A DNA stretch of 64,000 nucleotides from Lytechinus pictus (taxonomy: Eukaryota), in the NCBI RefSeq assembly GCF_037042905.1, contig NC_087252.1:3350001-3414000 (forward strand), in the 5' to 3' direction. The notes under the pieces were generated by a model. The model saw nothing but the letters and a program-made list of their open reading frames with translations, had not been told where the DNA came from and searched no databases. Made by a program: the position numbers and the translations under genes. Position 1 is the first letter of the stretch. Each line of letters starts with the position of its first letter. Shown here piece by piece: positions 1-64,000 of the stretch.

Positions 1-797
1 GAATCCGAATCAATCTGCATACTTTACGTGCAATGCCACCCGTGGGCGCCGTATTTTAACAGATTATTGGCAATGCCACACAAGCACACAATCTTAACGT
101 ACTTGTGCATTAATTATACATTTTCTGTTAAAGTTAACCTCTGCTACAATCTTAGATTAGCTATAACTTTGCTCTCCGAAATCGGATATGCATGAATGAC
201 ATATCATATTAAAGCATTTATTTAGATCAAGCTAGTGATAACCACAATAACCAGTTAAACATCTCCAGTAAATTGTTATACAACAAAAACGGTCCAAAAC
301 ATGCATAACTTTCATGTTGTTATCTACGTCATTATTAGTGTAGAAACATGCATGTAGTATCGCCAGCTACGACAAAATCATTATAAATCAACCAAAAATA
401 ATTTTCTACACACGAAATAAAACCCATTTCGTGACAATATATATAAATTATGCGTGAGTGTGTCTGAGTACATCATATTCATGATTACAAAGTGTGCTTA
501 GTACAATAGAGCTTTCTTGGCGAAAAAAAAAGATATTTTCGGCTTGTCAATCGTGCTCGCAATATTTCATGGGTGAGATATGAATTTTATGAGACACTGA
601 CAAGGGGTACTTTTGCAGGTCACTATATTCATGATATTAACATTTTCAGCTTATATAGATATAAACAATGAACGTGTTTATGTCTACGCAATTGTACCAT
701 CATGAAAAGTTTAACAAAAGTATATAGCTCGATTACCATACCATTATTTTGGAATGAAATAGATAATTTATAGGTGCAAATTTTCTGGTAACTTAAG

Positions 798-1480
798 GTG
801 GGCTAAATGCATGGAAAGTAGCAATTGCTGGCAATCAATTATTGTTTCAAGCACAAGCAATAGCCAAGCAAAAAATTCATGCCCCATCAATTTGTTTATT
901 TCATATGCATAACCATTTGCTAATGCTTGAACACCTTTCTTATCTGAAAAAAAAGCAATTGCTAGCGGTTTGTACAAACAAGACTCACAGAAAAGGCAGG
1001 ACTCGAAAGCAAAGATGTGGTGACCAGTACAAATTACCGCTTCTTTCATATAATATCTTTTCCTTAGACGTGGTGTCTAGCAACTTGTTTTCTTTTCAAT
1101 AAAAGTATATGTTTAGTATATGTTTAGCATATACTTTGCACTTACTAAAAAAAAGGTGCTTGTTGGCTACTCTACACCTTGGGGTTCTCTCTCAGGTGCA
1201 TAAACATGATTAAATGCAAACGCCCTCATCGAGCAAACGCTTAAGCTGCTCTGACGGAGCTCGAAAAACCCCAAGCAAGGGCTTAAACGCACAAGCAAAA
1301 TGTTTGCCCAATGCATACGCTTATTAGAAATATATAGATAGCTTAATCGTCAAGGAAGTGCTAGCAGTCAGTTAGTGACTAGCAAAAGCATTTGCTTGCT
1401 CATTTGTATGCATACGGAATCAAGCAAAAGCCAAGGAAAAGCCTAACAAAAGCAATTGCTACCTTTTATACATTTGACAC
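798..1480. mobile_element. Non-autonomous DNA transposon (MITE) with degenerate ~30-bp TIRs
   Basis: Left gtgggctaaatgcatggaaagtagcaattgct (798-829) resembles the reverse complement of 1451-1480 (gtgtcaaatgtataaaaggtagcaattgct). The interior is rich in caagcaaa/ttgct motifs. Confidence 0.55.
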
Positions 1481-1922
1481 ATTATCAAAAATATTAAAAT
1501 ACATAATAACTCTTGATATAACTATGTATCAAAACTGTTACTTGATTTGAAAGGCGTTAGAAGATGCCAGGAAGGGGGTACAAAAAAACAACAAAATGGA
1601 CTCGCAACTTCGCGGCTCACGGGTGATGGTCTTTCTGGTCAGCATAAGTCGTGAAATATGGGATCAAATCAATATTTGCTTGAAATCAACATTTGTTTTC
1701 CTGGGCTTTATGACAGGATGTTCTTAGAAATGGGCCAGGTACATGACTGTCCGATTGAATGATACTTTGCATTTATCTCAAAAGTAACTGTAAATGTCGC
1801 AAATTCACCGGAGAGAGCAGACCTGGAAGCGACATCTGACGAGGCCGAGCAGTACTCGGGACGAAACTGCCTGGTATTTAGCGGTAAGCCTGAATGCAAT
1901 AACCTCAGGAACGGTTAAGTTA

Positions 1923-2051
1923 GGGTCCCCTATAACACAAAAGTTTACGATAAATCATACACTTGATTTACTGTACATGATAGTCAATAGAATTAAACGT
2001 ACATGTAGAAAACTGTTCTACAATCATTGCTAAGTTTCGTGTTACAAGCCC
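1923..2051. mobile_element. Short MITE (Harbinger-like GGG..CCC ends)
   Basis: gggtcccctataacacaaaagtttacgat and atcattgctaagtttcgtgttacaagccc are imperfect inverted repeats. Confidence 0.4.
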
Positions 2052-2588
2052 TATAAAAGGCTATAGATCTGCTTTTCGTGTGCAAAATTATTTCATGCGA
2101 TACCAGCATGCTATTCCAAATTGTTGAAATCCAGCTTCCATGTATATACGGCAGGTCTTCATAGCAAATTAAGCCTCCATGAGCTAGCGGCGGGACTGTA
2201 CCTGTACCATGGCTATCATGACTCCAGCTGGCTGGAGACATGCGAAATGTAGATTATGACATGGATAAGAAAGTGTTTTTTTCAAACAAATCGAGTACAT
2301 ATTGACTAAGGAAAAACTTATTGAATTGAGGCTTGGATGTAGATCATCACAGTCCATCGAATCGATATTGCATTTAATGTCCATTATTGGTGGATCACTG
2401 ACAATTGATTCCATTGGTCAGATCACCTCTCCAGACAAAACCATTTCGCATGCCTTGATATGTACACAGCATGCAATAGGCCATAAACCGTCTGAATAAA
2501 ATTCAAATTTGCGGGGTTTTTTTATTTTGCCTGTTCCTGCTACACAAACGATATGCCTCTAGCACACAATGCAATGGGCAGTATATTT

Positions 2589-2889
2589 CCCGGGGGGTAC
2601 ACTTCCATTGATGAGTGGATACCAGGCGCGACCATGGGGTTTCGAAAAGCACCCTAAACAAGGGAAGTAGCTCTTTTCCAGATTATGAAAATGCATCTCT
2701 TAACAAGTGTTTGGCTTGTGACACCCTACAAGTATTGGGAACATATCCCCTTTTTTAGTATTTTAATCGTAGTTTTTGACACCCTTATAACGCTAGATAG
2801 GCCTATTCGTAACATACTTACCCACTCTTTCCCTTTTTACGTGTGGTCGCTCCTGGTATCCACTCTTCAATGAAAGTGGGCCTCCCGGG
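2589..2889. mobile_element. MITE with ~50-bp TIRs (CCCGGG ends), same family as 55597-56045
   Basis: Left cccggggggtacacttccattgatgagtggataccaggcgcgacca versus right-end reverse complement cccgggaggcccactttcattgaagagtggataccaggagcgacca. Confidence 0.8.
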
Positions 2890-3291
2890 CGGCCTCTCGA
2901 GCTCTGGGAGGAACCAAATGTGGATTTGGAAAATCGTCCTAAATCGGATATATCGCTGTTACCATAAGTAGCAACCAAAATTTTGCACCTGAAACTCAAA
3001 TTGAATGTTTCCGTTCCAGATGCGAAACGAAAAATAAAATCTCATGTCACACAATTTGCATTGCAGGACAGAGTTTTACGACCATGACGACGGGCCCAAA
3101 AGTCTCTTCCAAAATGAACTACCGTCCAAAATAAGCGTTCGCGTTCTTCCAACGAAAGGTCGGGAACGGGAACACAGACGAACAGATCGTTTAGAGCAGA
3201 GTCTCGGGATCAAGCTTAAAACGTCCGACTTCGGCTGGTTTTCCCATCGCCTTCATTAGATGTGAAGAGCGTCGAGATGATGTCTGTTATT

Positions 3292-3612
3292 TTATATATC
3301 ATCCAGTAACAATATCAGCATTGATGTAGCTATGGTATATCGTCCTCCTGGGACCCGTGTTCCCTTCTCTACTTTCATCGAAGAGTTTACTGTTATCTTG
3401 GAGGAGACTTCTTTTAGACCTGCTCCCCTTGTTATTACAGGTGACTTCAACATTCTTTTGGAGAACTTGACTTTGCCCAACACGATGAAGTTCAATAAAT
3501 TACTTTCCAGTTACATGTATAGCATTGTTCACATGATAACATCACCTACGCACGAACGATCATCTGGCAGAGATATTTTCTCTGGTCTTCGTGTAATCCC
3601 TGGCATTTCGGA
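3292..3612 (+). mobile_element. LINE (CR1/L2 group) AP-endonuclease fragment
   Basis: Translation contains VYRPP, LVITGDFN and ITSPTH, all APE motifs of CR1/L2 ORF2. Truncated on both sides. Confidence 0.75.
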
Positions 3613-4285
3613 CTGGCATAGACCCCTAGATCTAGGGTCTATCCTTTTTTTTATTTGATAGAGTTTAGAATCCTAAGTTAGATCTAGATCAAGATAAGTT
3701 AGAATCTAGTCTTGCATTTCAGATCACACACTTTATTAGGTTATCTAGAATCTAGAGTTCTAACTTACATGTGCAACAGTTAGGTCTTTACAGCTTTATT
3801 GTAACTGTCAATATTTGTGTGATAATTTTACAGTTGTGCGTGCCATGACAAATTTGTTGTCAGCGACATGAACGATTCGTCATGCAGCGGGTTTCCGCGC
3901 CGTGCTATCATACCAAATTAATGTTCATGCATGACAAAATATTTGTCGTACATTACGAATTAAAGGAAAATGAAAGGATAGATTTATTATCTGGTCATAA
4001 ACGCATTCTACCACTACATACCTATATAACTGAAATTACATACATTTGTTTGATACAATGGATCAGGGGCGAATGATTGGAGGTATTTTCCTTGATTTAC
4101 GTAAAGCTTTTGATGTTATACCACACAATTTCATTCTTTGACAACTTAGTAACGGATATAAATGGATAAAAGTATATTTGACAGACAGGAGACAGTTTAT
4201 CGTAGCAAATAATTGTATCAGTAAAAGTGTAAAAGTTAGATCAGGCGTCCCACATGGATCCATATTAGGTCCATTGATATTTTTA

Positions 4286-5759
4286 TATATATAATGTTTT
4301 TATTGTCCAACTTAATGGAAATTCATTTTGTTTACATGCAAACATACAAATTACAAATATACATAATCAAGGAGAGACAAAATTAATACATAATACTGGC
4401 ATGCACGTAATACATTCGTTCTTATACATAAGACGATTAAAAGAGTATAACGAGATCATTGCTGAAATAAGAACAACAAGAAGGCATATTCGGTGTAATT
4501 ATCATCACCATCATTCTAAAACTGTTAAATGAGTAAAAGTATCAGGTCATTTTATTTTCTTTATTTATTTATAACTTGAAGCATAATTCACATATAAAAA
4601 ATCCACAACTCTACATTGACCATGATGTCGATACTATTATTAGTATTGCAATCATTATAGTTGCTGTTATTATTATTATTATCATTATTATCATTACTAT
4701 TATTACTATTACTACTACTATCATTACTCTTTACATTTGTGGCAGTTATTGTATTAAAGAGGAGACATAGATGGCAATATTGAAGGGTAAGTGTAATTCT
4801 GCAATAAGGTGACTTGTTTTCTATTTAATGGTTCAGAAGACGAATTGAGAAAGGAATAAAAGAATTTCCGTAACGGCTCGTTCTTGCCTTAACTGATTCC
4901 CACCTTCTTCCACTACGAAGTAGTTTGTATTTCTTATTTAATGGATGGGAGTGATCACTGACTATTGCTTGGGCTTTGTCAACTACCTTTCCTTAACATA
5001 TCCTATCCAAATCTACAACGCACTTCGTAATCCTACTAGCCCGTTTCACTACTCTACACAATTTATCCTTATCCTTCTGTCTTGCACTGTGATACCAGGC
5101 AACACAGTCATGGGTGATGATACTCTGAAATAACTGATGAATAAAACCAATACAATATTCTCTCGTTTACATGAAATTGTTTCATCTTCCGAAGGAAAAA
5201 CAATCTGTGGTTGCACTTGAGTGTGGTAGCTTTAGTCTGCTCGGGCCAATCAAGTTTGTCATCAACAATAGTGCCTAGATACTTATAACTATGGACAATT
5301 TCAATTGGATGACCATCGATGTGAATAGGGAATTCTACAGGATCACAAGATTTCTTCATCCTGAAGTCAAAGATGATTTCTTTAGTTTTGTTAGAATTCA
5401 ACACCAGATGGTTCTCAGTGCACCAACTACCAAAAGAGGATATGCTCTCCCTATATTCTAACTCACTCTCTTTTATCAGGCCTACAATGACAGTATCATC
5501 GGCATATTTCAAAATACGAACCGACGGAATATTGGAAATACAGTCATTAGTATATAATATATAGAGAACAGGTGAGAGAACACACCCCTGAGGAGACCCT
5601 GTGTTCGTTGTAAGTACGTTGGAGAGTACATCATTAACCTTAACCCTCTGGGTTCTACCATGTAAGAAGTCATAGATCCATAGAATCAGTGACGGTTTCA
5701 CATCCAAGAAACTTAATTTTTCTATTAGCTTATATGGCTGGATGGTAGTCTACAATTGT
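4286..5759 (-). mobile_element. 5'-truncated Rex1/Babar-like LINE (RT C-terminal half + 3' UTR) inserted into the L2/Crack element
   Basis: ORF 5108-5707 has WIYDFL, TGSPQGCVLSPVLYILYTNDC, KYADDT, YKYLG and RLFFLRK. A C-terminal FIPFSIRLLN lies near 4835-4865. Confidence 0.85.
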
Positions 5760-6081
5760 ATTTGTATCAATGATATTGAGTATCTTGAATGTGAATGTTA
5801 ATTCAACAATGTCTTTATGCAGATGATACTGCTCTGTTCTGTCATGATGTATTATCTAAGGAGGTTAAAATAAATCTTCAAAGTGATTTTGATGCTATTT
5901 GTAACTGGCTCAATCTTACCCCTAAACCAAAAGTCATGACTTTGAGACATAGGAAATGATTGAAAATGATGCTTTAATGATAAAATATAGAAATTATCCC
6001 ATAGAAAATGTAAATGTGATCAAATACTTGGGTGTAAGAATTGACTCTGGTATGTATCGAGTATCATTGTTAATTTATCTC

Positions 6082-6508
6082 GTATGGCATGATCCCCCAA
6101 GTTTGCGCAGTCCCTCTCGTCTGCCCACGTGTATCTGCGCAATTCTCGTAAAAGAAGATACGCAACTAAGATAAACTTTACACATGCAATACATCGACAG
6201 AGGTTCATCAAAAAATCTGATTGAAAATGGTGAAAAAATAATGAATTTTGTGCATTTCTTGTGACGGCCCCAAATTACAGCGCAAAAAACGGGGCACATT
6301 TTCTTTGTTCCATCTGAAAATGACTGCCCGAGCTTTTTTTCCATGAAAATCATATATTTCTTACGAATTTCAATGAGATATTTGTCACACTTACTCATCA
6401 TGACGTAAGGAACATTATCAAGTGAAAGATTCGGTGAAGTAAAAAGAAATTCATGTTAAATCTTAACCAAAATCGTTAGGTACGCAGACTTGGGGATCAC
6501 TGTCATAC
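6082..6508. mobile_element. MITE with ~28-bp TIRs inserted in the L2/Crack RT
   Basis: gtatggcatgatcccccaagtttgcgca versus right-end reverse complement gtatgacagtgatccccaagtctgcgta. Confidence 0.7.
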
Positions 6509-7118
6509 TATAGGTTGTGTAAAGGGAATCAAACAATTCCTTCCGCATAGGATTCTTAAGAATTTATATTTTGTTATGATTGTACCTTATATTGATTATT
6601 GTTGTATATTTTGTGGAAGCTGTGCAAAAACAAACATAAATAAGGTACAAAAACTGCATAATGCCTATGTCCGAATAGTGTGCCGTAGTTGCTAACTTGC
6701 AGTGTAATGATATATCCTATGCATTAATAATATCAAAATCAAAGATTTGTTAATTTCTTAATATTGCTCATTGCTCATTCACATAGGACTTGCAGACTGA
6801 CTGGTCTGATTTAAATCGATCCCTTATATAAAAAGAAAATGCACGTCTCTCCATGCCTTCAAATGAAATGAAATGTAGATGAAATGATTCCATGATAATT
6901 GTTGATTCATTCTGTATGTATATAATCAGGGCCGTATCACATGCTAACAGATTTTAAATTTTTAGAATTGAATTAGTGTCATTTGTTGAATACTTTAAGG
7001 TAAATTATACAAAGATATTTGCACTGTAAAAATAAACATTTTGGAACAAAATAGAAAGGCTAGTGTGCCGAAGTTGCTAACTTGCAGTGTAATGATATGC
7101 CCTATGCATTAATAATAT

Positions 7119-7186
7119 GTCTGTAAAGCGCTTAGAGACGTCGTTCCGATGTATTAAGCGCTATATAAATGCGGAATATTATTATT
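7119..7186 (+). mobile_element. 5'-truncated SINE 3' tail with 11-bp target-site duplication
   Basis: gtctgtaaagcgcttagagacgtcgttccgatgtattaagcgctatataaatgcgga matches the tail of the SINE at 42900-43272. It is flanked by attaataatat at 7108-7118 and 7187-7197. Confidence 0.8.
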
Positions 7187-7379
7187 ATTAATAATATCAA
7201 AATCAAAGCTTTGTTAATTTTTAATTGACCTTCTGTGCAAGATGTCTCAACTAAAATTTCAAGAGTGCTACTGCATGTACCTCTTTCAGCCATTAAAAAT
7301 ATTACAGAAAATTGAAGTTATCTTTATCTTGTATGTTATTCTATATCATATTAAACGTCTTGGTTTTGATGACCAAGTT

Positions 7380-8090
7380 GTTAGCAAGTGATTTAAGTCG
7401 GCAGTATCTGTAAGGTCCTTTTCACAGTTCAGGAGCAGCAGGTTGCCCACTCGCCGGTCTCCCATCTATAACAGTTCTTAATAAACTTCATATGGCTGAA
7501 CGTGCGTTCATCCTTTGCAACACTTATTGGTGCTGTCATGAGAAGGTTGTAAGCATTCCAAGTGAGAGGAAGAATCGACTTCTTCTCAAATGCCAAAGTG
7601 GCTGCGTCATCTTGCCACTGCCATGTCATGGAAGCATTCTAGTTCCACTTTCAATGCCTCGTGATCTACTTCTTTTGGAAAGAGTCTACAAAAGTCATCA
7701 ACAGCTGCCATAGTTGGAGTTGCTGGCGTTGGAGGCAAGAGCAAACGTGACATTGCCTTCACTTTGTCAAGTGTTGGCTGCATTTCTTCTTGAAATGCAG
7801 TATCAGTGTATCCAATACGCCCTTGAACTCTTTCCTGTAGAATGCATGGAGTGATAATGCTTCTACAGTGTGAGGAGCGTCATCAAGCTTTGCTGGTTGG
7901 CGTCTAACGCGATGGTGCCTCTGGTAGTCCTGCTAAATGTCCAATTGTCCAAAAAATCTTCAGCGACAGAATTTAGTAAAAATAACATTTTTGTGTTTTT
8001 TGCCAACTGCAAACTTGTAGACAAGTCTACAAGTTGTAGACTTGTCTTCATGAATTTGCCAACTGCAGTGTTACCAGTTATTTAAGTCAT
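7380..8090 (-). mobile_element. Degenerate hAT transposase C-terminal (hATC dimerisation) remnant
   Basis: YNLLMTAPISVAKDERTFSHMKFIKNCYR resembles the hATC motif LLTxPVTVASxERSFSKLKLIKNYLR. The surrounding frames are broken. Confidence 0.65.
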
Positions 8091-8484
8091 GTGTTCTGAT
8101 CTTATCAGATCTGAAACGGGGCAGTACTTGTACGTCACTTTGCTAACTGGTAGAGTGTATAGTGTTCTGCCACTTTAATAGGCCCACTTTATAAATTGCC
8201 AACTATAGTAACTCTGGCTTTGATTGTTCAACTTAAACCTTGGAAATTCATCCCACTCATATTTCTTCACCTATAGTCTTGCCTCTAATTCTACAGAACT
8301 AATGTGTTTGTTAAATCGTCAATAATTGTGGTATAATTTGCAAACTCACAAGCTTGTTTATAATGGGGGAGGACCGGTGGCTTACTTTGTGTGTTATTAT
8401 AGCTCCATCTGTTTTTTATCTTTTTTGTATTTTGCTGACTAGTAGGGCTCTAAGCCTGGCTACATGGATTTGGATTTGCCAACT

Positions 8485-9958
8485 GATTGTCTTTACTCTA
8501 TAAGTCGCAACCTTCTAATCAGTATATTTTTAGATCTATCAAAAGCTTTTGATTGTATTGATTTTAATATCTTATTACATAAATTGTATTTTTATGGAAT
8601 TAGAGGGACTCCATTGTTATTATCGAAAAGTTATTTATTAAATCGTAAGCGATATGTGAGCATGTGCAATAATTCATCAGCATATAGCAATATACAAATG
8701 GGTGTACCCCAGGGATCTAATCTAGGCCCATTATTATTTTTATTGTATATACATGACTTGCCAAGTGTTAGCAGTATTTTATCATTTATTTTCTTTGCTG
8801 ACGACACAACAATATTTTTATCTGGTAATGATCCTTTTAATGTGAATTTTATATTAAATACTGAAACAGCCAAAATTCAACGATGGTTTCTTGCCAATAA
8901 ACTTTTTATTAATTTCGAAAAAACAAATTATGTTATTTTTAAAACACACAATTAACATATTGATAACAGTGCAATACGAATAACAATTGCCAATAAAGCA
9001 ATAAAGCAGGTTAATCAAGTAAAATGCTTAGGAGTAATTCTTGATGAAAATATGACATGGAAATATCATATAGATTACATTTGTAAAAAGATTCTAAAGT
9101 AATTGGAGTATTGAACAGAGTAAAAAAAAAAATTACCATTACGCATCCTTGTAAATATATATAATACCTTGATCTTGCCAAATTTGAATTATTGTCTGAT
9201 TGTCTGGGGTGGCTATGCCTCATATTTATTCCAAAGGATATATGTGATTCAAAAACGTGCAATAAGGGTAATAACAAATTCATTTTTTTAGAGCTCATAC
9301 ACAGATTTTTTTTTTTTAGCTAAAAATTTTAAAGGTAAATGAACTTTATGAATCGCAAATTATTTAATATATGTACAAATATTTCAATTTAAATTCTACT
9401 TTTCCATCTTGTTTTAATACTTATTTTATATTTAATAGCCGTATAAATAATTATGTAACGAGAAATTTAAACAAATTATATATACCGTTCATTCGTTATA
9501 CGCTTTCTAAATCTACAATTCGTTATAAAGGACCAAACTTGTGGAATAATTTACCGGATACTCTAAAATTATTTGTTACATTCTCATCATTGAAACGTAG
9601 ATTGAAACAAAGGCAACTGTCTACTTATAGTTAATAATTCCAACTGCCTATCTAATGGGGGGGGGGGGGGCGATGTCAATATGTTCGTGTCTCTTTTGTT
9701 TGTTTGTTTGTTTTTGGCCACTATTCTATTTGTGTTTTTAATCGTATAATGTAGTAATCAAGGGAGTCGGCTTTGACAGGTCAATGGCCTTTCTGACTTC
9801 CTACATCCGCTACATTTTATTTTCATTTCTTTTATATTTCTACCATTTCTTTTTATTGCTTGTACTGTGATTTAAATTATTTTACTCCTTTGCTGTTGTA
9901 TACTGTACATATGTTTGTATGTTTATAAAGGATGTTAAATAAATGAATTGAATTGAAG
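8485..9958 (+). mobile_element. 5'-truncated L2/Crack/Daphne-type LINE (RT, C-terminus, 3' UTR)
   Basis: IFLDLSKAFD, KLYFYGIRG, GVPQGSNLGPLLFLLYIHDL, FADDT and C-terminal YKGPNLWNNLP, interrupted by stops and frameshifts. Ends aaataaatgaattgaattgaa. Confidence 0.88.
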
Positions 9959-10694
9959 TTAATACCCCTATTTTTCTTTCCTTTTTTTTCTTTCTTTCTT
10001 TCTCTCCCCCTCTCTCCTTCTTTCTTTTTTTTTTCTCTTCCTTTCTTTCCCTCTTTTTTTTCTCCCCTATCCTCCATTGTGCCAACTGGTACATGATTTT
10101 TCCGACTGCCATGAATGTGGGGGGGGGGGGTCACACCTCCCCATACCCCCCCCCCCCCCCACCCTATCTAGCTACGGCCCTGTATATAATGTATTCCGTT
10201 TTTACTTTATTATATGTTAAATACATTGACTTGCTATGATGTTGAGTTAATTGTTAAACTGCAGGGCACCTTTGGAAAGCAGTTTTGCATAACTGAACAG
10301 GCCTACCCTGTAGTATAAATAAAGAAAACCAATAAATGGTCAGTGCCAAGGGTGATTAAGTACAAAGAAGGAGGAAAAGATGCATCAGGTCCTCTGAAAA
10401 CCAGGCGCGATCAATCCGATACGAAGTAAACTTTACACTTCGTTTGCGATTTTTTTATTAATATCATAACTCTACCAAAATCTACGCTCATTGTAACAGT
10501 GAAAGTAATAGCATTCGAGTAAAATAAACTGTTGTTTATCACATTATCACTGAGGTGAAATGTGAGTATGATTTGCCCCTTTCAGACAATTTGCATAAGT
10601 CTGCATTGTCTGAAAATGATATTTTGGTGTACAAATAGTTTTAAGTTGTGTAAAAGCTTCTCTTTTAATTTACCAGTGATATTCAGCAGGCATT

Positions 10695-13600
10695 ATGGGT
10701 GAAACTCTTAAAGTGAAATTATATTCTTTGAATGTAAGAGGCCTCGGTGATAACCTAAAACGTCGATGTGTGTTTGACTGGCTAAGAAATACTGAATTCG
10801 AAATGTTTTTTCTTCAAGAAACCCATAGCACGATTGAATGTGAAAAAATTTGGTCCAATGAATGGGGATATAAAGTTTTCTTCTCTCATGGAAAATCCAA
10901 TAGTGCAGGGGTATGCATTTTGTTGAAACCTACTTCAGGTATTACTGTACACGCAGTACACAGAGATGAATATGGTCGTACTTTGCTTTTAAATGTATCG
11001 TATGGTAACTCAAAATTTACCGTGATTAATATATATGGGCCGAACAAAGATGAGATAGCAATGTTTGAAAATTTACATTCCATGATGCAACAGTTTGGTG
11101 AGGAACCTTTTATTATAGGTGGAGACATGAATACAGTTCAAGAACCCAACATGGATCGTTACCCTAACCATACCCAACATCACCCTCATTGTTTTAATCT
11201 TATGGAATTAATAAAAGAAGACATGGACTTGATAGATATATGGCGCCATATGAACCCTTGCAAATTTCAATTTACATGGCGTTCTATGTCTGCCCAAAGT
11301 AGAATTGATTATTTTCTTATCTCTAGTACGTTGAAAGTCTTTGTAGATTGTGCTGACATACATTATGGTTACAGAAGTGACCATTCAGCTATCAGCTTGT
11401 CCATCAAACGTTGGGTTCCAAAAAGGGGCCCAGGCTTTTGGAAGATGAATACTTCTTTATTATCAAACCCTTTTTATAAATCAGATCTGAAAAAAACTAT
11501 AAATTCAGTTATTGAGGAAAACAAAGATATGGAAGCTCATAAGCTTTGGGAATATTTAAAATATGAAATAAAAAAAAAATGTATTGTTATATCTTCCAAT
11601 CACAAAAAAAAATTAAAAACCAAATATGACTCCATACTCAAAGACATGGAAAACATTCAAGATGCTTTGGCGGATAACCCTGATGACTCTTTTATAAAAG
11701 AACAGCTATTATGTAAAGAAGCAGAGTTACATCGTATGCATGAGGAGCATGTAAGGGGAATAATGGTTCGCACTAGAGCTACGTGGATATCGGAGGGAGA
11801 AAAAAACTCCCGTTATTTTTTAAATTTAGAAAAAAGAAATTTTGATAAAAAACATATACAGAAGCTGAAGAAAGGTGAAATGATTATTACCAAACCCAAA
11901 GATATATTATCAGAAGAAATGAATTTTTATGAAACATTATACGGTTCGAATAATATAAAAGATAACGATATAAAAAATGTACTCAATAATCTGGATATAC
12001 CTACAATTGGACAAGATTTAGTCGGGTTATGTGAAGGTTGTATTTTAGAAAAAGAATGTTACGATGCAATCATGTCAATGGCTTGTGATAAAACACCTGG
12101 TACCGATGGTCTACCTGTTAATTTTTATAAGATGTTTTGGGAAGATATAAAAGAACCCATTTGCAAAGTATTTAATACTTGTTATACGTTAGGTGAACTT
12201 TGCCCATCTATGAAAAGAGGAATAATAACACTTTTACCAAAAAAGGACAAGGATAATCTTTATTTAAAAATTGGCGTCCAATCTCACTCCTAAATACCGA
12301 CTATAAAATTTTGGCTAAAATTATTGCTTCAAGACTTCAAAAAGTTCTACCATCTATTATCCATTGGGACCAAACTGGATTTTTAAAGAATAGATACATC
12401 GGTGAGAATATTCGTTTACTCTTAGACTCAATATACTTATGTAAAAAAATAGAAACTAATGGTATTGTCTTCTCAATAGATTTTGAGAAGGCTTTTGACA
12501 CGGTTGAATGGAATTTTATAGACATTTGTTTAAAAAAATTTGGTCTTGGTTGCACATTTAGATCTTTTGTTAAACTTATGTATACAAACATCGAGAGTTG
12601 CATTATAAATAATGGTTTTTCATCTAAAGTGTTTAATCTCCAAAGAGGGGTAAGGCAGGGCTGCCCCCTTAGCCCATATCTTTTTTTAATAGGGGCGGAG
12701 ATATTAGGTCTTATGTTGAGACAGAGTAAACAAATTCGGGGAATTCATCTTAATGGACATGAAATACGCGTAAGTCAGTATGCTGATGACACATTGATTT
12801 ATCTTGATGCCAATGAATGTAACCTTTTAAATTGTTTTGATATTTTAACAAAGTATTCTAATATTTCAGGACTTAAGATAAACGTTAACAAGAGTAAAAT
12901 TGTAAGGCTAGGTAATTTCAAAGGCACATTATGTAGACAGTTAAATGTAGAATGGGGTGATGAAATTTTTGATTACCTTGGGATAAAAGTTCCTATACGT
13001 GATTTATCAAGTATTTTTTCAATAAATTTTGATATTAAATTGAAAGAAATCCATAAACTTTTAAAAATTAGGAATTTTCGCAATTTGACACTTTTAGGTA
13101 AGATTACTATACTGAAATCCCTGGTACTTCCAAAATTTGTTTATCTATTCAGTAACTTACCTGATCCACCTCAAAGCTTTTTTGATAACCTTCAAAAAAT
13201 ATTCTTTGAATTTTTATGGAGTGGAAAGAGAGATCGAATTAAAAGAAATATAATGTATAATGAATATGAAAATGGTGGTTTAAAAATGACACATATAAAA
13301 AGTTTTGTAATGCGCTCAAAATTTCTTGGGTCAAAAGGATATTAGATAATCAGAATAAGGGTATGTGGAAACCGTTTTTTCTTCATCAAGTAAATTCAAA
13401 CGGAGGTGAATACATTTTTTACGGTAATTTATTTGCTAATGATGTAACATTTTTTCATGTCAGCCAATTTTGGCACGATGTATTGATATCCTGGTCTTCC
13501 TATAAATATTACAACCCGGTCAAATTTAAGGAGATTTTATCTCAACCCATTTGGAATAATTCATTAGTAAAAATAGATGGTAAATTGATATTTTTCAAAC

Positions 13601-14463
13601 ACTGGTTTGATAAAGGAATTAAGTCGATTGGGGATTGTCTTAATATAAATGGATGTTTCCGGTCTTTTGAAGAAATGCAGCTAATTTTTAATTTACATAT
13701 AAATCAATTTATGCGTTATTACGCTATTATTGATTCTATAAAGTCGACCTGGTCAAAAATGCTTACCCAACGCAACCCCACATTTTCTTCTGAAGACAGG
13801 AAACTTTCTTTATTTTTATCACAAAAGAAACCAACAAAATTTTGTTACTCTATATTTGTAAATAATGTATGTTTAAATTTGGAAAATACCAACCACTTAG
13901 ATAAATGGGAAAGTGACATAAATCTAAGTTTAAAAACACTAATTCAGTGGCAAGACCGTTTTAAAATATTATATAGGGCGACCTTGGATACCAAGATACG
14001 TTCATTCCAATTTAAGTTTATTCATAGACGTATAGCAACCAATTATTTTTTATTTCGCATTGGGGTAAAAAGTTCACCTACATGTAATTTTTGTAAATAC
14101 GAAACTCAAGATCTTATGCACCTGTTTTTTTTTTGTTGTCCAGTTGTTGAATTATTTTGGAATGAAGTGTACAAATGGTTAGTTAATTTAAACATTCTTA
14201 CTTTGCCTTTTTCAGATTTGGATATTTGTTTTGGAGTCAAAATGAAAAATAGTCTTATTAATACAATTATATTTTATGCAAAATTCTTTATTTATAAACA
14301 AAAATACAATGAGAAAATGTTAGTCTTTAAACACTTTGAAAATGAAATTATCTTTTTAGAAAAAGTAGAGCGAGCAATCGCAGTTAAACAAGGCAAACTT
14401 TTAGTTCACTTTGATAAATGGAATTCATTAAACAAGTATCAAGATGTTCTTGCTGAATTGTAA
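10695..14463 (+). mobile_element. Tx1/L1-clade non-LTR retrotransposon ORF2 (APE + RT + C-terminal zinc finger), full length with two 1-bp frameshifts; poly(A)-like tail to ~14600
   Basis: APE motifs: SLNVRGL, LQETH, NIYGPN, GGDMN, SRIDY, SDH. RT motifs: PGTDG, WRPISLLNTDYK, DFEKAFD, RGVRQGCPLSP, QYADD, YLG. Zinc finger: CNFC..HLFFFC. AATAAA at ~14540 followed by an A-rich tail. Confidence 0.95.
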
Positions 14464-15090
14464 CACTTTTTTTTTACTTATGTATATGATTTATTATATT
14501 GCTGCTATTATTTATGTATATTGTAACTTGATTTTGAAGCAATAAAATGTATAATAATAAAAAAAAAAAAAATAAGTAAATAAATAATTAAATAAATAAA
14601 TGAATAACTAGCATATTACTTTTCTGTCCTTTTATCACATTATCACCGTATATACATAGGGTATGCATACGTGTTGCAAATACTTGTGATATGCTAATAT
14701 ATATTTTAAAGACATGAACAATGTTTTTGATAATTTCCTCACTGACGGTACTCCAGAATACAGAGTGTCGTGCCGAGTGGGGGCGTTTGAAATCCAAACA
14801 GAGCGCTCATATTGAGTACATCTATTTCTGATTGAAATCTTTAACAACTGCGAATGTATAGGGAGAGAGTAAATATAAAAAATATATGCTTATGATCTGC
14901 TCCGATTCCCGGGAAATCATAAATGTTCGATTATTCAAAGTATCATAATATTGATGATAGGTCTGTATCGTAATCAGATGAAACCTTTAAATCTCGTTGT
15001 CGGGGATACCTCCTTTAGTATAAGAACGAAATAGGAGAACACTATATTGGAATAAGGAGACACTAGAAGCTATTCACCAAAGGTGGCGAA

Positions 15091-15487
15091 CGGGGGGGGG
15101 GGTGGGCTACTCGACTTATAACATGATACCTATGTGCCACATCAAAGTCCAAAATAGGGGGCTCTCTAAAACTAAATGTTGGCCTTGCAAATGGCCCGGA
15201 ACGGCTCTTGAATCAAGAATGGCTAAAAAATGCATTGCTTTGGAACTGACCTCATAAAAAATGACTCCTTGTCGATCGAGCTAGTCGTCCCGACCAGCTG
15301 AGTAGTTCGTGATGGGCGCGCATTGGATCGAGAAACCACAAATTTAAGGGTTTCTGGAACGGGAAAAACTAGGAATATCTATGGATTTTTAAATTGGTGA
15401 TGCTCTAGAATGGAAATTTAGGCTGAAAATGGGGTTCTCGACCGCGGCACATACGAATCATACATTTATGCTAAGTAGCTCCCTCCC
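15091..15487. mobile_element. Degenerate MITE
   Basis: gggctactcgacttataacatgatacctatgtgccac versus right-end reverse complement gagctacttagcataaatgtatgattcgtatgtgccgc. Confidence 0.45.
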
Positions 15488-18400
15488 AGAGGGGGTGGTG
15501 CTATGATAATTTGATAAAGGTGGGGGCAGGGTTTAAAGTGACATTAACGTGATATTATTTTTATTACAGAGCTATTGTAGATTTTTTTTTTATATATATT
15601 TTTCTCCACTGCCCATTTTTTTTCTACTTAAAAAACAAAGGCCCCGCATCCTGTAGCGCTCCAAATGGTGGTTGCTGAATCTGAATGATATATCCGCCAC
15701 ATAATAGTGTTCTGCACCTTTTTTTGTAAATGTATACTAAACATAAAAACAGATGGTGCATTTTTCCCGATTTTGTGAAACCTTATGCGACAAACGAACA
15801 AAAAAAACCAAAATAATTCTACAAAACAGTGCATTTTCCACTGTTTCGAAAGAGATATCTTAAGCTTTGCCATGTTTGCAGTTTCTTAGAAACACTGAAC
15901 CGCATCGCTATTTAAAAAAAAGGAAGTCACTTCTATTCCAGATTTAAGATAAAACTAGAAAGTCTATTTTATGACTTGTGGTTCCATTTAGTTTTCTTTT
16001 CGTTGTATATACATAGTATTATCCGTGTATATGAACATGGTGATTTATCAGACTGATAATTGCCTCTTTTGTTTATTCCACAAAGACCCACTTAGCAGCA
16101 TCACCATGTATACAGTCTTAGAATTTTAAATGGTTTACCACACTGCATAAGAGCATGTTATTCAGCCTTGTAAAACTGAAAGTGTCATCGGTCGTTTGCA
16201 ATTTTGACAACTCTTGAGGTCTACATGAAAATGAAGAGACACACACACACCCTCAACCACACCTCACACACACGACCCATGCACACCCACACATAGCCAT
16301 ACCGACATAAATCATTCTCTCTATCCCCCTTTGTCATTTATTATCTCACCATTCACCTACCGTATGTCTGTATTAATTTTGCGTTGGCATAGTTGGCGAA
16401 AGTACGTGCGATTATAAATGTTACGCTACAATCGGGAAATTTAATAAAGTCTGCTCATCAATAATTTTCCACATCGATGTAATATTGATAATCTGCTTTG
16501 CCCTAAGTATTGAGATTAAAACTTGTTTGGAATTATAAAGACATTCTCTTTTCTGTTTATTCGATTTTTTTTCTCCTCATGACACATTCCACTTGGGTTA
16601 GATTTACCCTTTTAAAGATTCCAATACAACCTACGAAAAGATCTGTTGGGGATTTCCATCAACCTGCTTGGATCAATTTTGTCCTTTTTTTATCTGCCTA
16701 AACTACAATGGGACAGACTTGTATAGCATCCATGCTATTTTCTGGTTCTTATTATACTTGCTTTTATATGTATTCATAACTGATCGGCTGTAAACTTGTT
16801 AATTGTCATTATCATTGCATTGGATAATAAATTCATTCATTCATTCATTCATGTTATATGTTTATTTTTTGTAGGGACGATACGATAGGTGTTTTTGTAA
16901 TCACGAATGGAGATACGTGTACATCCATTTTTGTAAATGAAATGCTAGCAATATAGCATTCACCTCGTTAATTGTTAAACTTTTTCATATAAATCAAATT
17001 TAAAAATGATCCTAGGTGTTAACAATAAATGGGGAAGTCACATATCATTCCTGAAACATATGAGAAAACTGCATGTAAATGAAATCAAGCAAACTCGATA
17101 GACCTGACGTAGATATAGAAAAAAGCATTCTTAGACTGGCGTTACTGGTATCCTTTTTTAACGAAGTATGGTCTATTCCTGACATATCTTTGGGAACCTT
17201 TTAAATTACTTTGGGTAAGGAAATGGTTAAAACATCCAACCAAACAACTACAAAACCTTCAAGTACCTCAAGGGTTTGGAGAGTTTCTCTTTTTAACCAT
17301 TGATTGATTACTTTCAAACATCATCTATTTCCAGAAAGTGAAACCAGTCAACACTTACGAGGAGTTGTAAAGGAGTTCACTAAGAATTTCCTTAACTAAA
17401 GTGTAATCCTTTTAAATTTTCAAGGTGAGAATGATCACGATGACACTTATTTTGTATATCAGTGTCACATTTTTTTTCTCGGGAAAATGAATCCCTAAAA
17501 ATTAATGTACATCTTAAAGTTTGAGTAGAATTTCCAAGCCCCCAATATTTTCCGGGAGGGGAGGGGGTATTAGAATATATGCTAAGTGACATTAGCAGTC
17601 TTAATTAGGTGCTATGCACCCTGTTATAACATGAGAACACTCAGATTCATTACCTGAAATCAAGTTTGTGAAATCTTTGTGAAGTGATGTGTTGAAGTTT
17701 CTTCGAAAAATGAAAAAAAGTGTTCGACATGTAAAATGAACTGATATTGCTGATTCCCTAAATAAGAATGAAAAGCAACAACAAATAACAACAGCAATAA
17801 CAAAAAAGAGCCAACACAAAGGCAGAATGAAAATATAACTTCATACACGGAAATACGAACATCTTTTATTACACTTTGTTTGCAACATACGTCAGCATTA
17901 CATGTATAACTATGTATCATTAACCATGATGATAACTGCATACTTATGTTTTTAAACGTGGAGTGGTATCAGTTTTGTTTATTTTGTGAGTCTTGCACTT
18001 GTACTGACGATTAAATATATTAAAAAAAATAATGTTATACCTTGATATTACAATAAGTGCATTTATCGTGAATTTTGCTGGTTTTTAAGCCTTTGTTTTT
18101 CAAGTGGCTGTCTATGATCATGATGATGCCGACGCCTATTATTTCCACAAACAGTGTGTACTATAATTAAGTATAGATTTTCATGACTTAAATAGAAGTA
18201 ATCTTACAGAGTTAAGTCGGCATAGTTGGAATGAACAATTTTATAAAAAATTGATTACGTACAATCTACGCAACTTTGGCCAAGTTATATTACATAATCA
18301 GTTTGCTACTTAGTTTGACTTTTACAAGAGTAATTTGCATATAGCTTCATCATAACCATGGTTTATATCAACAAAATCTGTTATAAATTACCAAACCACA

Positions 18401-19235
18401 ATTTATATGCTTAGTTGTGCAACTCCACGATTAGTTAAACGCCCGTTCATAATAGTTTTATATTTTGGTCGCCATGGTCTTTCGAAGTATTCGATCTTCA
18501 TCAAATATGCTATACTATTTTATTTAACATAATCGAAAAGAACAGTGGAGGGTAGTCCGGTTCAGATAAAAACAACCGTTTGACAACGGAGCCCTCCACG
18601 AATAACAAAAAAACATAAACGTGAAAAAAAAAAGAGCAGAACAAATAAATTGTAAATTAATCCCACAACCCCCCTCTTAATCCAACAAACCAAAGACATT
18701 ATTCAAAAACCAGTTATCACAAGTAATTCATTGTTTAAATTATTACCGTGATTATGTTTGGTAGGGCTGAATATAACTTAAACTGCTAATCTTATGATTA
18801 AAGGTCTACATTTTAACACTAAACTCTGTGGCATGGTCAGCCTGAACCATTGATTACTGATGAGTTATATTCCAACCCAGTACATATTAGTATACATACA
18901 GGAAGATTAGTATTTATGTTACTGTGAGGAAAAAATACTATATCAATTTATCATTATAACATTTAATTCCAAATGATTTTTTTTTTAAGTTTCACTCTAC
19001 ACGAATACTTTCACTTGTAGTTTGATATATTCAATAATTTATTAGTAAGCTGTTTGAACTACTCAATAACCTTGAATATATCAGCATAAAGCTGTTTATT
19101 TTATCATTAGTGTCTTGTATGGAAACCGAGATGAATATCATTTACACTTTTTTCATACGAACTAGTTCATTGCATCTGAGGTACATCATGAACAACATTT
19201 GAAGTTCTTCTCGCGTAAGATCATGTTATTAAAGG

Positions 19236-19236
<1 letters not shown>

Positions 19237-19309
<73 letters not shown>

Positions 19310-19411
19310 AATGGTAGCTACGCCTACCATTGTTCTCTTCATCCATTTCTTTCACACAATATTTAAATATAAAAGAGTTGCCAAAGCTGTAGTACATGTA
19401 TAACTTCACAC

Positions 19412-19472
<61 letters not shown>

Positions 19473-19499
19473 CACACACACAAATATATATATATATAT
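19237..19499. repeat. (TA)n microsatellites
   Basis: Long TA runs at ~19237-19307 and ~19416-19499. Confidence 0.95.
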
Positions 19500-19545
19500 T
19501 TCACCATAGACAGACTATGGTAAACAAAAAATAAATCAACCTGTC

Positions 19546-20160
19546 AGAGGCGTCGATCCTGGGGGGCAGTGGGGGTGATCGCCCACCAATGAAAATATTG
19601 GGGGGGGCAAGCATATCGTCCCCCCCCCCCCCATGATTACACATGTGCAAAAATTATATAAGATTGTAATGTTACACAGAAATACGAAAGCAAGATTGAG
19701 ATACAGAACTCGTTCTTTATTTAATATCCTGCTCAAAATGTCCGCTTTTCAGATTGGAATATAAAAAATTTCAGCTCCCGCCTCGCGCTCGCATCATTTC
19801 TGTAGCAAAAAACATACTTTTCATGATTAATTCTGTGAATAAATGTCCCATTTTCAATTGGATTTGTTGGATTGGATATATATCTTGTTCTTTTTTTTAA
19901 ACGTCAATTAAACTGTCATTTTTTTCAGATCGAAATATCAAAATATTCAGCTCGCGCTTCGCACTCGCATCCCTTGTTGTTTTATATAACCATCTTAATC
20001 ATTGGTACCAAAATGCTTAGAATATCAAGCTTTCAGGCCAGAACATATATAAATTTATTCAGCACTCGCATTATCTGTGAAGTGAGATACGTATCCTCCC
20101 CATGAGTTATTACAAACAGTCCTAAACAGGTAGCTTTTTTCGGTTTTCAGGTCAGTATAT
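19546..20160. mobile_element. Truncated non-autonomous DNA element with ctcgcgcttcgcgctcgca internal motifs
   Basis: Starts cagaggcgtcgatcctggggg and shares internal motifs with the elements at 23784, 38744 and 40361. Confidence 0.55.
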
Positions 20161-20399
20161 ATCAATATTAATTTGCCCCTGCAACCTGTCCACCATAAAT
20201 CACGGACCCCGTTGAAAAAAAAAGTTACCTCGGTAAATCAAACCAAAGTCTAAAATATATTTGGAAAGTTGCCGAACAAATGCATCTTATAGTTAAGGTC
20301 TTGCATTTCATTGTAAAATAGATTTAGATTTTGAGTAATTTGGAGATTGACAAATTATTAGTTCATGTGCGAATTCTTGGGCGCATTTTATTATTTTTT

Positions 20400-20581
20400 T
20401 TAACATACAAGTACACCTAGCTATCAATAATGCGTATTTCAATTTATTTGAATGCAGGATGAAATAGCATTGTAGATTCAATACCTTGCTCACATGCATA
20501 GGTGCCGCGGCCGGGGATTGAACCCCGGACTTTTAATGTATAGTTAGGCGCCCTAAACCACTCGGCTACGGCACCTCCACA
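20400..20581 (-). mobile_element. tRNA-derived SINE (family A, same as 42595-42788)
   Basis: Reverse complement gtggaggtgccgtagccgagtgg...ggttcaatcccc has Pol III A and B boxes, followed by a body shared with the 42595 copy. Confidence 0.85.
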
Positions 20582-21189
20582 TCGCTCATCGATCATAGTG
20601 AAATATAATTTTCTGTATGCCAATGGATTTCTTGACCAGTATTTATCTTTACATTTTAAGAGATATAAAAAAAAATTGAAAAATAAACACAAATATCATG
20701 TCTACCTTTTATGTCATCACATTGTTAGAACATCTTCAAATGGATAGAATGAATAAAAAAATAATAATAAAAATCAAATTGTGTTTTCTCTTTTGAGACG
20801 AGAGTAAGAAGATAAAAAAATATGAGTTACGTGGTATTCTTGTCCAAGGAAGACAAGTTTGATAGTTTCATATTTTTTTTCAATTCACTTTCAATGTTTC
20901 ATTCTTATTGATGCATACCGTTCGTCATCAAATGAACACAGAATATACCGATCAACAGAAACGCTAACGATTTTTGTCCTTTTTTATCTGAAGTGGGTGT
21001 GCATTTTTAAAGTGGAATGTCCCAAAACAATGCCATTTTGCTGCATTTTGGGAAATTTTTACTGCCTTCTCTAGATATTACATGAATTTCACTTAGATCA
21101 TGGCAACTGCAGCATTACAAAACATTTAGAAGTGAATTTCTAGGTATGCAGTATAATGTAACTTTTCAATCCGATCATGTGGAAATAAA

Positions 21190-21492
21190 TCATAAATATG
21201 TGGTGATCACCGAATCAAGACTTTCTGACGCAAATCCTCTTCGGGGAAATGTTGCAGGACATGATATCCACTTTTCTTGAACAATGGCATCTGAAGTTGA
21301 ACCCCATTTCAGTGATGAGGCGAATGCTGACGATGTCGGATGCAGAGAGGAGGAGTTACCAGGTTCACTGGCTTGATGATTGGATGGAATTATTGGTTTC
21401 ATCTCCATGTATTTGTGAGCATCATTGAAGAGTTGCTTAGCAACCACATCAATTGTGGAAACATTGGAATCTCCATCCACATCAGTTTCGTG
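21190..21492 (-). CDS. Orphan TM cassette, terminal cytoplasmic exon (YMEM motif, C-terminal TTYL)
   Basis: Acceptor cccaactgtag|CAC, phase 0. Open to a stop: HETDVDGDSN...AHKYMEMKP...SVITTYL*. Confidence 0.65.
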   Translation of the reverse strand, partial: HETDVDGDSNVSTIDVVAKQLFNDAHKYMEMKPIIPSNHQASEPGNSSSLHPTSSAFASSLKWGSTSDAIVQEKWISCPATFPRRGFASESLDSVITTYL

Positions 21493-21927
21493 CTACAGTT
21501 GGGAACAATTTATTAGATAAGAAAATTTACTGAGCAACACCTTTAAAAAGCTTTTACACATGACCTGGAATTCAGGATATAAATTATTTTATACCACAAC
21601 CAATATGCTCTTCCGATTAATAAAAAAATCAAGTTGTTATCATGGCTGTAGATAATTAATATGGGCATCTGCTGGCCCACTTATCTCAAATAGTTTTTAT
21701 TTATATCAACTTAATAACTATTAAAGGTGCACCATGTATATAAAATGTGATAAGGTAATACGATTTTGAATGGGGTCTATAGTATAGTACCTACATACCC
21801 TTACACTTTATAATTCACCGTAGAAAATTGGGCATAAGGATGATCAGCATATTTCTTTGTTTATCAACAATGCTTTTGTTTTCGTAAACAATGTCTCATG
21901 TGATGATATAGATATTTTTTCATTTAC

Positions 21928-22010
21928 CATTGTAAAATTTGCGTGAGGAGGTTCGTGGTTCGAGTCGTTCTGATGTATGGCGGTCATTGAAAGTCCATCT
22001 ACGTTCCTTG
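21928..22010 (-). CDS. Orphan TM cassette, juxtamembrane exon
   Basis: ctttatttag|CA...ATG|gtaaat, 83 nt, phase 1->0. Links the two flanking exons in frame (ARNVDGLSM...ANFTM). Confidence 0.65.
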
Positions 22011-22638
22011 CTAAATAAAGTGAAAGTGACAAAAAATCTTAGAAAATGAGGAGAGGTCACAGAAAAGAAAAACAGACACATTCGGAGTAAACTATATGTA
22101 CATTCTTTGATGACTGATTACTAAGTAATTACTTATTGCACACGGAGTATTCTTGAACGTGTTTTATGAACAAGACAAGTTTTGTTTCCTTCTGATCTGC
22201 CATTGCGATTTTTGTTAAAAGGCGCACTGAGGCTAGGTTCGAGTTGCCTTTCTTAAAATTTGATACAAGTCCAAACTGGCTCGTTTTTGGTCAGATTTAA
22301 CTCCCCCCCCCCCCCCCTCACAAAAAAACGAAAATGTCTTGAATATATATCCTTTCATCAGCTACATCAGCTAAATTAAATAAATGCAGCTGTAAACAAA
22401 ATTTCAATCACCACGATCATATTAAAAAGGGCTATTACAAAGTACCCCCTTTGGTCCTAGAAAACAAGCCTATTTTAGATATTTTCTTACGTATCGGATT
22501 TACGTCAATTCTATGCTCGTGCGTTATTTACTTTTTGGACGAGTTTCGATAATTCGATATCATGATTGATTGCCGAAACTTTAGGTATGGAAAGGATGTT
22601 ATTTTTTACTACCTTATTAGATTTTAAAAAGCACTCAC

Positions 22639-22761
22639 CTTTATTTGTGTCACGTTGTAACCACATACATACAGCCGATACTAAAATTAGAATCAGCACA
22701 GTTAGTGAACTTCCCACGATGTATAGAACTTTATGAAGCTTCGAAGGGAGAGCATTGCTGT
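22639..22761 (-). CDS. Orphan TM cassette, transmembrane exon
   Basis: gactatatag|AC...AAAG|gtgagt, 123 nt, phase 1-1. Encodes SNALPSKLHK-VLYIVGSSLTVLILILVSAVCMWL-QRDTNK. Confidence 0.7.
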
Positions 22762-22868
22762 CTATATAGTCAAATATAAAATTACACAATATTTCTTCTT
22801 ACAATTTACATTACCCAAACTGCAAGCGAACCAAGCCATACATACATATATATATATATACATACATT

Positions 22869-22899
<31 letters not shown>

Positions 22900-23446
22900 G
22901 TCTCGCTATGTTTATTTTTTTTTACAATCTAGATGATTTTCTGTACAAGGCAATGACAAAACATTAGTCAATGATCGATGCAAAATTTGGGGGTTATTTG
23001 TATGGAATGGTTTTATTTTGATTGCTGCATGCTTTATTCAAATGTATATATATACGAATTTGAACCTTCCTCCTATCTCATTGTGAATGAGATCAGTCCG
23101 ATATTAGAAATTTTCTCGACTGCCACCATTTTTGAAAGGGTATGGAGCATCGAAACAGGTAAAAGTTTTTGGAAACTTGGTGCGAATTCCACAGGCATAT
23201 TTAGATCTCCCAGGCTTCTTATTGTAACTTTTCTCTTCCTCTCTCTCTTGCACCATGAGCCTACCTCTCCTAACTTAATTAACAAATTGCCTCTCTCTGA
23301 GTCATTCAATTTTTCTATTCACTTTCTCGCAATTTTACCCAAATCTCATGTTTTCCTTATTCATCTATTAATTCTTCACAGTCCTCTCCCCATTTCTTCA
23401 TGAACAAATGTACATGATATCAACAACGATTATGATGATAATGATC

Positions 23447-23486
<40 letters not shown>

Positions 23487-23604
23487 TAATATAATGATAA
23501 TAATAACAAGTAATAATAATAATGATAATAAAATGATATCAATAAAAATAATAAAAACAAAAGTATCAATGAATGGAGAGTTTGTTAGTAACACCATGTA
23601 GGTT

Positions 23605-23660
23605 AGTCATGAAAAGACGTTTCGATCACATAAGCTTTGATCTTCGTCAGAAGTGAAGAC
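23605..23660 (-). ncRNA. Minimal hammerhead-ribozyme-like motif (Penelope-type), probably degenerate
   Basis: Reverse complement CTGACGA-AGATCA-AAGCTTATG-TGATC-GAAA-CGTC gives the CUGANGA core, a paired stem II and GAAAC-GUC. Stem I pairing is poor. Confidence 0.45.
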
Positions 23661-23783
23661 TTGAGTGTGTGTGTGTGTGTGTTTGTATTTGAGTTTTGTC
23701 AGGCGTGCAGCAACTATATACATATGGGACCGAGCTTTAACGTCACCATCCGAAAGACGTCATAATGATAATAATAACCACTA

Positions 23784-26700
23784 CATAGGCGGATCCACGG
23801 AGTTGAGGGGCCCTGGCCCCCTATTGGTGGATCAAAAAAAGAAAAAAAAAAGAAAAAAAAAAAGGATGAAAAGAGAGGAGAAAAAGAAGAGGAGGAAGAC
23901 GATGAGAGGAAAACTTTGAAAAACAAATATTTTTGGTCACTTTATAAGGGCTTCGCTCGCGCTTCGCATTAGCATTGCCTGATTTACACATCTTGTTCAA
24001 TATGGAGCTTAAATATCAAGTTTGGAAATCAATATACAAAATATATTTCACCTTGGAAATCGAACTTTAATTATATGGTGTAAGTTACAAATTTATTTTA
24101 AAAAAGTGCTCTGCAAGAGTGTAAATTTATGGTCTGAATATTAACATATTCCGCTCGCGCTGAGCGCTCGCAAACTTTATTTATCAAGTACCTATTATTT
24201 TCGTGCATTCCATAAAGTTTTCAAAATAGCATTTTTCAGGTCTCATTTTCAAAACGTGTCAGCTAGCACTCCACGCTCGCATTTTGATTGGCGAGTTATG
24301 TAAGTCTCAGTATTGATTATCCAACAAACTACTTGAAATCTCCTTTTCATGACACTTGTTATATATAAGAAGAATTGTAAAAGCAATTACATTTATCTAT
24401 TTATTTATTTTCTCTTTAAGGATATCCATATCCTAGAATGATAACGACAATTCCAGCACGTGTTTGTAAAAGCTATCGTTATGCAGGCCTTTCGCCTATT
24501 TAAAGGCCAAGGATTTTTATTTTTTGAATAGGGTGAGGCAGACAATAGAGCTCCCAGTAGTAGTGAAAAGAACAATAGACTTAGCTATGTTGTTGACATG
24601 TTGATTTCAATGAGGTCATTCAAATATGTTTTAGAATTTAGACTGATCTAGAAATGGGCAGAATGTTCTTTTTATAGTGAATACTAGAAGTTTCTAGAAT
24701 AATGAATAATTTGTATACAAGGAAGGATTTCATCACATCAGATCATCATACCAGATCCTAACTCAGAGTTTCACGCCAGACTTTATGTCAGAGCAGAGTT
24801 TAATTCCACCTGGAATATTTATCTTCTGTGGAATTATTTGCACACCATCAATGAACTGTTTGCAGTTATTTTGAGAGAGGAATTATCAGTTCTCATCGAG
24901 ATCATCAACCTGTTTAAATGAACGCTTTTCAACCCATGGATTGCTAAAATTGACTTTTAATCATCATCAACAACGTCTTCATGGATATTCCAACTCATTA
25001 CAGTGACTCTGGTTAATCATCGTGCTTCAACATCAGTTTCATCATCGCCATCATTGTGAACTTTGATTTACGGAATCTTCGCCAACCAACTTGGATTATT
25101 ACTTGAATATACATGTAGTACCATCACTTTCGATCGCACATCTGTCACTTCAAGAGATGTACACGTAAGAACAATATTTATTTATGTTTGTTACTTTATA
25201 ATTGTTAATGATTTCCTGTAATAAAAGAAAAGGAAATAAAAATAAAAAAATAAATATTTATTGTTATTTGTTGCAGTATCGTAACACACTTTATCAAAAA
25301 TTTTGGCTCTCGATTTGCGTTCGCATTAGTGTTTAAAAATATATTAACTGATGCATCATATTGATAATTACAAAAGTGCTTGAAATTTCCAGTTTTCAGG
25401 CCATAATAATATCATCAGATTCCGCGCCTCATTATGCATTAATAAATAAGACATCAATATAATAATTAAATTGTCCGTTTAGTTTCATCTTGCGCTTAGC
25501 AAGCGAAATAGAAAGATAGACATCATTTTCACATGATGACATGTCTTAAGTATGTCCAGGTCCTATGTCAAAGCTCAAGGTAACAATAATGAAAAATATC
25601 AGCTCTTTACTAACTGCGAACCATCCACCTCGCAATTCTACCACAAAGTGCTCGAAATATAGAGCTGAAATTGACCCTGTTTCAAATCGGAATATCAGAT
25701 ATTTTAAGCTTGCGCTCGCTTTGATTTCCATGATAAAATATGTATTTAGACTGCCTAGATTCTAGGTCTAAATCTGTAACACGCGCGTGCGTTGTTATTC
25801 AGATACGCAACTTGTTCTTTATTCAAATCATTATCCAGTTTCAGATTACAATTCAAAAAAATTCTGCTCGCGCTTTCTGCTCGCATTATCAATCTAGGTA
25901 GATCCCCTTTTACTCATCCTTTTCATGATTTACAAAACATGAATAGAGTATCCCGCTTTTAGATCTAAATCTATAATTTTCCGCTCGCGCTTTGCGCTAG
26001 CATCAATTGTTTAGTTACATAGCTATCCTGTTCACGATTACAAAAATTGATTACAATTTTCATTCTTTATGTAGAAATGTCAAAAAATTCAACTCGCACT
26101 TTGAGCTCGCATTATTGGATTGTTGAAGCAGTCCTTAACAGGTACATTTTTGATCAGTTAAAAACGTATATAAAACATTTCTGCTCGTGTTTTGCACTCG
26201 CATTATTAATGTAAGGAAGATCCACAATTAAAAACATGAATGGAGTGTCGTTCAGCAGGTCTAAATCTCGAGATTTTCCGCTCATTCGTTGCGTTCGCAT
26301 CAATTGCTTAGTTATAGTTTCTTTAAGTTACAAAAAGTGCTTAGAATTTCTATTCTTAAGGTAAACATGTAGAAAAAAAAATTAAGCTCGCACCTTGCGC
26401 TTGCATTATTTGAGTGTTGAGATCTGTAAAGTCTTTATGGCTCACTGCAAGCGGTCTTGAACAGGTAGGCCTACCTTTCCGATCAGTTAAAAACATGTAT
26501 CAAATATTTCTGCTCGCACTTCGCGATCGTAGAAATTATTTTGTTGCATACATTGCCTAAATAACCAACATTGCCCTGAGTGTTCAAATTGTAGGAGAAA
26601 ATACATAAAATTTCAACAACAACAAAAGAATGCTCGCGCTTCGCGCTCGCACTATATAAATAAGGATTACGATATTATGTTGATTTATAAGAATAAAGCT

Positions 26701-26832
26701 AAGGAGTGGCTATTAGGACTAACCCCTCAAAGAAGCGAACAAAAATCAACTTCGAGCGACCGATCGGTAAAAATATAGCTGAAAAAATCCAGGTCCCCCC
26801 CCCCCCATTGGTGATGGCTGGATCAGCCCCTG
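23784..26832. mobile_element. ~2.1-kb non-autonomous DNA element (CA..GCGGATCC termini) carrying a nested solo LTR
   Basis: Left cataggcggatcc and right-end reverse complement caggggctgatcc. Many gctcgcgcttcgcgctcgca internal motifs. Flanked by cacta on both sides. Confidence 0.7.
24357..25286 (+). mobile_element. Solo LTR (Gypsy-like) with 4-bp TSD CACT
   Basis: TGTTA...TAACA ends, with cact at 24353-24356 and 25287-25290. A diverged homologous copy lies at 48173-49041. Confidence 0.85.
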
Positions 26833-27249
26833 CACTATAAGAATACATTTTACAATTACAATAACGATATTAACTCACAATATCTAGTTTTGAAATAGGC
26901 TTTATTGTGCTTCTTCGCGGCCTGAACAGTGACGTAATACTGTGTCAGGGGGTTTTGATATACATATATATAATATATTTCGGTTTTTTTTTTTTCTGCG
27001 AAAGTTATTGGGATAGTGGCACTAAAATTATTCAGTACTCAATTGATGGAGACCTGCAGCTCTTGACTATGTTGTGATTTCTTTAATTCTACTAAGTTTA
27101 TGTATCAGGAATACAAATGGAAAATTGCGCCAAATAAGCATAAAGTAAAGCATGGCAAAACATCAAAGGCTGTAGGTTAAAGCCTACAGGAAAATTCATG
27201 ATATTTATATGTAATAAAAGTGAAGAAATCAAATGTGTAAATGGAATTC

Positions 27250-27900
27250 TCATAGATCTAGATCTATATCTTTATTGGCTTTATCGTATCCGTCACATCC
27301 ACAAAAAGTCTAATCCAGCTTTCTGTGTACAGAGCTATGAAATCACGACGCTTCTGAAATCACTATAAAGCTTGACAATACGAATTGGGGAACATATTGT
27401 TGTGTTGGGGTCGGTGCTTATAATTAAGAAGGGAAGCGTAACGAAGAAACTTTGGAGAAAGTTATACGGTTCAAATTTACGATGAATATAAAATAATTTA
27501 GAAGTATAAAGATTGAGATTGTGAAGTACAGATAATATTTGATGGACGTCTAAGTCTTGAAGTCAGTCAGTCTATATCGATGAGTGTGGGTCTAGTATTC
27601 TCCTGTATATATTGTGTATCTCTCTAAGAATCAAAGTCTTATTTATATCATTAGTTTTGGGGGTGTAACAATTTAAGGTGGGAGCGATCTAAACTTGTTC
27701 TGATTGGTCTGGTGTGGTGATGCTCTGTGAAAGTAACTGGGGCTGGAAGTGTGAGTCATACTTCTTAGAACTTAAGTTCCTTGAAGTTAGCTAACGTCAC
27801 TGAGAGTTGGTATTTTTATGGTCAAGGCCTGGGAGTTAAATGGTATGGGGGTTGGGGATTTTTAGATGACATTGGGGGGAGTTTGTAAACAAGGTTAATG
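27250..27900 (-). mobile_element. Possible highly decayed I/Nimb-group LINE RNase H fragment
   Basis: Fragmentary reverse-strand peptides (LYTSKLF, IVKLYSDFRSV) fall in RNase H motif order. Many disruptions. Confidence 0.25.
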
Positions 27901-28055
27901 ACTGAAAGGATAACAGGAAGTTGAATACATACTACATAACAATATGCCAAAATCATCCGCAGAGCAGCTCTTGAACTATACTATATGCGATGGATACGCA
28001 CCCCCCCCCCTTGCATGGTGTAGGTCATCCCATTTTGCAAAGATTGGTCCTGTCC

Positions 28056-28249
28056 CAGTTGCGAACCTAGGATTTTCCACCCACAGGGGGAGGGGGGGGG
28101 GAGCAAAGTCGTCCGCCCAAAATTTTGACAAGCAAAAAAAAAGGTCTTCAAGCTCGTCAGGGGGGGGGGGGGGCAGGGATACGTCCTTTGCATGGGTTGT
28201 GACTCGTCAGGGGGGGGGGGCAGACTGCTCCCCTGTAGGTACGCTAGTG
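28056..28249. mobile_element. MITE with 8-bp TSD (hAT-like)
   Basis: cagttgcgaacc ... ggtacgctagtg, flanked by tcctgtcc / tcctgccc. Confidence 0.65.
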
Positions 28250-29772
28250 TCCTGCCCTAAAAACTGCCAGAAGAAAAATTACTGGCTGTCTGCGACTAAC
28301 AAGAATATAATTATCAAAACCTACTGTGTGGTATTTCCCCTCCACACATTAAAAGAGAGGTGTCAGCACAAAGTGAAAAAGAAAATCAAGCAGGAAGATA
28401 ACCCGGCAGTGATCTGGCAGAAAAACTCTCCTATGGACCAAGCGAATAACTCCCCCCAAGTTGAAGTGAAGAATGACCAACCTGCCAGCTGCCTGTTTGA
28501 TATTTTTTTTCCCAATAAACCATACCAATCCAATCCAGTCTTGGGCTTTAAGAAACGATAGTTAATGCAATAAACGGAAGACATCAGACACTAAAGGAAA
28601 AGACAATTACACAGCCTTGGCTGAAGTGCATTATGTTTATTATGGCTGTCACTTGCCGCATCGTGTTAATGAATATTTGCAGTGTTTACATGTATATTTC
28701 CAAATTTAGGAAAAGGATACAGCTCTGTTTTGCAGTTGAAAAGCAGTTACAATACATTAACATAATTTCATGATCACTCACACTGCATTTGAAGGAACAT
28801 TGACTTCTTCTCTGAGATCTAACTGATCTTCTTTGAGATCTACGTGAATTCCATATACATTATCACAATTTATTTACATCATTACACAAATTGAGGTTCA
28901 CAAACATTTAAATCAGACAAAATTACATTTCTTGTATACGCCTACGATCCACAGCATATCTTGAACTACATTCCATCTGTAATTACTTTGCCTGCCTAGG
29001 CCAATACTACAAGCACACGAATGAAACCCCACCCGGTGCTTAACGGAAATAAAGATTGTGTTCAAAATGTTTTTGCTCGAAAAGTAGCGATTTTGCCAGT
29101 TTCGTATTTTCCCGGCCGTGGCTTACGCAGCCCTAAACGTACTATGTATGGACACATTTTGCATATTCTGTCGTACAGCCGTTAGGAGTAGTTGAGGTGG
29201 AACGACGTCACAAAAGAGAATATAAAGTGCAACATATTTTCGTCAAAGATGGGACACAGCACATTGATTTTTTTATGATCAGCGAGATATACATGATGAG
29301 CTTTGGACTAATTTTGCATCATTATTCAAAGTATCTGGAATATAATGCAGAACTATCAACACATCGTACAATTTAAGGGGGGCATGGAGAATAAATGATG
29401 CATACATTTACATGATTAGGAGTATTTCAAAGAGTTTTGGGTGTCTGTTTGTGTTACTGCCCCCCTTCTCTCGCTACTGATCTAAACCTAAAATATAGTT
29501 GCAAAACTGCATTCCAATTCGATTGCCCTGTCGAATAGTAATTGAAACTAAATGCATACATTGAAACAATGAACTGAATTGATTGATCACCAATACTGAT
29601 TATGAATAAAAACGTCTGGACTAATTAATTACCCGGGTGACTGCAGTTACACTTAGGTATGTAGTAAGCATGGCCGGTAATTCTGATTTAAAAATGGCCA
29701 CTCAATAGTACGCACTGTTTCAAACTGATTCTACAATACGTGGCCGAGCCAAATCAGTTAAAGGGGAGTGAC

Positions 29773-29945
29773 CTGGGGATCGTTTCATGAAAGTTTTCAG
29801 CAATGACAAGTTGGCTTTCTCCGACAGTTACCATAGTAACGGTCAGAGGTATGTGCCTCACAGCCAATCAAAACCAAGGATTTCACTGAAATTGCCAGCA
29901 CCGACAATTTAGTCAGTGCTGACAACTTTCATGAAACACCCCCAG
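29773..29945. mobile_element. Palindromic MITE (Harbinger-like)
   Basis: ctggggatcgtttcatgaaagtt ... aactttcatgaaacacccccag are inverted repeats. Confidence 0.65.
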
Positions 29946-30405
29946 AAGTAATATTCGCTTTAATAAAACATGGAAACAAAAGTTCTGCTTTGATATAATG
30001 TTAATGCATTTTAAGACATAAGATTTTTTTTTGTGGATTTTGTGTGAAACCTCTTTCATGTCTTTTGAGCATACAGGCCAATATATACATCATATCACAT
30101 AGCACTCCATTTGATTCAGTTATACACAAGTGCTCGAGATTTAATTGAACTTCATTTATTGTACATTGTCAACAGGTCAATTCATGTTGGTATGGGTTCG
30201 CGTGCGCGGGCGTGTGTGTGGGTGGGTGTGAAAGTGCATGTATACATTAATTAGCTATTCTACGGGTCTTCATCGTTTTAAATTTAGATCAAGTGTGGCT
30301 ATTGCTCCCTTATCTATGATGATTTTCAATCAATAAAATTCCCCCAAACTTTTTCGTCGGTATTCAGATTTACACAATGACATTTCTTCCTCCAGAATCC
30401 TTAGA

Positions 30406-30477
30406 TTATCGCCTCTTGTGATTTCTTTTTTTCGATTTATCAACCACTGCGTACTCGGCTTCCACATCATGATGAAT
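30406..30477 (-). CDS. IgSF receptor terminal exon
   Basis: ttttcttctag|ATT; IHHDVEAEYAVVDKSKKRNHKRR*. Candidate AATAAA at 30155-30160 on the minus strand. Confidence 0.78.
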   Translation of the reverse strand: MHHDVEAEYAVVDKSKKRNHKRR

Positions 30478-33400
30478 CTAGAAGAAAACATATAGAAAGT
30501 TTCGATAACAAATATTCTTTCAAGATAAACATGACACTGAAAATATATGAATTCTTTTATTGAAATATAGTTATTCGTGAAATTTGAAACATTATGTCCA
30601 CTTACACCTTTAGGCAACACCTAGAGAAATTAGACATTATGGGTCACGATATGTATTTGAGATGTCAATAATTTGATGCATGGTTCAATACATATAAAAT
30701 GATCCGAACATATATTATGCAGCTTATATAAAGATGAGGAGTGATAACGAAATCTTTGGGGATTTAATGCATGCAACATTTTATGATAATAACCGGTAAA
30801 ATATTAGGAATTCAACAAATGAATTCAACATACAAATCACCTAATAACAAGACAACAAATATTTTTCTGAAAAAAAAAATCACGCACAGGTTCAACCATT
30901 ATAATTTGCATATAAAAATTGTTAGGCATATCTGTCGTTCTTGTAAAACAATGCAAATTATCAAAATGCTCTAATATGATGAAACTTTAAAGGTCTGCCC
31001 AAAGTAGTTTGTAGTTTTCTGCGAATCAAATTATCATTGATCTTATGTGAGAATTACACGGTATAAAAATGAATATATTTATACATCATTCTCGCTTCCA
31101 AAGTTACAATAGCTTGCAATCTTGTGAACTCCATGTCATCTGTACCATATTGCAAAAAAGAACCATTGTTGCTGAGTAAAGTGAAAGCAAAGTAATCTGC
31201 TTTTGTTTATAAGTACTTTGCATGGAATGGGCGTTTGTTCTCATTATAGGTTCGATGAGTCCTATTCAGTGATGATCTATTAGGCCATCAATGGTATAAT
31301 GGGTGGATGATTATATCATGTATGTTGTTTGTGTCTCAATGAGAGTTTATGCCCTGCACACTTTAACAGAAACAAAGAAGAATACTATCAAAACGTTTTG
31401 TTATTGATCTGAGTTTTGCCTTCAACATATTTAGATCACAGCTAAACAATTAAAAATGCCATTAACTTGTTGAAGATAAATTTTCCATACTATTTTAGAA
31501 AATGACAGTTGAAGTTATATATTTGTAATTTTATAGTAAACAAGGGCCGCGGAACTGGGAGGGAAGTCCCCAAATATTAAGTGTCGATGTACAGAAACCT
31601 GAAAATTCCAATCAAATTGTGATTGTACGCATGTTCAACTTCCCACCACACTCAAACACACACCCACCCTCACACTGAAATACACAAACACAATTTTAAT
31701 CTTGTTCCGCCGCCACTGATAAAAGCAACGCAAGAAAGTATGGAAATAAGTAATGCTACCTTTTCGATTTCTGCGTGTGAAACCAACGACTGTGCTTTCT
31801 TCTCGTTTCCTGGTTTACTAACTACAGCATACTCAGCCTCAATAGATAGATAAATAAAACAATGATAATATTTCGTATTTCTTTCATATTATACACAAGG
31901 AAACAAAAGTCCATGCTTGCACCCCATGATCTAATACTGGCAGCTTTTGGGTGCAATATTACACCTCAAAGAGCATATTTATTATTTTTACAGTGCCGAG
32001 AAATGCCTATTTTAGCACGTTTCATCTTCGTTTAAAATGCATGGTGTAAAATTACTGCTACGATGTACATATCTGCTCATATCAAGATTGGAATGCTGCA
32101 GATAGCTCTCTTTATTATGTACAAAAGGCTTCTTAGTGTGCAGAGTTCCCATATAAGCTTCCAAGGCTGCATTCGAAGAACGTGGTGAAAAATACAAATT
32201 TTTTAGCATCGTATGAAGAAAGACAAAGTTAACTTACACGATGTAAACCTAAAGTCATAACCCTCCTATTTCATATACATTCAACATGAATGTATCATAA
32301 CGAGCACATTTGTAAAGCTATTTTTTTCTTCAGTTTAGTAACCGTGGCTAATGGAATAAAAAAAAAGAATTTTAATTTACCAGGCCCGTGTGTGATTCCC
32401 GATAAACATGCGGTACGGTTGAACTGACTGTCAGAGAAGATGGATTAAGTAGGTCATAATCTGAGTCGTCATATTCTTCTTCAGTTCGCTGTAGAGAAAT
32501 AAAAAAAATAACATCATTATCAGCCTTTATTATGAATTTTACTCTACTCAGTACATTCGATAATTTAGATGGTTTAACGGACGTAAACTCAAGCTTGGTT
32601 TAACAAAAGAAATTACGTCCATATTTTTTTTAGAAAATTGTATGTACGGTACCATGAAATGAGCCTTCGATCCATTATGATCAACAATCGAAATGAATAT
32701 CTATTCCCAACATTGATTTGCATCACCTTCTTGGCGGGATGCCTTGAATCTTTCTCCTTTTTGTCGATATTCTGTCGACTGACCTGAGCATATTCCGCCT
32801 GTAATAACGACACAATGAAATAGTATAGACTAATAATGATGATAATATAATAATAATAGTCAGATGTTGTACAGCGCATAACACATCATGAATAACGTCT
32901 CTATGCGCTTCCAAAGGACTTGGATATTATTACCCTGGTTGTAGCTCAAGCAGCTTTTACGCGCTCGGCATTTCAGAGAATAAATTCCTGGCAGGTACCT
33001 ATTCACCTCACCTCGGTTGAGTGCAGCACAATGTGGATTAATTTCTTGCTGAAGGAAACTACGCCGTGGTTGGGATTCGAACCCACGACCCTCTGTTTCA
33101 AAGTCAGAAGACTAATCCGCTGGGCCACAACGCTCAGCATCTACAGTTTACGTCTTAATGCCAATGGAAATTAATTCATGAAAATTGGGCATTTTAATGT
33201 ATACTTTACACGTGGAATTTCACTAGAATTAGAAAAGCTTTTTTTCAAAATCAACCGAAATCAACAAGAAATGATGTCAATGCATTGAATCCAATGCGTC
33301 ATATTACCGGGTTTAAAGTTCATACATCAATTAACTTCTAACAACAGGGATCACTAAAAAAATTAAACAAAAATTATGTCATATTTACCAAACCACTAGC

Positions 33401-36400
33401 TGTTTCTCTGTAAACATGAGGAACAGCCCAAGAGAATCCATGGTTTAACAAGTCGTAATCTAGTCCAGTATCTGGATCCTATATCAGAAACAAACAAATG
33501 CTATCATTATTTACGACTTAATTAACGTAAATAATCCCCTAATTGTTGTATAGTACTGTTCAGGTGAACCATGACCTTACAAACTGGAAGTGAAAGTACC
33601 AACCACAGGTTCCAAGGGCCTAATTATATACAACTGGAGGGCTAGAGATATTCGTTCGATCCAACCGGCCATTCGATTTTTTTTTTCAATTTGATATTGC
33701 TGATTGACAAAAGTGTATGAATTTAATTGAAAATCTAACACTTATTCCAGAAATGGTAACTACTGAACTTCCTTTGCAAGATATGGGAAGATATATCAAT
33801 GACTTTGGAACTCTTTTCTGACTGGAGGAAGAAAATAGGGTTATTTTACTGTTTCAGTTGATAAATTTGATCCCATAACAGTATCTTCATAAATGGCGAT
33901 TTATTTTTAAAATGATCTACCCTTCTCTGGTCAGATATGGAATGTCAGATATTTATCCTATCCAATGGTAGTATACATTCGACCCTCTAATTTCACGTTT
34001 ATTTTTTATGAATTTTTCAAAAGTGCCTTTTTAATACACAAGTCTACCATGTCTATGGAGAATGTTTGACACCTAGTATAGGTCCCATGAGCCTAATTAC
34101 AACAGGAAGGCTAGAGATATTCGTTCGACCCAACCCATTCGATTTTTTTTCAATTTGATATTGCTGATTGACAAAAGTGGTGGAATACAATTGAAAATCT
34201 AACACTATTTCCAGAAATAGAAACTACTAAACTTCCTTTGCCCGAATTGGGAAGATATATCAATGACTTTGGGGAATGTTTTCAACTCCCGAGGCCCGTT
34301 TCATATTAAGAGGTACAACTGTTGTAACTTTGCCATTATAGCAACTGCCACGGTAACAACGATTTTGATTGGCTGCTGAGCCCTGATGCCATGGCAATTG
34401 CCATAATGACAAAGTTACAACAGTCGTAACCCTTTATAAAACGAGCCCCAGATATCTAATCAAAGCACGATTGTATTTTCCTTTAGCATGTTTTATATCT
34501 CTAAAATGACACCGCCTCCTATGTACTTTTATTTACAAGGTTTTGTTAAGAATAACAAATACTATATCATAGAATGTGATGAAAATTCATCTAGCAACTA
34601 TTTGTTAAATCATGTTAAGATATCATTAGCACATCGTGTGTCGAGTTGAACACATCGACATCTCGAGAGGTAATGGAGGAATATCACGTTATTTAAACAG
34701 GACATCACACATTAGAACTGTAAAACTATATCTTGTGAATTACCAAAGAAGAATGAATGTAAGGTGGATTTTTTTAACTTTCGTAGCTGTCAATTCATTA
34801 CAGATTATGATGGATCGTTTTCTCAATGGCTTACGCTCATCCTCTCTTGTCATTAAAACGAATAAGCCTATTTCCCCTGGGGTTTCGTTATATTTTATGA
34901 CATATTATGACTTTGAAAATTAATGTACACCACTATACAATCTTTAGTTATCATAAAATTGTGTTATTGTCGTTGTAGTTCTCATTGACTGATTTGCACT
35001 CAATTGCTGTTTATATTTGATCTGTATTTTTATCTGAATTTATTTGTGATGGAAATGAATTTCTAGAATAATGAATTTCTTGAATTTAATGAATCTTGAC
35101 ATCTATATAAGTAGTGGTTTTATAAGTTAAATGCATTTTTTCCCCCATCCCCAGTATAAAGCACACATTCAACATAGTGTGCTTAGAAATAACTGTAGTG
35201 AGCGCCTTATAAATGTTATGTATCATTACTATTATTATTATTATTGTCTCTATCACTATAATTATCTTAAATCAAAGTAGCCACAAACCCTTCTGTTCTG
35301 GCTTCCGCCTCCTCCCCCCAAACCTCTGACATCTTCCGATACTGGCACCAAGGGCCGCGTTGGAATATCAGGTGGGAGAGAAGGAACTGGTCTGTGTCGC
35401 CCAGTGGTTGTTAATGGTCGATCGGGTAATGTACGGTTGTCAACTGGCGTCAGGGGCAATGAACCTCGATTTCGTCGTGGTGTCGACTCTGGGGCATTTG
35501 CCGCGGATTCAGCTTTTTCAAAACGTCTGACTACGGAAAGACAGACGTGATTGCAAAAGATTAACGCAAATATGAATATTTACATGATTAGTACTTGAGA
35601 TATTTGATAGGTATACCATGTATACATGACTGCGTTATAGGTCCTTAACAATACTGTGTACCGGAGCGCATGCAATAATATCAAAATAAACATACATGTT
35701 ATATAGTCCTATAAATGTAAAGTAAAAGTATTAAAGAATAACTTGCTTGAGGAATGTTTTTAGTTAACATGTTTACAGCTTCAAATGTATTTGTTCACGT
35801 TTTACTAAGTCTTAATACGAAGAGCTTAATTCCAAAAGGAGCTAAATCCACCTTTGACCAACAATGATTTTTTTTTAGACAAGTATATGTATCTTAGTGG
35901 TGCGAATCAAATGCAGCATATCACATTTGAAAATAAAAATGGAAAGGTTGGTTAAAATTGATTACAAATTGAGTTTTGTTCCAAAAGGAGCTAAATCCAC
36001 TAAACGGTTATTTCAAATTTGTTATTTTTCCTATTTTACATAAAGTTATGCATTCAATTTTCAGGTAAATGTTTTGGAAACAAGTTTACACCATCAGTGC
36101 AAAGTTAGCTGAAAATAACAGAATTTTACCATTTTTTAAAAATATTTTTAGACTTAGGTCCTTTTGGAATTAGATATCGAAAAGTTGCCGTCCTTAGAAG
36201 AGATGACAAAATATTATGTTTTTTTTTTTTTTGTAATTTTCAACAGATAAACATCAGAAAAGATGTGAAATGTATTTTGCTAGCCATATTATGTGTTTTT
36301 TGTGTTCAATTTCCAATATCAAACATGTTTGAATTGGCAAAAATTGAAATTTTACTAATTATAAAGATCAAAAATTAGATTAAAAATCAATAATGAAAGT

Positions 36401-39400
36401 TCGATTATTGAAATCATGATTTTAATAATATAAGATGATAGTAATATCATATATCTACAAATGAAATAGCAGTGGCTAAGGGAAAGAGATGAATTAAAAA
36501 AACCTTGATTTTACAGAAAAATACCAAAAGTGGATTGAGCTCCTTTCGGAACAAAACTAAGTGCAATGAGGCAAATACCTTGATTTGGAATGGAATATAT
36601 ACACAACAAAAAAAGTAAGTCCCCCCTAAATCAAATTGCTGTAACTTTTGAACGGAATTATTTTGAGATATGATATTTCGTAGGTGGTTTTTTACACTCA
36701 TTGAACAACCTCTGGGGAAAAATGACATTGATCGGTTGAGTCATGCATGAGTAATTAAAGATTGAATTAAAAATGACAATTTTTGAAAGTCACAAGAGTC
36801 GTTTTTCAGATTGTGCAAATACAAAGCTGGGCAAAAGTTGTTTTTAGGTGAATTTTATGGTGTTAATGCTGTTTTACTATCCATTATTTAGCCACTCAAC
36901 ACACAATTTTGATATCGTATGTTCATGGTTGAGTGAGCACAATAATGCAGGGGCCGCGGGGGGGGGGTCACCCCCCACTTTTTTTCCAAAAGCATGTACA
37001 AAAATGTAAAAATGACCATACCATTGTAATTTTTTGCATGGTCAGCCCCCCCACTTTGAAAACCGTTCCGCGGCCCCTGTATAGTGACGTATCATCAAAG
37101 GGGTTTATGGTCCTCTACGACTTGTTAGATCATGTTAAAATTTGAAAATGTTGGTGGCTCCCCCCGATTATAGGCCCCTCCCTCATTTTAAAATTCTAGA
37201 TCCACCACTGATTTGTCCATAAATTAAACTGATCATGAGAATTTGTAAGAAAAAATACATTTATGCAGTATAAAGAGTATTCATTCCTAAGTTTTCGAAT
37301 GTGCTCGCTCAACCATGAAAATTTTAAAACTTCGGAAAGTGTGTGGTGATAGAAATGATGGATGATAAAAACAACAGCAATTAAAGTCTCATTTGAAACC
37401 GAATTTGCCCCCAATATTCACTTTATTACCATTTAAAATGGGTCTGTGACATTGAAAATACCCAAATTCCCACTTTGATGTGTGCTCACTCATCCATAAA
37501 TAAACAAATCGATTTCATTTTTGCACAGAATTCTGCCCATAGGTTGATAAACATTACTGCAAAATGACATTTCTAAAGACAGCCTTAAAAAAAAGTTCCA
37601 CCACATTGAATAGGGGGTTACTTATTCTTAAACATATGCACCCATAATGTACACAAGTCTATGAGAGAGGTCAACATTTTAACAAATATGAAATGAGGGT
37701 TTGTTTCATGGACGGTTTTTGTTACTTCTGCCAACAGTTATTTCATGAAACTTCGCACATGGCTTCAGTGTAACACTATCCAAAATGTGCGCACACCAAA
37801 ATAACCATTTGATATGGCACAGAGTGTGGCCAGGACCTTGAAGTTTCTTCTCATTTGCATAATTTTCGAATATTGTGTGCTCACTGATGCATTAAACATC
37901 GGGATTTTCATAAAAATCAAATCAAATGAACCATGCAAGGAGGTTTGTGATAGATATCCATAGTTACAAATTGCATTTTTTCCAATAACATAAAAAAGAG
38001 CTTATCACATTCCACATGTTCATCCAAGCGTGAATGTTTAATTAAACGCCTTTGAACCATTGAAGCATGTTAATTGGTCATGAACATAACGAAAAAGTTG
38101 AGAAAATATCATTTTCAGTTACCAAAATGAAACAATACTTGCCTATGATATTTCAAAATAGTATCTTTTGTTTTCAATAAATGTTCATTGAACCGTGAAA
38201 CAATGAATATTGTTGAAGATACTCTTCCCAAAAATAACTGTCATCATATTCTATCATTTTTATTGATAGAAATGCGTAAAAAATCCAATTATAGCAAATT
38301 TGGACTTGTGTTCATTCAACCGTGAAATTTAGCCAGAAAAGTTGTATCGTCTTGTAGAAAGTACCTTTTAAAAGCCTTCTGACTATTTTTCATGATGAGA
38401 ATGTGGAATTAGTTCCAATAAAAATGGAATCAAAGTCATGATATTTGGCTTGTGACTTTTGAAAAGTGACATTTGTGCCTTCTGACGGTGCTCACTGAAG
38501 CATGACGTAAAATACGTCCATAACATTTACTCAGAGGGTAGCCTATAAAATTACCTACACGTTCATGTAAAAATATATTAAAAACTCGCATTGGTTTGGA
38601 AATTATTGATGTTTGTTTAAGGGGGGACTTACTTTTTTTGTTGTGTATGGATAAGATGGTAACGATTGTAAAGTTTTAAATAAAAAAATGTCGTAATCAT
38701 TCTCTAATTTTTTTTAACTAGCATGTGTCAAATGTAACACTGACAGTGGTGTAACTACGGGGGAGGGGCACATGCCCCCCCCCCCCCATCGGCTGGCAAA
38801 TCGGGGGAAAAGGAGAAAAAGAGGGAGAACGAAAAATATACGCAGAGGGAGAAGAATAAATTAATGTTTATTATTAGTGTTATGTTATATATATTATATA
38901 GCATAAAAAATATTTTTTGCATAATTTGTAAAAATTAAATTGCTTTTTACTGCCTATGTGTTTATCACTCATGGTGCTTGCTTTGGCTTAGATAAATACT
39001 CCTGTTCAAGGGGATAACATTGTACGAAAATATCCTGTTTTCAAGTCAATAAACACCAAATATATTTCCTCACAATTGGAGTTTTTATTATTGTATGTAA
39101 TTACAAATGCGTATTTTTCATGAATACTTGCCCCATCATGAGTAATTGCCCCATTTTTAGGTCTGATAATAAGGAATTTCTAGTCCGAGTAAACGTTGGC
39201 ATTAGTGAATTTTTGATACGTGTCTGCTCTTCATGAATTCATAAAAAACAGTTCTTAAAATGTCGCTTTTCCTGATTTGAATAGCCAAAACTTATAGCTC
39301 GCGCTTCGCGGTCGCATCATTTTGTTAGTGAAATACGAATTGTCTTGATAAATTCCTAGTAAAAAGCATCAGGATGCCTCTCTTCAGCTTAGAGTTTGAA

Positions 39401-42400
39401 ACATTTCCAGCACCCAATATTTGATTAGTGAGATACGTATTATGTTCATTATTCCAATGAAAAAGTCCTTCATGTGTTTAGGTGTAGTTAAAAAAAAAAT
39501 CAGCCAGCTCTTGGGGCTCGCATTACATAAACCATACGCCAAGATATTTATGCTCTTCATGAATTCCTACAAAAATAGTCTATCCAAATGTTTCTGTTTG
39601 GGGTCAATATAGACCTATATGTATGCTAAAATTTAAGGTCATGCTTCGCACCCGCACTGTTCGTTAGTGAGACAGGTACGTATCATGATTACCAAAATTT
39701 GCTTACATTTTCCCTTTTTAAGGTCTCGGTATCCATGATATCAGAAATTTTCAACTCGTGCTTCGCGCTCACGTTGTTTGATTAGTGAGATACATATCTG
39801 TTTAATATATCTGGCTATTTGAGCGCACCTCGCGCACCCACTAAGGACTCAACATTTTTTATGGTGCCCCGCCCCCATGCCGTGACCCACGGTACGCCAC
39901 TAAACATTGATATTCAGAAAGAATATTAACAGCAAAATGACTTACCAATTCTTTTTCTATAACCAATGATACCACAAACGCCTGCAATGAAAAGCACGAA
40001 GCTCAAACATCCAACGATAATTACAGTGTGCACTGGATTCCAATCTTCAAATGAATTTGAAAGAAAAAAACCATCGTAAGAACATTGCAAAGATATTTTT
40101 GTATTCATATCCAATATTATTTGGGGGTTTAGGGAGAATGACACCAATAAGGAGTTTATTTTATTGCCTTATGATGATACTGAAATTTGCATATATACAT
40201 TTTCCTGTTAGAATTTTTACATTTCATCGCTCGGTAGTCACTTTACCATGTTTACTAGTTATAAAACTGGTATGTCATTGCCATTGAGACCGCCACACTT
40301 CTCTAATAGCATACAGACATTACAGTTACATGTATATACCGAATAAGGGATAGCCAAAAGCATGGACGGAAATCCCAGGGATGCAGAGGGACGCCGCCCC
40401 CCCCCCCCCCCCGCCACACTTTTTGAAAGAGGGGTGGCACGATGTCAATGTTCCCCCTAATTTTTGTGGAAGGAATAAAACAGGAGGAGAAAGAAAGAAA
40501 AAGAAAGAGAAAAATAAGAGAAGGAAAAATAAGAGAGATTGAGGGAAAAAAGAATGACTAAAATAAAACAAAAATGCAGCTTTAATATAATATCAAGTTT
40601 TGAGGTCAATATGCAAAACATTTCTCGGAAATCGAGCATTCATTAGGCCCTACTATGTTTATTTACAAATTGACTTTTTTGAAAATTTTCTGTAAAATGT
40701 TTTATGGTCCGAATATCAACATTTTCAGCTCGCGCCGCCCGCAGGCAATATTTGATATGTTGAGAACCTAAACTCTTCGTGTATTCCATAAAGTTCTGAA
40801 ATTATCGCTTTTCAGATCTGATTGTCCAAACGTCTCAGCATGGGCTGCTTGGTCGCATTTTGATTGGCGAGTTACGTAAGCCTACATTGATTTTAACACA
40901 CCACTTGAAATTCCTCTTTCATGACAGTTTATCAAAATTTCGGCACGCGATTTGCATTCGCATTATTTTTGTTAAAAATGTATTCATCCATGAAACCTAT
41001 TCATAATTACGAAAGTGCTTGTAATTTCCAGTTTTACGCTCTCATTAGGCTCATTAGATTAATATGTAAGATAATATAATTTTCATGAATTCCTAATATA
41101 AATCAAATTCCTAATCGATATTCCATTTTAATGTCGACAAATTTCACCTCGCGCTATAGAAAGATTGTGGAGTGGAAACATTTCCGTCTATGGCCAAAAG
41201 AGCACACCTTTCCTGCGAAAGGTATTTCATGAATGTACAAGTCTCATTAATATCAACGATTGTATAAATTTGTAGAAAATTCATAAATATGCAAAACTAT
41301 AGTCGTAAGATTTATATAGTTTCAAAATCATCTTCAAACTCATAATAGAACATCGCAGTGTGTACAGCCCCCTTTAATACCCCGAAAGCCCTATAACGAT
41401 GATGATGATGATAATAATGATGATGACGGTGGTAATGGTGATGATGATGGTCATGATGATAATGATAATATTAATAATGATTATAATAATAATATTAATA
41501 ATAATGATAAGAATACTAATTATAATAATACTAATAATGATTAATATCATAATAATAATCATACCACTAATGATAATTATGTCAATGATATGATGCAAAT
41601 ATTTTTATAACGTTCCATATTTGCATTTTCCCCGATATAGCATTGCTGTCAATCAGGCTCTTTAGTGTTTTCTTGCCGGGTATCCGTTTCCCCCTCCTGA
41701 GTTGAGTGCAGCATATGAATATGTTACCGACCCTCGAATCTTGTGATCAATACAGCGGAGACACTATACTAAACAACGACACCTCTAATGTTGACAATAT
41801 TATGCAGTTGTGCAGTTAAGTGGATTACTTCACTTAAAAAATCAATATGTATTTCATGTATATTGGATTCGTATGCATCATACAAAAATCAAATGCATAC
41901 ACCCATGTACACACCCAGTTCGGGCTCATGCAAATTTTCAAAATGTTTCTATTTAAGAGAGTGTAGTAAAAAATTACCTGTTTTTTCAGTGGTAGAGATT
42001 AAAGTTGTGTTTGATGTGGCATTCATCGCATAGCCTGTGAATTGAGTTTTGAAAATATTCAAAAAGCCATATTGATGAGTCTACATAATGTATAGTAAAG
42101 GGTCTTCTATTGACAAACGCTGATAAAGTAAAGAAATATTATTCACCCCGTAACTTTATCAAGTCTAAAAATTAGTTCGAACTTCATTAATTTTACATGC
42201 CTGTAATTTATTTTGTAGACGTCAATACGCACTAATCCTTTTAACCCTAAATTTTTAAGGTGTTGAGACACTAAGAGTTCCTTGAAATATTTCGAAAGGT
42301 TACAGGATAATAAGAAATAACACAATCGCAAATACATATATTATGACATGATGATATTACAACGATAAAGTTTAAAATGAAAAAATGTGATAAAAAATAA

Positions 42401-42906
42401 GAGACTCATAGTAGAAATAGCGACATTAGAAGGAGTAGTACAAATTCTTGTAAAATCATGTAAAAATATGGAAGAAATAAACAATGCAAAAAAAAAGTTG
42501 GTTAGTAATCAAAATTGTATTAATGGTGATTCTGATTCGGATAATATAACAGCCAGAAAATTCCACGTTGGTGTCAATATTCATATTCGTCATAGTGGAG
42601 GTGCCGTGGCCGAGTAGTCTACGGCGCCTGGCTATACATGGAAAGTCCGGGGTTCGATCCCCGGCCGCGGCACCTATGCCCGTGAGCAAGGCATTTAATC
42701 TACAATGCTCTTTTATCCTGCTTTCAAACAGATGAAAATGCTATGTGCATTACTGGTAACTAGGTGTGCACTTGTCAAAAATGAAAAGAATATTCATATT
42801 CATGAGGATGATGATCTATTATTTATAAATCAATAACGATCAATATAATTATGATTTTAATGACGATGATTTTCATATTAATAATGACATAATAATAATA
42901 ATAATA

Positions 42907-42941
<35 letters not shown>

Positions 42942-45900
42942 CCGCATTTATATAGCGCTTAATACATCGGAACGACGTCTCTTAGCGCTTTACAGACAAA
43001 TTATTACCCCGGTCATCGGATCCTTGCATGCCCGCATACAATGTATGCACCTTCTCCATTCCCTGGGGAGCATTCCAACAAGAGTTCCAAGACTCAATTG
43101 CTAGGCATACTACATATAGGCTTTCACATCCTACCGGGTACCCATTTAACACCTGGGTAGAGAGTGGCAAAGTTTGGATTAACGCCTTGCAAAAGGACGC
43201 TAGGCCATAGTTGGATTCAAACACACGACCCTCTGATTACAAGGCGAGAGTCAGAACCGCTACGCTACGCTTCCGTCGTTGTGTAGATTATGATACATAT
43301 AATTATGATACATATAATTTTTAATTTCTTATAATGATCATGAACATTTGAGTTTTTGAAATTTGCAAAACCTAACTAAAAATAAATATTATAGGTCAAT
43401 CTTTTAACGAGCAATTGCTAAGTGATAATAAAAAAAACATTCATAATCAAGAATATTAACCTTTCGACTGTCCATAGTTAGCTGTGTTTGAATGACTATA
43501 GTAGAGGCTCGTCAAAGGACTGTTTCCGACAGTTGTGGGTTCTAAATTACGTAATACAAAACACACGTTGACATGAAAATACATTCAACACCAGACGAAA
43601 ATGTAATATGTAAATGAAATACAAGTCATGTAAAAACTAAAAATGTGATGATAATAATGAAAACATAAATTATAAATGTGTTAAAGGATAATTTCCACTA
43701 TGACGATTGTGAAGTGGAAAAACATGAATGAATGAATGAACGAATGAATGAATTCATGGTTATATATAACCCTATTGCGCGTCACCGTATAAATTTACTT
43801 AATAAAAATCCGTAATAGTTTTCTCTTTTACTATAATGTGATTTTGAATCATAAACTACAATATTTCGTTAATATTAAGTTTCGACTGTATCAAATTATA
43901 CACGAATCGAAGTAAATGTTAAAAAAGGGGGTTGAATTTAAAACTATAAGGATGACCCTAGTCCGTGTTTCGTCCTTCACCAAATATCTTTGGTTGATTG
44001 AATATACCTGTAATATAAAACAAATATAATTCTCACTCCCATCTGCATTGAGCAATGCACAAATTCATTTAAATGATATAGCAATATTTGAGGGTTATTT
44101 AATGGGAAATAGTTTTAACTCCTTATTATAATTGTGTCAAGATAAAAATATGTACACGAACTCACCATGCGCACCTTTCTTTTTTATGATAACGGATGCA
44201 TTGATTTGGCTGGAATTTTTGACGATACAAACGAGCTCTATTTCACCGTCATCGTCATCCATATAAGTTGGTGAGAAGTCTATAGTTAGTGTTGGCAAAG
44301 TAAGTCTAGTATCATTTGAGTCATTAAGAAACGTTGACGATTGAAGGATATCCTTCAACATGTTCATGCCCTTTAGGATCTTCCACTCCAGGTCCACAGG
44401 TGGTTTCACTGACGTATTGGTCTTACAGACTAACGTCTTGTTTCCCCCTTCTTTTACAACGATTGATCCTCCTTTAGGAATGACTTTACCATACCGGTTA
44501 TCTTCGACCAACGTCAACCCTTTTGCTGGAACTAGTACACGGTAAAAATGAATTGATAGAGAGGGGGAAATAGAGACCAGTAAAATGCTGACCCGTTTTG
44601 ATATTGACTTATGAACATCATTGATGTCAAATTCTGCTTCTGATTATTATCTTGTGAAATTCACAAAATTACTTTGGAATTTGACTTCTTCAGAGACTCA
44701 TTGCAAGGTCATATACGAGTGGGCACATAGTAGACAAAATCGTTTAAAATCTCTCTTACCCCTTCCCATTCCCCAATTAGGTGAATGCATACAAGTATAA
44801 GATAGTCAAATTCTAAAGTATTTTGCTATTTTCCCCCGAAATAATAGTCAGAAATATTAACGTTCGTTCCAGCGAGAATGCTGATGGAAAATTATCACGT
44901 AAAGCCAAACATAAAACCTAACCTTCAAGACTAAATAAACAATAATAATTATCTTAGCATAGTTCTCAATCAAAAGCTATAATAAAATCATATTTCTCTA
45001 ACCCAATGCCCTCCGACATATCATAACCAGAGCAAATTCGTGTCACCATCTGAACAGTACAAATACATGTATTATTTTTACAAATACTCTCAAAGTATAG
45101 TTTCTCTTAAATGTTAGTTTAAAAAATAATTTGAGCATTACTCTCTAATTTATCAAATGGATTTTAATTCTTGAACATAACATGATTTGGTTTTATTAAA
45201 ATTGATCAAACGAAAATAGTAAATAAATTTTGAAAGAAGGAATTTAGGAGTCAGGGAATACACTTTGCAAATTTAGATTTAACCTCGGATTAATGTTATC
45301 AGCAAAAGGAACACGAAAACCTACTTCAAGGGATAGCTTTTATCTTGGATGAATAACATCAATTTCATCGTTTCATTCAACTTTGTGCATTATGTTTTGG
45401 TAACTTTTTAATTTAAACAATGGAATGAACAAGGATGACATTGTGAAAAGTGAAAAAATGTCAAAGATTTTTTTTTTAAAGGAATTAGATCCATTTCAGT
45501 TTATGAAATGAACAAGAATACCATTTAATAATGGTAATAAGTACAAACGCCTTTGCCCCAGATTATTACTACTGTGTCCACCTCTACTTCATCAAGGATT
45601 TATAAATTATATCTGGAAAATGTGGCGAATGTATTAAATATTTTGATGCTATTTTGTTAATCGTATAAAAAGTGATTTTACCATTAACAGTCAACTTGAA
45701 ATCACACGTTTCCTTATCGTTATCACTTGTCCAATCGAATAAGTATTCACCTTCATGAATCAACGAAACGTTCCGTATTGTTAAATTAGTGGAGGTTAAT
45801 ACCGAAATATTTTTTTCACAGTCAACCGTTATTGAACTGCAGCTGAAAAATATTGAGCCATCGCTTCGCTTCAACTTTATACCAAGATCGCCAGTTGTGT

Positions 45901-46764
45901 CGTTTGGGAGGCAGTGTAGACTGACGTTCTTTCCAGCTTGTACTGTTATATTTACAGCTTGGTCTCCACCTTTAAAATACAAACATTTTAATGTTTTACG
46001 TATAACCAAATCATTTACTATCATTTGAAGCACTTATTACTGACCTACATGCATTAATATGGATCTTGTATCACTGTGGTATCAATATACTCAAAACTTA
46101 AAACAATAATGAAATGGGGAAAATTGTTTTAAAGGTTCTCTCAATTATTTATCACTTAAATAGTACACATATATTATTGTTGATATTTACTAATAGTAAT
46201 TTTAAATGCATGAATATCTGCAATGTTGCAATAACGAATGTCTTTGTCACAACCGGTGTTGTGAATGCAACACCGGAGGTCACTGATATGGATTTGAAGT
46301 TTTTTTAACAAAGTAACTTTGTTCAAATTAATGCTTTTAACTGTACTCCTTACGGTGTTGCAACACAAAATTGAGAACGAGTATGATAATCACCCTTTCT
46401 TTGATCATGTTTCTGTAACTGTTCTCAGTTTTAAGAAAAGGGTATATTAATATGACCACAATTAAGTAGCCTGACATGAGGACGATCGAGGTTATGAATA
46501 CAAAACATAGTCTAGATTTCAACTTAGACTTCTATTGATATTAAACATAAATGAAATCAGAGATAAGACTTGCTGAGTCTAGTCACAATTGATTGTATAA
46601 TTACCCATATTCTACAGACCTAATAATTTTTTTTTTTTTTTTTTTTTTTTTTGGGGGGGGGGGGTCAAATTGCATAGCGTCATAACTACTAAGGAACAAC
46701 GAGAGATATGCTTACCTAAAACGTAACTTATAGATCCAATTATGAAGAAAGATAACTTCCACAT
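30406..46764 (-). CDS. 12-exon type I IgSF receptor (SP-IgV-IgC2-stalk-TM-Pro-rich/ITIM-like tail), predicted 511 aa
   Basis: Exons 46716-46764, 45682-45969, 44166-44531, 41978-42034, 39946-40044, 35289-35530, 33389-33478, 32727-32798, 32381-32488, 31760-31837, 30606-30620, 30406-30477. All introns are GT-AG, phases are compatible, and the 1536 nt run open from ATG to TAA. Confidence 0.82.
30606..30620 (-). CDS. IgSF receptor 15-nt microexon
   Basis: aatttctctag|GTGTTGCCTAAAGGT|gtaagt; VLPKG, phase 0-0. Confidence 0.55.
31760..31837 (-). CDS. IgSF receptor tail exon B2
   Basis: ctattgag|GCT...AAG|gtagca; AEYAVVSKPGNEKKAQSLVSHAEIEK. Confidence 0.7.
32381..32488 (-). CDS. IgSF receptor tail exon A2
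   Basis: ttctctacag|CGA...CTG|gtaaat; RTEEEYDDSDYDLLNPSSLTVSSTVPHVYRESHTGL. Confidence 0.8.
32727..32798 (-). CDS. IgSF receptor tail exon B1
   Basis: ttattacag|GCG...AAG|gtgatg; AEYAQVSRQNIDKKEKDSRHPAKK. Confidence 0.75.
32835..33135 (-). mobile_element. tRNA-derived SINE (family B), intronic
   Basis: Reverse complement starts gagcgttgtggcccagcgg (A box) ... ggttcgaatccc (B box) and ends in a (tat)n tail. Confidence 0.85.
33389..33478 (-). CDS. IgSF receptor tail exon A1
   Basis: ttctgatatag|GAT...TTG|gtaaat; DPDTGLDYDLLNHGFSWAVPHVYRETASGL. Confidence 0.8.
33608..34273 (+). repeat. Intronic direct duplication (~200 bp, 33608-33808 vs 34081-34273)
   Basis: ggctagagatattcgttcga...ttcaatttgatattgctgattgacaaaagtg...ggaagatatatcaatgactttgg occurs twice. 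Confidence 0.8.
34291..34450. mobile_element. Palindromic MITE (Harbinger-like)
   Basis: ggcccgtttcata...ctgttgtaactttgccattat versus ataatgacaaagttacaacag...ataaaacgagccc. Confidence 0.65.
35289..35530 (-). CDS. IgSF receptor proline-rich cytoplasmic exon
   Basis: ctttccgtag|TC...AGG|gtttgt, phase 1->0. Contains RTLPDRP and RPVPSLP (RxxPxxP). Confidence 0.75.
36602..38645. mobile_element. Tc1/mariner-type non-autonomous element, TA TSD, with a nested MITE at 36948-37079
   Basis: ta|cacaacaaaaaaagtaagtcccccc ... ggggggacttactttttttgttgtg|ta, with further imperfect inverted similarity inward. Confidence 0.8.
38744..39902. mobile_element. Non-autonomous hAT-like element, 8-bp TSD
   Basis: cagtggtgtaac ... 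ggtacgccacta, flanked by aacactga / aacattga. Confidence 0.72.
39946..40044 (-). CDS. IgSF receptor transmembrane exon
   Basis: catttgaag|AT...ATTG|gtaagt; DWNPVHT-VIIVGCLSFVLFIAGVCGIIGY-RKRI, phase 1-1. Confidence 0.85.
40361..41192. mobile_element. Non-autonomous hAT-like element with perfect 8-bp TSD
   Basis: catggacggaaat ... atttccgtctatg, with gccaaaag at 40353-40360 and 41193-41200. Confidence 0.8.
41398..41592. repeat. (ATG/ATA)n trinucleotide microsatellite
   Basis: Degenerate gat/aat runs. Confidence 0.9.
41978..42034 (-). CDS. IgSF receptor S/T-rich stalk exon
   Basis: caattcacag|GC...ACAG|gtaatt; GYAMNATSNTTLISTTEKT, 57 nt, phase 1-1. Confidence 0.7.
42595..42788 (+). mobile_element. 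tRNA-derived SINE (family A) with candidate TSD
   Basis: gtggccgagtag (A box) and ggttcgatccc (B box). aatattcatattc occurs on both sides. Confidence 0.85.
42900..43272 (-). mobile_element. tRNA-derived SINE (family C) with L2-like tail and (tta)n end
   Basis: Reverse complement has a tRNA-like head (gtagcggttctgactctcgccttgtaatcagagggtcgtgtgtttgaatcc) and the tail taagcgctatataaatgcgga(tta)n. Confidence 0.85.
44166..44531 (-). CDS. IgSF receptor Ig domain 2 (C2/C1-like)
   Basis: gtgtactag|TT...CATG|gtgagt, 366 nt, phase 1-1. Motifs KTLVC, KPPVDLEW and ELVCIV. Confidence 0.88.
45682..45969 (-). CDS. IgSF receptor Ig domain 1 (atypical V-set)
   Basis: tattttaaag|GT...AATG|gtaaaa, 288 nt, phase 1-1. 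Motifs GKNVSLHC, NLTIRNVSLIHEGEY and FKLTV. Confidence 0.88.
46716..46764 (-). CDS. IgSF receptor signal-peptide exon
   Basis: ATG...TTAG|gtaagc; MWKLSFFIIGSISYVL(G), phase 1. Confidence 0.8.
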
Positions 46765-47289
46765 GATTAGTTAGGTTTGTTTCCAGTTTAAATGGATCAA
46801 ATAATCGTGTAACAAAAGGAAGCGGTAATACATGTAGGTTGCAAAATAAATACTTGTCGTATTATGACAGTTCTGATCGGCAGAATACGACATATTGTTT
46901 GGTGTTGGCGCCCTTTACCTAAAATACCAACATGTTATTATAATCTACAAATTAAACCATGTCATTAATTTCAAAGTATAATCAATAAAATATGATATAG
47001 CCAAAATATTTATTGAATGCCATTTCTCAAAGGAAACAAAGCCCAATTTCGAGGTTTTTTTTTTTTTTTTAAATACAGTATGTTGTGTCAAAATAATGTT
47101 TGGGCAGCTATCCAGCACAAAAGGTGAAAAAAGAAAAGATAAAAATCATCCCCACAGCCGTTACGGATTATGCACATTGCTAATTTCCCAATGCCTCTTT
47201 TTAATGCAACGTAAAAGGATAAGTATGGAAAATCAGGTCAAATGTAATTAAAATACCCCGATAAAGTACCCTATCCAAGCTATTTCACT

Positions 47290-47760
47290 AAACCCATAAT
47301 GTGAAACACCCGAAAATCGCATTCACAATATATATAATTGAAAAGGGAGAAGACTACTCAATACCATTCTTCGACGTTATTGTCACATGTGAACCAAGCA
47401 ACCTCCTCTCACACGAGGTCTCCTACGATCCAACCAAGACAAGCAACGCCACTTTCAGTCATTCCATCGCCCTTTTGTCAACCTGTTTATCCCCAGAACA
47501 TTGGTCAAGAGGGCACCATTAATGATGACAACCATCATATAGGAGGGCTTGAACAACTCAAGTCTAATCTCATAACCCTTAACGTTTATTCCCGCACAAG
47601 ATCAAGACCAAATCTACTCCACCCCGCAGCAAGGATCCAGCCAATAAGTTCTACCCTGTTCAGGCCCTACATCCCACAAAGTTCAGCTTATTTTCAAGTC
47701 AGTGAAAATTGAAGTGGGACGCATATCTTCCAACGCCCTATAATGATACGCCTCGAAGAA
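47290..47760 (+). mobile_element. Decayed Penelope-like element RT fragment
   Basis: HPKIAFT...EKGEDYSIPFFDVIV resembles the PLE motif HPNIKFTxExExxxxLPFLDV. A downstream PYIP is also present. Confidence 0.6.
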
Positions 47761-48172
47761 ATTTTGTCAGCCAAAAATGAAATAACAATTTTGAGTGGTT
47801 AAAAGCAGAATAGTACATCAATACTGCCAAATTTAAATTGCCAAAGCTTATAGTTGACTTGTTCAGAGCTTGAACGCTGCTTTTCTTTGTACAAATGTCC
47901 CACTTGGCACAGTTCCTTAAGTCAAAAGAGAAAGATTCATCTAAAGAGACACGCTGTATATTTGCAAATAAGCAAGTAAATTTGCATATTATGTCGATAT
48001 AGTAAAAACAAGTATTTAGGAATGAATATTACCCCGAATCGCTCTAAATTGAAAACATATACTTTGGGTAAGAAAAGCAAGAAAATTGTCATACAATTAT
48101 TGGGATATCCTTGTTTACTATTACCTAATTTACATGAATTATGACAATTATAATATAAAAAAGAGTACTTTT

Positions 48173-49180
48173 TGTTGCGATACTGCAACAAATAACAATC
48201 AAAAATTAAGATTTAAAATTTAAACTTGGTTTCCTTTTTTTATTACAGGAAATAAATCATGTAATTAAACAAAATAAAACCAAACAATGATCTTACATCA
48301 ATCTCTTGAGGTGACAGATGTGAAATATATCTGAGTAATAATCCAAGTTGTTTGGCGAAGATTCCGTAAATTAAAGTTCACAATGATGGCGATGATGAAA
48401 CTGATGTTGAAGTACGATGAATAAGATGAGTCACTGTAACGAGTTGAAATGTCCTTGAAGACGATGTTGATGGTGATAAACAGTCAATTTCAGCAATCCA
48501 TGGGTTGAAAAGCGTTCATTAAACAGGTTGATGATCTCGATGTGAACTGAGAATTCCTCTCTCAAAATAACTGCAAACAGTTCATTGACGGCGGGTAAAT
48601 AATTCCACAGAAGATGAATATTCCAGGTAGAAATAAAGTCTGCTCTGACATAAAGTCTGGCATGAAACTCTGAGTTCTGCTCTGATATGATGATGTCCTT
48701 GAAGAAACTGCAGCTTATATATACAAATTTCATCTATTCTAGAAGCTTCTAGTATTCACTCTTCTGGAAGCTTCTGGTATTGTCTTTAAAAAGAACATTC
48801 TGCCCATTTCAAGAGTAGTCTACATTTAAAACACTCTTGAATGACCTCATTGAAAACAACAATGTCAACAAAATAGCTTTTCCTATTGTCCATTTCCACT
48901 ACCAAAACAAGTCTATTATAAAGCAATCTCTATTCAGAAATAACAAAGAGTACTCAAAGTTCTATGTTATAAATATCCTTAAAGAGGAAATAACTAAATA
49001 AATGAATGTAATTGCTTTTACAATTATTCTTATATATAACACCTCCCCCACCGGGGAAAAGAAAACTTTACTGTAGTAAAGGTTTCTTTAAGATTACTTC
49101 TTGTTCTTAAACTTTTCAAAGTCATCTTGATAAATCATTTACAATATTGTGTACAGAGGTATAGTACTTACAAACATATG
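48173..49180 (-). mobile_element. 3' LTR (48173-49041) with adjacent polypurine tract and a short internal remnant
   Basis: Reverse-complement homolog of 24357-25286. ggtgggggagg lies immediately 5' of TGTTATAT on the minus strand. Confidence 0.8.
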
Positions 49181-49184
49181 TGTG

Positions 49185-49435
49185 GCGTCGCGCAAAAACC
49201 AGACTATTGGTGAGAGACAATAAATGCGCTAGGACGTCATTTAAATACGCGTGTCATCAAACTTTTGTTTGGCGCGCGTTGCGAGGAAAAACAAAACAAA
49301 CAACCCGCGGGAAATAAAAAAAAATGTCAGGCGCATTTTTATTTTTTAGAACTGAGGATATCGGCTCGATATATTTGGTGGCGGGTTCGGATACATGTTG
49401 ATTGAATTTAATTCCCTTGGCTGAAATCCATGAAG
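49185..49435 (+). promoter_or_regulatory. CpG-rich promoter-like patch ending in a strong splice donor
   Basis: Dense CpG (ggcgcgcg, cccgcggg), attgg and gacgtca motifs, and AAG|gtaagt at 49435/49436. Confidence 0.3.
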
Positions 49436-52400
49436 GTAAGTTAAATTATGTTGCAAATTGAGTTGTTTTGTTAAATTCATTGATAATTGCGATGCGAGGA
49501 ACATGGCAACTAAACACGTGAATGTGAATTTTGTGTTGCGTGTTTATGTGGATCGATCGAGAGACTGAGCTTTTTTAGGAACGACTTTAAACGTCAAATT
49601 ACATGCGACTGCTGCAGCGATTCGCGGTATTTGTCCGGGACTTTGACGGCCTTTTTAAGATCTAACTTATGTATGCCTAGGCTATCAACTAGATCTAGAT
49701 CTGCACGTACTTAGATAGGCCTTCGTTACATACTTGTAACCATTTAAGTTAAATCTATCACATGCAACAAGTTTGTAAAAAATGTATATAAAAAAATCAA
49801 AATTGGACAAGGAGTAAAGGAGCTATGATAATTTAAAGATATGGATTTCGGTGAAACAGTTCTATGCATGTTTTTATGAATTTACTTGACAAACTGATGC
49901 AAAGATGTCTCACCTTGTTACATGAAATTATGTTTGTTCTATCCCCCCCCCCCTCCAAGACTAGATATTAATTAATGCAAAAAGGTGACATATCATTCAC
50001 ACACGTATGACCAAATAAAATAAGTATGATTTCATGTTTTGTTATAAGAAAAGTTAAAGTGGGGTGTCATCATCAGCCCATCTAACGAATATTTATTAAG
50101 ACGTGCATATAACTGTTTTTATAATGCATGAAAAACCCTTTTAGATCTAGTTGTTATCAGATTTTGATGAAATTTGCAGCATTTGCTTACATTTGATGAA
50201 ATTATTTTCAGCTCGGAGTACCCTTTTAAATCGGTTAATTATGGACATTTTTCAAATCCCCTCTTCTAACAAAATTCTTATTTGTCGGACTTCTGATTTC
50301 AAATTTGTTTTTTTTTTTCGGAGGGGGTGGGGTCTATTTGGTATGAGCTTCACCAAAGCTGTGCAAATGATATCGAAATTATAACTAGAAAACAGATTGT
50401 CACAATTTATAAGAAATTTATTCAAAAATAACAATATATTTTGGGGGCGGGTGTGGGGGGTATTTCTTATTTTTTTCTACAATCTGGTCGAGCTACATTA
50501 CATGAGGTTCGCCAACTTTCTACACAAAATCATTCAATATTATTTTAAAAAATGAAAAGACATATTTTTGAAAATAAAAATAAATTATAGTTTTACTTGT
50601 TTTTTTTTTGTTTTTTTTCTTAAGTAGTGTTTTTTTTTAAATAAACTTTAACTCTGAAAATTTGTTAACTAATTGGCCTTGTTTTCTTTCGTTGTGTTAA
50701 ACATGTTAAAGGCACGGGATCTACAGAGCAACTATATTAGTGCAGTGAGGACAAGACATCTCAGAACCAACATACAGCTGACAGCAGCCCTTCAAGAAGT
50801 ACTTTAAGACTCTGTTATGGGATTCACCATTACCACAGCTTCAGGTAGCTTTCCATGCTTTATCCATATTCTATATGGAAATAGTGTGCCAGTTTTTACT
50901 TTATCATGTCAGTTGTAACCGATTTTTCCACGAATTAATTGCCGTTTTATAAGATATTGTTTTAAAATTTATTTTACCACTATTAGTACATGAAATCTAG
51001 AATTATGGAAAATATAAAAAAATATAAAATGATAAAAACAATAAAAAATGAAGAAAAAAATACAGGATTTGGATAAAAGCTCATGCAGAGAAAGCTTTTT
51101 GCAAGTGATATATCAAATTAAACATTTAAATATGAACATCTCATGAATTTTGGAGGGATTTTTTTACCCAATAATAGTTAAATCTTTTTTTGGTAGAAAA
51201 ATATGACATCAGGGAGTACTTCCACCTTTTATTAGAAATACAAGTAACATTTACACAAAGCCAAAGAGTGAAAAGTTAATGTATTTTAAATATCATGTTG
51301 TTGATAAATGTCCATGAATCATGAAGAAATGAGAGTGTAATGTGACTGTTTTTATAACACATTATTATCGGTGAACTTTTCAATTGCATTCATCAAACAT
51401 GTAGATTTGAGTCATCGGAACGTGGCATTTTTAAGACTGGAACATGAAGAAAGCAAACAATGCAGAGGAAGAAAATTATCCCCTTTGGTGAACCCTGCTG
51501 ACATAGTCTCTCAGATACTCCCAGATAAGCTATCAACTGGATTTTCCAAATAGAGGGAATATGATATATGGAAAGATCTTAGATGAGGACAAGGCACCTC
51601 GCGGCCTCCCCGGAAATTGAACAATGAATACATCTTTTACTTTGAATGAACAAACTCTGAAGTTTTTCGATAAAAAAATTAAACTTAATTTGTAACGTTT
51701 GCTAACCCATTAGAAGGATGTCATTGTAGAAAATTGAAATGTGGTAAGTTTGCTGCTGTATTAAGAAGTTTGTGATAATGTTAAACACACACACTAAGGA
51801 GAGATTATCGTGTTTTATATAATTTTTAGTGCAAATTTGGACAGTGGAGAGCGATGCACATTCCTGAGTTTTGCTAATACTGCTGCATAGAAGAGAGTAA
51901 ATGTATGTAGTCTCTTCCATATCAAGAATTAAACTCTGATATTATTTTTTTATTCAAGCATAAGATGTTTACAACGCATATCATTACACACGTGTACAGA
52001 GTGTAGCAGAGAAAAGATGACTATGTATTTGTGAGTATTTGTTAGTTATAATACCTGTCGTATTAATATGTGGAGCCAAGTTTTTATGCACAGTTTTATT
52101 CTTCTTTTCAAACGAAGTGACCTAAAAAAAATCCTTCAGTGATCCAGATAATTTGGCAGCAATTTGTGAAATATATTTTCATGACTACCCCATCCCTAAA
52201 AAGAAACCAAATGTGGCCCATTTCATTAAATATGGATATGATCCCTTGCTCGAATGAAAAGTACCATGAAAACAGTGAACCTTCTGCTTCCTGATTCGCT
52301 AGTTCAATGAAAGTTGATATTTCATCAAGAGTTGCTGTCATATTAAATCTTTATGAAATGTAGCTCGCATCAGCTTTTCACTATTGTGTATTGCCACCGA

Positions 52401-54199
52401 AAAAACTTGGTTTTGCAAAATTGAATTTTCTTTGTGGTTATTTTCCAAAGCTTAAGCATGATTTTCTTTAGATTTTACTTTGCGAGAAAGTGAAGTATGG
52501 ACAAACAGCATGGTGGTGTCTTTTTTTTGGGGGGGGGTTAAGGGCAGGGACAAATCTAGGATGGAGGTGGGCAGGGGCTTTGGCCCCACTTTTTTTCCCC
52601 AGAACGCATGTATAAACATGTAAAAAATTACCATTTGATTGTAATTTTTTTTTTGCATGGACAGCCCCTCCCATTTTCAAAAAAATGTTCTGCGGCGCCT
52701 GTGGGGGTGGGCACCCCCCAAAAAATGATAAGCTGCCCCTCCCCCCCCCCCCAACAACAAAAAAATCAGATGAATAACCCAACCCCATCTTCCCCTGGTC
52801 ATTGGATCTGGGAACCTCCTCTCATGTTAAAACTACGCGCTATGACGAACTATATATAGTATGACAAATAGTCTCCATAAGGGTTTTTTGCATGTAATGT
52901 GAGTGTGTGGGTGTGGGTTCTAGTGTGGGTGTGGTTGAATATGTAGAATAATTTGTTTTATTGTATTCGCCTAGCTGTGTATATATAAAAATTATGTCTG
53001 CACTACAAAAGATCACCTCGCCTATGCCAGGTATGTTGGGCGTTACAAAAGAACCAACATTTCCCTATCATGAAAAGATGAATAATAAGCCCGACTACCA
53101 TGACGACCCAAACAGCCAGGCAGGGGGGGGGGTACCCCTGATTCAATTGGCCATATCTCTAATTTGAATATGAATTAGACTCTAATATTTTGTATACACA
53201 TTGTACATGTGTCCATGTACCAGAAAACATTAAAGTTGAATTAAGAAGACGATTCCAAATATTGAGATATTTACATTAATTGCAACCTTACAACCCCCAA
53301 AATACTAAGAGGTGATTCGACCCCTCATTTTCTTTTTTCAAAATAGTGAATTTGAACGATTTATCCCTACCCATTTTCCCTGAGTTCGCTCCTGCAATGC
53401 CTACCGAGACGGGTGTTCTTTGACTGTGACGTCACCGGGGGGTATTTGGTCCCGGTGCAGTAAACAAGGCAGTGCCGTTTTGTATACTATGCACGTACGC
53501 CTTCATATTTACTTTGGTGTCAAAACTTCATTTTATCGCTATTGATTTTATGTGAACGACATTGAAAGGAAGTAATAATTACTCAAGTCATATAGTCAAT
53601 AATATGTCCTTACATTGATAAAACTGTTCTTCTTTGTAGCGATTTTAGACGATTTTCATGCCTTGTTTTCGTTCGGGACTGTGTCCGTGGCGAAACAAGT
53701 CATAATGGAATAAAACTGCAGTTGAAGTTGTATCTGCGAGCCGGAGAACTTGCAAAGAGGAAATTATTAAAAGTATATCTATGGCCGTACTATTATTCCA
53801 AATATGTAAATTCCTTCAGAATGATACCATAGACCCTAAAGGATTAATTTCAAGGCGAATAATATGAAATTTGATCGAGATCTTCTCACCAGTCGATAAC
53901 GTAGCAGACGTCTTATTATGACATATTTATCCGCGTGTGACGCGGAGGTGTGACGCGGCTCTTGCAAAAAACACAATTGGTTGCGGAATTGCTCTGTGCC
54001 GACCGGCCGCCCGCTCCGGCGCAGCTAGCTGTCGAGCTACCGTTATACCTTTCTTGCTGTCGATGTCTTCAACTTACTTGCGAATTGCGTTTATGTGTAA
54101 CGGTGACCTCGACTCTCTAGCGAAATTAAATATAGAAAACAACTCGGAAGGCCTAGACGAATAGTACGTTAGATTCAAGATTGTCCTGTTGAATGAGCT

Positions 54200-55254
54200 A
54201 TGAGTGGAAATGATCCAGAGGATATAAAAATGGAGTCAAAGACAAAAGGAAAGAAGAAAAAGACGTCAGGGGATCGCTGCATGGTCATGAACTGCGGGTC
54301 GACATACCGGACCACTACAGTACATTCAATGCCTGGGCCTTTGCCAGCTACTGGGGGTAGATTTTCTGCCCTCCAGATGGCATGGATACATTTTATCCAG
54401 CTACATAGGGTATTTGACCACACTCAAGTGAAGCACATTCATGTTTGTAGCTTACACTTTGAAAAAACCCAATATGACCAAACACAGCTTCGAATGTTTG
54501 AGATGGGACTCCGGAAAAACCCGCCTAAACTCTTGCCAGAAGCTGTCCCCCACATTTATAATCCTGAACCTGCTGCCTCTACAAGTTCAACATCCAGTGA
54601 AGCTGTGAGTGTGGCTGCGGCAAGGCCATCGACACAGTCACAAAGAAGAATTCTGCTTGCCTCTGACTCTGCCTCCAAGCCACAACAAGTCAAACGACAA
54701 AGAACGTCATATTTCAGAAAAAAGGTAGGTAGATAATGAGGCGTAAGCCAAAGTTTTGTTCATAAGATAAATTTGACTCATGGTAAATAGATATCAGAAC
54801 ATGCACTGATGCAGGATTTTCCCTGTCATGCCTGTAGACGTAAGTGTAAGATCAGAAAGTTAGATAGATATCTAGATCTGAACTCCTAGTCCTATTATTT
54901 AGATCCAGACATAATTCATTGCCAAGAATGAATAGCCAATATTTAATCTGATCAAGTATTAGTAATGACTTTATTTTTCGAAAAAAGAATAATGTGATAC
55001 ATAATTTATTGTGTTGTGGGTGTATAGATCGCTACATGTATATGAGGTCAACATATATGGTCGTAGTGTATTAGTGATCATTATTTCTAACCATAAAGAT
55101 GAAATCTTCTAAATGATTTTTTTTTTTAATATCAATTTCATTTTTATAGGAAGTTGCGGACATCGCGAGGGAACATGAGAAGAAAAATGCTGAGAAAATC
55201 ACCAAAGATATTCTTGCACGGAGTAAAGGGTGTCAGTACCGCTACTCAGCGAAG
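54200..55254 (+). CDS. THAP zinc-finger protein, exons 54200-54724 and 55150-55254; probably the 5' part of a truncated DNA-transposon gene (Kolobok/P-like)
   Basis: C2CH signature CMVMNC...P...W...VCSLHF...AVP. Phase-0 intron AAG|gtaggt ... tttatag|GAA. Exon 2 is EVADIAREHEKK...RSKGCQYRYSAK|gt. No further exon was found. Confidence 0.85.
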
Positions 55255-55596
55255 GTACTTGAAGGCGTTCCATTTTTTATTTTTACTGTGACATTGCAGG
55301 ATCTATACCGTAATCTCATGTGATAGAACAACTTTGTAGATAGTGAGAAAACTGATATACATCTTTTTGAGTGCATGTAAAGTTTTTCCTGTGATGATTA
55401 AAGATTAAAGATTGCCTATAAAGATGCAAATGTAGCATTCATTTACGTTTTTGCATGCCTATTATGTTTAGTCTCTCAGAAAACCCAAACCAACACCCCC
55501 TTCCCCCCAAAATGAATAAAAATTAAGAATAAAAAGGGGAGAGGATATTGTGTTTCCCTTTAAACTCTAACCAAAAATAAAATACATGTAAAGCGA

Positions 55597-56045
55597 CCCC
55601 GGGGGGGCCACTTCCATTGACGAGTGGATACCATGCGCGACCATGTGGTCTCGAAAAGCACCCTAAACACGTAATTTCAATATTCTGAAAATGCACCCCT
55701 TAACAAGTATTGGCGTGTGAAACCCTACCCTTAACAAGTATTGGAAACAAAACGATAATCTTGGCAAACATTCCCTGAAATGAACCCCTAAACAAGTACA
55801 GGAATGTTTTATTGTTACGGGCACTTCGGTCGTCGGCTTTACCTTATTTGGTTTAGTACGACCCCACCTTCTACACCTCGTGCAAATCGGACTCTAAACA
55901 CGAAGTGTTGGGGCAAAATGGACATCCTTTATAATACATTTTAATTTTGTTTTATCATTCCCGCAAATTCGACCCTAAACACGTAATTTTCCTAGCGAAA
56001 TAGACACCCTTTTTTCATTATTTTTGTGTTTTTGACACCCTTATC
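55597..56045 (+). mobile_element. MITE of the 2589-2889 family, right end missing
   Basis: ccccgggggggccacttccattgacgagtggatacc... Homology ends at ttttgacacccttat, where the minisatellite begins. Confidence 0.8.
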
Positions 56046-57382
56046 AGAAGGTGACTTATACAACTCGCCAAGGCGCCTTGTCTAAGACGAGAAGGCGAGA
56101 TGGTGACTTATACAAACTCGCCTAGGCGCTTTGTCTAAGACGAGAAGACAAGATGGTGACTTATACAAACTCGCCAAAGCGCCTTGTCTAAGACGAGAAG
56201 ACGAGAAGGCGACTTGTATAAACTCACCTAAGCGCCTTGTCTAAGACGAGAAGGCGAGAAGGCGACTTATAAAAACGAGCCTAGGCGCCTTGTCTGATAC
56301 GAGGTGCATCTTTCTAATTGTTCATTATTTCATGTGCAGGTACAAAGGCATTCGATAAGTTGTCCCAGGAATTATCGAAAACCTACGGAAGCTTAAACGT
56401 GCAGCGCGAAGGCGAGTTGTTTAACTCGCCAAGTCGCCTTGTTTCGGCAAAAAAGGCGAGAAGGCGACTTGTACAAACTCGCCAAGGCGCCCTTTTTAAG
56501 ACGAGATGACGAGAAGGCGACTTGTACAAACTCGCCAAGGCGCCCTTTTTAAGACGAGATGGCGAGAAAGCGACTTATACAAACACGCCAAGGCGCCTTG
56601 CTTAAGACGGGGAGGCGAGAAGGCGACTTGTACAAACTCGCCAAGGCGCCCTTTTTAAGACGAGATGACGAGAAGGCGACTTGTACAAACTCGCCAAGGC
56701 GCCCTTTTTAAGACGAGATGGCGAGAAAGCGACTTATACAAACACGCCAAGGCGCCTTGCTTAAGACGGGGAGGTGAGAAGGCGACTTGTACAAACTCGC
56801 CAAGGCGCCTTGTCTAAGACGAGAAGGCGAGAAGGTGACTTATACAACTCGCCAAGGCGCCTTGTCTAAGACGAGAAGGCGAGATGGTGACTTATACAAA
56901 CTCGCCTAGGCGCTTTGTCTAAGACGAGAAGACAAGATGGTGACTTATACAAACTCGCCAAAGCGCCTTGTCTAAGACGAGAAGACGAGAAGGCGACTTG
57001 TATAAACTCACCTAAGCGCCTTGTCTAAGACGAGAAGGCGAGAAGGCGACTTATAAAAACGAGCCTAGGCGCCTTGTCTGATACGAGAAGGCGAGAAGGT
57101 GACTTGTACAAACTCGCCTAGGCGCCTTGTCTAAGACGAGAAAGCGAGAAGGCGACTTATACAAACTTGCCAAGGCGCCTTGTCTGAGGCGAAAAGGCGA
57201 GAAGGCGACTTGTACAAACTCGCCTAGGCGCCTTGTCTAAGACGAGAAGACGAGAAGGTGACTTAAACAAACTCGCCAAGGCGCTTTGTTTAGACGAGAA
57301 GGCGAGAAGGCGACATGTACAAACTCGCTAAGGCGCCTAGTGTATGCTACGAGAAGGCGGGAAGGCGAGATGTTCAAACTCG
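56046..57382. repeat. 53-bp minisatellite array (~23 units in two blocks)
   Basis: Consensus gaaggcgacttgtacaaactcgccaaggcgccttgtctaagacgagaaggcga. Units are contiguous except for one ~100-bp interruption (56304-56405). Confidence 0.95.
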
Positions 57383-58008
57383 TTTGAGGGTAACGCAGCG
57401 CAAGTGGAGCAGCAAAATGTCAATAGACTGTGACATGGTGGACGTCAAGACGATTTGCTAGACTGCTAGAAGTGAAGAGGAGCATCATTGCAGTTTTTAC
57501 ATGAGAAATATCGGCAATTTATCATTCAGCATGCCGAGGGCTAGGCTTCCTATTTTTGTAAGTATGGTTGCCAAATTAGGCATATAGAATTTTCTCGTCA
57601 TTATTTTGATTTGGTGAATTCTATAATATTGTGCTACTCAGATTAAATGGCACTTCTATAACCCGATAAATGTCATGAAACTTTGAAAATGGTCATCTTC
57701 TTTTTAATAAGGACGAAGTAGATAGACTGCATGAAGACTAGGTGTGCCACTGATCGAGGTGTACATAATTTTTTAGACAAGGGAGGCGGGATATTAACGA
57801 CTTTCCTCAACCAGTGCAGTTATTGGGTGTCTGGACAGGTTGGGTATCCGGACAGACTGTTTTCATTTTTCAAAAAACTACATGCACCATTCTACGGATT
57901 TCTCAAAAATTATTGTTGACAGTATAAGTATTACAAAGGACAAATATTCAAAATATTTACCACAAATTCATAAATATTTTTCGTGAAATCAATGTGTAAA
58001 TGTTACAA

Positions 58009-58178
58009 CAGTGGCGGATCCAGGGGGGGGGCACAACAGGCGTGCGCCCCCCCCTATTTTTTGGATACCCCCCATTGAACGTACATGTTAATTCTCGAAA
58101 ATTTTCGGCTGCGCCCCCCTATTTTTCAAAATTTTCGGCTGCGCCCCCCCCTATTTTCAAATCCTGGATCCGCCGCTG
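58009..58178. mobile_element. MITE (CAGTGGCGGATCCAGG ends)
   Basis: cagtggcggatccagg ... cctggatccgccgctg, flanked by ttacaa on both sides. Confidence 0.8.
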
Positions 58179-59280
58179 TTACAACTTTATTTTTTATAGG
58201 TGTCCGGACACCCAACCCCCATCCTACATACACACATGAAGTACCTGCACACAAAAAAAACTTAGCATAGGCCTGACTGTTACACCGGTAATGTCGCAGC
58301 GATGCATAATGTCACACCAACACATCTTATTGAATGGGTCGAGCCATGCGTTTGGAAATTTTGCCATGGGAGAGCAGCTCGAATGTGTGACTTTTTTTGC
58401 AAGAAAGTTCTCCATTAACATGAATATGTACACAAAGTACACAAAAAGGTCGTTTTCTTAAATAGAACAATGGGTACTCTTTTCCGCCAAAATGAGGCAA
58501 AAATTACACTTAATGAAGGGTACGGGTTTGACGGCTTTAACGACACACCCCGTCGGAACCAAATCATAGCGTACCCATCTGTAAGTCCGTCAACATTACA
58601 CTTTTTAACATAATTTATAGACCTACACACTTTTTAAAACATTTTGGTGCAGGTCTAGATCTACACCAAAATGTTTTTTATCGGTTTATATTTTTTAGAT
58701 TCACCAACTGATCGGGTTTATTTGTTGCATGCATGCATATTAGGACCATGCTTATACACCCCTTATGTGTTTTTTTTTATCACGCTGTCCTCGTTAATTA
58801 TGCTAATATGTGCATATTTAAATTCACATAAAATGGTCATTTTAGTTTCTTGACAGATTGTGTTTAAATTTGGTATAAAAATTATACAGATCTATCATAT
58901 AGAAGAAAAAAGTCCTAATGTTTTGGGAATGCTGCCCTCCTTAATCATACTGATGTATGCAACTTTGATCAAAATCACATAAAATGCTCCCATTTCTTAT
59001 TTTTTTGATATATTTTGTTTAAATTTGGTAGATAGGCCTATGACTGCTATTGGTAATGCTGCAACCAATCCAATTTATGTTTATAATGCATATCGTTCCC
59101 GGGTCTCTACCCTACGGGGGTCTCTACAACACAAGAGCATGCTTGTCTACGTGAAGGTCAAAGGTCAATTAACAATTAATGTCTCATTTCACTGTTTTTT
59201 AACCACGCGCATTTCAAACCCACGTTTTGCGGACGACCATATATTGGACGTTGTACATATTTTTTTTCGACTAGCGTGGA

Positions 59281-60591
59281 TTGGCCCTTCCAATCAAGAA
59301 AAAAAAATGTTTCTTATATGTTTGTTTGATTTTTGTCTTTCAGGTGTTCATATTCGCTTCCTTTCTCGGGGTAGCAGGACAACCACCTCCATTCTACACG
59401 GCTGCAGCACTTGGCGAGTTGGTGGAAGATTTATCAGATGACCTGATTCAGCACTATTACACTGCGGGATTTACCGCAATACAAATCCTCCTGTTGCTGC
59501 ATATGCGTCACGAAATTTCCATCGGTATCAGAAGAATTCGACAAATTATTCGACGTCTCAGAGTGCGAAGAGTTGATCGACGGAGCAACGTAAATGACAT
59601 CATAAATGCCATTACATTTGAATTGCGTGGATCGGGACAAAACCTTGGTTACAGGGCGATGTGGAGGAGACTGAGAATCAGACATGAAATATCTGCTACA
59701 CAAAGAGTGGTGCGAGAGCTTCTGTCAGCTATGGATCCTGATGGGGTCGAGAGGAGATCGAATCGGCGTCTACATCGACGAAGATACGTTAATAGAGGTC
59801 CAAATCACGTCATACATATTGATGGTTATGATAAACTCAAACCATATGGTTTTGCAGTTCACTCTGCTATTGACGGATTTTCGCGGAAGGTATTATGGCT
59901 TAAAGTTGGGCGTTCAAATAATAATCCGCGATATATCACACGATTTTTTTTAGACTATATTTCATTAATTAATGGAGTACCTCGAATCGTACGGAGTGAC
60001 AGAGGAACAGAAAATTGTCAAATTCGTGATGTACAAATTGCCCTTCGTTGGTATCATGACGATGAGTTCCATCGATACAAAAGTTTCATGTATGGGCGTT
60101 CAACAAGTAATCAAAGAATTGAATCTTGGTGGGGACATGTTGGGAGGCTTTCATCTCGATTCTGGATTGAACTTTTCAAGCAATTCCGCGATAATGGTGG
60201 ATTGGACAATACCAATCCAATTCACGTTGAAGCATTACGATTTTGTTTCACAAACCTAATTCAGCGTGACTTGGATCTTGTTGTTCAAGAGTGGAACCAA
60301 CACCGAATCAGGAGTCAGGCCAATGAAGAATCACCATATGGGATACCGGATTTAATGTATTATGTTCCTGAAATATACGGAGCCGAAGATAACAAGATGC
60401 CACTTGCTTATTCACTCGACGAAGTACAGGAAACTGCAAATAATATATCGCTTGATTTTCCACCATACGGATGTAGCCAAGAGTTTGTTGAGGTAGTAAA
60501 TCAGTATGTCGGTGATGTTCACAATTTCCAGCTTCCTGAATCTGTTGAAGAAGCAACTGAACTCTACGAATATCTTGTAAATCTCTTGTGA
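59281..60591 (+). CDS. IS3EU-like (eukaryotic IS3/integrase-core) DDE transposase, open reading frame; true start uncertain
   Basis: LGYRAMW, RRRYVNRGPN, HIDGYDKLKPYG (D1), IDGFSRK, RSDRGTEN (D2), SNQRIESWW (E) and WNQHRIR, with no internal stop. Confidence 0.88.
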   Translation: MALPIKKKKCFLYVCLIFVFQVFIFASFLGVAGQPPPFYTAAALGELVEDLSDDLIQHYYTAGFTAIQILLLLHMRHEISIGIRRIRQIIRRLRVRRVDRRSNVNDIINAITFELRGSGQNLGYRAMWRRLRIRHEISATQRVVRELLSAMDPDGVERRSNRRLHRRRYVNRGPNHVIHIDGYDKLKPYGFAVHSAIDGFSRKVLWLKVGRSNNNPRYITRFFLDYISLINGVPRIVRSDRGTENCQIRDVQIALRWYHDDEFHRYKSFMYGRSTSNQRIESWWGHVGRLSSRFWIELFKQFRDNGGLDNTNPIHVEALRFCFTNLIQRDLDLVVQEWNQHRIRSQANEESPYGIPDLMYYVPEIYGAEDNKMPLAYSLDEVQETANNISLDFPPYGCSQEFVEVVNQYVGDVHNFQLPESVEEATELYEYLVNLL

Positions 60592-61234
60592 CTCAAATAA
60601 TATTAATGATATTTCATCTGGAAGTGTGAGAGATGGAGAAAAAAAACACATCAAGGGAATTAAGTTCAATGTTCTTTTTTTAGGTAATACGCGAGTAATA
60701 GGGACCATCAATAACGGCATGTAGATTCACCTAATTAAAAAAAATGAAAAATAAAACATGCAGTCACTCTTGTGAATATTTGATTGTGACTGAAAATCCA
60801 AAGCCGTAGCCTCGTGTAATTGAAGCAGACTTCCTCTTGCCGAGGAGAAAAGGCTTCTCGTAAGGAGCTTGTCACAATCAAACAAATAAACAAAAAGCCT
60901 TCATAATCACGCGCAGTACTACGGGTGAAACTAAGAAACCTTAAAAATGCACCTATACATGATAGGTGCCTTTTGAGTTCTAGATGAAACATTGATTTTT
61001 TGATTGATTGATTTTTTTTTTTTTGTACATATGAGTCGTATTTTGTTAAGTAATCCATCTCATCAAGGACAAAAAAGAGGTTTTGCTGAATGAATAATTC
61101 CGATGTTAATGAATGTTAGGCCTATTGTTATTTTGCACATTGCATCATTGATATACGAATCTGTGTTGGGGTTCAAAGAAGTCTTTCTAATCTTTACTAT
61201 TTGCAGGCGTAAAGCCTATGGTAAATAAAATGTA

Positions 61235-61861
61235 CAGAGTGAGTCATAAATGATGCAACACTTTCTTAATTGAGCATTGTTTTACAAATATGGGATTGAC
61301 ATAGGGTTTGTTACCATGTATGGATAGATGATGTATCCCTTCGTCGTTTGGTAAAATTTTCTTCAATTTTGCTGCTACGGTTGAGCGCACAACAGCTATT
61401 GTTTGACATAAAAGCAAAACCCATTTGCGCCAAGTCAGAAAATCTTTTTACACTTCTTAAAGTGTTCATCTCACAAATATGAGAAAAGATATCACATTTA
61501 TTGCACCTGACTGTGATAGAGTAATTATTTCCCTTTGATTTGATACCAAATTTGTGGGGAATTAAATTTATTGGATATGAGCCAATAAGTGAGTCTGGGG
61601 AAAAACCCATTGTGTCATCATCAACAATGCATTGCTTTTGTCAGCACATAAATTCTATAAGTCTTGGCGCAAATGGGTTTTGACTCTTTGTTAAACAATG
61701 GCTGTTGTGCGCGCAATCGTAACACAAAAGTAAAACAAATGTTTCCAAACAACAAATTAATATAATACTCTATCCATACATGCTAAACACAATCTGTTAA
61801 TCCCACATTTTTATAACAATAGTCAATTTAAAAAGTGTTGCATTGTTTCTGACTCACTCTG
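61235..61861. mobile_element. Tc1/mariner-type MITE with long imperfect TIRs and TA TSD
   Basis: ta|cagagtgagtca...tgcaacacttt versus aaagtgttgca...tgactcactctg|ta. Inverted similarity extends ~200 bp. Confidence 0.82.
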
Positions 61862-63279
61862 TATATTTTAAGATCTGTGTTGTTACAAGAAAAGCATCTA
61901 CTGATCCGCAGACCTACTGTCCCCCAGTCCCTGTTACTTGTCAGGTCAGAACTTCAAGACGGAGTTGAATGAGTTATTGTGAAAAACTACAGATTGATCT
62001 TTCAAGCCAAATTTCGACAAAAATATCAACATAGTTTTATGGGTGCTAATTTCCTTCTCTTAAGTTTGTGTTCCTAACCCATTTTTAATTTTGTTATGTC
62101 TTTGTTATGTCTTTGGGCAACCGATGGTTTGTGAAACATCATTGCAAATGTGTGTAAATTTTGCCCAAACCGAGTCATTTTGAATCAACCATGCAATTTT
62201 GCAGTTTTCTAACTGTTAATCACGTTTTAGCCTAAAGTTTGGGCATGTTAAGATTGGGCAAACTCTATCATACAGTTGGTCAATTTGAGTTGAGTATTGG
62301 TTGAAGGATAACCCTGTCGGGCAATCGTTGTCCAATAATTTAATCGAAATTGCTCAACTAGTTGTGTAAAAACTTATTAATATACATATTTTTGTTAATG
62401 TCAAATCATGTATATAAGAGGGATTCTTAAACTTTAACTGTTATACTTTCAGTCGTCTCTTTACTCTTTTCGCACACGCATAGTAGGACACTTTAGAATG
62501 GTAAGTTTTATTGAAAAATTACAAAAGAAAATATTTGAGAATAATGTGAAGGAAAATGAAAGTAAATTGAAATATGACGTATGAAAATATATTTTGTTGA
62601 ATTTACTGCCGAAAAATAACGTTGAAACAATGCAATCAATGCCGTACGCAGATGGAGGGACCTTTCGCATTTTTTAACGATTTGGATCCCATTTTGGGTG
62701 GATTTTTTTTGGGGGGGGAATTAATACAAAATACATATTCATGGAAATGTGTGTTCCTGACGTAGGATACCGGGAAATGTAAATAGCAAACATAAAACAA
62801 TAATTATGATCACTAGCTGGCATAGCCAGGATTTTTTTAACAGGGGACCAAAGCGAGGGAGCGAGGCGACCGAGTGGGAAATGGTGTGGGACAACGATCT
62901 TTGAAAATGTGCGCATCAAAAAGATTTTTTTTTTTAGTTCCTCAAATCAACGGGGGTGGGGGCTGGGCCATTGTAGTGCATTCAAGTGGGATGTACTTGT
63001 CATAGTCTCGAAGTTCAAAATCGCCTTCTTTTGTCTGAAATTGGGTATCTTCTATTAGGGTACTCAAGTTAGATTGGAAAAAATGACCCCCTATTCTCGG
63101 GGAAATTAAGAATTTGTGGCTTATTCCTGGCCTTATTGCTTATCGGATGTTGTGAAGAGTCCTATAGGTTTATGTTAATTTCAGGAATAAGGAGGTAAAG
63201 ATGGACTAGACTGTGAATGTGGTGAAAATCACAAAAACTTTAAACAGCAATGCTAACCCCTTCATTATGAAGGTGGCAT

Positions 63280-63459
63280 CATTAAACGAGTTTTTCCATT
63301 ATGTGTTTGTGCAATTTTGCCATTTTTGATTTGTTAGATTTACCTTGTCTTTATGTGTTCAGTCTTGCATTAAACGAGTTTTTTCCATTATGTGTTTGTG
63401 CAATTTTGCCATTTTTGATTTGTTAGATTTACCTTGTCTTTATGTGTTCAGTCTTGCAT
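63280..63459 (+). repeat. Near-perfect 88-bp tandem duplication
   Basis: cattaaacgagtttttccattatgtg...agtcttg occurs twice, differing by one T in a run. Confidence 0.9.
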
Positions 63460-64000
63460 GCATAATGTATAAATATCCTTATTCTTATCCTATTTAATTT
63501 GATGTATGACACTGACTATCTATTTGGTTAGTACATGATATAATACGAGTAAAATAAGTGTCCACTTTTGTTTTCTGTTGAGTGTAGCTGAAAAGAGTCA
63601 TGGCTAATTTTCTTTGCAATAGAATTATTACATTACAGAGATAACGAGAACACCAAAGACAACTATTTCATCCCTTACAGGGCCCCAGACAGCCCGCCCG
63701 TAAAATGCCCCCAACCAGTGTTTCCAAGTTCAAGAAATTTACCCAAATTCCGAAAATCCAGGCAATCTCCAGGTAATTGTCAGGAAACAATTCCAGGAAA
63801 TATTAGAAATAATATAGAAAGATGTTTTTAATCAGTTTTCACTGAAACTAGTAAATTCTAACGACGAAGTGGAACTTGCCACTGCTCAAAACTGTCGCTC
63901 ACTCGCAGAATTAAATTTATTCCATTCCTAATTTCGCGTGAATAACCTCAAGCAAAATTATACTGTACATGTCACATATTCACAAGAGAAAAACAAGATT

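Follow-up and report, generated by a model that had tools for sequence, protein, structure and literature searches.

An orphan transmembrane and YxxM-tail exon set downstream of an ITIM receptor gene in a paired-receptor-like cluster of the sea urchin Lytechinus pictus

Can one receptor gene end in either of two opposing cytoplasmic tails? A stretch of the Lytechinus pictus genome raises this question: a gene for an immunoglobulin (Ig) receptor with an ITIM tail is followed by exons for a transmembrane (TM) helix and a YxxM tail that form a splice-compatible set without 5′ exons of its own, the layout of an alternative tail. We analysed a window of 64,000 nucleotides (C8:3350001-3414000; coordinates below are those of the window unless a contig is named) within a region that was mapped exon by exon (C8 3.030-3.434 Mb; 404 kb, no N).

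The orphan exons lie on the minus strand. A TM exon of 123 nt (22761-22639, phase 1-1), bounded by ...gactatatag on the acceptor side and AAG/gtgagt on the donor side, is followed by a linker exon of 83 nt (22010-21928, phase 1-0) and by the tail, a last exon of 303 nt including TGA (21492-21190) that encodes 100 amino acids with YMEM and a C-terminal VITTYL. Joined in frame, with entry phases 1, 1 and 0 and AG/GT ends, they give 168 codons, which bears out the first-pass annotation of three in-frame exons encoding a TM helix and a tail of about 135 residues with YMEM inside and TTYL at its end (VITTYL-stop). The helix is hydrophobic (best 19-residue Kyte-Doolittle mean 2.54) and has no charged core residue. 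The open frame, the five splice sites and the YMEM and VITTYL motifs are all intact. Because the tail exon has eight further homologues in the genome (E 1e-14 to 5e-28), the orphan exons are more than a chance arrangement.

The ITIM receptor exons, also on the minus strand, match isoforms X1-X5 of L. pictus RefSeq LOC135154845 at 100%. They encode a signal peptide (46716-46764), a V-set-like Ig domain (IgV; 45682-45969), a second Ig domain (Ig2; 44166-44531), optional stalks A (43461-43541) and B (41978-42034), both skipped in X4 and X5, a TM helix of a type that we call TM1 (39946-40044, starting at 40044 in phase 1) and a tail of six cytoplasmic exons spanning 30406-35530 (35530-35289, 33478-33389, 32798-32727, 32488-32381, 31837-31760 and 30477-30406). 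The tail contains two strict ITIMs, LDYDLL and SDYDLL, which fit [ILVS]xYxx[ILV] at the motif level, together with three AEYxxV and two RxxPxxP motifs. Its relatives are P0011 of L. variegatus (69%) and P0012 of Strongylocentrotus (54%), and one strict ITIM and the three AEYxxV motifs are retained in both. No second ITIM tail was found in this genome, where the ITIM tail is single-copy, and all five RefSeq isoforms carry it.

The ITIM tail was built by internal duplication of an exon pair, a YDLL..VPHVY exon plus an AEY exon, which occurs twice (33389-33478 with 32381-32488, and 32727-32798 with 31760-31837), and the duplication is also present in Strongylocentrotus. The V domain of isoforms X2, X3 and X5 is cut short by 23 residues at its end, its conserved Tyr and Cys among them, through use of an internal donor in 45682-45969. 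Another L. pictus ITIM tail, P0013 (LOC129267366), is absent from this genome; over 87 shared columns it is 87% identical to the L. variegatus tail versus 62% to that of the window, a pattern in the alignment that suggests either deep allelic lineages common to both species or presence/absence paralogs.

The first-pass annotation had drawn its case for splicing from the shared phase of the two TM exons. The observation itself holds: the exons at 22761 and 40044 both start in phase 1, and joins from 41978 and 44166, both of them donors used by RefSeq isoforms, would each create Asp at the junction. The match says nothing about splicing, however: phase 1-1 is common to every Ig, stalk and TM exon of this family that was examined.

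The orphan belongs to a family. Nine copies of the tail exon, the orphan included, lie on the minus strand of C8 between 3.054 and 3.371 Mb, in a cluster of about 350 kb that reads, in the direction of transcription, ITIM gene, orphan, p1 (type A), p2 (A), p3 (B), p4 (A), p5 (a chimera), p6 (broken), p7 (A) and p8 (B). Altogether it holds eight complete two-Ig ectodomains, nine YxxM tails and one ITIM tail. Seven of the eight other YxxM units have their own IgV, Ig2, stalk and TM exons upstream of the tail, and signal-peptide exons were found for all of these complete paralogs except p7 (6/7). Type A units combine a divergent ectodomain with TM2, the orphan's TM type, and homologues of the orphan TM exon are found in p1, p2, p4, p5 and p7. 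In type B units (RefSeq P0004 and P0005) Ig2 and stalk resemble those of the ITIM gene, and the TM1 homologues of p3 and p8 are spliced directly to the linker and YxxM tail. Across 12 tails, three of them from L. variegatus, YMEM is present in every one and VITTYL in 11.

Units of the cluster exchange ectodomains, TM exons and tails. In the chimera p5, the signal peptide and IgV of the ITIM gene are joined to TM2 and a YxxM tail; the two loci are 96% identical in nucleotides over 1.3 kb (window 44752-46082), and their IgV domains are 91% identical with a dS of 0.02. Ig2 is 70-82% identical to that of the ITIM gene in p3, p5 and p8. Breakage is common as well. Unit p6 has no TM or IgV: half an Ig2 exon runs directly into the linker intron, and linker and tail are still open; the tail of p2 carries a frameshift.

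The TM2 exons of p1, p2, p4, p5 and p7 end in a weak donor, gtgatt, and read-through gives a short-tailed form (compare L. variegatus P0014). The same five paralogs have a GxxxG in the helix that is lost from the orphan. At a second locus of this Ig family, C8:38094000-38110500, there are one Ig2 exon, four IgV-like exons, of which one contains a stop, and, near 38094517, a TM-like exon of a different kind.

We examined the interval between orphan and ITIM gene (22761-30400) with nucleotide profiles built from the paralogs. The profiles recover known exons elsewhere in the cluster, and in this interval they detect no signal-peptide, IgV, Ig2 or stalk exon of either type, the best hit being a signal peptide at E 2.1; the earlier statement that the interval contains neither an Ig nor a signal-peptide exon is thus confirmed by profile search. 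A loose scan for signal peptides returned one start site, at 22863, within a TA repeat. Only 7.6 kb separate the ITIM-gene stop from the orphan, and AATAAA signals follow that stop at 30160, 28874 and 28641. Intron homology to the paralogs is firm for only about 90 nt above the orphan TM acceptor. A (TAT)n tract at 23420-23574 has a counterpart at about the same place in the stalk-TM intron of TM2-type paralogs and is possibly the limit of retained intron. Searched with a profile of the 456 nt that separate tract from acceptor, the window gave no match, and on the 3′ side non-coding homology is also patchy.

The interval contains an old, complete non-coding DNA transposon (23784-26832) with an intact 5-bp target duplication, in which an insert of about 930 bp with TG...CA ends (24357-25286) is nested with a 4-bp duplication of its own. 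The transposon is about 12% diverged from the majority of 11 full-length copies (12 copies were fetched, one was dropped with its ends unfound, and 40 of 7598 candidates were scored). With both target duplications intact and paralog introns matching neither of its flanks, it was rejected as cause and clock of a deletion. Nor does its age date a loss of the ectodomain, because a clean insertion could predate that loss. A second, inverted copy of the nested insert (24560-25286), 79% identical, lies at 48173-48902, about 1.4-2 kb upstream of the ITIM-gene start codon.

How old is the orphan? The seven unshifted paralog tails show 74-89% identity to one another, and that of the orphan shows 61-68% identity to them. 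Measured over TM2, linker and tail, the orphan stands at a dS of 0.34-0.38 (95% range 0.24-0.53) from the four TM2-bearing paralogs without a frameshift, and dS between the ITIM-gene Ig2 and four type-A Ig2 exons is 1.5-1.7, with lower bounds of 0.94 or more. With dS of 1.5-1.7 against about 0.35, the split between the inhibitory gene and type A long predates the orphan's exit from the TM2 lineage. These values rule out that ITIM gene and orphan duplicated together to found the type-A genes, and the orphan is therefore most simply an early activating-type unit minus its 5′ half. The first-pass annotation had offered a decayed paralog as one option; a paralog origin is indeed the best supported, the orphan being part of a nine-copy tail family and dating to the paralog radiation, but with frame, splice sites and motifs intact it is not decayed.

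Some details would fit a less simple history, in which an old gene with two TM-tail cassettes may have given rise to the p5 lineage. The p5 and ITIM-gene Ig2 exons differ by a dS of 0.33, the same depth as the split of the orphan exons. The orphan linker groups with type-B linkers (split support 99/97) and is 76-80% identical in nucleotides to the linkers of TM1-type paralogs, versus 67-72% for those of TM2-type paralogs. A one-to-one orthology with P0010 of L. variegatus is only suggestive: support is 94/93 with 12 rows and under 80 without the frameshifted p2, placement of P0010 with type B is not rejected (p-AU 0.31), and the pair has seven exclusive shared residues against two or fewer for other rows.

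We then asked how the orphan exons have been maintained. Their pattern of change indicates that they evolved as coding sequence. The four internal indels relative to the paralogs (+9, -6, -12 and -27) are all multiples of 3, as against 20% of indels in a neutral transposon; of these four, only the two tail deletions are traceable to the branch of the orphan itself. Two of 35 otherwise invariant tail columns are changed in the orphan versus about seven expected (p 0.016). The dN/dS ratio, 0.70-0.77 against 0.65-0.88 for paralog pairs, is not significantly below 1 (Fisher p 0.11). When neutral decay was simulated with indels, 34-51% of runs kept both frame and splice sites at 0.01 substitutions per site, 4-14% did so at 0.03 and fewer than 4% at 0.05; the corresponding values without indels were 75%, 42% and 24%. 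Decay being this fast, the loss of the ectodomain must be very recent unless selection still acts on the exons. Recent breakage that leaves an intact tail does occur in this cluster, as in p6.

Database records bear on the question to a limited extent. None of the five RefSeq isoforms of the ITIM gene includes the orphan exons, though they do capture lesser variants, stalk skipping among them. This absence is weak evidence, because the five TM2-type paralogs yielded no full-length protein either. An exact copy of the orphan tail was not found among database proteins, a search that speaks only against near-exact copies, because it also missed P0004 and P0005 among longer proteins. On these records, the ITIM gene may or may not use the orphan as a second tail.

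Four explanations were weighed, graded by judgement and not by computed values. We judge it probable, if not strongly so, that the orphan is the surviving 3′ half of an activating-type cluster member, a paralog that has lost its head, because seven of the eight other tails have ectodomains, dS is near 0.35, breakage is common, none of the five isoforms contains the exons and poly(A)-type signals follow the ITIM gene. The unit adjoining the ITIM gene would once have been a full receptor, under coding constraint through most of its past; its promoter and its signal-peptide, Ig and stalk exons would then have gone in a recent deletion or unequal crossover, leaving an intact and probably unused remnant, and the activating job would fall to the hard-wired paralogs. 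It counts against a lost head that the missing exons have left no trace and that the gap is only 7.6 kb, that intactness demands a very recent loss and that the orphan TM donor, gtgagt, is nearer the consensus than the gtgatt of its TM2 paralogs. The preservation of frame, five splice sites, YMEM and VITTYL would be natural if the exons instead form a working alternative 3′ cassette of the ITIM gene, a reading we consider possible but hold tentatively, in which the same ectodomain would exchange its ITIM tail for a PI3K/PDZ tail. By an equally tentative route, transcription would run past the first poly(A) site and a stalk or Ig2 donor would be joined to 22761, or the TM1 exon to 22010; such a cassette would probably have been captured long ago from a decapitated paralog and kept by selection. 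Both predicted isoforms exist as hard-wired genes, the first as p5 (ITIM-type ectodomain, TM2 and YxxM) and the second as p3 and p8 (TM1, orphan-like linker and YxxM). The uniformly in-frame indels, the scarcity of changes in invariant columns (2/35 versus about 7 expected), the departure of the p5 Ig2 from the ITIM gene at the depth of the cassette split (dS 0.33) and the precedents of Alr1.3/1.4 and Draper-I/II also favour it. These signs of selection fit a full gene with a recently lost head equally well, however; dN/dS is not significantly below 1, the phase match is uninformative, the RefSeq count is 0/5, and horse CEACAM41 illustrates that intact activating exons can go unused (PMC5856374). 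In a bolder scheme, which strikes us as rather unlikely, the head gene itself would carry two opposite TM-tail cassettes, ITIM/SH2-phosphatase and YxxM/PI3K, switched by alternative 3′ splicing; it would have seeded the cluster through duplicates that each deleted one cassette (p3 and p8 keeping TM1, the p5 lineage TM2), and the head region would persist as two deep lineages across Lytechinus species.

The two remaining explanations carry far less weight. DAP10 has a YxxM PI3K tail, and DAP10-like adaptors carry an acidic residue in the TM helix. The first-pass annotation had suggested a linked activating partner; in its DAP10-like form this finds no support, as the orphan helix contains no acidic residue and no signal-peptide exon is present. 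More broadly, a small stand-alone YxxM/PDZ adaptor or cytosolic protein, started from its own promoter in the gap in DAP10-like fashion or from an internal Met, is improbable. Three L. variegatus RefSeq models, P0008-P0010 (130-134 aa), do consist of linker and tail only, starting at a Met in the linker, but the L. variegatus models look fragmentary: one more of them, P0014, holds just Ig2, stalk and TM2 and reads through its donor. We regard as the most doubtful of the four an assembly error, in which collapse of a repeat-rich cluster lost the ectodomain exons. Tandem clusters are hard to assemble and the L. pictus ITIM tail P0013 is missing from this genome; on the other hand, the 404-kb region contains no N, the orphan is 30% diverged from all paralogs and hence not a copy prone to collapse, and the gap transposon is whole with both target duplications present.

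What would such a cluster do? A putative immune role is read from its architecture alone. Upon ligand binding and tyrosine phosphorylation, SH2 phosphatases would be drawn to the motifs of the ITIM tail (for ITIMs and what they bind, see bioRxiv 10.1101/2022.03.04.482883). The YMEM tails would by the same reasoning recruit PI3K p85, YxxM being a PI3K-binding site (PMC11599192). A match to the p85 iSH2 domain above the Pfam cut-off lies on C11 of this genome. YxxM need not activate, as CTLA-4 carries YVKM. C-terminal sequences of the T-x-L type are class I PDZ ligands, and the terminal T-Y-L would act as one. The YxxM units contain neither an ITAM nor a charged TM core residue.

Linked genes with similar ectodomains and, at the motif level, an ITIM-bearing inhibitory member place the cluster close to known paired receptors. 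The Siglec-5/Siglec-14 pair likewise consists of adjoining Ig-receptor genes, one inhibitory with an ITIM and one an activating partner, with ectodomains homogenised by conversion (compare p5 and the ITIM gene) and with fusion and deletion alleles (PMC4042635). Ectodomain sharing of the ITIM gene with p5, p3 and p8 follows this pattern. The likeness is one of arrangement and not of demonstrated sequence kinship; the urchin activating units carry their own YxxM tail, and one inhibitory unit faces eight or nine activating ones, unlike the Siglec-5/14 pair. The Hydractinia Alr complex is likewise a tandem array in an invertebrate: its Ig receptors have unusual V-set domains and either ITIM or activating tails, it shows pseudogenes and exon shuffling, and Alr1 and Alr6 can be spliced to different sets of TM and tail exons, as in the Alr1.3/1.4 isoforms (bioRxiv 10.1101/2022.03.04.482883). 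As that source describes them, however, the activating tails of Alr receptors are ITAMs, an Fn3-like fold occurs in most Alr proteins and the alternative isoforms are RNA-supported, whereas the putative urchin two-tail form is seen in exons alone.

Given the Alr1 and Draper precedents, a two-tail receptor would not be new in kind even if true. Draper is an EMI/EGF receptor, not an Ig receptor. In Drosophila, alternative splicing gives its single ectodomain an activating or an ITIM tail, the Draper-II ITIM replacing the Draper-I ITAM, which makes it the working model for an alternative cassette (PMC4503800). It differs in using an ITAM, not YxxM, and the available part of PMC4503800 describes no tandem paralog array. 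CD28 and ICOS share the YxxM PI3K motif, and urchin YMEM resembles YMNM of CD28 (PMC11599192); the urchin receptors differ in having two Ig domains, and that source found no convincing CD28/CTLA4/ICOS homolog in sea urchin.

The paired-receptor-like locus, with ITIM set against YxxM and with ectodomain exchange, is real, and it is a firmer result than the two-tail reading. It is apparently undescribed in an echinoderm: we found no published account of this cluster in the open literature (listings and abstract openings). In a different sea-urchin immune cluster, duplications and deletions linked to repeats have been reported (PMC8634487), and PMC11999971 gave no further information on echinoderms. 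The locus has the look of a separate, echinoderm counterpart to the paired receptors of vertebrates, in which an inhibitory receptor tail conserved to Strongylocentrotus stands beside an unstable YxxM-tailed array that borrows its ectodomain. PI3K-type tails in place of ITAM adaptors would differ from the KIR, Siglec and Alr solutions, and the genes are named candidates for the balance of inhibition and activation in sea-urchin immune cells. Should the orphan be spliced in, a single locus would display the splicing and duplication routes to paired signalling together with the intermediate step; otherwise the exons are ordinary debris of a fast-turnover cluster.

The Ig domains are themselves unusual. 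Against the Pfam V-set model P0007 scores 26.2 bits (cut-off 26), and the isolated exon falls just below at 25.3. In none of the ten aligned V-like domains is there a Cys two residues after the invariant Tyr, so that the F-strand YxC cysteine is absent, and in all ten an invariant Cys lies 13 residues further on, near the G strand. A PDB sequence search with P0006 returned no match, an Ig2 profile searched against PDB sequences gave weak matches to CRTAM (E 0.002) and Siglec-8 (E 0.002), and a single-sequence fold of the ectodomain gave an unusable model (pLDDT 38.7). Diversity among the IgV exons, with dS reaching saturation, far exceeds that among the TM and tail exons, as expected for a recognition domain.

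The window also carries mobile elements. A near-complete non-LTR retrotransposon ORF2 on the plus strand (10680-14460) encodes endonuclease, RT and zf-RVT in three frames, and further RT fragments lie at 8446-8952 (plus) and 5111-5749 (minus). A THAP-domain ORF (54197-54733, plus) and a 438-aa integrase-core (rva_4) ORF (59275-60588, plus) are probably transposon-derived.

Follow-up and report, generated by a model that had tools for sequence, protein, structure and literature searches.

An immunoglobulin-superfamily gene with a multi-tyrosine tail as a possible damping member of a paired-receptor-like cluster of Lytechinus pictus, a sea urchin

The window analysed here, a stretch of 64,000 nucleotides from Lytechinus pictus, holds a gene whose open frame runs on the minus strand from a start ATG at 46764 to a stop codon ending at 30406 (Table 1). 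A sequence-only reading of this DNA had proposed 12 GT-AG exons in an uninterrupted frame and the order signal peptide, IgV, IgC, stalk, transmembrane (TM) helix and tail; the rebuilt model agrees in both respects, with GT-AG at all 11 introns. However, the 511-aa version given at that time was not reproducible, the 12 coding exons yielding 533 aa that match letter for letter isoform X1 of an 'uncharacterized' Lytechinus pictus database protein (P0009), or 506 aa when the 81-nt stalk exon is omitted. As to splice-site quality, the acceptor at 31837 is GAG and the donors at 43461 and 35289 are weak. Exon 2 is shortened through an internal donor in database isoforms X2, X3 and X5, and exon 9 is alternatively spliced, being missing from isoforms X3-X5 and from a public contig. 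The length of the public contig is exactly that of the spliced TM and tail exons; spliced reads had been suggested as a check on the model, and these exons, and these only, appear joined in it. Downstream of the stop codon, record 19 of run X3 extends to 29917 and record 18 spans 28211-29833 (depths 12.8 and 12.9), and we infer that the two represent one transcript. The protein has a single 19-mer of strong hydrophobicity (2.79 at residue 289) in addition to a hydrophobic N-terminus, and 14 N-glycosylation sequons outside the membrane. A leader, a single TM helix and a cytoplasmic tail are all present, and the gene, as predicted from its sequence, encodes a genuine cell-surface receptor of Ig fold. 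Behind it lies a YMEM cassette that is intact but has no ectodomain; its exon a is compatible in phase with the gene's exons 3-5, and its exon c carries two private in-frame deletions.

Table 1. Positions within the window of the gene, its probable 3' UTR, the orphan cassette and the tract common to the gene and its paralogue G6
Feature	Position	Strand	Description
Exon 1	46716..46764	-	ATG and signal-peptide-like leader, 16 codons + 1 nt; identical in paralogue G6
Exon 2	45682..45969	-	Non-canonical V-type Ig domain
Exon 3	44166..44531	-	Second Ig domain, C2/CD80-like, both canonical cysteines
Exon 4	43461..43541	-	Ser/Thr-rich stalk 1; skipped in database isoforms X4, X5
Exon 5	41978..42034	-	Thr-rich stalk 2; skipped in database isoforms X4, X5
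Exon 6	39946..40044	-	TM helix, type TM1; core without charged residue
Exon 7	35289..35530	-	Proline-rich juxtamembrane tail; two class I and one class II SH3-ligand motifs
Exon 8	33389..33478	-	Tail module A1: LDYDLL, HVYRE
Exon 9	32727..32798	-	Tail module B1: AEYAQV
Exon 10	32381..32488	-	Tail module A2: EEYDD, SDYDLL, HVYRE; duplicate of A1
Exon 11	31760..31837	-	Tail module B2: AEYAVV; GAG acceptor
Exon 12, coding part	30406..30477	-	Last AEYAVV, basic end, stop codon
Probable 3' UTR, at least ~2.2 kb	28211..30405	-	Run X3 records 18 and 19
Tract common to gene and G6	44752..47896	-	91-96% identity to G000:C8:3162954-3159715
Orphan cassette exon a	22639..22761	-	Second TM exon, type TM2; splice sites intact
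Orphan cassette exon b	21928..22010	-	First exon of YMEM-type tail
Orphan cassette exon c	21190..21492	-	Last exon: YMEM, C-terminal TTYL

The two extracellular domains score below the Pfam curated cut-offs, the V domain reaching 25.5 bits against a V-set threshold of 26 (E 1.6e-5) and the second domain E 0.0035 with Ig_3 and E 0.1 with C2-set_2. Profile matches in the PDB are IgSF proteins, the structure models of the two domains (pLDDT 60.6 and 72.6) match Ig folds with best Z of 7.4 and 9.3, and Atlas structure matches are CADM1/ALCAM/tapasin-like (TM 0.65-0.76); by profile and predicted structure, the product answers to the description of a V+C2 single-pass receptor of the immunoglobulin superfamily. 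The V domain has a B-strand Cys, a G-strand Cys and a C'/C'' Cys pair, and lacks the F-strand Cys and C-strand Trp, and with them the canonical B-F disulphide and tryptophan. Among 12 aligned V domains, the F-strand Cys is missing from 11, including all eight from the array described below; the G-strand Cys is present in all 12 and the B-strand Cys is likewise invariant, while the C-strand Trp occurs in eight, the gene's own not among them. Between the second domain and the TM exon stand only 46 residues of Ser/Thr-rich stalk, of which the Thr-rich part encoded by exon 5 is confined to this unit of the array.

The nearest relative of the second domain is domain 2 of nephrin-like proteins and its best fold match is SYG-2 D2 (Z 9.3, rmsd 3.2, 101 aligned), the V profile has its best sequence matches among IgLON/NCAM proteins, and a 'DSCAM-like' multi-Ig/FN3 protein of L. 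pictus aligns through its domains 1-2 with both domains (hhalign probability 94.5% and 91.9%). Judged by these alignments, the ectodomain shows homology to domains 1 and 2 of echinoderm nephrin/DSCAM-like proteins, and a gene of that multi-Ig/FN3 kind lies on the opposite strand just past the array's far end (G000:C8:3.017-3.030 Mb). All of this would suit a nephrin-derived adhesion or cell-recognition code with no immune role, in which variable V+C2 proteins act as surface labels, as do the Dpr/DIP and Beat/Side families of flies. In that case Src-family kinases would phosphorylate the multi-tyrosine tail, which would bring in Nck/Grb2-type adaptors and actin for the sorting or fusion of cells or for neural wiring. 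The TTYL at the C-terminus of the sister tails, which we take to fit the class I PDZ ligand consensus, could serve as a PDZ ligand, and the Asp that follows two of the tail tyrosines (pY+1) recalls the YDxV Nck sites of nephrin as described in PMC11247170. We consider this reading rather unlikely in view of the evolutionary behaviour of the locus.

The gene (G1) is the first of nine units in a tandem array at G000:C8 ~3.054-3.397 Mb, all on the minus strand. Among 12 candidates scored, matches to the C exon number nine in the array and one at a second locus. In searches of genome G000 the multi-tyrosine tail was matched once, solely at the gene's own locus, while an alternative last exon has nine copies, all within the array; each of the nine encodes YMEM, a PI3K-type motif, and in four of them the preceding exon encodes YxN. 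The eight sister units have the other tail type, with YMEM and often YxN; their tails are of ~140 aa, and their TM cores are without Lys, Arg or Asp, the classic activating partner of a paired receptor having a charged TM residue. Identity between array V domains (eight units) is mostly 28-66% in pairwise comparison, and exons have been shuffled among units to give mosaics. G6 is the clearest case: it has an intact frame of 444 aa, GT-AG introns and both YVN and YMEM, its leader is identical to that of the gene and its V domain 91% identical, while its TM and last exon are 98% and 89% identical to those of G8, and per-exon trees conflict on its placement. The tract that G1 and G6 have in common extends for 3.1 kb, from ~1.1 kb upstream through exon 1, intron 1 and the V exon to most of intron 2, after which identity drops to 72% at the C exon. 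G1 and G4, conversely, are alike in C and TM exons (82% each), and the exon 6 TM is 79-82% identical to those of G4 and G9. From the tract and the discordant trees we infer gene conversion between units, with unequal crossing-over as the alternative. G7 is a fragment, G3 is frameshifted downstream of YMEM, and G6 did not appear among the matches of C-domain protein searches.

Between the V domains of G1 and G6 there are 10.5 non-synonymous and 1.5 synonymous changes, and six of nine residue changes fall in the C-C'-C'' stretch. Positive selection is nevertheless unsupported, because the dN/dS of ~2 for this pair is not significant (Fisher P 1.0) and other pairs are below one (0.66-0.81 for V, 0.37-0.63 for C). 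Fast evolution is typical of fertilisation proteins, and a surface Ig family that is urchin-restricted and fast-evolving might belong to gamete recognition, diversifying under sexual selection; we regard this as highly improbable, gamete ligands not being expected to have a signalling tail that is conserved or to form a cluster with two tail types.

Both tail types occur in L. variegatus, where each maps to a contig of equal length (P0010, P0022), and the multi-tyrosine tail in S. purpuratus (P0011), which on sequence comparison places the two-tail system before the origin of the species, and orthologues exist within the cluster, P0022 and G5 being 88-89% identical between L. pictus and L. variegatus. 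Clear orthology to a conserved non-immune adhesion gene had been named beforehand as the finding that would count against an immune interpretation; it does not appear among the 14 matches, no conserved one-to-one adhesion orthologue was found there, and 12 of the 14 look like this receptor family. The same matches hold an S. purpuratus tail but no named S. purpuratus ectodomain, and the array's ectodomains are fast-diverging and mosaic, some copies being broken. Such birth-and-death is seen more typically in immune receptors than in genes of developmental adhesion, and to that extent the cluster speaks against the adhesion code set out above.

Variation within the species raises another reading, that of an Alr-like histocompatibility locus, in which the V domain would bind a self allele or isoform that matches it on other cells, and a 'self' signal from the tail would stop the rejection to which the YMEM/YxN sisters would otherwise lead by default. 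A further L. pictus tail (P0012), not encoded in G000, is 55-63% identical to that of the gene and 88-92% identical to the L. variegatus tail; set against the orthologue level of 88-89%, this suggests that a single species carries two tail lineages that arose before the species split. Yet another form, from runs X1 and X2, differs without gaps at 31 of 243 bases of exon 7. Sea urchins are described as reacting to grafted tissue (PMC2248247, whose reference list includes a 1977 L. pictus paper), and Alr genes are described as combining exon shuffling with ITAM and ITIM tails (10.1101/2022.03.04.482883). However, P0012 is a 147-aa fragment without an ectodomain and may be a paralogue missing from the assembly or haplotype rather than an allele, X1 and X2 may derive from a species other than L. 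pictus, and a protein with no Fn3-like domain is not an Alr orthologue by architecture. We therefore think a histocompatibility locus distinctly unlikely.

The 220-aa tail has exactly eight tyrosines, in the motifs that the sequence-only reading had listed, and the RxxPxxP motifs noted there are also present as two class I sites, to which we add one of class II. Two matches to [ILVS]xYxx[ILV] are only mildly unlikely by chance (P 0.043, 10,000 shuffles), while five Yxx[LIV] and three Y[ATSV]x[LIV] each have P 0.005 against shuffles, and the motifs are not independent because they were partly born of internal exon duplication. Conservation across urchins is the stronger argument: seven of the eight tyrosine motifs (both YDLL, both HVY[RK] and all three AEYAxV) are retained in L. 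variegatus and S. purpuratus, whose tails are 69% and 56% identical to the gene's, and the EEYDD tyrosine is gone in S. purpuratus. One strict ITIM match is kept in the other two species, the other having T or M at -2. We took SH2 preferences from PMC8631942, PMC8113834, PMC7337045 and PMC11599192. In PD-1, a charged pY+1 residue is reported to have failed to recruit SHP1 where Ala worked (PMC8631942), and the Asp at pY+1 of both YDLL motifs, in place of a medium nonpolar residue, would make them poor SHP1 sites; LDYDLL and SDYDLL, earlier called ITIMs, do match the pattern, but the assignment is probably misplaced. The three AEYAxV sites have a nonpolar pY+1 but depart from consensus at pY-2, the C-SH2 consensus as given in PMC8113834 leaving out their Ala. 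Even so, AEYAxV sites are probably the better candidates for phosphatase binding, and the conserved signalling tail is probably inhibitory in type. Its sign is not safely readable from sequence because SH2 motifs are short, YxxM is present in an inhibitory receptor too (CTLA-4), and SHP2 is able to act positively.

A tail that is not inhibitory, functioning instead as an activating or trafficking scaffold, is in our view very unlikely. The HVYRE...AEYAxV pairs could bind Syk/Shark, since the tyrosines of each A-B module pair lie at a distance of 10 residues, that of an ITAM whose spacer has 6 residues, and this spacing is retained in all three species; DYDLL, poor as an SHP1 site, could be an acidic dileucine or YxxL sorting signal of a phagocytic or endocytic receptor. 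Against the ITAM consensus quoted in 10.1101/2022.03.04.482883 (L/I at both positions), however, the first tyrosine has Thr/Ser at +3 and the second Val, and S. purpuratus loses the DxxLL reading (EYDLL) while retaining YxxL.

Our preferred interpretation, which we hold to be evenly poised, is that, within a paired-receptor-like sea urchin IgSF cluster built from nephrin-like V+C2 domains, this gene acts as the damping member. The earlier suggestion of an immune or self-recognition receptor gains circumstantial backing: the cluster is tandem, mosaic and quick to diverge, and it includes a partner whose V domain is nearly identical and whose tail is of the opposite type. Binding of ligand by the V domain would cluster the receptor, a Src-family kinase docked on RxxPxxP would phosphorylate the tail, and the repeated AEYAxV motifs (YDLL less so) would recruit SHP-type tandem-SH2 phosphatases or Csk, damping signalling. 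Sisters sensing the same or related ligands would recruit PI3K (YxxM) and Grb2 (YxN) directly, with activation appearing, for example, as phagocytosis or spreading in coelomocytes. Gene conversion would continually renew activating look-alikes of the inhibitory V domain, a parallel to those vertebrate pairs that pathogens mimicking self ligands have shaped. The definition of paired receptors in PMC13358205 includes an ITAM adaptor for the activating partner. G1/G6 and G1/G4 are linked genes with highly similar ectodomains, while the sister units, having neither a short tail nor a charged TM residue, do not conform to such an adaptor-using partner.

The likeness drawn earlier to Siglec/CD33, SIRP-alpha and Alr is one of analogy and not of membership, the ectodomain being nephrin/DSCAM-like. 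Siglec V domains have a sialic-acid-binding arginine on the F strand, where the gene has Asp; SIRP-alpha follows its V domain with two C1-set domains, where the gene has a single membrane-proximal Ig domain that is C2/CD80-like (by fold, and at Pfam E 0.1). The Alr proteins of Hydractinia are likewise clustered, single-pass invertebrate IgSF proteins whose V domains are unusual and which combine exon shuffling and alternative splicing with both tail types, but are described as having an Fn3-like domain between Ig domains and TM and a domain 1 without both pin cysteines (10.1101/2022.03.04.482883). The urchin family instead keeps an invariant B-strand Cys, adds an invariant G-strand Cys, and has one C2-like domain and a Ser/Thr stalk in place of Fn3, and its activating-type motif is YxxM/YxN, not ITAM. 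None of the 14 matches, six of them unnamed, carries an Alr name. With nephrin, SYG-2 and the echinoderm 'DSCAM-like' protein (P0021) the gene has in common domains 1-2, including the C'/C'' cysteine pair, and a tyrosine-rich tail; homology is restricted to those domains of proteins with many Ig and FN3 domains, whereas the gene has two Ig domains, no FN3, a lost F-strand Cys, tandem expansion and an unrelated tail. The putative IgV-IgC1 receptors of S. purpuratus have the same two-Ig V+C transmembrane layout and, compared here by review description only, may or may not be the same family; the review's passages on them mention no cluster, paired tails or ITIMs (PMC3308324). The eight sister units resemble CD28/ICOS tails in having YxxM and YxN, motifs on which PI3K and Grb2 can dock, but have two Ig domains rather than one and place YxN and YxxM on separate tyrosines; the gene itself has no YxxM, the sisters share the YxxM motif alone with CD28/CTLA4, and a CD28-family homologue was not found in sea urchin according to PMC11599192.

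Sequence evidence of orthology to vertebrate paired receptors is absent, and yet if our interpretation is true the cluster would be a sea urchin system resembling vertebrate paired on/off immune receptors. As in the pairs described in PMC13358205, the genes are linked, an N-terminal V domain is kept near-identical through a conversion-like tract, and the tails differ, one being long with ITIM-like tyrosines. Vertebrate pairs use DAP12-type ITAM adaptors, whereas the urchin partners have long YxN/YxxM tails of their own beneath uncharged TM cores, in a ratio of one inhibitory-type gene to eight activating-type units.

The window gene is a real, conserved receptor, probably expressed, already annotated automatically and uncharacterised. 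Its frame runs on the minus strand from an ATG at 46764 to a stop codon at 30406, with 12 exons and 11 introns, all GT-AG, and its 533-aa product is identical to isoform X1 of 'uncharacterized protein LOC135154845 [Lytechinus pictus]' (P0009). The ends, exon count and motifs of the sequence-only reading stand; its length of 511 aa was not reproducible, the 12 exons giving 533 aa, or 506 aa without stalk exon 1. Four more database isoforms leave out stalk exons, exon 9 (AEYAQV) or the final 23 codons of V. Three of them use an internal donor in the V exon (window 45682-45969, minus strand) that removes the F and G strands, and their V domain would be incomplete. The tail comprises 220 aa with eight tyrosines and three SH3-ligand motifs, and is internally duplicated (exons 8/10; exons 9/11/12). 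Exon 7 matched no Pfam family, and comparison of the tail with the Atlas gave no look-alike (best 0.79). The intron that separates tail exon 7 from tail exon 8 holds a 130-bp direct repeat (89%; window 33679-33808 and 34143-34272).

Features of the window and of the surrounding contig (G000:C8 is contig NC_087252.1 of the L. pictus genome searched; other positions are those of the window)
Feature	Position	Strand	Remarks
Window gene, exons 1-6	46764-46716, 45969-45682, 44531-44166, 43541-43461, 42034-41978, 40044-39946	-	
Window gene, exons 7-12	35530-35289, 33478-33389, 32798-32727, 32488-32381, 31837-31760, 30477-30406	-	
Orphan cassette	22761-22639, 22010-21928, 21492-21190	-	second TM and YMEM...TTYL tail, intact splice sites
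LINE-type retrotransposon	10680-14463	+	three overlapping pieces with frames for endonuclease and reverse transcriptase, by eye from the translations
THAP-like zinc-finger frame	54197-54736	+	from translation
53-bp tandem array	55990-57382		between the THAP-like and integrase-like frames
Integrase-like frame	59275-60591	+	438 aa
Nephrin/DSCAM-like multi-Ig and FN3 gene	G000:C8:3017390-3030700 (L032-L034)	+	first domains homologous to family V and C
Second family locus	G000:C8:38093150-38110470 (L056-L058)		decayed; C exon intact, one TM-like exon, four V pieces all broken

The two frames that we take to be THAP-like and integrase-like, together with the 53-bp array, are possibly one mobile element.

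Evidence of splicing comes from three public runs (X1-X3), which hold contigs only, none recorded as RNA, and which were aligned to window 22600-42100, a stretch outside which the V, C and leader exons lie. In run X3, record 19, with 1179 bases at depth 12.8, matches the window without a mismatch. Exon 7 takes up its bases 101-343, and exon 12 together with the 3' UTR its bases 619-1179; positions in exons 8, 10 and 11 are listed at an equal depth, and the lengths 1+99+242+276+561 make exactly 1179. From this arithmetic we infer that the record joins the TM exon to exons 7, 8, 10, 11 and 12 and skips exon 9; no such joints stand among the rows listed, and X3 and the database models may not be independent. 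We take the V, C and leader exons to be joined because the database isoforms join them and because X3 contains 0.34 of the words of window 44160-45975, where the exon share is 0.36.

The window gene is the first (G1) of nine units that lie head to tail, all on the minus strand, from 3.397 to 3.054 Mb of the contig, within an examined region of 2.95-3.464 Mb where exons were located by iterated profiles. V and C exons are present in eight of the nine, while G7 retains nothing but a tail and one half of its C exon, and the last exon of G3 is frameshifted. Three units correspond to partial database proteins (G4 to P0006, G8 to P0023, G9 to P0007); P0006 begins inside C and P0007 omits V, while in G4 (G000:C8:3277292-3253768) the leader and V exon lie some 22 kb upstream of the unit's own C exon. 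The YMEM last exon had nine matches in the genome (12 candidates scored), every one in the array; all nine carry YMEM, eight end in TTYL, and in four the preceding exon supplies YxN. In the sister tails, the tyrosine contexts listed contain no match to the ITIM pattern, and searches of the genome for the multi-tyrosine tail returned the window locus and otherwise one weak, stop-ridden match. Elsewhere on the contig, the second family locus has the tail motifs YAI, YMTL, YMAM and YES; an arrangement of several V segments feeding its one C exon was rejected, all four V-like pieces being stop-broken or truncated. V counts outside the examined regions come from a single-sequence search and are lower bounds.

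Identity between the V domains of different units is mostly 28-66%, with one exception: G1 and G6 share 91%. G6 is an intact 444-aa frame with GT-AG introns, YVN and YMEM, and it is a mosaic, its leader and V being those of G1, its C being 70-76% identical to those of G1, G4 and G9, and its TM (98%) and last exon (89%) matching G8. Trees, which omit G7 from V and C and G3 from the last exon, group its V with that of G1 (96/98) and its last exon with that of G8 (86/97), and set its C beside G1, G4 and G9 (80/91). The DNA tract shared with G1 extends over 3.1 kb (window 47896-44752, 91-96% identical), taking in intron sequence as well as 1.1 kb ahead of the ATG, and identity falls to 72% at the C exon; G6 would thus be a conversion-derived twin of G1. 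Six of the nine residue changes between the two V domains fall in the C-C'-C'' stretch. Positive selection on V is not shown, as the excess of non-synonymous over synonymous changes in this pair (10.5 versus 1.5) lacks significance; purifying selection acts on the C exons (dN/dS 0.37-0.63, eight pairs). A role for the family in gamete recognition seems to us very improbable. In L. variegatus, P0022, a V-C-TM-YMEM protein, is likewise mosaic, with V and C like those of G5 (88-89%) and a last exon nearest G4 and G9 (82-83%).

The first domain of G1 is V-like (Pfam V-set E 1.6e-5, slightly under the cut-off) and lacks the C-strand Trp; the F-strand Cys is missing from 11 of 12 aligned family V domains, and the G-strand Cys is invariant in all 12. 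Fold comparisons of its model (pLDDT 60.6) are tied at Z 7.4-6.4 among NKp44, CD226, B7-H6, CD47 and also non-IgSF folds, and therefore no family can be assigned by fold. Domain 2 has both cysteines, and its model (pLDDT 72.6) best matches SYG-2 domain 2 (Z 9.3, rmsd 3.2, 101 aligned), other I/C2 domains scoring about one unit lower. The family profiles for both domains also align to domains 1-2 of an L. pictus 'DSCAM-like' multi-Ig/FN3 protein (probability 94.5% and 91.9%), and the nephrin/DSCAM-like gene in the table follows some 25 kb past the end unit, on the opposite strand and convergent with the array end. The receptor family may therefore be a two-domain offshoot of nephrin-like proteins. 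That the cluster might still serve a nephrin-like adhesion code is a reading we hold to be unlikely, while giving it some weight.

Turning to the tail, the fit of LDYDLL and SDYDLL to the ITIM pattern is weak evidence when taken alone (P 0.043). In the accessible text on PD-1, Asp at pY+1 failed to recruit SHP1, while Ala, Val, Leu and Ile did recruit it (PMC8631942), and the C-SH2 preference of SHP2 is given, in the part of the source available to us, as (T/V/I/y)xpY(A/s/t)x(I/V/L) (PMC8113834). AEYAxV agrees with this preference at +1 and +3, not at -2. Because of this fit, set against the Asp at pY+1 of YDLL, the conserved and triplicated AEYAxV motifs would be the likelier phosphatase docking sites of the G1 tail; YDLL may act in sorting or bind a different SH2 protein. 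AEYAxV could alternatively, we presume, dock Csk. A tail that is not inhibitory at all, being ITAM-like or concerned with trafficking, is in our judgement quite improbable. The sister tails supply both p85-type (YMEM) and Grb2-type (YxN) motifs, p85 binding pY-M-x-M and Grb2 requiring Asn at +2 according to the passages available (PMC7337045, PMC11599192).

A search with P0009 against 1.84 billion representatives gave 14 hits. The named tail homologues are 69% (P0010, L. variegatus), 56% (P0011, S. purpuratus) and 55% (P0012, L. pictus) identical to the G1 tail, and seven of the eight tail tyrosine motifs are kept in both full-length homologues, those of L. variegatus and S. purpuratus; a further protein, P0024, has a C domain with YMxM, YVN and STYCEI motifs and TTYL. 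The tail of P0012, which is not encoded in the genome searched, shares 88-92% identity with that of L. variegatus as against 55-63% with that of the window gene, all tail forms are about equidistant from S. purpuratus (49-58%), and P0022 and G5 agree at 88-89% in V and C. This pattern of identities indicates that two tail lineages predating the species split have been recorded from L. pictus, which could be ancient alleles or else a paralogue missing from the assembly. Runs X1 and X2 (coded organism A) carry another form, differing at 31 of 243 bases over exon 7 with no gaps. We consider it improbable that the locus is an Alr-like histocompatibility locus.

About 8 kb (~7.6 kb) downstream of the G1 stop codon lies the orphan cassette. 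It is phase-compatible with G1, and an on-paper join to the G1 ectodomain leaves an open 449-aa frame. A profile search between G1 and the cassette found no V, C or stalk exon, and a translated comparison of window 30400-22770 with six units found, in place of an ectodomain, shared repeats only. None of the other copies is as divergent; it carries two private deletions, each frame-keeping, and its dN/dS of 0.82-1.23 against three sisters is not significant. A protein search with its last exon returned nothing among 72 candidates and missed the known paralogues too, and is thus uninformative. Either the cassette gives G1 an alternative 3' end, or it is what remains of a unit stripped of its ectodomain. 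No joint to 22761 is among those listed and bin depth there is 0.73, 0 and 0 in the three runs, but only stalk exon 5 falls inside the aligned stretch and contigs show presence, not absence, so the runs speak neither for nor against such splicing.

Taken alone, the receptor has a familiar layout; the novelty is the cluster, in which one tyrosine-rich tail stands among eight YMEM-type sisters, a twin and an orphan tail. Given this architecture, tail dichotomy and mosaicism, we think it an even call that the cluster is a paired-receptor-like system in which G1 damps and the YMEM/YxN units activate; kinase docking, the SH2 partners, the sign of the signal, the cell type and the ligand are its predicted parts. 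A bolder and rather improbable version would make the locus a sea urchin self/non-self switch, Alr- or KIR-like, in which ancient trans-species inhibitory forms are balanced by shuffled PI3K/Grb2-coupled look-alikes, and G1 also flips sign by splicing V+C past the tyrosine-rich tail onto the TM-YMEM cassette. If true, this would mean that a paired-receptor system arose convergently in a non-chordate deuterostome, and it would give a first molecular candidate for echinoderm graft rejection. Allograft responses and huge innate receptor families are described in echinoderms, and the portions of these sources available name no self-recognition receptor (PMC2248247, PMC9763293, PMC11359984; further background, likewise in part, in PMC11999971, PMC7916673 and PMC11247170).

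V+C Ig transmembrane genes have been reported in the S. purpuratus genome, according to the accessible part of a review (PMC3308324), and the cluster genes may already figure in the V+C listings of the primary papers. Our search of the literature open without subscription, to which the 2006 papers on the urchin immunome do not belong, found none that describes a sea urchin cluster combining paired tails with a conversion tract, and none on echinoderm paired Ig receptors. Should the paired reading hold, the inhibitory/activating logic of KIR, Siglec and SIRP would have an independent origin in nephrin-like domains, with tails that couple directly to PI3K/Grb2 replacing DAP12, and as the locus is compact and belongs to a genetically tractable urchin, the question is directly testable. 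ITIM- and ITAM-bearing Ig receptors are known in cnidarians, and set against the main-text passages of that report (10.1101/2022.03.04.482883) the G1 cluster would work like the Alr family without being a member of it. The same holds for pairs of the Siglec-5/14 type, and G1 and G6 match the description of paired receptors in the available text of PMC13358205, save for the activating mechanism.
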